DNA of 55,508 nucleotides, counting the filler, from Jimgerdemannia flammicorona (taxonomy: Eukaryota), in NCBI GenBank assembly GCA_003990765.1. It is 2 parts of 2 records of this genome, joined end to end, with 100 filler letters (N's around TTAATTAATTAA, not from the genome) between each part and the next. Parts side by side here need not be neighbours in the genome. Positions count along the whole stretch, not along the records: positions 27,814 to 55,508 come from RBNJ01000613.1; 1 more part is not named here. One strand, written 5' to 3'. Made by a program: the position numbers and the translations under genes. Below, piece after piece: positions 1 through 55,508 of the stretch. How positions within the stretch are numbered: position 1 is the stretch's first letter; the number at the start of each line of letters is the position of its first letter. Under the pieces are notes generated by a model. The model ran no database searches and had not been told where the DNA came from. It saw nothing but the letters and a program-made list of their open reading frames with translations.

Positions 1-295
1 CTTATAAGCAGGGAATTCGGACATTTTTAGGTTGATAGATAGCACCCATTCTACCTATCGTTTCCTGCATTGCATTCATTAGTTAGTTAGCATGCATTTC
101 TGCAGTTTGAGCGCATATCTCGTTGAGCGGGAGTGTTGAGATTTCTAGCTAATCAACTCGGTATGTAGCTCACGTGAAGGTGGCGCGGCTCACGTGTGAG
201 GACGTCATCAGTGAAAACGTCATCAACACGTAAATACGCGCTTCGCACATATCAATAAAGGTTGCTCCTTTATCCCTCAAATTCCAGTATTTCAC
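1..295 (+). repeat. Right end of a CpG-intact LTR-like sequence, truncated by the window edge
   Basis: CpG-rich (CACGTG x2, GACGTCA). TAAATA at 231 is followed about 23 nt later by AATAAA at 254, the same TATA-polyA spacing as the other LTRs here. Ends ...TTTCACA, then switches abruptly to decayed AT-rich DNA. Confidence 0.4.
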
Positions 296-2111
296 AACAT
301 ACTCAACAAAGAAGTTACCTATACTTAAGAATTCTTGAAGATTAATCAGTAGCTACTTCTATAAAAAAACATATAAGAGAATCTATTAAAGCTATAAGTG
401 AATATTTCCAAAACCTTCTCTCTAATAATTACTATTATAAAATCAAACCCTTCTAAAATGATAAGAGATATTATTCTAATTAAAGGAAATCTCATCTCTA
501 TTATTGAGTCTACTATATATAATAAAGATAATTTAATAGTAAGAATTACAAACTATCAGACCCAGAAAAGTCTCTATCATATCATCTTGATCTAGAAGAA
601 TAGTTAAAAAAAACCTAAACCTGATATCAGTAGTACTAGTACTACTATAGACCCACTACTAAGAATATCAAGTCTCTTGAAAATTACTATAGAAGACATA
701 GAGATAACTCTATCAAAATCACCAACCTATAAACTGGTCACTAAGTTCACCCATCTTAGTAATATTATAAAAGAAATAACTATATGGCATACTATCTCTA
801 AAATAATAGTATCTGAAGAAAGACTACTATTATCTTACTATATAAGTAATGAGAATAGTAGAATAATATCAGCAGATAAAAAGATAGTAGCTCTGGCTGA
901 CCAAATGGTCATGCTTACCCAAGTTCTTCATCTCAGTATCAAAACAAACAAACTTATAAAAGGCTTTCAACTTATACTATTTGATAGTAAAGCAAACTAT
1001 ATAACAATATTTATAAGATAAATTAATAATAATTATCATACTATAAGATAGAATAATAGTTGAAATCCAGACAGTTCCCAATAATAATAAGTACTATGAG
1101 ATTAAAGATCTCTATATAACTACAGACTTATAAGTAAAAAAAGTCACTATCTATTTCACAAACACAGTTATCCAGTAGTAGTACAATCTCTCAGTATATT
1201 CTCTCATCTGAGAAACATATGCTAAAATTGATGCAAGAGAAGGAGATAATGATTGTTTTAACTATAAAGTCTATTCAGCTACCATGAGTCTAAGAGAGCT
1301 GATTATTCAATAGTTCTGCTGCTCTATCTATACTACTAAAGCCAGAATCAAGCTCAAGAATCTCTAATTCTACAATGATGGAAAAGATAACCTGGGAGCA
1401 TTTGTAATAATATTAGAAACTCTTCTGAATATAATAGGAGTAGAATATAGCTAATAGAACATATATAGAACCAGAGTACTATATTTTTTCAATGTTATCT
1501 CTGAATAGTTATTAGAAAGATCTGAGAGCAAGAATTATCTTATAATTGTCCATATAAATGATAGTACTTAAGACAAGCTATTACTAGAGTATATACTATC
1601 TTAGTAACTCAAAGACTAAGAGAAAATAGAAATAACAATAAAGGAGATAAGAAATATCAATTTAAGAAGATATATAAATCTTATAATAGCTCTCTGAAAT
1701 TGCAAAAAGGATTCAAAAAATTATCTTACATATAAGAAAATAAAGGAACCTAAAAGAAAGAAGCATATTTTTACTATAAAAAAGAGAAAATATATATTTT
1801 ATAAATATTCTGACAAGAAGACCAATACAATATAACAGATGTCATCTTTCTTTAATACAATTTTGGGTTATACAATCTTCTGACAATAGTCTATTATCTA
1901 TGGACAGATAGTCAGACTGAGTATATTAATAGAACTCTCTAATAGATATTTTATCTTTTATTTCTATAAGTAGAATAACTGAGATAAGTATCTATTGTAT
2001 ATAGAATTTACTTATATTAAAATTCTTATTATTTATATCTTGATAATTTATACCTTATATAATTTATATATAACTATATTATCTTTAATTATATTACTAA
2101 TTCTAAAATAT
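296..2111 (+). mobile_element. Heavily decayed Gypsy-type remnant with gag-like and integrase fragments
   Basis: About 1365-1430 reads FYNDGKDNLGAFVIILETLL (gag N-terminal-like). About 1880-2015 reads TDSQTEYINRTL...DKYLLYIEFTY, a decayed version of the integrase motif HPQTDGQTERxNRTL...WDxxLxxxEFAY. Confidence 0.5.
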
Positions 2112-3475
2112 TATGATAAACCAAAATATACCACCCAAATTATATCTTAATCAGATGACGTGAACAATTAGGCAAGATGACATGAATACACAGTATAGTA
2201 ACCAGCAACCATTGCTGCAGAAAACTGTATAAATAGCCAGACATACCAGAAAGGGTCTGTTTACTCTGTACACCTGCCATAAGTAGCAGATCTATAGTTA
2301 GCCACATAGTAACCAGATAGCAACCAACTTATATAAATTACCCCAGAGACAAGAGTGAATAAACCTCAGTCCGAAAAGTCTGAAATTCAAAGCAAAAGAC
2401 AAGTCTACCTACCATACTTCGAGAGGAACTCTACAGCTACTGCTAGGAGATTGTGAGCTTATTTTCCCTTTCCACTCTGGTCCACTTTCCAATACAAAGA
2501 ATGAGTTTGTTTTTGGTTTGCTTGCCAGATAAGCCTGAAGATTTGCCATCTAAGTTCAAGGAGAACTTTGCTGCCTTTGAGTAATCTGCTGCTTAAGGAA
2601 TAAGCCACTATTTCCAAGTTATCCTCTGCCTTCCCAAGAAAGCCACCTTGCTCTAGCCAGTTTCTGATGCAACTTCGCAGTGAGCTAGTCTACGACGTAA
2701 CCCCACACAAATGAAGCTAGTCTTTGACATAACTTTGCCAAGAGACCCTTTTTCAAAGAATGCCACCAGTTGTTTATATCCCCAGAAGAGCCTGATCTGG
2801 AAGAACCTGCACTATCCAAGTTAATTCCCAGTTAAAGCCACCATTTTCAAGAAGCCCACTGATTCAGGAAAATCTATGTCATCTACCATTTTCAAGTTAT
2901 CTGCATTCCCAGAAGACCCACGCCATCTGAGTAGTATTCCCAGTTGAAGCTGAACCTGCAATATCCGAGTTATTCATTGTTCCCAGTGAACCCGTTACAG
3001 AAGAATCCATGCCATACAATTCTCAGTGAGCCAAATTGAGTTATCCACCAAATTATCAGAACATCCACATAAGGAACCTACTGCACTACATAGAGATTGT
3101 CATACAGAGATCATCACGCTACACAGAGATCATCACGCTACACAGAGATCATCATACCAAGACTGTCACTCAGAAATCACACACTTTTGGAAACCACTTG
3201 TGCTACACACAAATTCCACCATTCCCAGTTGACTCAAGAAGGAAACCCATTCACACACATACAAATCGCTACTATACCCAGAGAACTGTCCCAATTAGGA
3301 AATCGATATATAAATTGCTTGCAGATATCCAGTTTTGACTATTATACTGCTAAACACCATGGACCTCAGGAATCTTAGGACATTTTGTTGCTTTTTGATA
3401 AAGTAACAGGGGCTCAAGCCAAACTACATCAACCCCCAACCTTGTAATTTGCCTCCATTGAGCCAGCATGTTACA
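2112..3475 (+). repeat. E1 5' LTR (1364 bp)
   Basis: Starts TATGATAAACC (decayed TGTGATAAACC) and ends TGTTACA. Colinear with 10345-11471 plus about 235 extra bp at ~2602-2837. TATAAA at ~2332 and AATAAA at 2358. Confidence 0.95.
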
Positions 3476-3477
3476 TT

Positions 3478-3495
3478 TGGGGGCTCAACTGGGAA
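3478..3495 (+). promoter_or_regulatory. E1 primer binding site, tRNA-Pro type
   Basis: TGGGGGCTCAACTGGGAA directly after the LTR, matching the canonical tRNA-Pro PBS pattern TGGGGGCTC..CCGGGA. Confidence 0.8.
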
Positions 3496-3526
3496 GATTT
3501 CAAAATCGATATGACTTTTCAGCTCA

Positions 3527-5040
3527 TGAGAACCCACAGTCAAACTGGATACATTTGATACAACACCAACCTCTGCCACTACAGGAGAACCAATCATCAC
3601 TAGAATTTGGACAGGAAGAGAAGTAATCACCTCAAGACTTGCCAACTACCCAGCATCAGAAGGATCCCAACCAGAAGTAGGAGACAGTACAGCCCGAAAT
3701 CCCCAATCAGATCAACCAGACCAACCAGATCAACCAGATCAACCAGATCAACTAGACAATACAGGCAGCCCTGCTAGAGATTTTGGAGAACTCAAACAAG
3801 AACTAGAAGACCTTATCACATGGATCCAATACTTTATAGCCAGATACCCCACACCAGTTCCACCAATCTCACTAATAGAACCCCTACCACAACCCCTTGG
3901 AACCAGAAGTAGCTTCTACAAGAATACCTAGGCCTATTCCATCCTACCTAAGGACCAGAACACCATCTTCAAGATATCCAAGCACCCCTATCTCTAGTGA
4001 TAGTTCAGAAAGTGAATCAGAATCAGAATCCGATCTTGAACCAGAATTAGAAGAAAGTGACAATGAAATGGCCACCTCATTGCCAACCTTTGCAGGATAT
4101 CCAAAGGAAGATCCCATAGAATTCCTTGATGGAATTGAAGGAATTGCAGCCTTGAGAAACCTCTCAGATGAAAGAAAAATTGCCATCTACAAAGCTCAGC
4201 TCAGAGAACCAGCCAGAGGAATTTTCCATCAGACATCAAACAACCAAGATTCAGAACTAGCAAGACAGATACAAGCAGCAATATCTGATGAGCTAGAATA
4301 TGAAGCTATGGTCCACTGGCTTATTGAAAAATATGCAGGAAATGAAACCTACCACAAGGCTCAGGAATCCATCATGGGAATGTAGATGAATCTTGGAGAA
4401 TCACCCAGAGTCTTCTTCACCAGAATCCAGAAGAGAATACATTCTGCCAGATTCAATGCCACCAACCAAGACATCATAGGTCCAATGACCTTCATGAATG
4501 GAATTCCCCCAAATATTGCCCAGCATGTTCACACCCTAGACATCAGAAGGTCTGAAGAGCAAGTAGATACAGCCCAAGAATTCTTTGATGTTAGGCAAGG
4601 AACTACCTGGAGTGATCATGATAAGAAGAAAGATAAAGAAGATATCTTGGTCAAAGCCCTGCAAGGACTCCTTCAAGGACAAGAAAGATCTGAAGAAAGA
4701 AGGTCAGCCAAGGAAGGAAAGAAGGACAGAAGCAAAATTCAAGACCTCAGCTCCAAGTTAGACTGATTGGTTGGACAGATTGAAAAACTCACCACACATG
4801 AAAATCAGGACTATCAAAATAACAGAAGGTACCCACCACAGAGGAGCCAAGGTTATCCACCAAGAGATAACAGGAATTACCAGTAAGAAGAAAGAAGGTA
4901 CCCTGTCTGAGACAGAGCCCAAGTCCAATGCTTCCACTATGGACAATTCGGACACTATGCCACCAAATGTGACAACAAAAGAAGTGACTGAAGGGACTCA
5001 GAACCACCAAACCAAAGGAATGACACTCAGTACAAGAAGA
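3527..5040 (+). pseudogene. gag: E1 gag (capsid plus CCHC knuckle), interrupted by stops
   Basis: LPTFAGYPKEDPIEFLDGIE capsid motif and GESPRVFFTRIQK. Knuckle CFHYGQFGHYATKC at ~4928-4969. PDQ 9-bp tandem repeat at ~3706-3757. Start position is approximate. Confidence 0.85.
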
Positions 5041-5049
5041 CTGAAGCCC

Positions 5050-5190
5050 ACTGTTGTCACTGAAGCTGTTACCTATAACATGATTCTTGGCACCAACTGG
5101 ATGAAGGAAATGAATATAATTGTTGACATTGGCCAACAAGTACTCAAGTTTAACTACCAAGGCAAGAAGTACAGAGTTAAGGTGACTAGC
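5050..5190 (+). pseudogene. E1 C-terminal half of aspartic protease; catalytic D-T/S-G segment deleted
   Basis: VVTEAVTYNMILGTNWMKEMNIIVDIGQQVLKF matches the IIVTNATNYDILIGNQW segment of the E2/E4 proteases. No DTG/DSG motif upstream. Confidence 0.75.
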
Positions 5191-6489
5191 TATGAGCAAT
5201 CGAAGAAGAAGAAAAAGGTCACAATTCAGGAAGAATATGCCAGCAGCAAAGAGTCTACTACAGAAGAAGAAGAAGAATCTGAAGATGGAAATGATCCCAG
5301 ACTCAATCCCCGAATCAATCTGGTAGATGACAGACTGGAAGATAATGTGTGGGCCAAGAATACTATTCCTATCACTATTGGAGCCATTGCAGGAGAAGCC
5401 AAAGGATGCCCTACATGCCTCAAGAGACACAAGTGTCCCGAGCACTCCTCCAAGATCATGGGAACAAGGAAATTACCTGGCACAGCCTGCCCAGAGTACA
5501 GAAGGAAGAAGAAGAAATGCAGACATATTCCAGAAACACCTGCAACCAAAGCTGCAGAAGTACAAGCAATTTGGGGTCAAGAATCTTCTGAGGAAGAAGA
5601 AACTTCTGATCAAGAAGTTCCTGAACAAAGAAGTACCTGATGAAGAAGAGATCCCTGAACTCATTCTCTGGGATGACCCTCGCTGGACACCACCTGAAGA
5701 CAATGACCCTTGGAACACAGAAGAAGGACCCAGTATAATAACCATTATTCCCAAGAAAGAAACTCACCAAGAGAAAGCTTTTCGGCTAGGAAGATGTCCA
5801 CACCAAATGATCTTCTACTCTCCCCGAGACTACTGCTATCAATGTCATCTGTTGGACCAACAAGAAAGATAGAGACCCCAGAGACCAGAACCTCCAACTA
5901 CACTTGCACAGTCAACCACTTTTCAAGAAGTTACCACAAGGTTACAAAGTCGATTTAGAGGACAAGGCTTCTTCACCCAGATAGAAATATATCCCTTGTC
6001 TACTTTTCCACCCACCTATGACCAAGATGGGTACCAATTCTCAAGACAATAAGAGATAAATAACCAAGAACATCATTTTCAAGCAATGGGATATTGCAAC
6101 CATGGGAGATACTCTGATTGCCAAGACTGCAGACATCAGAAGATTCACCTCAGTCATGATGTTGCAGTGCACACCTTGAAGAAAGAAGATAACCGAAGCC
6201 AGATCTGAAAAAGCCAGATTCGAAAAAGCCAGACCAAGAAACCTGGAAAAAGAATTCTCAAGATCTATGATTTGAGAGAAGACATCCTAGCTCTCATCAG
6301 ACATACAACCCACCAAGGATGGGCAGAAGATGCCACCAACTTCATGGAAGCCCTTGACCCTACAGGAAGGAGGGAAATCAACTATCTCCAAGACCCCTCT
6401 ACTGGAGCCAGATGGCCACACCTCAATCTTAGAGCTTGGAGGCTTTCTGCTAGTAGAGCTTCAGCCTTAGGAAAGCCCAAACTCAGCAA

Positions 6490-6905
6490 GGATATTGCCC
6501 AGTATGCCCTGCTGCACCCCAAGGCCAAACCCCTGACCAAAGCCCACCTTGAGGATGTAGGATATGATCTTCACAGCCTGGAGGATGAATCTATCAAGCC
6601 TGGAAAAACCTTTATGATCAGAACTGGATTAGTCATGCAGCCACCCCAAGGAGCTTATATTCAACTGACCCCAAGGTCCAGACATTCCAGACAAGGGATA
6701 ACTGTAGAAGGAGGAACCATTGACCTAGGATATTCAGGCGAAATAAAGGTTATCTTATACAATAGCAGTGCAGAATGGCACCAAATCATTAGAGGACAGA
6801 AGATTGTCCAAGCAGTCTTCATGAAGGTCAAGACTCCACAGTTACAGGAAGTCTCTGAACTAACTGAAGGAATAAGACAAGCCAAGGAATTTGGAAGCTC
6901 AGACA
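6490..6905 (+). pseudogene. dut: E1 trimeric dUTPase domain, between PR and RT
   Basis: Motifs VGYDL, PRSR, GGTIDLGYSGEI, KIVQAV and RQAKEFGSSD correspond to dUTPase motifs I-V with decay. Confidence 0.92.
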
Positions 6906-7399
6906 GGAAGGAGGTGCATCTCCTTCAAGTCAACCACCTCAAGAGGAATGTTCCCCAGCAAGTGTACTGGCAACCAGTTAGACTGCACAAGAATCTCATT
7001 CTGGAGCCTGGAGAACAAACTACCTTCGAAATCTTTGCACCACCTGACCCCAGAAATCTTTTCTTTGAACCCAAGGAAGATATCCCACATCTGGACATAG
7101 AGGGATACACATTCCCTGACAAAATGAACCCAGTACACTCTCAAGCAACCAACCAAAGTTGGGAGACCATCATCTTGCTGAAAGGAACAATCATAGGACA
7201 TCTGGTGCCTTTTCTCAATCGAACTCATAGGGAAGTTTATGAACTAAACCTATCGGGAAACAGTAAAAGGTCCCAGAAGAAAGGAAAGGCCCCTCTGCGA
7301 CCCAGGAGACAGTGAAGCCTTCCACCAACATTGGAGAAGAATTGACACCTCAACAATAACAACAACAACTTGTAGAACTTCTCAACAAATATCAAGATA

Positions 7400-8730
7400 T
7401 CTTCACCACCAATTATGGCAATTTACCATACAACTCATTATATTAACACAGCATAAATACAGGAAGTGCAACACCCATCCAGCAAAAACCCTATAGAATA
7501 TCCCATCACTTGAAAACATTTGAAAAAGAGCACATTCAAGAACTCTTAGACAATGGAGTCATCCAACCCTCTACTAGCCCCTGGGCTAGCCCTATACTTA
7601 TTGTACCAAAGAAAGGAGGATGGAGACTTTGTGTGGATTACAGGAAACTCAATTCAGTCACCAAAAAGGATGCCTATCCTCTGCCCAGAATCGATGACCT
7701 TTTGGACCAGTTATAAGATGCCAGATATTTCAGCAGTATAGACCTCTTTGCAGGATTCCATGAGATCCCCATGGACCCCAAAGACATTCAAAAGACAGCC
7801 TTCCTTGCTCTAGGAAAACTGTTTGTATACCTCTGAATGCCCTTTGAACTCTGCAATGCACCCCCCACCTTTCAGAGGATGATGAATTCAGTCTATGCCC
7901 CCTTGATCCATCACTGCCTAATTGTATACATGGATGATTCCAATATTTATTCAGCAAATTTCAAGGAACACCTGCACCACCTAGAGGAATTCTTCAAGCT
8001 CACCCACAAGAATCACTTGAGATTGAATGCAAAGAAATGCTACTTTGGAAAACAGAAACTTGAATTTCTGGGATTCATGGTTTCAAAAGAAGGAACTCAT
8101 GCAGACCCAAATAAAACTGAGAAGATCAACAATTGGCCAGTACCCAAGACTCCAAAAGAAATATTATCATTCCTGATGCTAGTATCCTACTACAGAAGGT
8201 TTATCAAAGATTTTGCCCAAATCGCTGCCCCAATCTGGATCCTTCTCAAGAAAGGAATACCATTCAAATGGACAGAATCACAGGAAAATGCCTTCAGAGA
8301 ACTCAAGAACTGCATGACTACAGCACTAATCCTTGTGCACCCCAATCTACAGAAGCCATTCATCTTTTATACAGATGCTTCCAAAGATGGCCTAGGAGCA
8401 GTTCTAGTCTAAGAAGGACCCAACCAATAGTACCATGTGATAGCTTATGTAAGCAGAGCTACCAATCAGCAGCAGATGAACTATGGTAGCACCAAACTGG
8501 AATGTCTTGCAGTCATATGGGCAGTTACTCTGTTCAAGCATTACCTCATTAGAAAAAGGTTCACCCTGATCACAGACCATGCAGCCCTCAAATAGCTATT
8601 CAACTACAAGGAATCTGCTGGAATCCTAGCCCACTGGATCCTTATCCTTCAGGATTACAAAATCACCATTATTCACAAAGCAGGGAAAGCCTATAACAAT
8701 GTTGATATACTTTCCTGCTAGCTCCAATGA
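7400..8730 (+). pseudogene. pol: E1 reverse transcriptase and RNase H
   Basis: [74 protein letters not shown]. Confidence 0.95.
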
Positions 8731-9794
8731 ATCAGAAGAAGGGTTTCCTGAGGAACCACACTCTGAAGGAAGCTCCTCAGACCATCAAGGAACAAGAAAA
8801 TCTCATCCAACAAGTATATCAGAAAGCCCACTAAGGACAGACATGCAAAGAAGATAAGATTCGAAAACAACATCAACATTGGCCCCACCTCAGAACCCAA
8901 GTCCAAGACATCATTCAGAAATGTAACATCTGCCAGAAGTATCAAGAAAAGAAGAACTATCAAGCCCCTCTGCAACCGATTCCCCCACCCACTCACATCT
9001 TTCAAAGATGGGGAGTAGATGTAATTGGACCTCTACCAGTTACACCAAGAAGAAACAAATACATTCTTGTATTTGTGGAACATCTGAGCAAGTGGCCTGA
9101 GGCATTTCCAATGGATATCACAGATGCCTTAACTATTGTAGGCCTCCTCCATAGACTCACACTCAGATATGGACCCCCAGAAGAACTCATCTCTGACTGA
9201 GGCATAGAATTCATCAACAACATAATCATAAGTTATGCCCGAATTCACAAGATCCACCTCAAAAGGACCACATCATACCACCCCCAGACCAATGGCATGA
9301 TAGAGAGAATGAACTAGACCATTAAGAAAGAACTTGCCCGAGTCAATCCTACTAATTGGGACCTCTGCTTACCTGAGATCCTATGGGAAATTCGGAACAC
9401 CCCTGCTGTATCCACCAAACAAAAGCCATTTGAAATGATGTTTGCCAAGAGAACCAGAACTGCTGACCATGAGAATCTCAGAGACCTCCTCAAGAAGGCA
9501 GAACAGTTATATAATCAAGCCCAAGGACAGATTATCAAAGCCCAGGAAAGACAAAAGAAGTACTATAACCAAAAACAGACAGATCAGGAGATCAAGATTG
9601 GAGATCAAGTCCTAGTTTAGAGAAGCATGATTGAGACAAACTTTGCTGCCAAACTAGAACTGAAAAGGAAAGGACCTTATCTTGTACATAACATCAGAGG
9701 AACCAGTATCTATTTAAGAAGCATAGATGGATGAACCCTGAGAACACCAGTACACATCAATCACCTCAAGCTATATTTCCCCTCTACACTATGA
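8727..9794 (+). pseudogene. int: E1 integrase, separate ORF with its own ATG
   Basis: ATG at 8727 overlaps the RH-frame TGA (ATGA). HHCC (AH...CNIC), DVIGPLP, YHPQTNGMIERMN, KGPYLV. Stop at 9792-9794. Confidence 0.88.
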
Positions 9795-10305
9795 GCCAAA
9801 GGATTGATCAGTGCCTCCAGACATTGGTCCTCAGCTCCTTCTAAGCTCTATCAGTCCCTCTACCCCAATTTAGCCAAGTCAATGGAAGTCCCCTTCAAAG
9901 GATCCAATTCACCAGAAAAATCTTACCTTGGCCAGATGCCTACTACAAGTCTACCAACTGCAGGTCTATTATACAATCAGTGAACAATTGCAGAACCTCC
10001 CAGCCCCAGAACAGACCTACATCAGGAACACCACAGGTCTGACCAGAAGAGATACTACTGCTGCAGACAGACTATATACTATTTATAAATGAAATGTCAC
10101 AGCCCTGACACAGGCACAATTCTCCCTGAATAATATTTAAGGAATGAACTCTGTTACCTATTTGAGTATCATCAACTCTGTCAAAATCCTATTCTCTAAA
10201 GAAGAAGAAGAGCCCATAGAATGGAGTGACCCCAGTACAGATAATGAAGATGATGGAATAGGTATAGATACAGAAGCAGCCTATGCTTATTGGAATGATG
10301 ACTAA
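9791..10305 (+). pseudogene. E1 accessory ORF3, unknown function; one frameshift and internal stops
   Basis: ATG overlaps the integrase TGA. Manual translation gives ...LQVYYTISEQL...TAADRLYTIYK*NVTAL... plus an acidic tail EEEEPIEWSDPSTDNEDDG, similar in pattern to ORF3 of E2 and E4. Confidence 0.6.
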
Positions 10306-10344
10306 AGAATAGTCTGGGACAGACTACCCTTCAGTGGGGGCTGA

Positions 10345-11471
10345 TGTGATAAACCAAAACATACCACTCAAATTATATCTTAACTGGATGACACAAATAA
10401 TTAGGCAAGATAATATGAACATACAGCATAGTAACCAGCAACCATTGCTGTGGAAAACTGTATAAATAGTCAGACATACCAGAAAGGGTCTGTTTACCTG
10501 TACAGACTCTGTACACCTGCCATAAGTAGCAGATCTATAGTTAGCCACATAGTAACCAGATATGTAGCAACCAACTTGTATAAATTACCCCAGAGACAAG
10601 AGTGAATAAATCTCAGTCCGAAAAGTCTGAAATTCAAAGCAAAAGACAAGTCTGCCTACTATACTTCGAGAGGAACTTTACAACCACTGCTAGGAGATTG
10701 TGAGCTTATTTCCCCTTTCCACTCTGATCTACTTTCTGATATAAAGAACAAGTTTGTTTTTGGTTCACTTGTCAGATAAGCCTGAAGATTTGCCACCTAA
10801 GTTCAAGGAGAACTTTGCCACCTTTGAGTAACTCGCCACTTAAGGAATAAGCTGCCATTTTCAAGAAGCCCACTAATTCAGGAGAATCTGTATCATCTGC
10901 TGTTTACAAGTTATCCACATTCCCAGAAGACTCATGCCATCTGAGTAGTATTCTCAGTTGAAGTTGAACCTGTGATATCCAAGTTATTTATTATTTCCAG
11001 TGAACCTGTTGCAGAAGAATCCATGCCATACAATTCCCAGTGAGCCAAATTGAGTTATCCGCCAAATTATCAGAACATCCACATAAGGAATCTGCCATAC
11101 TACACAGAGATTGTCACACAGAGATCATCATGCTATACAGAGATCATTGTACCAAGACCATCACTCAGAAATCACACACTTTTGGAAACCACTCATGCTA
11201 TACACAAATTCTGCCATTCCCAGTTGACCCAAGAAGGAAACCTGTTCACACATATACAAATCACTGCTATGCCCAGAGAACCATCCCAATTAGGAAATTG
11301 ATATACAAATTGCTTCCAGATATCTAGTTTTGACTATTATACTGCTAAACACCAAGGACCTCAGAAATCTTAGGACATTTTATTGCTTTTTGACAAAGTA
11401 ACTAAGGGCTCAAGCCAAACTACATCAACCCCCAACCTTGTAATTTGCCTCCATTGAGCCAGTACATTATA
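10345..11471 (+). repeat. E1 3' LTR (1127 bp)
   Basis: TGTGATAAACC...CATTATA, preceded by the PPT and followed by TSD ATAT. Confidence 0.95.
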
Positions 11472-13291
11472 ATATAAATATATAGTATCTGAAGTAATAA
11501 ACAGAACTCTTCTTTTTTCTTTCTCACTTATTTATAATAAAGATTATAAGCTCTACTAGTACTTAATAGCTAAGAAATATCTCTCTAATACTATATATTA
11601 TTCTATAATAAGATATTACAAAAGATCAATCAAGAAGCCAGTATAAGTATGCTAAGTACATATGTCAAATACAGCCACTAATATAGGTACTATAATGAGA
11701 AATATAGTTTTTACTATTATAAGTATAGCTAAGAGTTTTATCTCAATTTTCAATAGAAAAGAATATATTATTTAAGTATTCTATATAATAAATCTCCTTG
11801 ACAAATATGACTTAGTAGAGTATATAAAACTACAAGTACAAATTTAAGATTATAAACTATAAATAATTACTAAGTATTATATAAGATTATATTTACATTA
11901 GCAAATTTCTAAATAAAATTTATAATATACATTATAATAGCCTACAAGACATGAGAAGCTTTATATAATTATTATATATAAGTATCTATATAGAATTAAT
12001 TTCTCTGAAATCTCACTTATTTAATCTATAAATAAAGTCTAATAATAAAAAGAGTATCTATGAGTATACTAATTATATTGATAATCTGATAAATCAAGTA
12101 AATTCTCTCAGCATATCTATAGATTATATAGGAGATAAAGATAAGGTTTTATTACTTATAAGAGTTCTCTTAGAAGTATATAATATTGTCATTATAATCA
12201 TATTTAAGAATAGCAAGCTTACAGATTATACTTACATAATAATAAGCCTTATCAATGAAAGAATATTCTACCAATACTACAGATATAGTAAGAAATGTCA
12301 ATAAGAATAAAATTATAATTATTATTACTATAATAATATAGATATATATAAAATAATTGCTATTATATATATATAAGAAAAGAGAAGATAAAAATGAGTA
12401 TAGAAAGACTAGCATAGATATAATAAAGAGAAGTATGATAATATAAATATTCCTGAAACTAATAACAATATTGTGGTATATTCTTTATATAAGAAATATA
12501 TATAGATGATAGTTTTACTATCAAATCTACCAATCTACTATCTACTACTAGCTCTATCAGTTCTGTAAGTATGAGATCTACAAGCAGTTCTACCACTAAC
12601 CTAATATCTATAACCAGCTGGCAAAACACTTTTGGGATAATGAAAAGTAGTAATATTAATCTTACACCTACTGAATATACTAATACAGCTAATGATAATA
12701 ATGTCTGGCTTATAACTTCAGGAGTTATATAGTATATGACAGCATATAGGATATAGTTCTCTATATATGAGTCTTTCAAATATCCTATACCTATTAAACT
12801 AGGTAATAATAATATAACATATTCTTAAGAAAAAGGAAATGTAGAGATATATCTCTATAGAAATATTGTAGAGTCTGCTGGTATCTTTCTAGATATACTA
12901 TATACTCTGAAGATAGATAATAATCTTTTATCTATAGGAAAGATAATGATCTATAGTAATAAAGAAATATATATATTTAAATAGTATAATGGTCTATGAC
13001 TTAAATAATAATAAGTTGATAAGAACCTCAAAATGAGATAATATTTATATAATCAATAGTATACCAAATAGTACAGTAAATATCTCTTCATATATAACAA
13101 CTATACCTGATATATCTAATATATAATATTAATACTTAGGATAAGCCAGAAAAGAATAATTAGGAACAGATCTATAAAAGAATTATTAGAAATATATTCT
13201 GAGAGATTGTATAGGGGATAAAGCATTCTGGTAAATATTTGATAAATGATTAAAGTATACCTCTGGGATTCTAGATCTTATATATATATAT

Positions 13292-14823
13292 TGTCATATA
13301 GTGGTCACTGAGTCCTTCAAATATACCAGATTCTCTTTAAGGTGTATCTCTTAGACTAACTCAAGTTTGTTATAAGCAAGTTCTTATTAGAGTGCCTTCC
13401 CAAGGTCTTATAGTCCTCAAACTTCTTATCTTTAAACAATCTTGTTATCTCTTAGATTGCTTGCAAGGGATTATATATAAGTGAACCAGAACTGACTTTA
13501 TTTCAGAGGAAATAAGAGGGGTATTTATACAAAATATAATTCAATGGTTGCTAAGATATAAAGCTAAATATAAATTCTAATAACTAAAACTACTAAGTTC
13601 CAGGGTTGGCACTGATGGTTGTACAGGTTCAGGATACCAGTATAATTCAATATTATGTCAGAATACCGGTACTGGCATTATTCAGTATTATCTCAGAATG
13701 CTAGTGCTGGCATTATTCAGTGTAACATAATAAGGAACTTAGAGCAGAATGTTCAAGATCATGGGGGCTTCATTCTCATCATCACTGAAGGATATGAGAT
13801 CTGTGAATTTGTCATTGTCATGCAGGTTGCGCATCCTGTATACTTTACATACTTCATCATGCATTTCGCATATATCAAAATCATGTGAGATGATGTCATT
13901 GCCAATGATATCATCACATTCAGTGGCAGGAAGGAGGTCTGGGGCTCTCTAGTCTATGAGGTTCTCTTCCACAAAATAGGGAACAAATATGGCATCTGGG
14001 GGAGGTCTAACCTGGATGCTTGGGCCTTGGAATACTGAGATCAATCCTTGCAGGAATTGGTCTGGGTTGTTCTGAAGGATGGGATGCCAGAAGTCTTCTA
14101 CTTCATCACTATTGAGGGTGATAGTGGACTGGGCTTCTGTAGTCACCCTGGCTTCTAGTGTGTTGATATGGTGAGATGACAGGTCTCTGAAATCTGAGAC
14201 TCTAACATACTCTAAGTTGGGGATCAACCATGGTACATGTCTGAAGATCTGATAGATCTTCTTAGCTATCCTCATTTCGCATATATCCATGGGAGTAGTA
14301 TCTTATAGCTCTTGAGTACTGGCCTGTGGGAACTTCTGGCAGAGGAGGTTTCCTATTTCATACTCCTGCCACATTTGGAGTCATTCAGTAGCAATGGTAA
14401 TTCTGGTTTCCATTTTCCAGTAATAGAGAATATAGTGATAAGAGTCACCAGTACCCAGGTTGACACTTGGAGTCCTTCTTGAGCAGGTCCTCATAGCTCT
14501 TCTGATGTCTTGGAACATTCTTTCTTCAACTGAGGTGCCTTGGTGGTTCCTTGACCTTGAGGTTTGGTGGGCAGCAGGCATTTCATTTGTAGTAAGTCTT
14601 TGGGCTATTTTGGGATTGGTGGGTCTTATTGGTTGCTGTTACTATGGTTTCTTGATCCTTCTTTTATATTTCTCAAGATACTTATACTGTGGTCACAATG
14701 ACTCACAGTTGGTCATCATTGCTCATCTCATATACTATATGATCTCCTTATGCTCTGATCTGATAGCTTATGAGAAAAGGCTGTCTCCTGTGCTGATGTC
14801 ATCATTCTGAGGTCACCATTACA
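13292..14823 (-). repeat. E2 3' LTR (1532 bp) containing a disrupted copy of the LTR ORF (13739-14581)
   Basis: Colinear with 20521-22052. ORF fragments 14381-14581 and 13949-14290 match the 280-aa ORF. Minus-strand TATAAATA at ~13523-13530 and AATAAA at 13497-13502. Confidence 0.95.
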
Positions 14824-15187
14824 TCTTCCTCCTGAATAAGGATCTTCTTGAGTATCCTTATTCATTGGTCCAGTCCTGAAAAATTTGCTTATCTCATAAT
14901 CTCTGGCAAGGGGTTAAAAAGTGGTATTTATAGGTTGGCATCTTCTCTTTGTATTTTGGTATGATGGTGAAAGGTTGTTCCCTTCATATAGAGCAAGGGC
15001 CTGATTCTGATCTTGACCAATCAGTTGATGGTTCAAATTCCTCTGACTTCAAAAGTCTCATAGATGAGTAGTTGCCAGTACCATATCTCTTAGAGAATGG
15101 TCCAGACAGATAGCCTGCTGGTTATGGGACATGCTGTTATGATTCACAGACTAGAACCTCATAGACAGTCATCACATTTTGTTACTC

Positions 15188-16388
15188 TTATATAGATTCA
15201 TAGTACTTCTTGAGTCTGTTCCTATATACTATGGTAGGCAGTATGGTCCCTGAGATTTTTCTAAGCCAGAAGGTAGTTCTTTTGATATCTTGCACATAGA
15301 AGGGTCCTTCCCATTTGAGCTCCAGTTTTCACAACTATGAGGCTTCTACCATATTTTGATACAGTAGAACCTTTTCTCCAATTCAGATGGGTTCTAGAGT
15401 CTTGTGATTCTTTTCTGCATTCTTTTTTGTCAGTACTTATGACTTGGTGATGTAATCTTCAGCCTTCTTCCTGATTTGGTGTAGTCTCCAGATTTCTGCA
15501 TCAACCTGTCTCTAAGTTAGGTCTAGATTTGTGACTGAGGTTCCATCAGAATCTTCTTCTTTGAAGAGCAGCTCTCTTGGAGTAAAGTGTGTGCTCTGTG
15601 ACCATATATCTCATAGGACAGAGAGGGTAGTTGGGAGATAGTTATCCCAATTCTCATATGTCTCTGAGATCTTCACTAGAATGTTCTTGAGGGTCTTGTT
15701 GGTTCTCTCTGTCTGTCCATTTTCTTGAGGGTGGTACATGGTGGTCTTGATGTGCTGGATCTTGTATTTCTGATACATTATCTCATAGAATCTATTGACA
15801 AATTCTGTGCTACAGTCTGTTGTGATTCACCTTGGTGTCTTATAGTGGTAGATGATTTCTCAGTACAGGAAGTCAGCTATAGAGAGGACATTGGCTTCTT
15901 GTAATGCTGCTGCCTCTATCTATTTAGTAAAGTGGTCTATAATAACTATAATATAGCAGTTTCCTGATAGTGTTACTGGTAGTGGCCCAATGATATCTAT
16001 TGTGATGTGGTGGAAGGGGATAGGCTCAATTCTTGATAACTCAGGTACTTGGTCTTGCTGATCTTATTTCTGTTTTTAGCACTTGTCACACCCTTTGACA
16101 AATTGGCACAGGTCTTCTTCCATCTTGGGCCACCATATGGTTCTTCTTGCCTTATTGTATGTATGTGTTGATTCCTCCTAAGTGTCCTTGCTTGTGTACT
16201 TCCTTCATTACTTGATACTTCTTGTATTCAGATATTACTAGCTTTCCTTCTTTTCTGAGTATAGTGTTGTCTAGTTCTAACTGTTTCCAAGTCCAGTTGA
16301 TGATGGTGATTGTCCAGAGTTTGAGGTGGTTGGACATCTTCTGCTGCTCAAGGTAGCTGATTAATCCATAGTATAGCTCCTTATTCAT
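15188..16388 (-). pseudogene. int: E2 integrase, separate ORF starting MNKELYY
   Basis: The RH frame ends ADTLSRIPQNTPIKTI*, then an ATG in another frame. VHKQGHLG, WWPKM, CDKC, DIIGPLP, YHPQENGQTE, WEGPF. Confidence 0.88.
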
Positions 16389-16389
16389 G

Positions 16390-17780
16390 TTAAATTGTCT
16401 TGATGGGAGTGTTTTGGGGTATCCTTGAGAGTGTATCAGCATTGGTGTTAGTTCTTCCTAAGCAGTACTTGATAGTACAGTCATACTCTTACAGTCTGTA
16501 GATCTATCTGGCATATATTCCTTTGGAGTTCAGGGTGTGGAATAGCCAGACAAGGGTGGAATAGTCTGTTTGAATGGTGAAGTATTTCCCAGCTAGGTAG
16601 TAGTGAAACTTGTCTACTGCCCAAACTACTGCTAAGTATTCAAGCTTGCATGACTTATAGTTCTGTTCTACTCTATGGGTACCTTGGCTTGCATAGGAGA
16701 TGACATATTCATATCCATCTTTCTTCTGAGCCAGGACTGCTCCAAGTCCTATAGCACTTATATCTGTTTGCAGGATAAATTCTAGGTTCCAATCTGGTCT
16801 TCTGAGGATAGGTGCTTGGGTCAATCTGGTCTTGAGTTCATTGAAGGTTTCTTGGTGCTCCTTGGTCCATTCAAATTTTGTTTCCTTCTTCAGTAGCTCA
16901 TAGATAGGTGCTGCAATGTTGGAGTATCCTTTGATAAATCTTCTGTAGTGGCTGGCCAGTTCAAGGAAGGCATGGACTTCTGTAGTTGTTCTGGATCTCA
17001 GATAGACTGCAACGGCCTTGATCTTTATGGGGTCTGTGTGGATTCCAGTCTGGTTGATGAGGTGTCCTAGGTAGGCAATTTTCTGAGCTGCAAACTTGCA
17101 TTTCTTGGGCTTGATATAGAGACCATGCTCCTTGAGCTTCTTGAGGGCTAGCTGTATGTGATTGACATGTTCCCATGTAGTGTTGCCAAAGATGATCATA
17201 TCATCAACATAGACAAAGAGCCATTTTCCAATTGCATTACTGAAGACTCTGTTCATCATTTGCTGAAAACTTGCTGGGGTATTGCACATTCCAAATGGTA
17301 TTCACAGATAGATATAGGTGGCATCAGGTGTGATGAAGGCTGATTTCTCACTGGCATCTTGAGTGAGACCAATCTGATGGAAGCCTGAGATCAGATCCAA
17401 GGTGGTGTAGTATTTGGCTTCGCTTCCAAGAGTTGTAAGGATTTCTTGAATATTTGGCAAGAGCTGCCTATCCTTCTTGGTGATGGCATTGAGCTTCCTG
17501 TAGTCAATATAGAGTCTTGGCATAAACTCTCTAGGCTTGTTTCCTTTCTTTGGGGTAAGGACAATGGGTGAGGTCCAGGGGCTGATAGCTTGCTTGATGA
17601 TTCTGGCTTCTTCCATTTCCTTGAGTTCTGCTTATAGCCATTCTCTGTAGGCAGGTGGTATGGGTCTGGCTTTCTGGTAGATGGGCTTGGTATCACTAGT
17701 GTCAACTTCATGATAGTACTTAGGTTCTTGATAGTGGATATCCCTAAAGTCTGTAGCAAGTACTCCTTCATTCTGGTACA
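16390..17780 (-). pseudogene. pol: E2 RT and RNase H
   Basis: SPWTSPIVL, IDYRKLN, LDLISGFHQI, YVDD, QTDISAIGLGAVL, LAVVWAV. Confidence 0.95.
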
Positions 17781-17899
17781 GGATCTTGAGAAGTTGTTCC
17801 TCTAGGGGAAAGTTTTCTCTGATAGTATATATGTACTTGTTCTGGTCCTTGTCTTTCTTGTGCTCAAGTTTGGTAATCTTGGTGGCAGCATAGGCTCCT

Positions 17900-18315
17900 C
17901 TTCCAGTAGATCCAAAGCCTTGTTCTCCTCTCTTGGTCTTGATGAATTCAATGGCTTCTATGATCTTGGGCTTCTTGATTTTGTGGATCAGCATCTGGCC
18001 AATCCTATCATGCTTCTTGACTTCGAAGGAGGTGGTGTGGTTATGATTTCTGACTATGAGAAAGATCTTGCCAGTGTAATCAGAATCAATTAATCCTCCT
18101 TTAACTGAGATTTTGCTTTTGGTCAGACTGCTCCTAGTCTTGATAATTCCGGCATAGTTCTCTGGCAGCTTGACTCCAATTCCAGTACCAAGTAGGGTGG
18201 TGGTCTGTGGTTCAAGAGTAGCATCTTGAATGCTGGCAAGGTCTATTCCTATGGCTCCTTCAGTCTTGTATTCTGGGATCTTGGCTTCAGAGTGAAACTT
18301 CTTGACCTTGAGGGT
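17900..18315 (-). pseudogene. dut: E2 dUTPase
   Basis: KIPEYKTEGAIGIDL, LLGTGIGV, KTRSSL, GGLIDSDYTGKI, RGEQGFGSTG. Confidence 0.92.
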
Positions 18316-18659
18316 GATGTCTGATTCTTGTTCCTCCTCATCATCACTGTCAGCCTAAAGCTCTGGGGGCTGGTCATCTACTTTGGCTTTCCTTTTTGCT
18401 TTGGTGGCTTCTTGCTCATGTTTCTGTTGGTGGATTTTTCTGACTTCACTGATACAGGACCAGCAGTCATTCAGGTGTTCAGAGCAGTGCATCCTAGTAC
18501 TATGGGGGTATCTTTCTTGAGGGGCATAGCCATCAATGATCTTGTTGTACCACTGCTCATCTGTGAGCTTGGGTGTCTTGTTCTTGTTCTTGTTCACCAA
18601 GTGCATGAAGACCTCTGTGTTCTCTTCATCTTCTTCCTCCTTATCTAGTAGGACTCCTT

Positions 18660-19030
18660 TGTGGACATTGATAGAGACTCATATCTTTCTTTCTCTATAG
18701 TTGATCTGCATCTTCTGGAAATTGAGGTCAATGATGGCCTTGGCCTTGTAAAGCCATTGGTTGCCAATGAGGATGTCATAGTTAGTGGTGCTTGTAACAA
18801 TTATGTCTACTGAGATAGTAGCTCCTCTTATCTTGATGGAGACTCTTGGATTTTGCCAAGGTGGATAGCTCATGTACCATCTGCTGTAATATAGACCATC
18901 TTGGTGGACTCTTCAATATCCCAACCTAGGCAGTCAATTGCCTTCTTGCTCATGAGGTATCCTCCAGCATCAGTATCAATGATAGCATCAAAGATACAGT
19001 CTTCAATCTGGTAGGGGGTATAGGCTGATG
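18660..19030 (-). pseudogene. E2 aspartic protease
   Basis: FDAIIDTDAGG (decayed DTGA) and YDILIGNQWL. Confidence 0.88.
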
Positions 19031-19099
19031 TCTTGTGCTAATCTTCAGATTCTTCACCTGAGTTTTCAGATTCTTCCTGTGCATTGTGAGCTTCTACAA

Positions 19100-20500
19100 T
19101 CTTGTACTCTTGATTCTTGGCAGTGGTTGTAAGTCCTACTCTCAACTGCTATCTGAAGGCAGGGACTTTGGCTAGTTGTCCAAAAGTAGCATTGATCTTC
19201 TGTTCCTTGAGTCCTTGTAGATATCATACTGGTGGATCTTAGTCTTATATAGCTTCTGTTCCTTTTTACTTTCACTTTCTCCTGAGACTGGAGTAGTGCC
19301 TTCAATAATTTGGTGGGCAGCTTCATCTAACTCTATATCTTGATCAATCTTCTTGGGTTGGGTCTTGCTTTGAATAGTGATAGCTAGGGTCTTCTTTGGT
19401 CTTCTAACTGGCTTGCTGTTGCTCTTCCTGTCATAGGGCTTGGACTGGGTTCTGGTACCTTCAGTAGTAGGGTAGAATTCAAGCTCCTTATAGTATTTTT
19501 CATCATCAGTATCACCAATCTCCTTGATGACTACTGCATTAGTTTGTTCTCTGGTTCTGCTGACATTGCTTGGTTGGGCTTTGTATCTTGTTTTGGTCAT
19601 GCAACTCTTTGCATAGTGGCCTTCTTCTCCACATCTGAAGCATGTGATATTGTGTTCTTCTATAGCAGCTGCAAATCTCTACACTGGTCTCCTGTTGGTA
19701 CTTCAAACTTCTCTAACAACATCACCAAGGTGTGCAGTCATCTTGGCAAACTGCTTGGTGAATTCTTCCACTGGGTCAGCTTTGGTTATCTTGGGGGTAG
19801 GTAGGGTTGGTTGTCTGTTTACAACTGTAGCAGATATGATACTAGTTGGCTTTGATGGCTCCATCTTGATGTCAGTTATTTTCTCTATTAAGTATTCAGC
19901 AGAGTATCTGGCAGTCCAATATCTCTATACAAAGACCACTTTCTGATCAAGGGTCAGTATAGCTGGGGTACACCAGATTGCTAGGACAATTTCAGGGTGA
20001 ACTTCTTTGAGGAAGGTTGAATCTGCTATTTGTTCCTTGAGGCAGTCATCATATCAGCCAAGATAATCTGGTAGCATATATGAGTATAGAATGAGTTGGG
20101 ATCTTCACTAAGTTCCTGGCAGATAGTATTGAGTTGATCCTTGAGAGCTTGCTTGATCTCTTCAGTATAATATGTTCTGAGGAACACCTTCATGTTGGCA
20201 AGTTTGGCTGCACCAGCATCAGCAATAGTGGCTGCATTGAACTTGTCTCTGACAGGTCCTCTGAGACTAACTGGTAGAAGGGCCAATTGAGCATCCACAC
20301 TAAGGGCTCATATGGTGGCAAATTGTTCAAAGTCTTCAATGAAGATCAGGATTGACTCTTCAGTAGTATATCCATAGAATGTGGGGGGACACATTTCCAT
20401 CTTATCTTGAATTCTTGCAGGGGTGACTCTTGTAGTCAGAGTAGTTGTTGTGGGGGTTGTTTGTTTTTCAGCTTGAAAGTGAGGGATTCATCTTGAATCA
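19100..20500 (-). pseudogene. gag: E2 gag
   Basis: PPTFYGYTTEESILIFIEDFEQF capsid motif and CFRCGEEGHYAKSC knuckle at ~19600-19645. Colinear with E4 gag. Confidence 0.88.
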
Positions 20501-20520
20501 CCAGCCAATGAGTACCAAGT

Positions 20521-22052
20521 TGTCACATAATAGTTGCTGAGTCCTTCAAATATGGCAGATTCTCTTCAAGATGTATCTCTTAGACTAACTCAAGTTTGTT
20601 ATAAGCAAGTTCTTATTGGAGTGCCTTCCCAAGGTCTTATAGTCCTCAAACTTCTTATCTTTAAACTCTCTTGTTATCTCTTAGATTGCTTGCAAGAGAT
20701 TATGTGTAAGTGAACCAGAACTGACTTTATTTTAGAGAAAATAAGAGGTATATTTGTACAAAATATAATTCAATAGTTGCTAAGATATAAAGCTAAATAT
20801 AAATTCCAATAACTAAAACTACTAAGTTCCAGGGTCAGCACTGATGGTTGTATAGGTTCAGAATGTTGATATAATTTAGTGTTATATCAGAATACCAGTG
20901 CTGGCATTATTCAGTATTACCTCAGAATGCCAGTACTGGTATTATTTGGTATAACATAACAAGGGACTTAGAGCAGAATGTTCAAGATCATAGGGGCTTC
21001 ATCCTCATCATTATTGAAGGAGATGAGATCTGTGAATTCATCATCATCATGAAGATCACACATCTCACATACTTTGCATTCTTTGTTACACATTTCACAT
21101 ATGTCAAAGTCATGCAGGATGACATCATCACCAATGACATCATTATATTTGATAACAGGAAGGAGGTCTGGGGCTCTCCAGTCTATGAGATTCTCTTCCA
21201 CAAAATAGGGAACAAATGTGGGGTCTTGGAGAGGTCTAACCCAGATGCTTGGGCCTTGGAATACTGAGATCAATCCTTGTAGAAATTGGTCTGGATTGTC
21301 CTGAAGGATGGGATGCCAGAAGTCTTCTACTTCATCACTATTGAGGGTGATAGTGGACTGGACTTTTGTAGCCACTCTGGCTTCTAGTGTATTGATATAG
21401 TGAGATAATAGGTCTCTGAAATCTGAGACTCTAACATACTTCAAGTTGGGGATTGACCATGGTACATGCCTGAAGATCTGATGGATCTTCTTAGCTGTTC
21501 TCATTTTGCATATATCCATGAGAGTGGCATCTTGTAGCTCTTGAATACTGGCCTGTGGGAACTCCCGGCAGAGGAGGTTTCCTATTTCATACTCCTGCCA
21601 CATTTGGAGGCATTTGGTAGCAATAGTGATTCTGGTTTCCATTTCATAGTGGTAGAGGATATAGTGATAAGAGTCACCAGTACCCAGGTTAACACTAAGA
21701 GTCCTTCTTGAGTGGGTCCTCATAGCTCTTCTGATGTCTTGGAACATTCTTTCTTCAACTGAGATGCCTTGGTGGTTCCTTAACCTTGAGATTTGGTAGG
21801 CAGCAGGCATTTTATTTATGGTAAGTCTTTGGGCTATTTTGGGATTGGTGGGTCTTGTTAGTTGCTGTTACTATAGTTTCTTGATTCTTCTTTTATATTT
21901 CTCAAGATACTCATACTGTAGTTACAATGACTCACAGTTGGTCATCATTGCTCATCTCATATACTATATGATCTCCTTATGCTCTGATCTGGTGGCTTGT
22001 GATGAAAGGCTATCTCCTATACTGATGTCATCATTCTGAGGTCACCATTACA
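20521..22052 (-). repeat. E2 5' LTR (1532 bp)
   Basis: Paired with 13292-14823; adjacent PBS and TSD. Confidence 0.95.
20968..21810 (-). CDS. Intact 280-aa LTR-encoded accessory protein (ORF3 family) with a C-terminal Cys cluster and acidic tail
   Basis: Uninterrupted ATG-to-TAA ORF wholly inside the LTR, in element sense. TATAAAA about 80 nt upstream (21891-21897). Homologous to E4 ORF3. Confidence 0.75.
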   Translation of the reverse strand: MPAAYQISRLRNHQGISVEERMFQDIRRAMRTHSRRTLSVNLGTGDSYHYILYHYEMETRITIATKCLQMWQEYEIGNLLCREFPQASIQELQDATLMDICKMRTAKKIHQIFRHVPWSIPNLKYVRVSDFRDLLSHYINTLEARVATKVQSTITLNSDEVEDFWHPILQDNPDQFLQGLISVFQGPSIWVRPLQDPTFVPYFVEENLIDWRAPDLLPVIKYNDVIGDDVILHDFDICEMCNKECKVCEMCDLHDDDEFTDLISFNNDEDEAPMILNILL

Positions 22053-22072
22053 ATATATATATATATCTATAA

Positions 22073-22382
22073 TAGTATTTGAAATAAATTAAATTAAGAG
22101 TTAATTCAATTCAATTTAATTCAAATTAAGGATCAATTTATTTTTATTTGAATTGAATTAAGATCTAATTCAATTTGAAGTTTAATTTGAACCAAATTTA
22201 ATAAATTTTAACTTGTTTAATATACTTAATGATAGAGAATCTAATATAATATAAATATTAAATTTGGACATATTTCCATTGAGTTATTATATTTTAAATT
22301 AAATCAGACCTCAATTTAATTTGATTCAAATGACCCTCAATTTGATTTAATTTGAATTGATTTGATTCATTTTAGAGCACTA
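22073..22382. mobile_element. Old decayed hAT-type MITE related to 31623-32225
   Basis: Ends TAGTATTT.../...GAGCACTA with AATTC/GAATT pentamer repeats (decayed GAATC/GATTC) and a shared internal AAATTTGGA...GAGTTATT. Flanks ATCTATAA / CTCTGCAG are a possible decayed 8-bp TSD. Confidence 0.6.
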
Positions 22383-22484
22383 CTCTGCAGTCTTATGTAT
22401 CCTTTTTCTTATAGTAAAAAGTAATATTTTATCACATTTATTAATAATTATATATATAAGATATATATATATATATTCTAAGAA

Positions 22485-23060
22485 CTTAAAGTATTTAAAG
22501 CAATCATAGAGAATGAGACAGGATCTAGAATATATACTATATACTCAGACAATAGATATAAATATATTAATAATATATGTAAGTAGTTCTTAAGAAAACA
22601 TAGTATATATATATCATCAGACAATAGCTCTCTATATGCTTTAGCAGAACAGTATGACTAAGATTTAACTGTTTAGTTATTGAAATAATATATATAATAA
22701 TTAATACAGCCAGATTATTATTTTCTTATTAGGCTGAAGCCATCAATAGAGCAGTATATATCTGTAATTAGTACATATATTTCTCAGGCCCTAAGTAAGG
22801 AATCTGGTAACAGTTAGCAATCAAGAGATACTAATCTTACTATTGAGGAATTATGGAGCTAGATATATCCCACCTATGGATATTCAGATGTAATATATAT
22901 ATTCTTAATAAAAGCAATACTAATCAATATAAATTTGAGCCAAAGGCTATCAAATATATCTTTCTAGGATATAGTGGCAAATCCTATAAGCTCTGGAATC
23001 CATACATGTGATATATAGTCACTTTGCATAATATACAGTTTAGAGAAAAAGAAGATCCAT
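22485..23060 (+). mobile_element. Ty1/copia integrase remnant
   Basis: KVFKAIIENETGSRIYTIYSDN (copia IRSDNGGEY region), *AEAINRAVYICN, and KFEPKAIKYIFLGYSGKSYKLWNP (copia C-terminal SH3-like segment). Confidence 0.8.
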
Positions 23061-23939
23061 ATAGAAATATCAGTCAAAACATCCTTTACATTGCAGCCAA
23101 TGCAACTGTCATCCACCTCTTCAGCAGTGAATTAAAATTATTTCCAACTGCTATACATGCCTGAGTCAGAGTTACTTGAACCAAGAATAACCGAGATCAA
23201 AGACACTCATGCATGCATTTGCCCAATACACATACAAACATATACTCATCCAATCTATTATTATAATTTGGTATATACGGGTGCCAGTCAATAGAGGGTA
23301 CGGGTTATCGAAGGAGGAAGACGGGGATTTAAACTGTTCTACACAAATTAAAACTGTTTACGCAAGCTGTTTCAGCTTACGTGTACCTCGGTGGAAGTAT
23401 ATACGTCGAAGCTTACGCACGGGCTTACGCAGTGCGCGCAATCATAAACTAATGGAAGCCGCCTGCATTGGTAAGGAACCGAATCCATGGGTTCATAGGT
23501 CGCTTTTCAGGCTCTAAACCGCCTTAATGATTTCACTAGCCCTAGATCCCCCCTTTTCGGGTTACAAACCGCATCTTTATTATTGATCTACCTCCTCAAC
23601 GTCACCAAGCTACATGACTTTGGACTTCCACACGACTTCAATAATACCATTATGATCTTCTACAAACCCAAATTGTAATAATAAAAATCTCCAAGCCTGA
23701 ACATTGTTTCCAAGTTGAATACACAAAATAAAAAAAAAACAGCAGATTTTGCCACAGTTACTCTGTATAACTTATTATAAAATATTTTAACAGAAACAGA
23801 CCTTATGTTTCTGGTCATGTGACCAAAGTATACTGTCGTCACCATTTGGTAAATAGCACACGTCTGACTTTTTTTTTCTCAACCTTCGTGCTTCACACTA
23901 CAACATACTCCCTCCGTTCTTCACCCTACCAGCACCAAC

Positions 23940-25240
23940 ATGTAATAAATCCGGCATGTCCCCGAAATCGGACGTCAGTGTCTGACTTAGTTTTCGCAGA
24001 TATCAACGCATTCCGAGGGTCAGCTCTCGCCTCATTCCTGGACTCCTTGTATCGCGACCCACATACTCAGCGCTACAAAGAAATTATCAATGAGCACATC
24101 GAATTGGAGAGCAACCAGAACTATATTGTTGTCGTCTTTGACTGGGAGGGAAATTCATCAAGGACGCAGTAACCTGGGTGCCGAAGTCTATACCAGAAGG
24201 GGAGCGTGTCAGATTTGGGGCAGGTTTTCCGGTATGCTGTAGTTTGCTGTGAGGGATCGTTTCACTATTCGAGGAACACAAAATGTTTATTTTGTCAAGA
24301 TATTGTATGTTGAGTTAAGACTCACACTCTCGAGGTCACTATCCAACCTTGTAAACCTGACATCCTACCTCATGCAGCACGCTTACACCACCTGCACCCC
24401 ACCAGCGTTGACTTCGCCATCAACCCAGCACGCGAAACCGTTACCGACAGCATCATCGAAAACGCGGCGACTCCATTTGAGGATCTCATCTATATTTCAG
24501 ATGCGTACCAGAATGGGAACGTGTCAGATTTACTCCAAGGTTAGGCAGGTTTTCTGGTCCGCTGTTTTGTTATGAGGTCTTGTTCCAAAAATTAACTCCT
24601 ATTTGATGGCACAACCTGATTTGACCTAGTATATTCATTTTTACCAAAATCTGGTATCTGTTGCGATGTGAAAGCCCATACGCGCGGAATGACAGAAGCG
24701 ACATTGGGAACATGCATATACCTGGCCCAAAAGCTGACGGGATGGGCGAGAAGCCGAAATACCCAATATTTATTCCAAGATTCTCCTTCGCTGCCATGTG
24801 TGGAGGTGACGGGTGCTGGGCTTTCAATGGCGGCAAGGGAGTTGCAGGAGGATACGGAGGAGGCGCTGTGCGACGGTAAGTTGGTGTATATGAATTAATA
24901 TTTAGTCCGTCCGATAATTTGGTTTACTTAACAAAAGTTGTGTTTTTTACATAGCTCTGGCATTGTTGTTGGTTGACCATCACATCGACACTTCGTTCGA
25001 TTAAAGTGATTTGTTTCGTGAGGTTGGTGAGACTTGTCATTTTACATAAACTATATCGGGATTTACGACTCATAATTCCTTAAACACCACAGATTCATCA
25101 CTATCCCCAAGATTATGAGTGCACCAAGAGCGCTGTGCTGGTATTGGCTACAGTACTAGAAAACAAGAGGCCGCCATTGCCAGGGCATAGAACGGGTGCC
25201 CTGATGAGCTGAGGAGGTGGCCGATACAGCAATAAATTAA
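23940..25240 (+). pseudogene. Multi-exon gene or pseudogene of unknown product in a CpG-retaining island
   Basis: Normal CpG content. Plausible GT..AG introns (GTAAGT ~24876 to CATAG ~24953; GTTGGT ~25023 to CACAG ~25093). Exon-like reads DINAFRGSALASFLDSLY.., LHHLHPTSVDFAINPARE.., ARELQEDTEEALCD.., IHHYPQDYECTKS... An apparent frameshift (~24150) and an in-frame stop. AATAAA at 25231. Confidence 0.45.
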
Positions 25241-25275
25241 CTTTCATCTGGCATGCTTCAATCAATTCATATTTC

Positions 25276-26477
25276 TTTTTTTTTTTTTTTTTTTTTTTTT
25301 TACAGACTCAGAGTCCCGCGGATTTTTATTGGAAGAGAACCTAGACTATATAGGCCAAAATCCTTCACCATCCACTGAGTACTGCCTCTTCATTAAACCT
25401 AGACTAGTTATTATTCAGCAGCTCAATTATGCTAGGTGCAGTAGGGCTTATAGTAGCTTACATCTCATTCTATGCATTATACATTCTCTATCATCAGAGG
25501 GAACTCAGTCATATGCTAATGACTGAAAGTATATATCTGAAATCTCAATATATATATAAGGTTATATTTAAGCTAAATAGAATAGCCTCTGCTATTTTAA
25601 GTGAAAATGATAGACAAAGAAAAAACCTTCCTCAAGGTACAGAATAGTGGGTAGGACTTAGTTCTTATAAGCAAGGTGAGTAGAGGACTTATATATGAAG
25701 TAGGAGAAGATCTTCAATATTTCACTACTCAAGCTTATAGGTCTTGATCATATTGCTATAGTAGCTCTCAGTTTTAGTTAAGTGAAGCCAAGATGTCTGA
25801 TATAGTTAGCCTCAGGCCTTTCAGTCTCCCTCAATAACTAGGGCCTAACTTTATGAATTGCTGAAAGAAGCTGAGAGTGATACTTACTACATACCTAACC
25901 ACTCTATACTAATCAAAAGGCCTTACTGAAGCAGCACCTGCCTCAGCCCTGATGACTATCTCCAGTCTGATACCCTACTGGTCTACTGTTATCACCCTTT
26001 CTTTTATCTGTAATGATTATCTATTCTTCCATCTTGATATCACCTGAGAACAGTCACCTATATCAGAACCATACTTATTGAGAAGCTTGCCAAAGCCAGA
26101 GAGCTCCACTACAGATACCAAGGACCTGCAGGTAACCTATATTAAGCACTTGATGTCCAAGGTCAGCTGACTTCTTATATAATTCATGATATATCGAAAT
26201 GACACCTTATTGGTAATAGCAAAAGGAAGAAGGCACTGCACTAAAATGGATATATCTCAGATATAGCTGAAGGTACCAGAAACTGCAAAAAAGTAAAGAA
26301 GACACTGATCTGATACTGATAAAGGAGTAACTCATCACTATTACCTCCCTCCCACTGCTCTGCAATAGGTATAGCAAATTAACCTGAGATAGAGAGGGTA
26401 TTAGTTGTAGAAGTAGACTCAGAAGGTTGTCTACCAAACTATTGTAACTGGTAAGGTAGTGGAGAAAGAGGCCCATA
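25276..26477 (-). mobile_element. PolyA-tailed non-LTR retroelement copy (~1.2 kb) with 16-bp TSD
   Basis: PolyT 25276-25301 with a minus-strand AATAAA just inside. Perfect TSD AATCAATTCATATTTC at 25260-25275 and 26478-26493. Homologous to 27814-28998. Confidence 0.88.
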
Positions 26478-27503
26478 AATCAATTCATATTTCTGATAAC
26501 AATTTATCACTTGGTCAAAAAATATAAAATAAAATAAAAATGTAAAAAACTATCAAAATTGCAAAATAAAAAAACAGAATACAATATCTAATAAATCTAA
26601 ATAATGTTTAAAGTTAACAATGTTATCCTTTATTTGAAAATATCTAAATATTGTTAACAGTATATTTTTAATTTAAGAATAACATACAGCAAAGAAGTAT
26701 ATTTCCTTTTTGCAGCAATCTCTTCAAATCTGATGATAATCAATTCTTTGATCAAAAAAGATAAATAATAATTAAAAATAATCAGAATAATGAGCTTATG
26801 ATGAATTATTGCACAAGTTGAAACACTTATCATAGCACCAGCGGATATTGAACAAAAATGCCATAATCATGAAGCATAGAGTTAGACAGTCAGTTTGTAG
26901 CCATTTTGTTTCATGAAGGAAGGGTGTTTGTGGATGAGATGAAAATCCCAAATGAAATCCTTACGTCCATCTTCAATAAGTGAATGCCGATAATAATTAC
27001 TCAATGAAGAAGAAATGTTATGCGGAATACAACCTTCACGGGTGGGACATCATTATTACTGCGAAAATTCCTGATGGACGGAGTCATATAATCAGGAGAG
27101 TTTAATAATCTTGGATCGGAAGAGACAGCAGTCCAAAACATGTGGCTGAGAGACCAAATTACGCGCAGGAAAATTACAATGCCCTTCAGATGACACTGGA
27201 AATATTACTTGAGAAGCATCCACCTCTGTGTCATCGGCACCAAATAATAATAATAATAAATGCCCAAACCCACGCGCCCAAATGCAAACTATATCTGCTT
27301 ACCCAATTTTTTATTGAGGATGATATTGTTGGTCGAAAATTAATTCTGACCGGACAAATCGAATGCCATAAAATTGTGGGTGGCCCAGGGTCCAATGGCG
27401 CTATAATAATAATAATAAAATCATGAAATGTCGTTGGCTGCAAATTAATTACAATATGGATGGCCATTACGATACGTCCAGTTGCCCTTCTGTCCACACG
27501 CAC

Positions 27504-27538
<35 letters not shown>

Positions 27539-27713
27539 CGACAGTTGCATCGAAAGGGAATTATGTCTGCCTGTGAAAAAGGGATCGAATGCAGACTTAT
27601 TGTTGAATATCATTGGTCAACAATTAATTATGATCCTGACAAGTGGATGCCCAAAAATTGTGGGTGGCCATTTTCGTATATCAAGTTATTGCCTGTGTCA
27701 TCGGCACCAAAAA

Positions 27714-27813
27714 NNNNNNNNNNNNNNNNNNNNNNNNNNNNNNNNNNNNNNNNNNNNTTAATTAATTAANNNNNNNNNNNNNNNNNNNNNNNNNNNNNNN
27801 NNNNNNNNNNNNN
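27714..27813. other. Artificial contig linker (N44-TTAATTAATTAA-N44)
   Basis: Exactly 100 nt, with a palindromic six-frame-stop 12-mer centred between N runs. Confidence 0.95.
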
Positions 27814-28998
27814 TTTTTTACAGACTTAGAGTCCTATGGATTTTTATTGGAAGAGAACCTAAACTATATAGGCTAAAACCCTCTTCCACTACTTATCAAG
27901 CACTGCTCTCTTATTAATCTAAGCTAGCTATTATCTAGTAGCTTGACTATGCCAGATACAGTAGAGCCTATAGTGGTCCATATCTCATTCTGTATACCAT
28001 GCTCTCTCTACTATCAGAGAGAACTCAGCCATATGCTAATAACCAAAAACATATGCCTAAAACTTCAATATATGTATAAGACCATACTTGAGCTAAATAG
28101 AATAGCTTCTACTACTCCAAGGAGAATGACAGGCAAAGAAAAAAAACCCTTATCAAAGTATATTATAGTAGATAAGACCTAGTTCTCTCAGAAGAGATGA
28201 GTAAAGAACTTTCACATAAGGTGGGAGGAAACCCCCAATATCCTACTACTTAAGCCTATAGGTCTTGATTATATTACTGTATCAGCTCCCAGTTCTAGTT
28301 AAGTATACTAAGATATCTGAAATAGGTAGCCTTGAACTCCTCAACCCTCTTTAACAACTGAGACCTAACTCTATATATTGCCAAAAGAAGCTGAGAGTGA
28401 TACCTACTATCTAATCACTCTATACCAATCAAAAGGCTCTACTAAAGTAGTACCTACCCTAGTCCTGATAATTACCCCCAGCCTAACACTCTACTGGTTT
28501 ATCATTATTGTCCTTTTTCTTATCTATAATAGCCATCTCTCCTCCCATTCCAACAATACCCAAAAAACAGTCATATATATCAGAACTGCACTTACTGAGA
28601 AGCTTGCCAAAATCAGAGGACCCCACTACAGGTACTAAGAACCTGCAGGTAACCTATACTGAGTACTTGATATCTAAGATCAGCTAACTCCCTATATAAC
28701 CCATGATACTCTAAGATAATATCTTATTGGTGATAGTAAAAGGAAGAAAGCATCACACCAAAATGAGTATATATACCTCAGATATAGCTGAAGGTATCAG
28801 AATCCATGAAATAATAGAGAAGATACTAATCTGATACTAATAAAAGGACAACTCATCACTATTGCCCTCCTTTTACTATACTCCTTCAGATACAGCAAAC
28901 CAACTCAAGATAAAGGAAATAATAATAGAGGAAAGAGGACTCAGAAGATTACCTATCAAATCTTATAACTAGTAAGGTAGCAGAGAAAGGAGCTCATA
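27814..28998 (-). mobile_element. Second copy of the 1.2 kb polyA-tailed non-LTR element
   Basis: Colinear with 25296-26477, starting TTTTTTACAGACT, with the same far boundary (GAGAAAG..GC.CATA). Confidence 0.88.
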
Positions 28999-29844
28999 TT
29001 ATAAAGTGATTTTGAACTAACTAAATAAACCACCTGTTAATATATTTGTAACAGTTCTAGTTCTTTAAGAGGAAGTGGCTAAATCTGGAAGTTCTGATTG
29101 GCCTAAAGTAGCTCAAAGAGATACTTAAAGATTCAAGTATTCTTAAAGAATTTCTGAGAGAAAATATTCTGAGCTTTATTCAGGCAGAGAACAAGGATAT
29201 TTATACATAATCTGAAAGAAAGATCTGGAAGGATCTTGAAAAGAAAGAGAAATGCCAAGAAATAGATTCTTAGCAAAGCTGACTAATACTATTCTACAAT
29301 GTTCCAAAAGGTTCCATAACTAGCTAAGATAAGATATTTGATGCCAAGGAAAGACAAGAATGTTCTAGTGGTGTCTGAGTGCCAAGAGAAGGTTTCTAAG
29401 CAAGTAGAAGGTACCAGAATATAGTAGAATATTTAAGAAATGACAAGAAAAGACTAACTAAAAGATGTGAAAAATATACTAAGACTAAATATGACTGTGA
29501 AATTGTTACATCCCTCTCTTCTTAAGAATCAATATCCTCATTGAGTTCTTAGGTAATATAAGACTAGATATACTTAACCAAAATTTCTCAAACTTGAATT
29601 AGCATATTGGCAAGGATTGGCCATTCTTGTATAGAGTAGAGGGCCTATTACTAGACTAACCAACTGGGAGGAGTTCAAACCCAGCTAGTAGCTTTATTTC
29701 AGTAGACTTCTTATTCATTAAATGTTCTGCTAATTCCAGAGTCCCAAAGTAAACTTCTAATATATAAGACACTGATCATTACCATAGATTATCAACAATC
29801 CAAGGAAGTCACTATAGAGATTAGGCAATGTGTTTTATCTCAAA

Positions 29845-29995
29845 GTCTTGAACTAGATCTTGAGAGTTCTTGAGGTTGATCAGTGGTTCCCAGATAGTAT
29901 CATATTCAGGATAACCCATCCACTTGACTAGGTATTCAGAATAGTAGTAGTGGATTCATTTGTTAAGAATTTTCTCAGCTTCATACTTGATATGG
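29845..29995 (-). pseudogene. E3 chromodomain
   Basis: YEAEKILNK*IHYYYSEYLVKWMGYPEYDTIWEPLINLKNSQDLVQDF. Confidence 0.92.
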
Positions 29996-30029
29996 TCTTC
30001 AATAATCATAAGGGCAGAAGGCTTAGAAA

Positions 30030-33000
30030 TTTAACTAGGGTAGAGTAGTGACTGGTTCCAGATCTTGAGGTGTGACACATGAAAGACTGAGTGTACTCTC
30101 ATGATTTCAGGTAGCTTAAGACAGTAGGAGGATACAGAGACTTGTTCAGTGATCTTGAAAGGTCCAATATACTTGGGTTGGAACTTGTTTGAAGGGTAAT
30201 TGACTTGAGATTGTACATATCTTGAGATTCTCAGTAGATAGTAGGACTTGATCTTCAACAGTGTAAGTGACATCATGGTATTTCTTGTTAGTATACTTGG
30301 CTTAATTCTGTTGAGCCTTCTGAAGGTTCATAGTAGCAATCTTGAGTAGTTCATCCATCTTATCTGTAAGGTTCTTGGTTGTTAGGACTTATATTTGACT
30401 AGTTTTCTTGAAAGAAAATAGACTTGCAGGGGTCTCGGGATCTTAACCATAGAGTAACCAGAAAGGGAAAAGATCAGTAGATGATTGGACAGCATTGTTG
30501 TATGCAAACTCTGTATAAGTCAGGTAGATGTCTCAATTATCTTGCTCATAAAAAACATAGTTTCTAAGCATTTGTTCTAGAGTTCTATTCATGTGCTTGG
30601 TTTGTCCATCAGTTTGTAGATAAAAGGTAGTAGACATAGTCAATTGGGTTCTCAGAGTCTTGAAGAGGGTTTGCCAGAAGTGGTTGGTGAACTTGGGGTT
30701 GTGATTGCTAACAATTACTCATAGTAGACCATAGTAATAGAAGATGGACTTAAAAAAGATTCTTGCAATCTCAGGTGCAGTAGTATTGGTAGTGGTTGGT
30801 TTAGCAACCATAGTCTTGGTCAGGCAGTCAATGAATACAACAATAGCATCAGCATCAGATTGAGTTCATAGTAGTTGAGTTATAAAGTCTGTGGTGACTT
30901 GCTTGAACTTCTTAGTAGGAATTGGCAGTGGTTGTAGCAAACTGGCAAGCACTTGATTGGTAGACTTGTTGTACTAACATAGATCACAGCTGGCAATATA
31001 GTTCTTGATTTTCTTAACCATGTTTGGCCAATAGTAGTGGTGTTGGATGTTCTTAACAGTCTTCTCAATTCCCAGATAACCGACAAGAGGGGAGTTATGG
31101 TGTTCTTGCAAAATCTTATAGTGTAGGTTCATGTTTTCAGGTAGGTAGACTTGGTCTTAATGATAGATTAGATTGTTCTCAACAGTATATGTATCCTTGA
31201 GTTCATTCAAGAAAACTCTAGTAGCAACTGTATCTTCTTTGTAAGCTTGCCTGATTTGGTCTAGGAATTCTGATACCAAGGTAATTTGCATGATTGTGGT
31301 GAGGTCTGGGCACCTTGATAAAGCATCTGGTACTATAAATATCTTACCAGGCTTATAGATGATTGTTGGATTGAAGGTTTGAAGCTTAAGGCTCTACTTA
31401 GCTTGTAGACATAACAGAGTAGGTTGGGTATTGATGTACTTGAGAGATTGATGATCAGTAATGATATCAAACTCAACATCTTCTAGATAGTATTGCCAGT
31501 GATCTAGTGCATGTATTATTGCTAGTAGTTTCTTCTCATGAGTAGCTAGTTTTTGTTCAGCTGAGGCTAGCTTGTGGAACTCAAAAGCAATAGAGTGATG
31601 TCCTTTGCCATCATCTTGTAACTAGTGCTCCTAACGAGTCAATTTAATCCGGATTAGATTCGGATTGATTCGGATTGAATCCCATCCGAATCAACTCGGA
31701 TGGGATTCGAATCAACCATTGTTTTGATTTCCAAATTAGATAATTAAATGTTTACATCAATAACTCAATGAATAATCATCCAAATTTGATGATCTTGGTG
31801 TCATTTGAAAGCCCTTAATAAGGCCTATCTAATGATACCAAGAACATTGAAATCAGATCATGCGTTGCTGAGTTATGAAGGGAACCGTCTGAATCGCTGA
31901 TTTTGGAAATTCTTCGATTTGCCAATTTTGGAAATTTCATCAAATAGAACGTTTTCTTTAATATCTTGGCAACGCGCAATCCGATTTTAATGTTCTTGAT
32001 ATCATTAGAAAGGCCTTATTAAGGGCTTTCAAATGACACCAAGATCATCAAATTTGGATAATTATTCATCGAGTTATTGATGTAAACATTTAATTGTCCA
32101 ATTTGGAAATCAAAACAATGGTTGATTCGAATCCATCCAGATGGGATTCGAATCCAATCCGAGTTGATCCAGATGGGATTCGAATCCATCCGAATCCCAT
32201 CCGGATTGACTCGTTTGGAGCACTACTTGTAACAGGACTACTCTAATGGCAAAATTTGATATATCAGTGGTGACTATGAATTTTTGGCCTTGATCTGCAT
32301 TATGCAGGACTGGGGTATGGGTTAGGTAGTTCTTGAGTTCTTGAAAGGCTTATTGACAGAAGAGATCCCAGGTGTAAGATACATAGAGGTCTGAGTATGA
32401 GGTCTTCCTCATGAGATTAGTCAGTGGCTCAGCAATACCAGAGAAGTTTCTGACAAAGTGGTGATAATAGTCAGCTAGACCAAGGAAGGATTGGAGTTCA
32501 ATGAAATGGACTATTTTTCAATTGCTTCTATCTTGTGTGGGTCTACTTGAATTCCTTGTGCAGAGACAATGTGGCCAAGGTATTCAACTTGTTCTTTGAA
32601 GAATTTATACTTCTTGAGCTTGTCATAAAGCTTGTGTTTTTACAGGATCTCCAGGACTATTCGAATGTATTTGAGGTATTCTTCTTTAGTTATACTAAAG
32701 ATCAGGATGTTGTCAAGATATATCAATAGGAAAATAAATAGTTAGTCCTTAAATATCTTGTTCATCAGAGTCTGGAATATAGTGGGTGCATTGGTGTGAC
32801 CAAATACTAAGACCAGGAATTCATAGAGTCCAAAGGGGGTCATGAATGCAGTCTTGAGAATGTCTTCTGGCTTGATTTGAATCTGGTGGTATTCTGACAT
32901 GAGATCTAACTTAGTGAAGTACTTGGCATTCTTAAGAGTATTAAAGATTTGATTAATCAAGAATAATGGATAATAGTTCTTGATAGTGAGTTTGTTGAGT

Positions 33001-33260
33001 GCACAATAGTCTATATATATTCACAGAGTACCATTCTTCTTCTTGATGAATAAGACTGATAAGCCATAATGAGATTTGCTTGGCTGGATGACTCCTCATA
33101 TAAGTAGTTTTTCTAGTTCCTTCTTGACTGCTTCAATTTCAAGTGGTGACATATGGTATATGTGTTTCTTAGGTGGTACTGCTCCTGGGGTCAGTTCAAT
33201 TTCATGATCAACTTCTTGTATAGGTGGTAGGCTAGATAGCTTATCTGGAAAGATATCCTT
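30030..33260 (-). pseudogene. pol: E3 RT-RNase H-integrase, split by a MITE at 31623-32225
   Basis: KYFTKLDL, KTAFMTPFGLYEF, YLDNIL (from YLDD), EKKLLAII, HNSPLVGYLG, YYWPNM, YLQTDGQT, PKYIGPFKI, VHSVFHVSHLK. Confidence 0.92.
31623..32225. mobile_element. Young non-autonomous hAT-type MITE (603 bp), almost fully palindromic
   Basis: TIRs TAGTGCTCC.AACGAGTCAAT. Perfect 8-bp TSD CTTGTAAC (31615-31622 / 32226-32233). GATTC/GAATC subterminal repeats. Long inverted arms ~31705-31875 vs ~31960-32135. CpGs intact. Confidence 0.92.
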
Positions 33261-33469
33261 GAATTCCTCTAGCAATAGCTTGATGCTTTTATTGACTGAT
33301 AGTCTCTTGTCTTATTTCTTGGGGTGGATTATTACATATAATAAAAGCATACATTGCCTTCTTGAGTGCTTTCTTATACTGTATAGCTGACAGTATTGCA
33401 ATCTGGGCCTTGTTCATAGTCTTGTCTATCTTGATCATAATGTTAGCTCCATCTTGAAGTAAGGTGACT

Positions 33470-33790
33470 TCATTCTTATACCAATCAATGTCTGGATTGT
33501 GTTTCATAAGCCAGGGTTTTCCTAAGATCAGATTATGATCTCTTAGTGGTGCAATCTTGAAGTCTACTCATTCTCAATATTTCTGGATCTTGATGGGCAG
33601 TTTGGTGGCAATTGACTTGATGGGGTGCAGAGTATCATCTGCAGTAACTATACTATTGTTCTTGGGTGCAGACTTAGTGAGAATCTTGAGGTTTTTGATG
33701 AGATTCTGATTGATAAAGTTTCCTGCAGCTCTGCTGTCTATGAGTACTTGAACTTCTTTTCCTTTGACTAGGCCTTTGAAAATGAGTATA
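33470..33790 (-). pseudogene. E3 aspartic protease
   Basis: KGLVKGKEVQVLIDSRAAGNFI (decayed DSGA) and HNLILGKPWL. Confidence 0.9.
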
Positions 33791-33814
33791 GCTTGAGCTC
33801 AATTTTCACTAAGA

Positions 33815-34240
33815 CTTGCTGCTTGATCAGTACCACCAAAACCCTTTTGATCTTATTTGGTTTCAGGGAGTTCTTGGACTTCTATAATCTTGAGTTGACT
33901 GGCTTTTTTCAGAATCATTTACATGACTCAGTCTTCTTCTTTAACTATGTAGTCTTGATCCTTCTGGTTGATGAGTAAGACTTGAACTTATCCTTGAAAG
34001 TCTGAGTCAATGACACCAGTGCCTACATCTAAATGATGTTTGACACTGAGTCCTGATTGTTGTGTAATTCTAGTATAATATCCTTCAGGACATTGGACTG
34101 TAATTCCAGTAGGCACCAGAGTATGGCTCTTATCTGGAATAGTAACTTGTTTGAATACATGTAGGTCAAGACCAATGGCTCCTTCTGTTTGATATTGAGG
34201 GACCTGGGCCTTTGAATGAAGCTTCTTGATCTTGAGCTCA
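33815..34240 (-). pseudogene. dut: E3 dUTPase, upstream of the protease
   Basis: PQYQTEGAIGLDL, LVPTGI, QQSGLSVKH, GTGVIDSDFQG, ETK*DQKGFGGTD. Confidence 0.92.
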
Positions 34241-34289
34241 AGTTGACTGATAGTAGGATTGATAGGTGTGTCCTTGGATAACACAGTAA

Positions 34290-35210
34290 CTGGTCTTGAG
34301 AGTTCACTAGTCTTTCTAGGACATTTGATTGCAATGTGTCCTGTTTGGTGACAGAAGAAACAAGCTCCAGATTTCTTCAGGCAGTCCTTTTCTTCAGGGG
34401 TAAGCTTGGTGTTCTTTTTGTTCATGGTGTCTAAGTCCATTGGTGCTGGGCCAACTATCCTTAGTTGGTTTCTATAGTGGTTCTTGAAGTAGTTCTTTTT
34501 GTGGCATTCTGGTTTGAAGCAGTTGTCAAAGGTGATGATATCAAATCTATCAGCAATTCTCATAGCTTTATCAAGAGTTTTGGGCTCTTTCAGCTCAACC
34601 TTGACTCATGTGTTTCTCTTCAGACCTCAGACATAGCAGTCTATCTTTTTATTCTCAGATACCACTGATAGCTCAAGTAGAATTGACAAGAATTGTATAT
34701 TGTAGACTTAAGTTACTTGATGTTTGCTAGCTTGTCCCTGGCTAGCTTGGTAGCATTAGCAGACTTGAACTACTTATGAAGAGCTCTCTTGAAAGCTTCC
34801 CAATCTCTGATTCATACATATATGAGTATATAGATATAACCATGATATGATTGTATCACAAGATAGCTATATTTCCTCAGAAAAGTATAGTAGTGAATTG
34901 GACTTACATGTCATCTTCCATTCTTGTGAGCTTAAAGTATTAATCCAATTAGAAGGTCCATGTATCTGTAGATAGTCCTCCTCAATGGCCATCAAAGGTG
35001 TCTGGCTTGAGTGGCTTGAAACTGACTAGTGCTATAGCAGGATGTGATATATCTATAGTTTGTATTTTCTGCTATTCTAGTTGTACTTGAAGTTCTTGGA
35101 TTTGATGGGCCATAGTATTGATTATATCTTCTATGTTGAGTTGTAATCCTCTTACTTCTTCTGTAGCAGAGGGGTCTAACTGGTAGACTGACTCTTCACA
35201 GCTCATTTTG
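34290..35210 (-). pseudogene. gag: E3 gag
   Basis: KPLKPDTFDG, GPAPMDLD, CFFCHQTGHIAIKC knuckle. Confidence 0.88.
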
Positions 35211-36969
35211 GGTTCATGTGACTTATTGTGACTGGTTTCTGTATTCATGTGAGATTTCTTAATAAGGCAAGGTATAATAATACTACTACTACTAAGTGTA
35301 ATAGTTCTAGTTTCTTTAAGAGAAAGTGGCTAAATCTGAAAGTTCTGGTTGACCTAAAGTAGCTCAAAGAGATACTTAAAGGTTCAAGTATTTTCAAAGG
35401 ATTTCTGGGAGAAAATATTCTAAGCTTTATTTAAGTAGAGAACAAGGATATTTATATATGATCTGAAAGAAAGATCCAGAAGAATCTTGGAAAGAAAGAG
35501 AAATGCCAAGAAATAGGTTCTCAGCAAAGCTGACTAATACTATTCTATAATATTCTAAAAGGTTCCATGATTAGCTAAGATAAGATACTTAGCACCAAGG
35601 AAAGACAAGAATGTTCTAGTGATATCTGGGTACTGAGAGAAGGTTTCTAAGCAAGTAGAAGGTACCAGAACATAGTAGAATGTTCAAGAAATGATAAGAA
35701 AAGACTGACTAAAAGATATGAAAAATATACTAAGACTAAATATGACTGTGAAATTGTTATAATATTTGTATAAATAATTACTATAAGACTATAGAGATAC
35801 ATATTAGTCATTGAAAAAAAGCAGATAAAAAGAGTTCACAATAGTGTTCTATAATATAGAGTGAGATGGTTTAGATTTCCTAGTCAGGATACATACAAAC
35901 AATATAAGGCATTATCCTACTGATATTTATAAATACTGATATGTGATATAGTTATATATAAAATTGTTCTCATTATGATCAAGTATATTATTATTAAAGA
36001 TACCATTTTTTATACAGAATAGATATTATTGGTAAATAATTTTACTATGATAACATAGATCTATATATAGAAAGCTTACATCACTATTTTCTATTTATAA
36101 TAGTAGTATATATCATATGATTTTATATATATTCATCTATATTATCTAATATTTAATATTATCAATCATAGTATATATCAATAGTGTGAGGCTACTTTTA
36201 ATATCAAATTTAATATATATCATTATCAGAGATATATATTAAATTTTATATAATATAATGATCACAAGTTCACTAATAACAATAGATCAAGACTGTAGAC
36301 CTAATTCTTGTTATATATTATATTATGATTACATATTCTCAATTTGATCATAATTTATACTTTATGAAGTATTTTTGAAATATTGGAAAAAAGAGATGCA
36401 ATTTGATATTGAAAATAGCCTTATATATAAAACTCTCACTGATATACTAGAACTACTAATGCAATAAATACTGATATATAATATAGTTATATATAACATT
36501 TTTCTCATTGTAATCAAGTATATATATCATTATTAAAGTATCTGTTAATTATTGTAAGTAACTTTGATACTAACTTACCATTTATCATATAGAGTAGACA
36601 TTATTGGCAAATGCTTTTACTATAATAATATAGATCTATATATAGATAAGACTATGATACTAGGTAGAGAATAATACCCAAATAGTGATATTTACAATAA
36701 GTGATATATGTTATATGATTTTTATTCTTTATATTATCTAGTATTAGTATTTAATATCATCAATCTTAGTATAGCTCTCTTTTTTCATATTCTGATGTGA
36801 TTAAATTTAAATACAATTTAAACTTGATATAATTCAGTTAATATATAAGGTATATATAATAATAAATATATTATCTTACAATATATCCTCATACTATAAA
36901 ACTCCTACTGATATTTTTTTTATATACTAAAAATATAGATATAATAAATACTAATATATGATATATGTA

Positions 36970-39114
36970 TATACTGTTGAGAACAATCTGATCTATTATT
37001 AAGACCAAGTCTATCTATCTAAAAACATAAATCTATATTATAAGATTTTGCAAGAACATCATGACTCCCCTCTTGCAATCACTTGGGAATCAAGAAGACT
37101 GTCAAGAACATCCAATACCACTACTATTGGCCAAGTATGGTCAAAGAAATCAAGAACTGTATTACTAGCTATAATCTATACTAGTACAATAAGTCTACCA
37201 ACTAAGCACTAGCCAGTTTGCTATAACCACTGCCAATTCCCACTAAGAAATTCAAGCAAGTTACTATGGACTTTGTAACTCAACTACCATGAACCCAATC
37301 TAGTACTAATGCTATTATCATATTTGTTGACTACCTGACTAAGACTATAGTTACTGAACCAACTACTACCAATGCTACTATACCTGAGATTGCAAGAATC
37401 TTCTTCAAGTCTATCTTCTGTCACTATGGCCTACTATGAGTAATTGTTAGTAATTATGATCCCAAGTTCACCAGTCACTTCTGGCAAACTCTCTTTAAGA
37501 CCCTGAGAATCCAATTGGCTATGTTTACTGCCTTCTATCCACAAACTGATGGACAGATCAAGTGCATAAACAGAACTCTAGAACAAATGCTTAGAAACTA
37601 TGTTTTTTATAAGTAAGATAATTGAGATCATTATCTGACTTATGTAGAGTTTATATACAACAATTCTGTCCAATTATCTACTAGTCTTTCTCCTTTCTGG
37701 TTACTCCACAGTCAAGATCCCAAGACCTCTACAAGTCTATTCTCTTTTAAGAAAAGCAGTCAAATATAAGTCTCTACTGCTAAGAGCCTTACAGATAAAA
37801 TGAACAAACTACTCAAGATTGCTACCATAAATCTTCAGAAGGCTCAACAGTATCAAGCCAAGTATGTTGACAAGAAATGCCATGATATCACTTACACTAT
37901 TAGAGATTAAGTCTTACTGTCTACCAAAAATCTCAAGATACAATCTCAAGTCAACTGCCCTTCAAACAAGTTTCAACCTAAGTATATTGGACCTTTTAAG
38001 ATTACTGAATAAGTCTCTGTATCCTCCTATCACCTCAAGCTACCTGAAACCATAAGAGTATACCCAGTCTTTCATATATTATATCTCAAGACCTGGAACC
38101 AGTCACTGCTTTATTCTGGTTGAATTCTTAAGCCATCTATCTCTATGATTATTGAAGACCATATTGAGTATAAAGCTGAGAAATTTTTTAACAAATGAAT
38201 CCACTATTACTGTCTTGAATACCTAGTCAAGTGGATGGACTATCCTAAATATGATACTATCTGGAAACTGCTGGTCAACCTTAAGAACTCTCAATATCTA
38301 GTTCAAAACTTCAAGGCAAAATGCATTGCCCAATCCCTATAGTGACTTTCTTGGATTATTGATGATCTATGGCAATAATCAGTGCCTTATATATTAGAAG
38401 TTTACTTTGGGATCCAGGAACTAGTAGAAAATTTAATGAATAAGAAGTCTATTGAAATAAAGCTACTAGCTGAGTTCAAACCTCTCTCAGTTGATTAGTT
38501 TGATAATAGGCACTCTGTTTTACATATATGAGAATGGCCAATTCTCATCAATATATCAATATAAGTTTGAGAAATTTTGGTTAAGTATATCTAGTCTTGT
38601 ATTATCTAAGAACTCAACAAGGATGTTAGTTCTTAAGAAGGGAGGAATATAACAATTTCACAGTCATATTTAGTTTTAGTATATTTTCATATCTTTTAGT
38701 TAGTCTTTTCTTATTATTTCTTAAATATTCTACTATGTTTTGCTATCTTCTACTTGCTTAGAAACCTTCTTTTAGTGCTCAGACATCACTAGAATACTCT
38801 TGTCTTTCCTTAGTAGTACTAAGTATCTTGTCTTAGCTAGTCATAGAACCTTTTGAAATATTGTAGAACCATATTAGTCAGCTTTACTAAAAACCTATTT
38901 CTTGGCATTTTTCTTTCTTTCCAAGATCACTCTAGATCTTTCTTTCAGATTATATATAAATATCTTTATTCTCTATCTAAATAAAGCTCAGAATATTTTC
39001 TTTCAAAAATCCTTCAAGAATACTTAAACCTTTAAGTATCTCTTTGAGCTACTTTAGGCCAACTAGAACTTTCAGATTTAGCTGCTTCCTCTTAAAGAAA
39101 CTAGAACCATTATA
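36970..39114 (+). mobile_element. 5'-truncated E3-family copy (integrase, chromodomain, PPT, 3' LTR 38648-39114)
   Basis: Reverse complement of 29047-~31190. YLVKWMDYP chromodomain and PPT AAGAAGGGAGGAA. Confidence 0.92.
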
Positions 39115-39857
39115 ATAAGTAACTTCAGCTCATCAAGTGATATAATTTTATAATTTAGTGAAATATTCACAAAACATTTATATTATAAAAAATCACTAAC
39201 AACAATAGATTGAGACTATAGATCTAATCCTTGTTATAGTATTATATCATTATACTTTATAAAAGTATTTTTAAATATTGAAAAAAAAGAATATAATTTG
39301 ATATTAAATACTATAAAACTGAAACCACTAATGTAATAAATACTAATATGTAATATAGTTACATATAAGATTTTTCAAGTATCTGTTAATTATTATAAGT
39401 GACTTCAGCTTATCAGATGATATAATCTTATAATTTAGTGAAATATTCACAAAATGTTTATATCATTATATTGAGAAATATAGTATATTATGAAAATCAA
39501 ATCTGCTGATTCAATTTTCATAATATACTATATTTTCCAACATAATGATATATATTAGATTTATATATAATATAATAATTACAAGTTTAAAAATAACATC
39601 ATAAAAAATTACTAACAACAATAGATTAAAACTATAGAACCAATTCTTATTATAATATTATATTACCATACTTCATAGAAGTATTTTGAAATATTGGAAA
39701 AAAGGAATACAATTTGATATTGAATACTATAAAACTAAAATCACTAATGTAATAAATACTAATATGTAATATAGTTACATGTAAAATATTTCTCATATTA
39801 TTAAAGATATAAGTATCTATTAATCATTATAAGTGACTTCAACTCATCAGATGATAT

Positions 39858-40212
39858 GGCTTTTGGCAGGTATATCTCTCAAAGTGTAATAGGCAGACTT
39901 GTCTTTTACTTTTCAGATTCAATTTTAGACTGAGGTTTATTCACTCTTGTCTCTGGGGTAATTTATACAAATTAGTTGCTATCTGATTACTATGTGGCTA
40001 ACTATAGATCTGCTACTTATGATAGATATACAGAGTCTGTACAGATAAACAGACTCTATCTGATATATTTGGCTAATTATAAGTATGGTGGCATGAGTAA
40101 CTATGATATACTAGATGTCATGCTAGGAGCCTATATCATCTAGTTAAGTATACCAATTGTTTGCATTATCTGGCTAAGTTATAATTCAGGTAGTATGTTT
40201 TGGTCTATTATA
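39858..40212 (-). repeat. LTR fragment of an E1-related family
   Basis: Reverse complement matches E1 LTR ~2112-2430, including GCAGATCTATAGTTAGCCACATAG and CCCCAGAGACAAGAGTGAATAAACCTCAGTC. Confidence 0.8.
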
Positions 40213-42262
40213 GTACTCATTGTAATATTTTCATTATTGATATCAATAGAATGATAGAATTTTGTCCATATCTGTGACAAATAGTACAGTTGATACTGAA
40301 GTTACTTATGATAATTAATAGATACTTATATCTTTAATAATGATATATTTGATAATTATATCAAAGATTTACTCTTCATATGATAAGAATAATATTATAT
40401 ATAACTATATTATATTTCAATATTTATACTTATTACACCAATGGTTCTAGTATATCAGTAGGAGTTTTATAGTATAAGGATATATTGTAAGATAATTTTA
40501 TATATTATCTTTAATTTGAAAAAACAAAAAAAGACAAAAGGATGAATATGAGTATAATAAATATAATAAACTAAAATAATCAGTAAATGTTATTTAATAA
40601 ATAATATATATAGAGTTTCACATATTTGCTCCATTAATATTAAATACAAAATATTTATCAAATAGATCAGTCTTATTATTTACCAGATAGGAGAAATATT
40701 TGTCAGTAGATAATCAGCCTCTATTTCTTTTAATATATATTGACTATCTATTGAAATGGTATTTAAATATGAGAGAGAATCAATCTTTGGGAATTTATTA
40801 TAGTTTGACAAATAATTAAGCTCTAGAGAAAGATTTCCAGATAAAGATATGGGAAAATATAATGATATCATATAAGGGTCATTATCTGATATTTCTAATA
40901 TACTTAGAGATAGATTATCTATATATCACTGGAGGTAAAATTATAGATAAAGAAGAGGAAGAAGATAGTGATATATCATTATAGAGAGTTATACTATTTG
41001 AGCTACTATTGACACTACTGCACTTAGAGTAGTAATATATTTTGTCTAGAGTTTCTTTTATTTCTTCAATATAGTCAAGGTGTAGCTAAGCAAGATAAGT
41101 ATCATACTGTACCATCATTCTGATTTCTTCTCTTGAAGAACAGATGCAGTCTATTACTCAACATTTATCTCTTAATGATTTGTGACTTATATTATTGACC
41201 TCTATATTAATATTGATAAAATATTATAATTATACATATCATATAAATAAAATATATCTTATCATTAATATTTACTTTCTTTCTTCCTTTTGACTTTTTC
41301 TTAGTATTAACCTTCTTAATTTTAATTATACTACCTTATTTTACTTTTGATTTTATTTTGTCATTCTTTTCTACTATACTACTATTTTGCTTCTGATTAA
41401 ACAATTTGGAATGGCATTATGAATATATTATATTTCAAATATTACAGTTGGGTGCAAATAAAGTATTCTACCAGTTATACTTCTGATAATTTTGAAACTT
41501 TACAGGATGACTTTAGTAAGTATAAATTCAAAATATTTCAAATAAATAATAAATTATAAATAATATTAATATACTCTTTCATTTAATGTATTAGGTGAAT
41601 AAAACTATATATGATCAATAATAGTTCTATGAGACTATAATCCAATAAAATTAAATAATTGATTATTAGTATATATATAATTAAATTGAATATTCAATAT
41701 TAGCAAAGCTATTATTAAATCAAATTATATATTTATCTCAGTAAGTAGTAAGAGAATTGAAATATCAATCTTTATCATAATTTTGCTATTGCTCTTTTGA
41801 AAAATAACATCTCCAATAAGAGTTATTTCAGGTAGACTTGTATTTATTATATATAACTTGATATAATTAAGTATTCTATTATAAGAAGATATTACTTCAC
41901 TAGCTGCAAGAGCAGCAAGAATAATAGCTTATTGATAGAGTATATTAGCCATGAGTTTGAAGATAATAAAATTTAAAGCTTCTTATTTATTGAAATAGTT
42001 TTACACTATTACAGTTTACCAATAGTAAAATAATAATATTAGATAACTTTATTTACAATAGCTAAAATATTAGTATATTTACCAATAGTAAATTATTATT
42101 AGTTTTGCAGAGTAAAACTAAGACAAAGCTTGTAATACTGAATCCAATAGTAAAACAACTCAATATCTCAAGTATATCATAACAGAGTTGAGATAGGTAG
42201 ATATAAATATACTGCTAAAACAAATAATAAATAGAATAGTGAATGTAAATATAAACAAATAA

Positions 42263-42732
42263 TCTGGTCATGGAAATGGTGAAAAAGAACTTGAAAAGAG
42301 TAGTATCAAATGCCATTGCAAGATTATCAGTAATGTAATTTATAAGTTAAACTCTGTTTATTCTCATCTTGTCTCATATATATCTCATTCTCATTCTCAC
42401 TATTTCTCTTTGATAGAGGGAGTCTCTAAGCCTACTATCTGTCATCTCACCCATTATAGTTATATTAAGTATATCTCTAGTACAATTTATAAAGATGTCC
42501 ATATTACTCTCAAGTCTTTTCTAAAAGATATCATTAGTAATACTATAATATATACTGAGCATACCAACCAGAAGACAGTTACTGTTCTTGATATTACATA
42601 TACTCTAAAGCACAAAGGTATCTACATACTTCTCTTTATAAATAATATTTTTTAATATTATATGCTATTACTAATAAAATCACTGATCTCATTTCTATAG
42701 GTCATACTTTATATGGCTTTAATAATATCTAA
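42263..42732 (+). pseudogene. H4: Hypermutated histone H4 pseudogene retaining two introns
   Basis: Exon 1 SGHGNGEKELEKSSIKCHCKII (= [21 protein letters not shown]). Intron ~42342-42416. Exon 2 GVSKPTICHLTH...YTEHTNQKTVTVLDITYTLKHK. Intron 42618-42700. Exon 3 GHTLYGF. Most differences from H4 are C->T or G->A. Confidence 0.92.
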
Positions 42733-43347
42733 ACCATCATTATAAACCAAAAAGTAATATAAATGTAGTTTCTATAGTAATATATAGTGTGATGAGTAAC
42801 AGGATTATACTGCTGAATTTATAAATTAACTATTGTAACATAGCGGACACTTACTCTTGAAAGTATGTCAGACTTCTATATCTTGAAAACTTGACTGTTC
42901 TGACTCTCGCAGAGTCTCTTGAAGTAGCAGGGGAGGGTGGGTGAGTTTGAAGTGTATCTGCCCACAGGCTTACTAGTTTCTTTACTATCTCTTTGCTTTT
43001 GAACTATTTCGATCTGAGGTTTATTCACTCAAAGATACTGGGTTATTTATACAAGTTTGCTAGCTATGAGAGGGTGGCTAAGTAATAAATGAGTCATTTG
43101 GACTTTGTCGAAACATTTGGATGATGTCTAAATGCTATACTAAATCGGGGTATTTGATTTGGATAATGTCTAAAATTTAGACAATATCTAAGAAATTAGA
43201 CAATGTCAAAATTGAGGACTGCTAACTATAATGCTATACTACTTTGGGAATGGGTGTGATCAAGTGTCTATTCCCTATTTCCTTCTTCCGAATCTGGCTG
43301 TACCATCACAACTTCCTCCTGAATGGATGGTCTCATCTCTGAGGCAT

Positions 43348-43809
43348 CTATTCAAACTCCCAGGCTTCAATGGTCTGTATGGTCTTGTACTGTGCGATTT
43401 GCTGCATAACTGTTTCCCAATGATGTCTTCTCACTTTCTCGAAGTCAGTAGGGGTTACTCCTCTCAGGTGGTCTATTGCTGCTTCATCTTCTCGGAATAG
43501 CTTGTGGATCCTTTTGGCAATAGTGATCTGTGAGTGGGAGAGTTGACACTCGGCAATCTAGTCCTCCTTAGTCTTTGCTGGATCCTGATTGAGCACCTGT
43601 CCAAGCTTGAAGTACTCTTGAAATTCTGCCCGATATTGATAGGCTCTGAAGTGTGAAATCCGAGAGAGATGAGTCTGCACAATACTCTGAATATCCTCAT
43701 AGTATAGCTCTATGGTCAGAGGCTCAGTGGTGTGCTATTGTCTTTTGATGGCTCTTTGGGCAGCACTAGTGATCTTGAGTACCATCATGGTACTTTTGTT
43801 ACTGGCCAT
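43348..43809 (-). pseudogene. E4 accessory ORF3 (~153 aa, two internal TAG stops)
   Basis: Manual translation MASNKSTMMVLKITSAAQRAIKRQ*...EFQEYFKLGQVL...IAKRIHKLFREDEAAIDHLRGVTPTDFEKVRRHHWETV. The ATG overlaps the end of integrase. Confidence 0.8.
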
Positions 43810-44992
43810 GATATTTCTTGAGTCGGTTTCAGTGAATGGTGGTGGGGATTATTGTGTCTGAGGGTTTTCGTAGCCAAAAGGTGGTTCCTTTTATATCTTG
43901 CACAAGGTAGGGTCCTTCCCACTTGGGCTCCAGTTTTCGTGACCATGAAGCTTCAACCATATTCTAATACATCAAGACTTTGTCTCCTATCTTGATGATC
44001 TCCAAGGGTTTGTGAGTCTTTTCCGCATTCCTCCATTATAGTGTCTGCACCTTTGTTATGTAATCCTCAGCCTTCTTCCTGATTTGGTATAGTCTCCATA
44101 TTTCCATGTCTACATGTTTCCATACAGCATCTCCATTGGATAATAGGGTTCCTTGAGAACATTTTTCTCCGAACAGCATTTCTCGAGGGGTAAAGTAGGT
44201 GCTTTGTGATCAGATATCCCGGAGAGCAGATAATGCTATTGGCAGATAGTGATCCCAGTTCTCATAGTTATCACAGATCTTGGCGATAACATTCTTAAGG
44301 GTTTTGTTGGTCCTTTCTACTTGTCCATTTCCTTGAGGGTGATAGGCTGTGGTCCGAATGTGCTGGATCTTGTACTTTTTGTAGAGAACCTCAAAGAGCT
44401 GGTTCACGAATTCTGTTCCTCTATCTGTAGTTACTTGTGTTGGGGTCTTGAACCAGCAGATGATTTCCTTGTAGAAGAAATCGGCGATTGACTATGCATT
44501 GGCTTCCTTGAGGGGTCCTGCTTCTATCCACTTCGTAAAAAGGTCTACAATGACAATGATGTATTGGTTACCAGTCAGGGTCAAGGGTAGAGGGCCGATT
44601 ACATCCATTGCAATGTGGGCGAATGGTACTGGTTCTATGTGTGCTGATCCTGGGGCTTGATTCCATTGGTCTTGTTTCTGTTTTTGGTATTTGTCACAGG
44701 TCTTGACAAATTGTCTGATATCTTCCTCCATCCCTGGCCACCATATTGTTCTCCTTGCCTTGTCATATATATTTGTTCCTCCTAGATGGCTAAGTTCGTG
44801 TACTGATTTCATTGCTTGCTCCTTCTTGTATTCTGGTATGACTAGTAGTTTTCCTTTCTTCAGTGTTTCTCCATCGGTTTCGAATTGTTTCCATGTCCTG
44901 TTGATAATCGTTTGTGTCCATTCTTCCAGATGTTGGGGCATCTTTTGCTGTCCCAGGTATGTGATGATTCCATAGTAGAGCTCCTTATTCAT
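43799..44992 (-). pseudogene. int: E4 integrase, separate ORF starting MNKELYY
   Basis: VHELSHLG, WWPGM, DVIGPLP, VDLFTKW, YHPQGNGQVER, WEGPY. Confidence 0.92.
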
Positions 44993-47900
44993 GATTGATT
45001 TGTAGTTCAAGGTGTCTGTGAGAGAGCATCTGCATTGGAATTTGTTCTTCCAGGGCAGTGCACGATGGTTACATCATAGGCTTGTAACTTCATTATCCAT
45101 CTGGCATAGATTCCCTTGGGTTGTCCAGTTGTCAGTAGCCAGGTGAGAGCTGAGTGGTCCATCTGGATGGTGAAGTGTCTTTCGGCCAGATAGTAGTGGA
45201 ACTTTTCCACAGCCCAGATGACTGCAAGGCATTCTAACTTGTAGGACTCATATTCTTTTTCAGTCCCTTGGGTTCCGCGGCTAAGATATGCAATGACATA
45301 CTCTTTTTTGTCTTCTTTTTGAGCCAGGACTGCTCCTAGTCCTTGTGCACTTGCATCCATCTGAAGGATAAATTCTTGGGTCCAATTGGGTCATCTGAGG
45401 ATGGGTGCCTGAGTTAGTCTGACCTTGAGTTCATCAAATGCTTTTTGTTGTCTGCCAGTCCACTGGAACTTGGTATCCTTCTTGTTGAGTTCATAGATTG
45501 GGCCTGCAATGTTGGAGAATCCTCTAATGAATCTGTGATAGTAGGAGGCGAGTCCCATGAAGGCTTGGGCTTCTGTGATGGTAGTGGGCCTTGGGTATAC
45601 TGCTACCACTTGTATCTTGAGGGGGTCCATGTGTGTTCCATCTCGATTGATGATATGGCCAAGATAGGAGATCTCGATTTCCGCAAACTTGCACTTCTTG
45701 GGTTTGATATAAAGGCCATGTTGTCTTAGTCTCTCCATTATCTGCTATATGTGCTGCAGATATTCCTCGGCCATCTTGCTGTAGATGATTACATCATCGA
45801 CATAGACCATCATCCATCTTCCCATGTCATAGCAGAAGATTTTATTCATCATTCGCTGAAAGCTTGCTGGTGCATTGCACATTCCGAATAGCATTTGTAA
45901 GTAGATGTAGGTTCTGTCTGGGGTGATGAAGGCTGACTTTTCGCTTGCCATTTCTGTGAGTCCGATTTGGTGGAATCCTGAGTATAAGTCCAAGGTGCTG
46001 TAGTATTGTGCTTCATCTCCTAGTGTTATAAGGATATCACTGATGAGCGGCAGTGGTTGGCAATCCTTCTTGGTGACTGCATTGAGCTTTCTGTAGTCGA
46101 TACAGAGCCTTGGGGCAAATTCTCCAGGTTTGCTTTCTTTTTTTGGGGCTAGTACAACTGGTGAAGACCAGGGGCTGCTGGCTTCTTTGATGATACCAAC
46201 TTCTTCCATCTGCTTGATTTCTTCTCTGAGCCATTCTCGGTAGGCTGGTGGGACAGGTCTTGCCTTCTGGTAAATTGGTTCAGTGTCTCCGGTATCTACC
46301 TCATGATAGTAGTGTGGGGTCTTTCTCTTGATATCCTTGAAATCCGTGGCAAGGACATCCTCGAATTTGTGGAGTATTTTCTTGAGTTCCTCCTTGAGTG
46401 GGAATTCATCTCCAATGGTGTAACTGTGCTTGCTTGTGTTTTCCTCCTTCTTGTGCTCAAGTTCAGTGATCTTGGTGCTGGCGAATACTCCTCTTTCTGT
46501 GGATCCGAATCCTTTCTTTCCTCTTTTCGTTTCCTCCAGATTCTTGACTTCTATGATCCTTGGCTGTATGATTGGGAAGATCAACATCTGTACTAATCAG
46601 TCCTTCTTCTTGACTGGGAATGGAATTGTAGGATTGTAGTTCCTAGCAATGAGTAGAATTTCTCCAGTATAGTCTGAATCAATGACTCCTCCTTCAATTG
46701 TGATTTCACTTCTAGCCAGGCTGCTTCTTGTCTTGAGAATCCTGACATGATCCTTTGGGATGGTCATCTCCAGTCCAGTTGCGAGTAGGGTAGTTGTCTG
46801 GGGTTCCAGTACAGTTTCTTCTACTGTAGCGATATCCATTCCGGCTGCATTTTCTGACTTGTATTCTGGCAAGACTGCATCAGGGTGGATTTTTTGAATC
46901 TTGACCTTGATTTCTTCTTCGTCATCGCTGTCCTCCAGGAGAGCTGGTGGTTCATCGTCTTCCTCCTTCTCTTCTTCCCTGATCTGTTTTTCGAGAGCTT
47001 TCTGGCTTTTTTCCTGGTAGATCTTCCTGGTTCCAATGGTGCACTAGTAGCAATTGTTGACATGCTCCATACAATACATCTTGATTCCATAAGGACAGAC
47101 TCCTTGTGGGGCATAGCCTTCTACAATCTTCTTGCACCATTCTTCTTCACTCATCCATCCGACTTTCTTCTTCTTTGGGGTAGTCACCATATAAGCTTCC
47201 TCTTGCTCGCTCTCTTCTTCCTCTATGTTGGGCAGGACTCCTTTGTTGACGTTGATGGAAATTCGTATCTTCTGTCCCTGGTAGGTGATCTGCATCTTCT
47301 GGGCATTGAGATCGATTACTGCCTTGGCTTTGTGAAACCATTGATTACCAATGAGGATGTCATAGTTGGTGGCGTTAGTTACAATTACATCTACTGGGAT
47401 GGTTGCTCCTCCAATCTTGATGGGAACATCTCGGATCTTTCCTAGAGGTGTGGCTCTTATGCCATTGGCTGTGACAAATACTAGCTTGGTTGCTTCTTCC
47501 ACATCCCAATCTAGGCGGTCTGCTGTCTTCTTACTGAGGAGACATCCTCCTGCTCCTGTGTCAATGATGGCTTCAAAGACTCGATCCTCAATTTGGTATG
47601 TTGCATAGGCAGAGGTTTTGCGATTGTCCTCACTTTCTTCTCCTGAGTCCTCTTGAACATTGTTGGCCTTGGTTATCTTCCATCCTTGTTCCTTGGTTGT
47701 TTCAGCAAGTCCAAATCTCATTTGCTGTCTGAATGTTGGGATTTCTGCAAGCTGACCAAAGGTTGCATTGACCTTTTGTTGACTGAGGTCCTTAAAGATA
47801 TCATACTTGAAGGTCTTGGTCTTGTGAAGCTTCTTTTCTTTTTCTCCTTCACTGGCTGGGGTGGTTCCTCAGATGATATCTTGAACTGCTTACTCCAGCT

Positions 47901-49068
47901 CAATATCTTGGTCCATCTCTTCGGCTTGACTTTCTGTAGCAGTTTCCATCTGCTTTTCCACTGGGTTCTTCTTGGGTCTTCCTGGTGGTCTCTTGTAGGG
48001 TTCTTTGCGAACATCCTTCTTGGTGGTCTGAGCAGGATAGGCCTCCCATTCTTCTTCATCAGAATCTCCGATCTCCTCGAAGGTAATTATATTGGCCTGC
48101 TCCTTGTTTCGTGTGGCATTGCTTGGTTGAGCCTTGCACTTGGTTTCGCTCATACATTTATAGGAGTAGTGGCCTTCTTCTCCGCAAGTATAGCAGATGC
48201 CTTTCTTCTTATCTGAGGTGGTGGCGAACTTCTGGACAGGGCAGCAGTCTCTTCCTCGAATCTCCTTTACCACATCTCCCAGGTGGGCAGTCATTTCAGC
48301 AAACCTTTTGGTGAGTTCCTCCATAGGGTCACTGTTCTTTTGCTGCTCTATAGCTTTTGGCTGAGGTGTGTTTCGATTGATCATTGTGGTGGGGATCACA
48401 CTGGTTGCCTTGGGTGCCTCAATTTTGACTCCTGTAACTCTTTCCATTGTATGGTCTTGTGGGTGTCTGGCTGTCCAGTATTGCTGAGCATAGGTGACCC
48501 TCTGTGGCAGATCCAGAATCATTGGTGATGAGCGGATGGCCATGGCTATTTCTGGATAGACTCCTTTCATGAAGATTGCTTCGGCTACTTGATCTCGGGT
48601 AGCAGCAGCATAATCTGCAAGGATTATCTGATATCGAATTCTGGTATAGAATGTGTTTGGATCCTCACTTATTCCTTGGCACGTTGTGTTGAGCTGATCC
48701 TTCAGGGCTTGCTTGATCTTGTCTGTGTAATATGTGTTTCAGAGCCAGGTCTTCTGTGCTGTCAGTACAGCATCGGTATCATTTCCTATATGGGTTACGG
48801 CTGTGAATGCTGCTCTGGCAGGACCTCGTAGGCTGAAGGGCATGAGGGCTACTTGCTGTGCTGCTGTCAGAGTCCTTACGGCAGCATACTGCTCGAAATC
48901 ATCAATGAAGGTGATGATTGATTCATCTGAGGTATATCCATGGAATACTGGCAGTCTCATATCCATCTTGTCTGGGTATTGGGGCTCGGTTTGTATGGTT
49001 GTTCGGGTAGTGGTGGTTGTTCGTTGTTCAGTTTGAAAGTGAGGGATTCGTTTTGAATCACTAGCCAA
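44989..49068 (-). pseudogene. gag-pol: E4 single-frame gag-PR-dUTPase-RT-RNase H polyprotein (point stops only)
   Basis: ORF pieces 48739-49068, 47890-48570, 47044-47721, 46597-46872, 45745-46587, 45391-45738 and 45007-45360 are all in one frame. CYTCGEEGHYSYKC, IDTGAGG, AAGMDI/TRSSL/GGVIDSDYTGEI/RGKKGFGST, YVDD, DASAQGLGAVL. Confidence 0.95.
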
Positions 49069-49561
49069 TGGGCACCAAGTTGTAACGTAGCGGATGCTTA
49101 CTCTTGAAAGTACATCGGACTTCTATATCTTGAAAACTTGACTGTTCTGACTCTCACAGAGTCTCTTGAAGTGGCAGGGGAGGGTGGGTGAGTTCGAAGT
49201 GTATCTGCCCACAGGCTTACTAGTTCCTTTGCTATCTCTTTGCTTTTGAACTATTTCGATCTGAGGTTTATTCACTTGAAGATACTGGGTTATTTATACA
49301 AGTTTGCTAGCTATGAGAGGGTGGCTAAGTAATAAATGAGTCATTTGGACTTTGTCGAAACATTTGGACGATGTCTAAATGCTATACTAAATCGGGGTAT
49401 TCGATTTGGATAATGTCTAAAATTTAGACAATGTCTAAGAAATTAGATAATGTCAAAATTGAGGACTGCTAACTATAATGCTATACTACTTTGGGAATGG
49501 GTGCGATCAAGTGTCTATTCCCTATTTCCTTCTTCCGAATCTGGCTGTACTGTCACACTAT

Positions 49562-50365
49562 ATATTATATCTAGTATACTAAGCAACTGAGATTGCTTTC
49601 TACTTTACTGCACCAACTTATATATTTAGCCAGAAATACCAGAAACAGTATGTTTACCTATACCAGCAGAATATACCATACTAAGTGAGTATACTATACT
49701 CAGTGGGTATACTGTACTATCTAGAAATACTTACTATAGATAGCAATCTATAGTTAGTAATATAGTAACCAGTAGCAACCACAACTGTATAAAATACCCC
49801 AAAGACAAGAGTGAATAAACCTAAGTCCAAAATTGAATCTAAAGTAAAAGACAAGTCTACCTACTATACTTCAAGAGAAACTCTATAGTCACTATTAGGA
49901 GATTGTGAGCAAAGCATTCCTTTTCTACTCTGATCTACTTTCTAATATAAAGAAGAGTTTTTTATATTTTTAGTTTACTTGCCAGATAAGTCTGAAATCT
50001 CCCTTACTATAAAGTCAGTCTATTGATACAACTTTACAGTGATTTACTCATATAAATAAAGTCAGTCTTTGATATAACTTTACCAAAAGAAGAGAATCTG
50101 AGTTATTGTTCAAGAAGCCCACCAATTCAGGAGAGTCTATGACATCTTGAGTTATCTAAGTTATTTGTGCCATCTGAGTTATTCATCTATAAGCCTGCTG
50201 ATTCAGAAGAATCTGTACCAAAATTGAGTCATCTACCAAAAACTACATAAGGAATACTGTCCAGATTATCATATAGAAATTGAGATCATTATACTATACA
50301 GAGGATCATCATGCAGAGATTACCACTACTCAAGAAGGAAACTACTAAATTGCCAGACTGTCATA
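49562..50365 (+). repeat. Solo LTR of an E1-related family, probably the insertion target of E4 (left piece 42788-42833)
   Basis: Matches the E1 LTR core (TATAAAATACCCC..GACAAGAGTGAATAAACC..GGAGATTGTGAGC..CAAGAAGCCCAC). A TGTGATG start at 42788 lies on the other side of E4. Boundaries are tentative. Confidence 0.7.
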
Positions 50366-51127
50366 TATAAGGAGTTTTTTTTTTTTATTATAAAATGAGT
50401 AGATAATAGTGGAAGAGTTTAGAGCAAGATGTAATACTATTATGGCAGATATGAAGGTTAGTGGTAAAAGGTCAAGTGGTAGAAAACAATAAGCTTATGT
50501 GAATTTTCATGATGGAATAAGGAAGCAGAATAAAGTGTTTTCTGAAGCAAGGTACAATAGATCTGCAACCCACTCACAGCACCACAATATGTGGTGGTCT
50601 TTATTCAAATTTGAGAACAAAGTTCAGATAAACAAAGACATGGATCTAACCCCAGAATTCTGGAATCAGAATAGTGCATAAGTACCCAGACCTTGCTCTG
50701 ATCCAAACAAAGATCAGAATCAGGCTTCATTGATCTACACATATGATAGACCATTAAAAACCTAATATAGAAACAATTGGGAAAAGGTACCAGTCATATG
50801 ATCTAATGTTACATATACATAAACAATACTAAAAATGGAACTAAACCAATGACTGTCATATGTTATCACATAATTGTTACTTATAGGTTTAAAAACCTAA
50901 AAATCATTAGCACCTGAAGGTGCAGGCATTAGGCCTAGAGCCTTATAACTGAAGCAGAGTAGAGCCTCAGTATTAGAGCAAGTGAAGTGAGCAGAGATAG
51001 ATAGGTGTCATAGAGTATAGGTATGCAGGCATCAGGTCTAGAGCCTCATGCCAGAGGTTGTTCAGTGATTTTTTGCATTTTTAAATATCACATGGCATGT
51101 ATGGGTGGTGCGGCCTTCAAGGAGGAC

Positions 51128-53100
51128 TTAGAGTGAAGCTGGTATTTGAGACAGCATTAAGAATAGTAAAACCATTCTTCTAGGCAATGATTGGTCATTG
51201 AGTGGTTGCAGGGAAACTAAAACAAAGAAAAGCAGTACATAGAGTCTTGTCAGGCTGTTGATGTAGCCATCAGGCCATGTCATATTAGATGACAAGCAAT
51301 GAGGGAGGGTAGAGTAGAGAATAGGGGGGTGGAAAATAAGGAGAGGGGTGAGAAGTAAAGTATGGACATCAAGCCAATCAACCAAACTCAATTGAGCAGT
51401 TACAACATCAATAGAGTATCCTTTCCTGTGAATCAGGAATTTAGCCAGAGATCAATACTCATCAAGTCAGTCATAGTGAAAAGAGCAGAGGAGTAATAGG
51501 CAGTAGGCCTTGTTTACAATATATTGATGGAGCATCTTCCTAGGATGATTGCTCAACCAGTCAACAAACTGAATACTATGTGGAAACTTAGCAAAACAGC
51601 TTGTATAGAATGGTGTGATCTGGATTTCCAGGTCCAGGTAGTGGTACAGTCTGGCAGACAAGACTTCCTATTTGATATGATGGTACAAGAGATAAATGGT
51701 ACCAAAGATTGCAGCCAAGTCCATGATCACAGGCATAAAGACAATTAAATCATCAATGTACTGATGGAACTTTAGTCTGGCTTCAATAGCTCGGCTCAGT
51801 GAATGGTCAGGTGCTTATAAGATATACAACTCATGAGTAAAACCAACAAGGTTGGTGAGATCCAGACACAATTTGTCCCTATAGCAATACCAGATATAGA
51901 GCAGAAGGAACCAATGGCAGATGTAAATGTTATACAGGTCATAACTATGCAGACAAGATTAAGAATGACTTTGAGTAGCAAAGAGCCAGAGGGGAAAGTC
52001 ATGGTCAACAGAAAGGTGAGGCAGTTGATATACTCATCTAATGTGATCCTGGTGTAGAATATGGCAAAATCCCCAGTAACAATGAAGGAACAAGCTGATA
52101 CATCTAGGTAATCTGATTGAACTAGTTGTAATAGTTCAAGCATATCATGTAGAGGTAAATAATACAAATAACCCACATTAAGGTGCAGATGAGCCAACCA
52201 CAGGTAGAGAAAGTGAGATAGGAAATGCAAAATCTCAGTCATGAAAGAGTTAAAAGTATCAATGATAGAGTACCATACCACTCATGCCTCTTTGTGTACC
52301 TTGAGCAGTGCATAAAATATGGACAACTTGCAATTATTGGGCTCTATGAGGTGTTCCCAAATCAGCATATAATTAGAATCACCAATACAGAACTCAAGTA
52401 GACTAAGCAGGTCTAGCCTCACCAATTCCTTAATATCATCAATTGTTAAGAAATCATTCATATATACAGGATCATGAAGGAGGGACCGAAGACCATTGAG
52501 ATACAGAGCATGTAGAATTATGGCAAACCCCAGATTTTTGTCAGTAAGACAGATAGTAAAGTCAGTATGAGTGTAGACATCTTTGAGAAGATGTCAGAAC
52601 TCCTTCAGTACAAGTGTGCCAGATACATTCATCATGGATCAGACAGCTTAATTAAGCATGGCACTCATATGAAGCATGATTTGCATATTTTCCATATAGT
52701 GTGGCAGTTGCTATTTAGATGGCACCTAGGTGGAGATCTCTGAGATATCATTGGGATTACCCATAGAGGTCCAGAAGGTGGCAAGGTCAAGATGCTGTTA
52801 GAATGACAACAACAAAATCAGATTAATAGTACTGTTCATCAAAGCCGACCCAGGGAGAACAAACTTAGGGCCAAAGTTCAGCATATACATAAGCTTAGGA
52901 GTAAGTCAAGGTGGAGGTATATCAGTAACAAAGCTCTTCTCAGTAAACATTTGAAACTAAGGGATGAAAAACTGACTTAAGCAAGAACCAGAAAGAGAAG
53001 ACATAAAGGCAAAATCCTGAATTGATGTTGAGACTGCTACCCCATGTAGAATGGGGACATCAGGGCCAAACCATGCTGCTGGGAAGTCATATAAGACTTC
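51128..53100 (-). pseudogene. Penelope-type reverse transcriptase
   Basis: LNFGPKFV (~52870), TDKNLG (~52535), VTGDFAIFYTRI, GIAIGTNC (from GIAMGT), QYIDD (51749-51763), YLDLEI...WLSNHP...RKGY thumb region. Confidence 0.88.
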
Positions 53101-53156
53101 TGAGCTGGGGACCTCTAGTTTTTTGAAACTAGAGAACAGACATCACTGGTATTATG

Positions 53157-54278
53157 TCAGACAACATGACATTTGGCAGTAGTACACTTGTTGCACTGCA
53201 GCACAAATACTCTGGCAGTACTCTTAGATAAGTAGCTCAAAGTCAACAAGTGGCTGGTCCTGGTAGAAGTGGAAGAAACAGATGGGGAAGGTGAAGCCTG
53301 ATATGCTTGCTTGACTCCTTTTACAGAACTCACTAATGTGGCAGAGGATAGGGGGCAAGGACCCTGGTGGGCCTTTGTAGGCACACCAAGGTGTCTAGAA
53401 CAGCTGTGGCAGTTTGATATAGTAGAGGCCAAAGTTGCACTCACCCCCTTAGCCTTTCCCGCAGCCCCTGCAGGCATGGTGATAGAGGATCGGGGAGTGG
53501 GGATACTCTTTTTCAATCAGGTAGAACTGGTAGCAGCAGAAGTAAATGTGCATTTAGCACCCAGAGTAACAACCTCAGGGTGCTTCTCAAGCTCCTCAAC
53601 TACAGCTTTGTGGGCAGTAGCAGAAATCCCATCTTGCAGAGATGAGGATGCAGGGATAGTCAGGCAGATGGCAGTGGCAGCAGCTTTGGCAGCAGTGGTG
53701 GTGGCAAGATGACAAGATTGATACATAATAATGTTATATCCTTAGAGGAGGAACAAGGTAGTCTTTGCTCATTCAGAGGCAGAAATAATGTAAACATTCT
53801 TATACAGTCCCTGAGTGACATCTTCAGGAATCCTGAAAAAATTGAGAGCTTCAGACGAGATACTCATGGTCTTGTCAATTTTAGCATACTGGTCCTTAGC
53901 ATGCTGGATGGCAGTGACATTATCAGTCATAGCAGCCTCAACCATGGCCATGGTGTGGCACTTGGCTTCTGCAGAAGTAGTAGCAAGGGCAGTACCATGC
54001 TGCTCCTCAGGAAGGACAGCAATTATAGCAGCAATCTTCTTGGAAGGAGTAAACTTCCAGTCAGCAACTTGGGCTCACAAAAAGTTGACATGGCATTCCT
54101 TTATGGCAGCAACCTCAATGGCAGAAAGCACTCCAGTACAAGCAGTACAGAAGAGAGAGGAGGGGATCTTGGCAGACATGGCAGTGACATAGGTGGCCAG
54201 GTTGTCAAACTCTATCAAATTGGTGAAAGAAGCAGAGGAGATGGCAGCATCACTATCTACATTCATATTATCTGTCAT
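53157..54278 (-). pseudogene. PLE upstream ORF (Ala-rich helical N-terminus, Ser/Pro/basic C-terminus)
   Basis: Same-frame pieces 54075-54278, 53769-53951, 53517-53726 and 53157-53516, separated by point stops. The ATG lies immediately inside the upstream pseudo-LTR. Confidence 0.7.
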
Positions 54279-55346
54279 ATTGTATATTATAAAATGAGTA
54301 GATAATAGTAGAAGAGTTTAGAGCAAGATGTGATACTTTTATAGTGGATATAAAGGTCAGCAGTAAAAGGTCAAGCAGTAGAAAACAATAAGCTTATATA
54401 AATTTTCATAATGGAATAAGGAAGTGGAATAAAGTGTTTTCTGAAGCAAGATACAATAAATCTGCAATCCACTCATGGCACCATAATATGTGGTGGTCTT
54501 TATTCAAATTTGAGAACAAAGTTCAGATAAACAAAGACACAGATCTAACCCCAGAATTCCGGAATCAAAATAGTGTATAAGTATCCAGACCTTGCCCTGA
54601 TCCAAACAAAGGTCTGAATCAGGCTTCATTGATCTACATACATGATAGGCTATTAAAAACCCAATATAGAAACAATCAGGAAAAGGTACTAGTCATATGA
54701 TCTAATGTTACACATATACAAACAATGCTAAAAACGGAACTAGACCAATGACTGTCATGTGTCATCACATGATTGTCACTTATAGGTTTAAAAATGCAAA
54801 AAATCACTGGACAACCTCTGGCATAAGGCTCTAGGCCTGATGTCTGCATACCTATACTCTATGATGCCTGTCTACCTCTGCTTACTTCACTCACTCTGGT
54901 GCCGAGGCTCTACTCTGCTCTGGTCACAAGGCTCTAGGCCTGATGCCTGCACCTTTGAGTACTGATGACTTTTAGGGATTTAAACCTATAAGTGACAATC
55001 ATGTGATGACATATGACAGTCATTAGTCTAGTTCCATTTTTAGTATCATTTGTATATATATAACATTAGATCACATAACTGGTATTTTTTCCCAATTATT
55101 TCTATATTGGGTTTTTAATGACCTGTTATGTATATAGATTGATGAAGTCTGATTCAGACCTTTGTTTAGATTGGGGCAAGGTCTGGGTACTTATGCACCA
55201 TTCTGATTCCAGAATTCTGGAGTTAGATTCATATCTTTGTTTATCTAAACTTTGTTCTCAAATTTGAATAAAGACTAATATATATTATAGTACCATGAGC
55301 GGGTTGTAGATCTATTGTACCTTGTTTCAGAAAACACTTTATTCTG

Positions 55347-55347
<1 letters not shown>

Positions 55348-55381
<34 letters not shown>

Positions 55382-55508
55382 GACTCTATGTTCTGCATAT
55401 TTTTATTAGATGGTAACTTAGACTATATTGACCATAACCCTCCCTCACCATCCATCAAGAACTTCTCGACCATTATCTTAGGCTATTTATGTTTTTCTTT
55501 TTTTTCAT
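55348..55508 (-). mobile_element. 3' end of a third, more diverged polyA-tailed non-LTR insert, truncated by the window edge
   Basis: Long polyT followed by GACTC...TTTTTATT.GA...AAC.TAGACTATAT...CACCATCCA, similar to 25300-25380. Confidence 0.7.

Follow-up and report, generated by a model that had tools for sequence, protein, structure and literature searches.

A few complex retroviruses are characterised by genes which lie wholly inside an LTR. The 3' accessory genes nef of HIV/SIV and bel/tas of foamy viruses overlap or abut U3, and for MMTV a second promoter in U3 has been reported. According to passages of PMC3026287, the MMTV LTR is about 1.3 kb long because it encodes Sag; endogenous copies mostly keep sag while the virion genes decay, and the mRNAs from which Sag is made are spliced and have their start in the 5' LTR or in env. 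The extra genes (aORFs) of LTR retrotransposons, known from plants, are described in parts of PMC7264820 as lying mainly between pol and the 3' LTR; they are lineage-specific, of unknown function and conserved in most copies of a family, and a search of this review's text for four phrases that would place an ORF in the LTR gave no match. For some fungal elements, an 'add. ORF' is drawn (figure legend in PMC2864245). Excerpts of the same paper describe dUTPase-bearing fungal Gypsy elements such as PosPlaTy3-5 of Postia placenta, which carry, like the element E2 studied here, the dUTPase between protease and RT; these excerpts make no mention of an LTR-borne gene for elements of this type. A phrase search of the literature, which was crude and missed subscription journals, found no Gypsy element with a gene inside the LTR.

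Here, we present the analysis of E2, a Ty3/Gypsy element of a dUTPase-bearing lineage which, with a probability of roughly 0.7, carries a true accessory protein gene embedded in U3 of its LTR. The likeness to MMTV sag is that an LTR of unusual length (1.5 kb in E2) harbours an entire accessory ORF, which is so duplicated in both LTRs. In LTR coordinates, the ORF occupies positions 243-1085 and the TATA2/AATAAA module positions 1295-1327, which puts the complete ORF into U3, if the border of U3 is drawn from these motifs. In contrast to sag, the E2 ORF has a TATA box directly upstream in U3, which suggests an unspliced, LTR-contained mRNA. Moreover, it is without sequence relation to sag: its product gave no Sag match in the Pfam searches and, containing no hydrophobic run resembling a membrane anchor, does not look like a type II membrane glycoprotein, and the carrier is a Ty3/Gypsy retrotransposon, not a retrovirus. 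Judged by analogy, sag of MMTV is the nearest functional parallel of the E2 LTR gene. Compared with the aORFs, which are found downstream of pol and upstream of the PPT, the E2 gene is located past the PPT, inside the LTR itself, whereas a probable homologue in the sister element E5 occupies exactly the aORF position.

The window, i.e. the whole stretch of DNA analysed, comprises 55,508 nucleotides (filler included) of Jimgerdemannia flammicorona (GCA_003990765.1). E2 is organised in the order LTR, PBS, gag (zf-CCHC), dUTPase, RT/RNase H, integrase region, PPT, LTR; the coordinates of all features are listed in Table 1. A self-comparison of the window identified the LTRs as direct repeats with 164 differences and no indels (89.3% identity), which start with TGTAATGG and end with GACA(A). 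In agreement with a Ty3/Gypsy element, the direct LTRs have TG...CA ends, a PPT precedes the 3' LTR, and a PBS-like stretch, which contains TTGGTACTCATTGG / CTTGGTACTCATTGG, follows the 5' LTR. As the internal genes are read on the minus strand, the copy at 20520-22052 is the 5' LTR. The flanks of E2 consist of (TA)n; a target-site duplication is therefore uninformative. The gene order conforms as well: zf-CCHC, dUTPase and RVT_1 + RT_RNaseH were found in E2, in broken frames, and protease and Integrase_H2C2 were seen not in E2 itself but in E5, whose pol has a nucleotide similarity of 71% to that of E2. From this similarity to the E5 piece matching Integrase_H2C2, we infer the integrase part of E2. 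The label 'fungal-type' given to E2 in the original prediction is plausible; excerpts of PMC2864245 report the order PR-dUTPase-RT for a basidiomycete element.

Table 1. Features of E2 and E5 in the window (positions counted from the first letter of the window).
Feature	Position	Strand	Remarks
E2, decayed Ty3/Gypsy element	13291-22052	minus	LTR pair, Pfam domains, many broken frames
E2 5' LTR, 1533 nt	20520-22052	minus	self-comparison; start TGTAATGG, end GACAA, then PBS-like stretch
5' LTR end	20520	minus	LTR position 1533
E2 3' LTR, 1533 nt	13291-14823	minus	self-comparison; preceded by PPT AGGAGGAAGA
PBS-like sequence CTTGGTACTCATTGGCTGG	20501-20519	minus	directly after E2 5' LTR; resembles CTTGGTGCCCATTGGCTAG after E5 5' LTR
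Zinc-knuckle gag of E2	19172-19678	minus	Pfam domain scan
dUTPase of E2	17632-18354	minus	Pfam domain scan
RT + RNase H of E2 (RVT_1 + RT_RNaseH)	16504-17301	minus	Pfam domain scan
Polypurine tract AGGAGGAAGA	14824-14833	minus	adjoins E2 3' LTR
Intact LTR-borne ORF, 843 nt, 280 aa	20968-21810	minus	5' LTR positions 243-1085
ORF ATG	21810	minus	LTR position 243; A at -3
ORF stop	20970-20968	minus	LTR positions 1083-1085
3' LTR copy of ORF	13739-14581	minus	three in-frame stops, no frameshift; LTR alignment
TATA1, TATAAAA	21897-21891	minus	LTR position 156, 87 nt upstream of ATG; putative ORF promoter
TATA1 copy in 3' LTR	14662-14668	minus	motif and alignment
TATA2 site, 5' LTR, mutated (CAAATATACC)	20755-20749	minus	LTR position about 1295; putative main LTR promoter
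TATA2, 3' LTR, intact (TATAAATACCCC)	13529-13524	minus	motif
AATAAA poly(A) signal	20731-20726 (5' LTR), 13502-13497 (3' LTR)	minus	LTR position 1322, 27 nt after TATA2
Palindromic motif AATRCCAGYACTGGYATT, two copies	20891-20943	minus	18-nt arms, 94% complementary (inverted-repeat scan)
E5, probable remote homologue of ORF	43348-43809	minus	153 codons with two internal stops; located after pol and before 3' LTR
E5 LTRs, 478 nt, without ORF	42833-43310 and 49080-49557	–	self-comparison

According to the original prediction, a sense ORF of 843 nt is shared by both LTRs of E2; it was described as intact in the 5' copy and as interrupted by stops in the 3' copy. This is what the alignment of the LTRs gave, with three stops in the 3' copy. 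The open frame of the 5' LTR comprises 280 aa from its ATG and 299 codons from stop to stop; in 2000 dinucleotide shuffles of the LTR, read in six frames, the length of the longest frame was 80 codons at the median and never exceeded 182. The product had also been predicted to end in a Cys-rich motif plus a D/E-rich tail. The tail is acidic and the motif CEMCNKECKVCEMC is present; however, the motif is limited to the 5' LTR copy, as the 3' LTR copy reads CEMHDEVCKVYRMR at this site. Closer relatives of the protein have a gap or an Arg here (e.g. EVRETRDL in P0001 versus KVCEMCDL in the window), and the number of Cys residues varies between 0 and 8 across the long family members. The motif, which is not conserved, is probably a product of the decay of the E2 copy or of lineage-specific drift; its interpretation as a zinc site was rejected.

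Relatives of the ORF protein were found by three approaches: A word-indexed protein search gave 6 among 278 candidates, an exhaustive read of 1.84 billion proteins gave five representative clusters, and a profile search gave 12 among 8000 scored candidates. Cluster members included, the family consists of 24 proteins, all of which stem from short JGI/ENA metagenome contigs and bear no informative names. Their identity to the window protein ranges from ~80% down to 28-33%, and P0022 and P0002 share 27%. The start MP[AP] occurs in eight sequences (the window ORF, P0002, P0007, P0009, P0012, P0014, P0021, P0022), and the core LE..VA..S.I..S...W.P.L.DN.DQ....L...F.GP.I is common to all; in the majority of the near-full members, the C-terminus consists of an acidic stretch followed by LNFLL or by a variant thereof. 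At the level of sequence, these comparisons show the ORF product to be a member of a small orphan family, which is open and conserved across subfamilies down to an identity of ~27-33%. There were no longer fused forms among 7282 longer candidates. A Pfam search with the ORF protein to E≤1 gave sub-threshold noise, with just a weak TBPIP_C match; for 21 family members, no Pfam family was assigned at E≤0.1. A PDB sequence profile search had 0 matches at E≤1, and the ESM Atlas provided no usable match for the ORF and generic RT clusters only for the RT piece.

One relative, L001, was recovered as DNA (metagenome scan, single locus); it comprises 1345 nt with an intact frame of 323 aa. No further DNA copies were found in viral or prokaryote-genome collections. 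For the 215 well-aligned codons of the 5' LTR ORF and L001, pN was 0.235, pS 0.682 and omega 0.157; for all 275 aligned codons, omega was 0.214, and the 3' LTR copy gave a value of 0.151 (271 codons). These omega values are rough because dS is near saturation. The differences to L001 are distributed over codon positions 1/2/3 as 67/45/99 and consist of 114 transitions and 97 transversions. The dN/dS test which had been suggested together with the original prediction, run here against one foreign DNA copy, found codon-level constraint, with dN/dS about 0.16-0.21. The codon comparison shows, clearly in its direction and roughly in the value of omega, that the family evolved under purifying selection, as protein. 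The LTR ORF is a genuine gene and not a chance frame; its claimed status as a real, historically constrained protein gene is confirmed by the shuffles, the relatives and the dN/dS values against L001.

In contrast to this constraint within the family, the E2 copy itself is dead: Its internal genes are broken and both LTR ORFs drift neutrally. Transitions account for 151 of the 164 differences between the LTRs and for 92 of the 100 within the ORF. When polarised with L001, which is noisy and leaves 55 of the 164 sites unpolarisable, the commonest classes are C>T in CpA and G>A in TpG; the observed/expected ratio of CpG amounts to 0.17 for the window as a whole and to 0.02-0.07 for the LTRs. The LTRs diverge by 11.9% in the ORF versus 9.3% in the remaining non-coding part. 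We performed 1000 runs of a neutral simulation with the observed spectrum of 92% transitions, in which 100 changes introduced 3.2 stops on average; E2 has three, each of them in the 3' LTR. When the two LTR ORFs are compared with each other, omega is 0.35 versus a neutral value of 0.49 +/- 0.12 (Nei-Gojobori), and 8.8% of the runs gave values as low as this. With 50 changes introduced, the frame was still open in 14% of the runs; the open 5' copy is thus unremarkable luck and not due to selection after insertion. Of the cassette that had been predicted to be able to outlive the element, the promoter-gene-polyA layout fits the sequence; this copy, with no constraint since its insertion, is no example of the outliving.

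The signals around the ORF were compared between both E2 LTRs, L001 and the LTR of E5. A TATA box of its own had been predicted for the ORF, and TATA1 is indeed present 87 nt upstream of the ATG and conserved in L001, which is ~30% diverged. The 10-nt block AATATAAAAG around TATA1 is invariant in all three DNA copies (LTR5, LTR3, L001), while its surroundings reach a similarity of no more than about 60-70%. No ATG intervenes between TATA1 and the ORF in the E2 5' LTR, and likewise none in L001. In foamy viruses, the transactivator has a separate internal promoter of its own, a role which TATA1 may play for the ORF in E2. Downstream of the ORF, the TATAAATA/AATAAA module is conserved in L001; the TATA2 string TGTATAAATACCCCTC occurs in the E2 3' LTR and identically in L001, the counterpart in the E5 LTR is TATAAATAACCC, followed by GAATAAACCTCAG, and the AATAAA of E2 aligns with GAATAAACCTCAG of L001 and E5. 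Since TATA2 and AATAAA have been kept in the E2 3' LTR, in L001 and in the ORF-less E5 LTR, they appear to constitute the core promoter/poly(A) unit of the clade. The ORF is located upstream of this module, as had been predicted, and would therefore belong to U3, whose border is again set by motifs. In L001, no purine tract followed by TG, i.e. no PPT-TG boundary, was found between the ORF stop and TATA2; this locus looks like E2 in having the ORF inside the LTR, and its contig stops before any LTR end. The two copies of AATRCCAGYACTGGYATT sit between the ORF stop, which they closely follow, and TATA2 and are possible enhancer or transcription-factor sites. A bacterial-type promoter scan of the window was set aside, as it is irrelevant to a eukaryotic element.

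A search with the family profile over all six-frame pieces of the window gave one match outside E2, which is located in E5 at 43351-43557(-) (HMMER E 1.1e-6). The comparison of the E5 frame with the ORF family by means of hhalign resulted in a probability of 90% (E 1.4e-6), BLASTP matched the frame to P0021 with E 7e-5 over 22 residues, and a reverse tblastn from the E5 frame led back to the ORFs in the two LTRs of E2 (E 2.6e-4 and 5.3e-4). The E5 frame is, on these alignments, a probable remote homologue of the N-terminal half of the ORF. Its ATG overlaps the last codons/stop of pol and it ends 38 nt before the PPT AGGAGGAAGT. The genes nef and bel/tas, which overlap U3 partially and start in the internal region, are nearer to this arrangement than to that of E2. 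The homologue's position after pol suggests that the ORF is an accessory gene which is specific to the clade and old. That the PPT simply shifted upstream and thereby moved the ORF into U3 was rejected, as E2 and E5 have homologous junctions of PPT and LTR start: The LTR of E5 starts with TGTGATGG, and its PPT AGGAGGAAGT is homologous to AGGAGGAAGA of E2. The 370 nt between pol and PPT of E2 itself have no similarity to the ORF family or E5 ORF3. For the element E1, only weak colinear matches preceded the 3' LTR (E 0.4-4.7 and 0.89), and a homologue is not claimed. A duplication of gag was rejected as well (hhalign probability 0.07%); the ORF product does not resemble gag.

Three other explanations were weighed against a gene in U3. 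If the frame were a non-functional relic or a chance ORF whose protein was never made, the neutral drift of the E2 copy would be expected, and it would not surprise that no known domain or fold was matched. However, a frame of this length was never reached in the shuffles, the comparison with L001 gives an omega of about 0.16-0.21 and too many differences at third codon positions for this explanation, and the frame is open, with a conserved start, in relatives at 27-41% identity; this explanation is largely refuted and hardly tenable. The location of the ORF could be read differently if it were part of a very long R/leader, with TATA1 as the LTR promoter, the ORF as the first genomic cistron ('ORF0') and the AATAAA read through in the 5' LTR. 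In the 5' LTR, TATA1 is the better-kept, canonical TATAAAA and TATA2 is mutated, as such a leader would have it. On the other hand, TATA2 followed by AATAAA after 27 nt has been kept in the E2 3' LTR, in L001 and in the E5 LTR, and between the latter, which is ORF-less and only 478 nt long, and the 5' part of the E2 LTR with TATA1, no similarity could be detected. Also, an R of ~1.15 kb together with an 843-nt cistron before gag would be unusual. We consider a leader of this kind improbable.

The gene might also be foreign cargo, either a transduced fragment of a host gene or a small, unrelated mobile element that had settled in the LTR prior to the last round of copying. Similarity between the LTRs of E2 and E5 is detectable just at the termini and in the promoter module, so that an ancestral LTR, originally short, may have received an insertion; in addition, the ORF region is flanked by a perfect inverted repeat of 11 nt (22032-22042 / 20919-20929), where a rough estimate lets expect ~0.3 pairs by chance. 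Against cargo of this type, no relatives were found outside the small family in 1.84 billion representatives, 7282 longer candidates, Pfam and PDB sequences. Transduced aORFs occur in one or few copies (parts of PMC7264820). Instead of few copies and a cellular donor, the protein searches gave several deep subfamilies and no other relatives; unlike one-off transductions, these subfamilies have the same start and the same TATA1-ORF-TATA2 layout, and the probable homologue directly after pol in E5 likewise argues against cargo. An origin as cargo is thus quite unlikely, and an accessory gene residing in U3 is the reading that we prefer.

In order to characterise the product of the gene, structure models and composition were considered. 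Two AlphaFold2 runs reached a mean pLDDT of 54.5 and 48.8, which signals low confidence; with this reservation, both agree in helices at ~18-150, a short beta hairpin at ~200-212 and a disordered tail. A fold search (VIA) gave a best Z of 4.4 and none ≥5 among 48161 chains; rows with a MarR-like fold (Z about 3) were rejected as common helical arrangements. Foldseek found nothing at E≤0.001 in BFVD and PDB; in viral structure libraries, no similarity of sequence or fold was found, which sets the product apart from those of nef and bel/tas. As the models are of low confidence, the following suggestions on function draw on composition. The first 40 residues have a net charge of +5 to +8 in 5/7 long members, the part past residue 215 has a net charge of -10 to -27 with 20-30% D+E, and no hydrophobic run of at least 12 residues exists in the long members. 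A soluble regulator, which may be nuclear and would have its acidic tail as an effector, is compatible with this composition. That the protein is a trans-acting nuclear factor, which promotes transcription of the element or counters host silencing, is by the same composition the assignment that we favour, but a tentative and rather doubtful one.

The preferred reading of a U3-borne gene implies the following mode of expression. Judged by the motifs, transcription of the ORF would start ~30 nt after TATA1, near 21860, the ATG of the ORF would be the first AUG of this transcript, and polyadenylation would take place past the LTR's own AATAAA, at about 20710; an mRNA of ~1.15 kb would be made from every LTR copy. 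The genomic RNA would begin at TATA2, 3' of the ORF, and use the AATAAA solely at the 3' LTR. Due to this start downstream of the ORF, the genomic RNA would contain the ORF only at its 3' end, and reverse transcription would copy it into both LTRs. A more far-reaching, joint reading regards the LTR as an autonomous gene, consisting of promoter, ORF and poly(A) signal, which encodes a nuclear trans-acting factor; dead elements and solo LTRs would supply a 'public good' to the surviving copies, and the position of the gene would have moved across the PPT/LTR boundary. We regard this combination as unlikely. If it were true, there would be two cassettes per full-length copy and one more per solo LTR, and the factor would boost the transcription of the family or blunt host silencing.

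The arrangement seen in E2 is otherwise known mainly from a few retroviruses, and extra genes of LTR retrotransposons are usually reported between pol and the 3' LTR. If the accessory gene in U3 is true, its dosage would scale with the number of LTRs, solo LTRs included, and the LTRs of this clade would not be purely regulatory DNA in annotation or masking. Moreover, a 'complex' genome organisation would have arisen outside the retroviruses, and E2 and E5 would offer a tractable case of a 3' accessory gene located inside versus outside U3 in sister lineages.

The window is spanned by nested, related Gypsy copies, which are listed below together with two further dUTPase domains. It also carries additional LTR pairs and one inverted partial copy; among its scanned frames, no host genes were found.

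Gypsy copies and further dUTPase domains in the window
Feature	Position	Strand
Gypsy copy (E1)	2114-11462	+
Further dUTPase domain	6209-7315	
Gypsy copy	29047-35759	-
Further dUTPase domain	33988-34605	
Gypsy copy	36969-39112	
Gypsy copy (E5)	42833-49557	-

CpG is strongly depleted, with an observed/expected ratio of 0.17 for the window and of 0.02-0.07 for the LTRs of the decayed element E2 (13291-14823 and 20520-22052). Transitions account for 92% of the differences between these two LTRs, the commonest polarised change being C>T in CpA. Together, these features form a methylation-deamination or RIP-like signature. The window has an N count of 88, with 0 within the analysed LTRs or the 280-aa ORF of the E2 5' LTR.

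Shortly past the stop of this ORF, the palindromic motif AATRCCAGYACTGGYATT is repeated (20891-20943, minus strand); the adjacent motif, ATTCTGAGGT, has its reverse complement at the extreme 5' end of the LTR (22032-22042). Both motifs may be factor-binding sites or remnants of an insertion boundary.

The LTRs of E1 are unequal: The 5' LTR is about 216 nt longer than the 3' LTR, the length difference falling at 2619-2834. The blast match is split into two pieces (2114-2618 and 2835-3466 versus 10347-11462), a pattern suggestive of an indel in one of the two.

In E5, a sister Gypsy element, the final codons of pol, together with its stop, overlap with the ATG of the post-pol frame (ORF3, probably a remote homologue of the ORF) at 43800-43812 on the minus strand (ATGGCCAGTAA), an arrangement which is a compact, virus-like gene junction. 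Shortly before the E1 3' LTR, positions 9692-10089 (plus strand) exhibit a weak, colinear similarity to the ORF family, which is non-significant (HMMER E-values 0.4-4.7), as is the tblastn comparison with E5 ORF3 (E 0.89). This stretch of E1 may represent a third, more decayed homologue.

Follow-up and report, generated by a model that had tools for sequence, protein, structure and literature searches.

A shared ORF3 family in dUTPase-bearing Ty3/gypsy elements of Jimgerdemannia flammicorona, lying in one of them inside the LTR

A coding gene within the LTR is the arrangement that makes the LTRs of MMTV and the lentiviruses special: sag of MMTV lies wholly in U3, and lentiviral nef overlaps U3. 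At the 3′ end of other retroviruses, foamy virus Tas/Bel1 and HTLV Tax are encoded as transactivators with acidic activation domains. For LTR retrotransposons, a report on dUTPase-bearing elements of bdelloid rotifers describes diverse types of ORF3 (env, GDSL, DEDDy, coiled-coil and TM) and mentions dUTPase in basidiomycete elements (PMC5408684). Here we describe ORF3s of three elements, E1, E2 and E4, in a window of 55,508 nucleotides, the window being the whole stretch of J. flammicorona DNA that was analysed. As in the rotifer elements, ORF3 is an extra sense-strand ORF that follows pol and precedes the 3′ LTR in a dUTPase-bearing element, family-specific and partly helical or coiled-coil, and is here non-env; unlike the rotifer ORF3s, it matches none of the types named there, and one family spans three lineages and once lies inside the LTR (PMC5408684). 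The E2 ORF3 resembles sag and nef in that it follows the polypurine tract (PPT), precedes the TATA box and is present in both LTRs, in an LTR of 1533 bp as against 478 bp in E4, and it differs from them in that E2 is an env-less retrotransposon whose sister lineage E4 has the gene outside the LTR. With regard to a relation to Sag or Nef, no retroviral accessory Pfam family was matched by any of 19 members of the family. Being a sense-strand ORF after pol that is kept among copies and has a coding signature, ORF3 has the features by which an ORF3 of LTR retrotransposons is recognised, and exact-phrase searches of open-access text found neither this ORF3 family nor an LTR-embedded ORF in fungal Ty3/gypsy elements. 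The family is an unnamed one of a known sort of accessory gene, the retrotransposon ORF3, and is unusual for the variant that lies in U3.

Pfam matches and sequence identify E1, E2 and E4 as Ty3/gypsy elements with the order gag(zf-CCHC)-PR-dUTPase-RT-RNaseH-IN, with LTRs having TG..CA ends, a PBS and a PPT. The features of E4 are the following.

43348..43809, minus strand: E4 ORF3, 153 codons and a stop codon; scores 146.8 bits with the profile that excludes window sequences
43799..43809, minus strand: overlap of the E4 pol stop and ORF3 start (ATG 43809-43807, pol TAA 43801-43799), read from the sequence
43302..43324, minus strand: polypurine tract of E4 with the LTR start; the junction has a homologue in E2 (23 bp, 91%)
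42833..43310, minus strand: E4 3′ LTR, 478 bp, with the TATA box at LTR position 260
49080..49557, minus strand: E4 5′ LTR, 95.8% identical to the E4 3′ LTR in the window self-comparison

The TG..CA-ended LTRs of E4 are accompanied by a 4-bp target duplication, and the PBS adjoins the 5′ LTR as the PPT adjoins the 3′ LTR. Translation of 43351-43809 (minus strand) gives 153 residues from Met; the natural stop (43348-43350) comes next, 17 nt before the PPT. The frame is interrupted by TAG at residues 25 and 84, and both positions are tryptophan in the alignment of intact relatives. All of the E4 strings quoted in the preliminary description (QEYFKLGQVL, IAKRIHKLFR and AIDHLRGVTPTDF) occur in this translation. 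In E2, the ORF is found in both LTRs.

20968..21810, minus strand: E2 ORF3, 5′ LTR copy, without stops over 280 codons counted from Met; in U3, at LTR positions 243-1085; 252.6 bits
13739..14581, minus strand: E2 ORF3, 3′ LTR copy, with 3 in-frame stops; 245.6 bits
20520..22052, minus strand: E2 5′ LTR, 1533 bp
13291..14823, minus strand: E2 3′ LTR, 1533 bp; TATA box at about 13523-13529 (LTR position 1295)
14815..14837, minus strand: polypurine tract and start of the LTR in E2, a junction located upstream of ORF3

The open frame of the 5′ LTR copy (20971-21867, minus strand) extends over 299 codons, 280 of them counted from the Met at 21810, and it contains the quoted E2 strings QEYEIGNLL, TAKKIHQIFR and SIPNLKYVRVSDF. 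The two LTRs of E2 are 89.3% identical in the window self-comparison. Of the differences across the ORF3 segment between the LTR copies at 13291-14823 and 20520-22052, 92 are transitions and 8 are transversions, a strong bias that suggests, from the sequence differences, deamination-type decay (methylation- or RIP-like). The features of E1 are the following.

9791..10305, plus strand: E1 ORF3, with one frameshift near 9905-9915 and three internal stops; 13.0 bits, iE 2e-5
10347..11462, plus strand: E1 3′ LTR, starting 41 nt past the ORF3 stop
2114-3466: E1 5′ LTR, from the window self-comparison

The E1 strings QVYYTISEQL and AADRLYTIYK were also found, in the frame that is entered after the shift near 9905-9915, and the natural stop of the E1 ORF is at 10303-10305.

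The preliminary description had proposed that these ORFs form one shared family downstream of integrase, and BLASTP, profile comparison and an HMM search of the window all bear this out. The E4 and E2 ORF3s match each other by BLASTP (E 6e-6, 30/129 identical), and hhalign of E4-type and E2-type profiles scored 45.2 (E 2.4e-6, 111 columns), where the maximum of 100 column shuffles was 26.0. An HMM made from 17 members from outside the window was run on the six-frame translation of the window, with stops as X (111 kb translated). It matched only 43342-43788(-), 21001-21756(-), 13793-14530(-) and 9946-10119(+), and the sole further row was noise at iE 6. The window holds four copies of ORF3, all in decayed elements and open only in the 5′ LTR of E2. 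The place of E1 in the family is less immediate. It is unlikely, in our estimate, that the gene is common to E2 and E4 only and that the ORF at the 3′ end of E1 is unrelated and similar by chance, as could be argued from the absence of significant pairwise BLASTP matches of the E1 ORF3 to that of E4 or E2, from the score of 14.6 (not significant) of E1-type against the E2-type profile alone, and from the 13.0 bits of the window copy; the E1-type against the E4-type profile alone is marginal (28.3, E 6.7e-4). Against this, E1-type compared with a broad profile of 19 sequences scored 45.8-50.1 by hhalign (E about 4e-7; 3.9e-7 for intact E1-type relatives), relative to a maximum of 18.9 in 100 column shuffles, the E1 locus is the sole extra HMM match in the 111 kb and has the equivalent position and strand, and the acidic tail and the overlap with the pol stop are alike. 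Because E1-type matches the broad profile while being weak against the single types, E1 is a member of the family by way of bridging sequences. The profile comparison of the three types is accordingly significant for E4 with E2, and for E1 with the broad profile, and homology of ORF3 across E1, E2 and E4 beyond chance is confirmed at the level of sequence comparison. We consider it likely that ORF3 is a genuine accessory gene, passed on vertically within a chromodomain-less dUTPase Ty3/gypsy group, that it is located at the 3′ end and that it encodes a soluble helical protein.

The three elements had been described as different ones, with different LTRs and PBSs, which is overstated, as only in E1 do the PBS and the LTR differ. 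E2 and E4 share 67.5% nucleotide identity over 5.4 kb and 183/281 identical RT residues (65%), and their PBS, PPT/LTR-start junction, LTR end, and TATA box with downstream motif are common and homologous. Judged by these comparisons, E2 and E4 are sister lineages, and the three elements are therefore not independent. Between E2 and E4, ORF3 diverges much faster than RT (23% vs 65% identity), and the order of ORF3 divergence, in which E2 and E4 are closer and E1 is farther, is also the order of pol.

A fourth dUTPase Ty3/gypsy element lies in the window at 29047-35759 (minus strand), with LTRs at 29047-29508 and 35297-35759. This element is a chromovirus, having Chromo at 29824-30018 (Pfam E 1e-10) and dUTPase within 33988-34605, and it gave no ORF3 match. 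The domain order of E1, E2 and E4 is that of chromoviruses, this one included, up to integrase; beyond this point the chromovirus of the window has a chromodomain and no ORF3, whereas E1, E2 and E4 have ORF3 and no Pfam match to Chromo in any frame. Chromodomain and ORF3 show what looks like a complementary pattern, in a set of only four elements. At 36969-39121 (plus strand), the 3′ part of the chromovirus with its LTR (29046-31190) recurs in inverted orientation as a partial copy, 84.7% identical, which includes a decayed chromodomain region. Elsewhere in the window, 50386-50906 and 54285-54806 are a pair of LTR-like repeats (89.8%), a third copy of which lies inverted at 54787-55349, and the ORFs 51796-52281 and 53646-54305 inside this pair had no Pfam match. 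Long poly-T runs at 25272-25301, 27790-27819 and 55349-55378 head a repeat family of roughly 2.5 kb (25296-26477 vs 27814-28998, 74%). There is a run of N at about 27790-27813, and the whole window contains 88 N.

We further analyzed the position of ORF3 relative to the LTR boundary. LTR mapping agrees with the earlier placement of the gene: E1 and E4 have it internally, before the PPT, and E2 has it within the LTR. The distance from the TATA box to the LTR end is about 220-240 bp in both E2 and E4, the TATA box being at position 260 of 478 in the one LTR and 1295 of 1533 in the other. The U3 of E2 is about 1 kb longer than that of E4, and the extra sequence holds ORF3 between the common LTR start and the TATA box. 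By these sequence landmarks, the arrangement of a U3-encoded gene, with a complete ORF from LTR start to TATA box in both LTRs, is seen in E2 only, where the PPT directly precedes LTR position 1. The RNAs of E4 and E2 would be nearly collinear, the difference being that the PPT/LTR-start module stands after ORF3 in E4 (and E1) and before it in E2. Of the earlier proposal that the E2 LTR grew by absorbing the gene, the anatomical part fits, and the direction of the change is set by E1 as the one outgroup in a comparison of three taxa, which makes internal ORF3 the simpler ancestral state. On these sequence features, absorption of ORF3 by the E2 LTR is a reasonable reading. Movement of the polypurine tract alone was rejected, given that the tract and the first LTR bases are conserved together. 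A search past the stop of the E2 ORF3 for a relic of the junction gave only an insignificant resemblance.

In E1 and E4, the start of ORF3 overlaps the end of pol: the E1 Met at 9791 overlaps the pol TGA (9792-9794) as ATGA, and the E4 ATG is 8 nt ahead of the pol TAA. Stop/start overlaps of such layout are typical of termination-reinitiation coupling in viruses. The AUG of the E2 ORF3 is located about 620 nt beyond the pol stop, past the PPT, so that its translation cannot be coupled to that of pol in the way the overlaps suggest for E1 and E4, and it would need a message of its own; as part of U3, the E2 ORF3 is copied into both LTRs. An ORF that in E4 and E1 starts exactly where pol ends, its start overlapping the pol stop, and that occupies the place of the chromodomain in the co-resident chromovirus, might be taken for a C-terminal extension of integrase made via frameshifting or read-through, and not for a separate gene. 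We regard such an extension as improbable, since the E2 ORF3 lies at this distance from pol, inside the LTR and with its own Met, since Met-initiated N-termini are conserved in the independently called relatives of all three types, and since the ORF3 members had no Pfam integrase-C or chromo match.

Intact relatives were found for each type. There are eight for the E4 type, including P0010 (153 aa, 79% identity to the E4 ORF3), five for the E2 type, with best-segment identity of 53-77% and with 44-81% identity to P0002 in the alignment (P0006 and P0040, for example, have 271-322 aa), and three for the E1 type, of 137-172 aa (P0028 and P0029, 171-172 aa). An exhaustive profile search of 1.84 billion representative proteins gave 13 matches at E<=1e-3, eight of them at <=1e-10, with a maximum length of 342 aa. 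All 18 listed members of 10 clusters came from JGI/IMG or ENA (metagenome) and none from NCBI/UniRef. Viral contigs scanned with the E2-type and E4-type alignments gave 0 confirmed loci, and the ESM Atlas gave only unspecific 'hypothetical protein' clusters. A metagenome scan with the E2-type alignment A4 identified one locus, L001, of 1345 bp and without upstream context, which has 69% nucleotide identity to the E2 LTR and an intact ORF of 322 codons; the ORF stop is followed about 240 bp later by an E2/E4-like TATA motif.

The comparison of the E2 ORF3 with L001 provides a measure of constraint. The pN/pS was 0.38-0.45 in frame and 0.89-1.34 in the two shifted frames, the excess of third-position differences was seen in frame 0 only, and the Jukes-Cantor dN/dS was 0.15-0.21 with dS saturated. 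The in-frame pN/pS between the two E2 LTRs, intended as the neutral control, was 0.39, a weak control because 92 of the 100 differences are transitions, which lower the in-frame pN/pS. The earlier suggestion of an old, selected gene is upheld by the intact relatives at 43-79% identity and by the in-frame pN/pS. It seems very unlikely to us that ORF3 is a host gene captured independently in each lineage, or a host family that resembles an ORF of transposable elements. Genomic context is known for L001 alone, and the five distant matches P0023-P0027 are without context, which leaves room for this reading; against it stand the few matches in the 1.84 billion proteins with no NCBI/UniRef source among the 18 listed members, and the agreement of the ORF3 divergence order with pol. 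A free-standing host family was not found, with genomic context readable for that one relative.

To characterize the protein, structures were predicted for two types. The AF2 model of the E4 type has a mean pLDDT of 79.2, with helices at residues 33-75, 83-88, 92-105, 109-114, 120-125 and 128-152. In the E2-type model, residues 47-150 have pLDDT 85-97 and the helices span 47-83, 89-96, 100-113, 117-122, 128-133 and 136-149; after this core come an extra conserved region and a disordered tail (221-280, pLDDT below 50). The order of helices is identical in the two models, which are independent and were made from different alignments. When two copies were modelled by complex prediction, run without the family alignment, the verdict supported binding (score 0.47 vs 0.00 for the best control), with a contact agreement of at least 87% between runs and a partner pLDDT of at least 65. 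The interface is formed by the long conserved helix (residues 40-76) in antiparallel pairing. In benchmarks made of solved proteins, the same mark was reached by 21/30 one-chain pairs and 0/23 single chains of microbial origin, and by 17/29 pairs (but only 1/7 of those without an older solved relative) and 0/30 single chains of eukaryotic origin. The model supports self-association of the ORF3 protein.

In 12 of 12 members, the maximum of Kyte-Doolittle hydropathy (19-residue mean) was <=1.08, i.e., there is no membrane segment, and in the same number the C-terminal 35 residues contain more D+E than K+R, often with W, F or Y. The low hydropathy, together with the lack of any Pfam env match, agrees with the earlier view that the protein is not env; nor was a Pfam match to an integrase C-terminal domain found in ORF3 members. 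No Pfam family is common to the members (0/19), the best singleton being at E 0.008. A sequence profile search of the PDB gave E>=3 at best, Foldseek gave nothing at E<=1e-3 in the PDB (E4 model) or BFVD (E2 model), and the VIA fold search had best Z of 5.1 and 4.6, for one unrelated chain in both. HTH-type rows in the fold search were scattered and low (sigma factor, MerR, PadR and Mu C; Z 2.6-3.8), and HTH_Tnp_Mu_2 was one Pfam singleton at E 0.031. In view of the lack of a Pfam, PDB or fold match, a DNA-binding reading draws on these weak leads. That the region is non-coding, a conserved cis RNA or DNA element such as a 3′ UTR or U3 enhancer, or else a degenerate env, is least probable of all, for, apart from its location in 3′ UTR/U3, where cis elements reside, the third-position excess is confined to frame 0, relatives as distant as 43% identity still have open frames of 153-345 codons, the AF2 cores are confident and concordant, and a hydrophobic segment as in env is absent.

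With ORF3 as a vertically inherited accessory gene, its product would be a small soluble protein of 125-345 aa, in which a long self-pairing helix is followed by a compact bundle of short helices and then by a variable acidic tail; the bundle would surround the conserved basic helix A-[KR]-R-I-[HY]-x-[IL]-F. The gene would always be at the 3′ end of the element RNA. Its protein may arise in E1 and E4 through termination-reinitiation at the end of pol; in E2 it may come from a separate or subgenomic message. As to function, we tentatively suggest, on the predicted structure, that the protein could be a trans regulator or adaptor of its own element, acting on the expression or integration of that element, with a dimeric module binding nucleic acid or chromatin and an acidic effector tail. 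By analogy, ORF3 resembles Tas/Bel1 and Tax in being small and 3′-terminal, in a helical domain that is predicted to pair with itself, and in a disordered tail that is acidic and studded with aromatic residues; no fold match was obtained for it, and the likeness, drawn from predicted features, is no more than an analogy. The fast divergence of ORF3 would also fit a host-interaction factor. It is a more speculative, and to us doubtful, proposition that the E2 lineage moved ORF3 across the PPT into U3, such that every LTR, solo LTRs included, would be a protein gene, and that the product would be a dimeric transactivator, or a host-defence or chromatin adaptor that replaces the role of the chromodomain.

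Extra ORFs are the route by which LTR retrotransposons gain new biology, such as env, targeting and regulation, and most extra ORFs of the fungal type lack annotation, as genes are called only after repeats have been masked. The ORF3 family described here has no name, Pfam entry or known fold, and it is constrained across at least three lineages. Its presence on both sides of one conserved PPT/LTR-start junction is an example of the tripling of an LTR by uptake of a gene. If ORF3 is a transactivator or adaptor, regulation like that of complex retroviruses would have arisen in env-less retrotransposons; and if the transfer into U3 is true together with the transactivator or adaptor reading, the E2 gene would be a retrotransposon counterpart of the regulatory genes of the 'complex retroviruses'.

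Follow-up and report, generated by a model that had tools for sequence, protein, structure and literature searches.

We find that integrase (IN) is encoded separately from Pol in a lineage of Ty3/gypsy-type LTR retrotransposons to which E4, an element of Jimgerdemannia flammicorona, belongs. The lineage has two cistrons, ORF1, which extends from Gag to RNase H (RH), and a second one for IN; E4 is a dead copy of it. Homologous proteins and metagenome loci show that the RH/IN split is real, old and ancestral in this lineage. E4 is one of four elements (E1 to E4), all of them decayed, in the window, by which we mean the whole 55,508-nucleotide stretch of DNA analysed.

Results

The coding region of E4 is flanked by LTRs and lies on the minus strand (Table 1), with Pfam domains in the order Gag-PR-RT-RH-IN that characterizes Ty3/gypsy elements (Metaviridae). 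Like canonical members of that group, it has a CCHC knuckle in Gag and an IN with an H2C2 finger and an rve core. Frame translation and Pfam matches bear out the first-pass reading of Gag, protease (PR), dUTPase, RT and RH as one frame free of frameshifts: all five domains were found between 49122 and 45010, in a frame with seven internal stops of mixed types (TGA, TAA and TAG). IN of Ty3/gypsy elements is normally cleaved from the Pol polyprotein. Release of this kind by the protease is not what we found encoded in E1, E2, E4's family or 22 metagenome loci, because there IN either occupies a frame of its own or follows a stop codon, and it has its own conserved AUG. In the available text of PMC2864245, Gag and Pol of fungal Ty3/gypsy elements are either fused in one ORF or encoded by separate gag and pol ORFs, IN being part of Pol, and one of these elements, PosPlaTy3-5, carries a dUTPase between PR and RT. 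E4 shares this dUTPase position with PosPlaTy3-5, and differs from the elements described there in having Gag to RH as a single ORF and IN as its own cistron with a conserved AUG.

Table 1. Features of the four elements, in positions of the window
Feature	Position	Strand	Remarks
E1 integrase cistron	8727..9794	+	ATG at 8727 overlaps pol-frame TGA (ATGA, 8727-8730)
E2 junction	16381..16392	-	TAA (16392-16390), C, ATG (16388-16386)
E3 RNase H end and integrase	30446..31618	-	single frame, canonical fused layout, one nonsense codon
E4 3' LTR	42833..43310	-	partner of 478-nt direct repeat at 49080-49557
E4 integrase cistron	43799..44992	-	397 codons + stop; 5 internal nonsense codons; begins MNKELYY
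E4 rve core	44336-44626	-	within IN cistron
E4 Integrase_H2C2	44672-44839	-	within IN cistron
E4 junction octamer ATGAATAA	44985..44992	-	IN start codon 44992-44990
Site of 11-nt deletion private to E4	45001..45002	-	11 letters inserted behind 45001 in spanning contigs
TGA closing E4 ORF1 as read here	45007..45009	-	CGA in related copies
E4 ORF1 frame	45010..49122	-	Gag-PR-dUTPase-RT-RNase H; first Met 48966
E4 RNase H	45076-45462	-	Pfam match in ORF1
E4 RT	45649-46128	-	Pfam match in ORF1
E4 dUTPase	46498-46875	-	Pfam match in ORF1
E4 protease	47281-47640	-	Pfam match in ORF1
E4 zf-CCHC (Gag)	48151-48198	-	Pfam match in ORF1
E4 5' LTR	49080..49557	-	478-nt direct repeat, 95.8% identical to 42833-43310

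In the E4 copy itself, IN opens in the -1 frame relative to ORF1, and a second TGA of the ORF1 frame (44991-44989) overlaps its ATG. The first-pass annotation took this ATGA for stop/start coupling, on the supposition that the nearer TGA at 45007 is a decayed CGA. We compared the junction with near-identical copies in DNA contigs from four public runs (X1 to X4). The supposition about the nearer TGA proved right, as every covering contig, one in each run, has an A>G difference (G on the plus strand) at 45009, with depths for G of 35/35 in X1, 6.48/6.48 in X2, 9.38/9.38 in X3 and 6.3/6.3 in X4. All junction-spanning contigs of the four runs also carry 11 extra bases behind 45001 (depth 35/157, 6.48/20.9, 9.38/9.38 and 6.3/6.3, respectively). 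Two further observations point to a deletion at this site: the register between E2 and E4 shifts by 11 nt across the junction (families D8-D10 versus D19), and, upstream of it, the counterpart of the N-terminal extension in the IN frame of the homologue P0002 lies in another frame of E4. With the 11 bases restored, the pol frame passes the TGA of the ATGA, which is the stop of E4's shifted phase, and ends at the TAA (44987-44985) of ATGAATAA. In E4's family the junction reads ATGAATAA; IN occupies the +1 frame there, and the stop of ORF1 begins 5 nt past the A of the start codon. The -1 frame and the in-frame ATGA of E4 exist because of the private 11-nt deletion; E4 lost these bases just upstream of the junction and its CGA became TGA, which gave the -1 phase and an apparent ATGA coupling. 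The first-pass phase of IN, starting at its own ATG, thus holds for this copy and not for the family, and the ATGA coupling falls as a family trait: it is private decay, and the family state is a stop/start overlap of another geometry.

E2 has the arrangement first reported for it, and its IN begins at 16388 with the MNKELYY that E4 shares. The TAA of ATGAATAA is also present in E2 (16383-16381), in pol phase and with IN in +1, as in E4's family. An exact search of the window finds the 15-mer CATGAATAAGGAGCT at the junctions of E2 and E4 and nowhere else, and in 96 of 120 related proteins (see below) the first residue corresponds to this ATG; the junction is for these reasons more than a chance feature. 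An exact-pattern scan with a 23-mer of the E2/E4 junction had 0 matches in genome_contigs and 0 in viral_contigs. Both ATGA overlaps described for E1 were seen, the second where the TGA of IN meets the ATG of ORF3 (9791-9794); the pol frame of E1 has an additional TAG two codons upstream of the first. One intact relative of E1 was found in this analysis: P0145, a protein of 354 aa (81% identity, 99% coverage) whose first residue is the Met at which the E1 IN begins. E3 has RH and IN in one frame, as had been noted.

We then asked how far the split extends among homologues. In the best 120 IN homologues of 228-728 aa, the first residue is exactly the homologous Met in 96; five have 7-31 residues ahead of it, 18 begin downstream and one is of another kind. 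Such counts are not fully independent of the claim, because gene callers open ORFs at ATG, whereas DNA loci are independent. In the best 150 representatives taken at any length, 13 align residue 1-6 to query residue 1-6; all matches of at least 39% identity are stand-alone proteins or short fragments, and the fused proteins reach at most 36% identity and mostly align from about query residue 44-50. The predicted Met, conserved in split forms, is present in 0 of 20 fused relatives.

Among 80 metagenome loci we found 22 split junctions and 23 fused ones, the latter more distant from E4 and including three with one nonsense codon; the tally leaves out the other 35, which are not judgeable, and with them seven loci of one kind (L021, L031, L034, L039, L042, L055 and L080) that have an IN start and no upstream RH match. 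In many split loci ORF1 and IN are both intact, with an IN ORF of about 400-460 aa. In L002, for example, an open ORF1 of 4731 nt is joined by ATGA to a 418-aa IN; ORF1 of L003 measures 4953 nt, and both have the ORF1 domains of E4 (zf-CCHC, PR, dUTPase, RT and RH). In an IN tree all 18 split rows fall on one side of one branch (SH-aLRT 84). When the N-terminal columns are removed two changes are needed, and a single clade survives the AU test (p 0.363).

These data bear directly on the possibility that dead copies of a canonically fused family acquired their RH/IN breaks independently, as decay indels. All four window elements are decayed, and the phase and ATGA of E4 do stem from a deletion and a nonsense change. 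Less decayed copies, nevertheless, retain the stop/start overlap ATGAATAA, in many loci ORF1, several kb long, and the IN ORF are both intact, the same Met start recurs in the homologues, and no fused protein occurs among the best 150 representatives at 39% identity or above. The spanning contigs, the loci and the homologues already contradict this reading, which we consider hardly credible. A continuous RH/IN frame, named in the first-pass annotation as the finding that would speak against a separate IN, is absent from the close relatives among these representatives. Separation of the IN cistron from Pol characterizes the family, with the conserved AUG at or near the ORF1 stop in intact split relatives. 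Overall, the first-pass observation was partly confirmed and its interpretation is partly supported: a separate IN cistron is upheld, the geometry read from E4 is not, and reinitiation or a subgenomic RNA is a proposed mode of expression.

The junctions of the split loci take several forms: ATGA, TAATG, TGA followed after 2 nt by ATG, longer overlaps (10 and 11 nt), and short spacers (9-24 nt). The ORF1 stop lies at most 27 nt from the AUG in 17 of the 22, so that a stop overlapping the AUG or within a few tens of nucleotides of it, as in coupled termination-reinitiation, is found there and in ATGAATAA. The remaining five have spacers of 44-374 nt. In one subclade (L016, L019 and L020) the spacers are A+T-rich, non-coding and 92-371 nt long. 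L005, another of the five, looks like a TAATG junction with a nonsense mutation upstream of it.

IN is in the -1 phase in 12 of the 22 split loci, in +1 in one and in frame in nine. A fixed phase with a recoding signal at the junction, of the Ty1, Ty3 or retrovirus type, was not found. Fusion of IN to Pol by frameshifting or stop-codon readthrough, with the AUG incidental, would suit one subclade, in which a single stop is all that separates IN from an in-frame ORF1 in 9 of 10 loci (spacers of 9-24 nt, multiples of three), and also L003, which has a canonical slippery heptamer in the correct phase 25 nt before the stop. A phase that varies by lineage (-1, +1 and 0) is, however, not compatible with a single recoding signal. 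L003 is the only one of eight -1-phase loci with such a heptamer, and the Ty1 and Ty3 +1 heptamers occur in 0 of 17 loci. The stretch permissive for a frameshift is at most 10 nt in L014 and L015; in L005, L016, L019, L020 and L048 the IN frame does not stay open from the ORF1 stop to the AUG, which rules out fusion by frameshift at these loci. Of the 10 loci in the in-frame subgroup, 9 use TAA as the stop and 9 have a purine after it, a context of efficient termination. Together with the Met that is kept in split forms and missing in fused ones, these features make recoding very improbable. In L014 and L002 only 2 and 10 codons, respectively, separate the ...LSR motif from the stop, and on this ground we discarded a splice that would join RH to IN there.

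We also searched the junctions for RNA structure. The in-frame subgroup has a covarying hairpin 35-45 nt upstream of the stop. Its cells are paired in 87%, compared with 28-38% in slid controls, and 0 of 500 shuffles reach its score; these statistics are biased towards the hairpin, because it was picked by eye from single folds and counted afterwards. RNAalifold gave a weak consensus (-3.12 kcal/mol) for an alignment of eight junction sequences. Junction segments fold better on average than controls (mean z -1.03 versus +0.43, 10 each), and those of E2, L002 and L004 show no folding advantage over shuffles (z +0.76, +0.88 and +1.48). TGGGA, motif 1 of the calicivirus TURBS, is present in 1 of 17 junctions, with about 2.3 expected (background 0.134 per 120 nt), and folding and motif scans revealed no structure or rRNA-complementary motif common to all junctions. 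The conserved hairpin and the better mean folding would be in keeping with an IRES-like element at the end of RH that admits ribosomes to the IN AUG independently of ORF1 termination. Internal entry of this kind is improbable, as the hairpin is not shared by E2, L002 and L004 and entry at the AUG would not need a stop placed on it.

Discussion

The explanation that fits these junctions best, and one that we hold to be evenly balanced between right and wrong, is a two-cistron lineage that may express IN by termination-reinitiation. Besides the junction geometry, we count in favour of this mechanism the variable phase, the five loci whose IN frame is closed ahead of the AUG, the in-frame TAA stops with a purine after them, and the covarying hairpin of one subclade. 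The full-length RNA would most likely be the mRNA for both cistrons. Ribosomes finishing the 4-5 kb ORF1 would terminate at the junction and a fraction of 40S subunits would restart at the adjacent AUG; the product would be a free, Met-initiated IN, less abundant than Gag-RT. Such an IN would not be released from Pol by cleavage and would need to associate in trans with the cDNA or particle.

The geometries proven for coupled termination-reinitiation comprise AUGA, UAAUG, AUGucUGA and short spacers, according to Table 2 of PMC2699510 and the available part of PMC10275272. The cases named there are the caliciviruses RHDV (AUGucUGA) and FCV (AUGA), influenza B segment 7 and CHV1 (both UAAUG), and the victorivirus HvV190S; two of the named examples are fungal viruses. 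As far as these texts describe them, the family junction ATGAATAA is of the RHDV type (AUG, 2 nt, stop), and the split loci share with the viral systems the AUG start, ATGA and TAATG in relatives, and the short stop-start distance. Our elements are unlike the coupled viruses in being LTR retroelements with an ORF1 of 4-5 kb, and no TURBS-like motif was found in them. Upstream ORFs of the coupled RNA viruses are about 2 kb. To our knowledge, no established case involves a restart behind an ORF as long as 4-5 kb, which counts against reinitiation; so do the five spacers of 44-374 nt, which are longer than known coupled systems tolerate well.

A precedent among retrotransposons is SART1, a Bombyx non-LTR element with UAAUG between ORF1 and ORF2 (as cited in the available parts of PMC2699510 and PMC10275272). 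According to these citations it resembles our elements in being a retrotransposon with a stop/start overlap, and translates its second cistron from one RNA; it differs in being non-LTR and in the place of the split, between an RNA-binding ORF1 and an enzyme-encoding ORF2, instead of between RH and IN.

Proximity of stop and AUG is by itself no proof of coupling, because a gene read from a spliced RNA can overlap its upstream neighbour as well. Retroviral env overlaps the end of pol, lies outside the polyprotein, is read from a spliced subgenomic RNA and encodes no replication enzyme. The IN cistron is like env in overlapping the end of pol and in its separation from the polyprotein, and unlike env in encoding a replication enzyme. 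IN might likewise come from a separate subgenomic RNA, spliced or made from an internal promoter, with the overlap reflecting genome compaction. The five long spacers agree with this, the A+T-rich ones of L016, L019 and L020 suiting an internal start better than coupling, as does the lack of a motif or structure common to all junctions. It is less easily reconciled with a stop within 27 nt of the AUG in 17 junctions across deeply diverged subclades, or with L003 and L004, in which, by eye, no AG dinucleotide is found within about 12 nt ahead of the AUG. We regard a subgenomic origin as unlikely, but as having a real chance.

Returning to termination-reinitiation, we tentatively suggest, at somewhat short of even confidence, that these elements represent a deep and widespread Ty3/gypsy clade that may make IN by this route after a 4-5 kb ORF; no earlier example among LTR retroelements is known to us. 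Our full-text literature search found no paper describing the separate-IN layout.

In retroviruses and LTR retrotransposons, the textbook IN is cut from Pol, which also secures its packaging. A large clade with IN as a second cistron raises the questions of how a eukaryote translates a cistron that lies behind a 4-5 kb ORF, and by what route an unlinked IN reaches the reverse-transcribed DNA. The window itself teaches that the exact overlap of E4 is a product of decay, whereas the underlying split is real; annotation pipelines that expect a fused Pol would score such elements as broken. The set of junctions (ATGA, TAATG, ATGnnTAA and short spacers) is natural material for studies of reinitiation in fungi. 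If reinitiation is true, the dosage step usually placed between Gag and Pol would move to the RH/IN boundary, and IN would be a free protein that must find its cDNA or particle in trans.

Results

In E4, the minus-strand element under study, Pfam places zf-CCHC, aspartyl protease, dUTPase, RVT_1 and RNase H (RH) domains in that order in a single frame; Gag to RH does run without a frameshift, as the first-pass annotation had stated. This pol frame (ORF1) comprises 1371 codons with 7 internal stops of mixed type. The integrase (IN) domains, Integrase_H2C2 and rve, sit in a different frame of 397 codons with 5 internal stops, which begins at its own ATG (MNKELYY...).

We compared E4 over 44300-45800 with contigs of four public DNA sequencing runs, X1-X4 (three soil metagenomes and "organism A"). 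One contig per run spanned the junction (n=4), with just 3-8 further differences from E4. All four read G at 45009, making the coding-strand codon CGA rather than TGA, as had been supposed of this nearer stop. All four also carry 11 bases more than E4 behind 45001; depth for this insertion was 35 of 157 in X1, 6.48 of 20.9 in X2, 9.38 of 9.38 in X3 and 6.3 of 6.3 in X4. With the 11 bases restored, the pol frame gains 11 codons from 45009 (codons counted by hand) and stops at the TAA of ATGAATAA, 5 nt downstream of the A in the ATG that opens IN; IN is therefore in +1 phase. The register between E2 and E4 moves 11 nt across the junction, in agreement with an 11-base loss in E4, and E2 has the same phase as restored E4 (CAT GAA TAA) and an additional TAA two codons before this stop. 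The +1 phase is also fitted by a second contig end in X2 that resembles E2, where the inference used 30 letters only. P0002, an 83% identical protein, has 31 residues upstream of the Met, and their frame corresponds to another frame of E4 ahead of the place where E4 lost the 11 bases. On these comparisons, the -1 phase of E4 and its in-frame ATGA are a decay or deletion artefact, and the family state is another stop/start overlap. Of the annotated -1-frame IN with ATGA coupling, the separate ATG stands, whereas phase and ATGA arise from the 11-nt deletion.

Other copies read G at all four E4 stops within the compared stretch (44494, 45009, 45393 and 45747), which are therefore private coding-strand C-to-T changes. 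Nearly all differences between E4 and related copies there are transitions (for example, 87 of the 89 listed places in X1). Together, the private stops and the transition excess suggest a deamination-like decay pattern.

At least four LTR elements lie in the window, all decayed. In tblastn of E4 proteins against the window, E2 was 60-65% identical to E4, the RT-RH part of E1 matched in frame +1 and its IN part in +3, and E3 held RH and IN in a single frame. The two ATGA sites annotated in E1 are correctly placed, as is the TAA-C-ATG junction of E2. For E1, the intact 354-aa protein P0145 (81% identity, 99% coverage) begins at the Met homologous to 8727. Several further features were seen, among them a decayed third ORF of E1 and a pair of direct repeats that open with a long T run.

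Features of the window
Feature	Position	Strand	Remark
E1 LTR pair	2114-3407 / 10347-11402		direct repeat
E1 RH/IN overlap	8727-8730		ATGA
E1 IN/third ORF overlap	9791-9794		ATGA; ORF start on IN stop
E1 third ORF	9791-10300	+	MSQRIDQ...
E2 LTR pair	13291 / 20520		direct repeat
Direct repeats	25272-28915		~2.5 kb apart
N run	27790-27813		inside one copy of these repeats
E3 LTR pair	29061 / 35312		direct repeat
Another integrase-like stretch	37077-37997	+	23% identity to E4 IN; outside the four named LTR pairs
E4 LTR pair	42833-43310 / 49080-49557	-	95.8% identical
E4 ORF1 frame	49122 to 45010	-	ends at TGA 45009-45007
E4 IN start	44992	-	ATG
Partial third copy of the direct repeat	55349-55441		window end

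A protein search with E4 IN (length limit 228-728 aa) gave 258 matches at E <= 1e-10, of which we classified the best 120. The exact homologous Met (M-N/D-x-E/D-L-Y-Y...) was the start in 96/120; 5 had 7-31 additional residues ahead of it, 18 started downstream and 1 was of another kind. In a second search, of 1.84 billion representatives of any length, the best 150 were examined: residue 1-6 aligned to query residue 1-6 in 13, and those at >=39% identity were stand-alone or short fragments. None of the latter was fused, so the continuous RH-IN frame that would have spoken for independent indels did not appear among these closer relatives. Fused proteins (~600 to 4400 aa) reached at most 36% identity, and in most of them the alignment began only at about query residue 44-50. 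In P0254, P0274 and P0333, three longer proteins, it began at query residue 5-9. A Met at the predicted position, extrapolated where the alignment starts late, was found in 0 of 20 fused relatives.

At the DNA level, 45 of 80 metagenome loci could be judged; the other 35 had the IN start off the contig, were too decayed, or had no RNase H upstream (the L021-like family, below). RH and IN were fused at 20 loci and split at 22; at 3 more (L047, L054, L058) they were fused apart from a single nonsense codon within conserved sequence. Both ORFs are intact in many split loci: ORF1 is open for 4731 nt in L002 (IN 418 aa), 4953 nt in L003, 3267 nt in L037 (IN 403 aa) and 3390 nt in L051 (IN 392 aa), and in L002 and L003 it encodes zf-CCHC, PR, dUTPase, RT and RH, as in E4. 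The annotated separation of IN from Pol is supported as a family trait by proteins and DNA. Relative to ORF1, IN is read in the -1 phase at 12 of the split loci and in the +1 phase at 1; the other 9 have it in frame.

The ORF1 stop lies <=27 nt from the IN start in 17/22 split junctions. Among them are ATGA (L002, L014, L006), TAATG (L017), TGA, 2 nt and ATG (L007), and overlaps of 10 nt (L003) and 11 nt (L004). In a subclade of ten loci, ORF1 ends a few codons past ...ADALSR(D/N)P... at TAA (9) or TAG (1), followed by 9-24 nt and ATGGAYCC. Five loci have longer spacers (L015, 44 nt; L005, 92; L016, 95; L019, 281; L020, 374), all with IN at -1; in L016, L019 and L020 the intervening sequence looks A+T-rich and seems not to code. 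The TGA of L005 is probably a nonsense mutation, because the pol frame reopens past it for 30 codons, up to a TAA overlapping the ATG.

Two further observations concern these loci. L021, L031, L034, L039, L042, L055 and L080 form a related IN family with a homologous Met start (MDDEVF...) and no RNase H match in up to 1470 nt upstream, and may have a different element architecture. L014 and L015 carry identical 123-nt and 139-nt repeats at both contig ends, probably reflecting LTR-mediated circular assembly of one element.

In a tree of IN sequences, one branch (SH-aLRT 84) sets apart every one of the 18 split rows, together with 12 unjudged rows and no fused row. Once the N-terminal columns are removed, L057, a fused row on a very long branch, groups within this set without support, and a single split clade is not rejected by the AU test (p 0.363).

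Discussion

Could IN nevertheless be made as a Pol fusion, by frameshift or readthrough? Such recoding is unlikely, because the phase differs among lineages, signals are rare (the permissive window holds a canonical slippery heptamer at 1/8 loci of -1 phase, and a Ty1 or Ty3 +1 motif occurs at 0/17), the IN frame is closed between stop and AUG in five loci, and subclade stops are TAA then purine in 9/10. In that subclade, however, a single TAA or TAG is all that separates ORF1 from an in-frame IN in 9/10 loci (L029, L030, L037, L038, L045, L051, L052, L056, L078; not L048), with spacers differing by multiples of three, so some readthrough fusion could be made there as well. For a splice fusing RH to IN, L014 and L002 leave no room.

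The same subclade, with IN starting MDP..., has a hairpin 35-45 nt ahead of the stop of ORF1 (alignment A2, columns 36-43 with 74-81 and 51-58 with 62-71), pairing ...I-x-H... codons with D-A-L-S codons, with compensatory changes at synonymous sites. In the eight sequences from which the structure was itself named (L030, L037, L038, L048, L051, L052, L056, L078), 87% of cells were paired, versus 28-38% in slid controls, and the covariation score was reached by 0/500 shuffles. GGGCCA, ~125 nt upstream, can also form a 6-bp long-range pairing with the AUGGACCC start region (7/7 sequences, no covariation).

Across junctions, motif scanning and folding found no common cis element; of the 18S-complementary or pseudoknot motifs proposed for the upstream region, TGGGA was not enriched and no fold was shared by all junctions. 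Junction segments folded somewhat more stably than controls (mean z -1.03 versus +0.43, 10 each), a difference due to L014 and the in-frame subclade; E2, L002 and L004 show none.

Fungal Gypsy elements are described as having one ORF, or gag and pol, and PosPlaTy3-5 as having dUTPase between PR and RT (PMC2864245). Full-text searches of the open literature returned no paper that describes a Ty3/gypsy element whose IN forms a cistron of its own. The junction geometries match those that PMC2699510 (Table 2 and discussion) gives for proven cases of coupled termination-reinitiation: UAAUG in CHV1 (in fungus, 4.4%), influenza B and SART1, AUGA in FCV (5%), AUGucUGA in RHDV (~20%), and short stop-start spacers. 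In TURBS systems the stop-start distance is reported to be within ~20 nt, with efficiency dropping past ~30 nt (PMC10275272). Reading of IN from a subgenomic or spliced mRNA is a serious rival. Taken together, the sequences support IN as a separate cistron as a trait of this family, for which termination-reinitiation would be the best-fitting mechanism.
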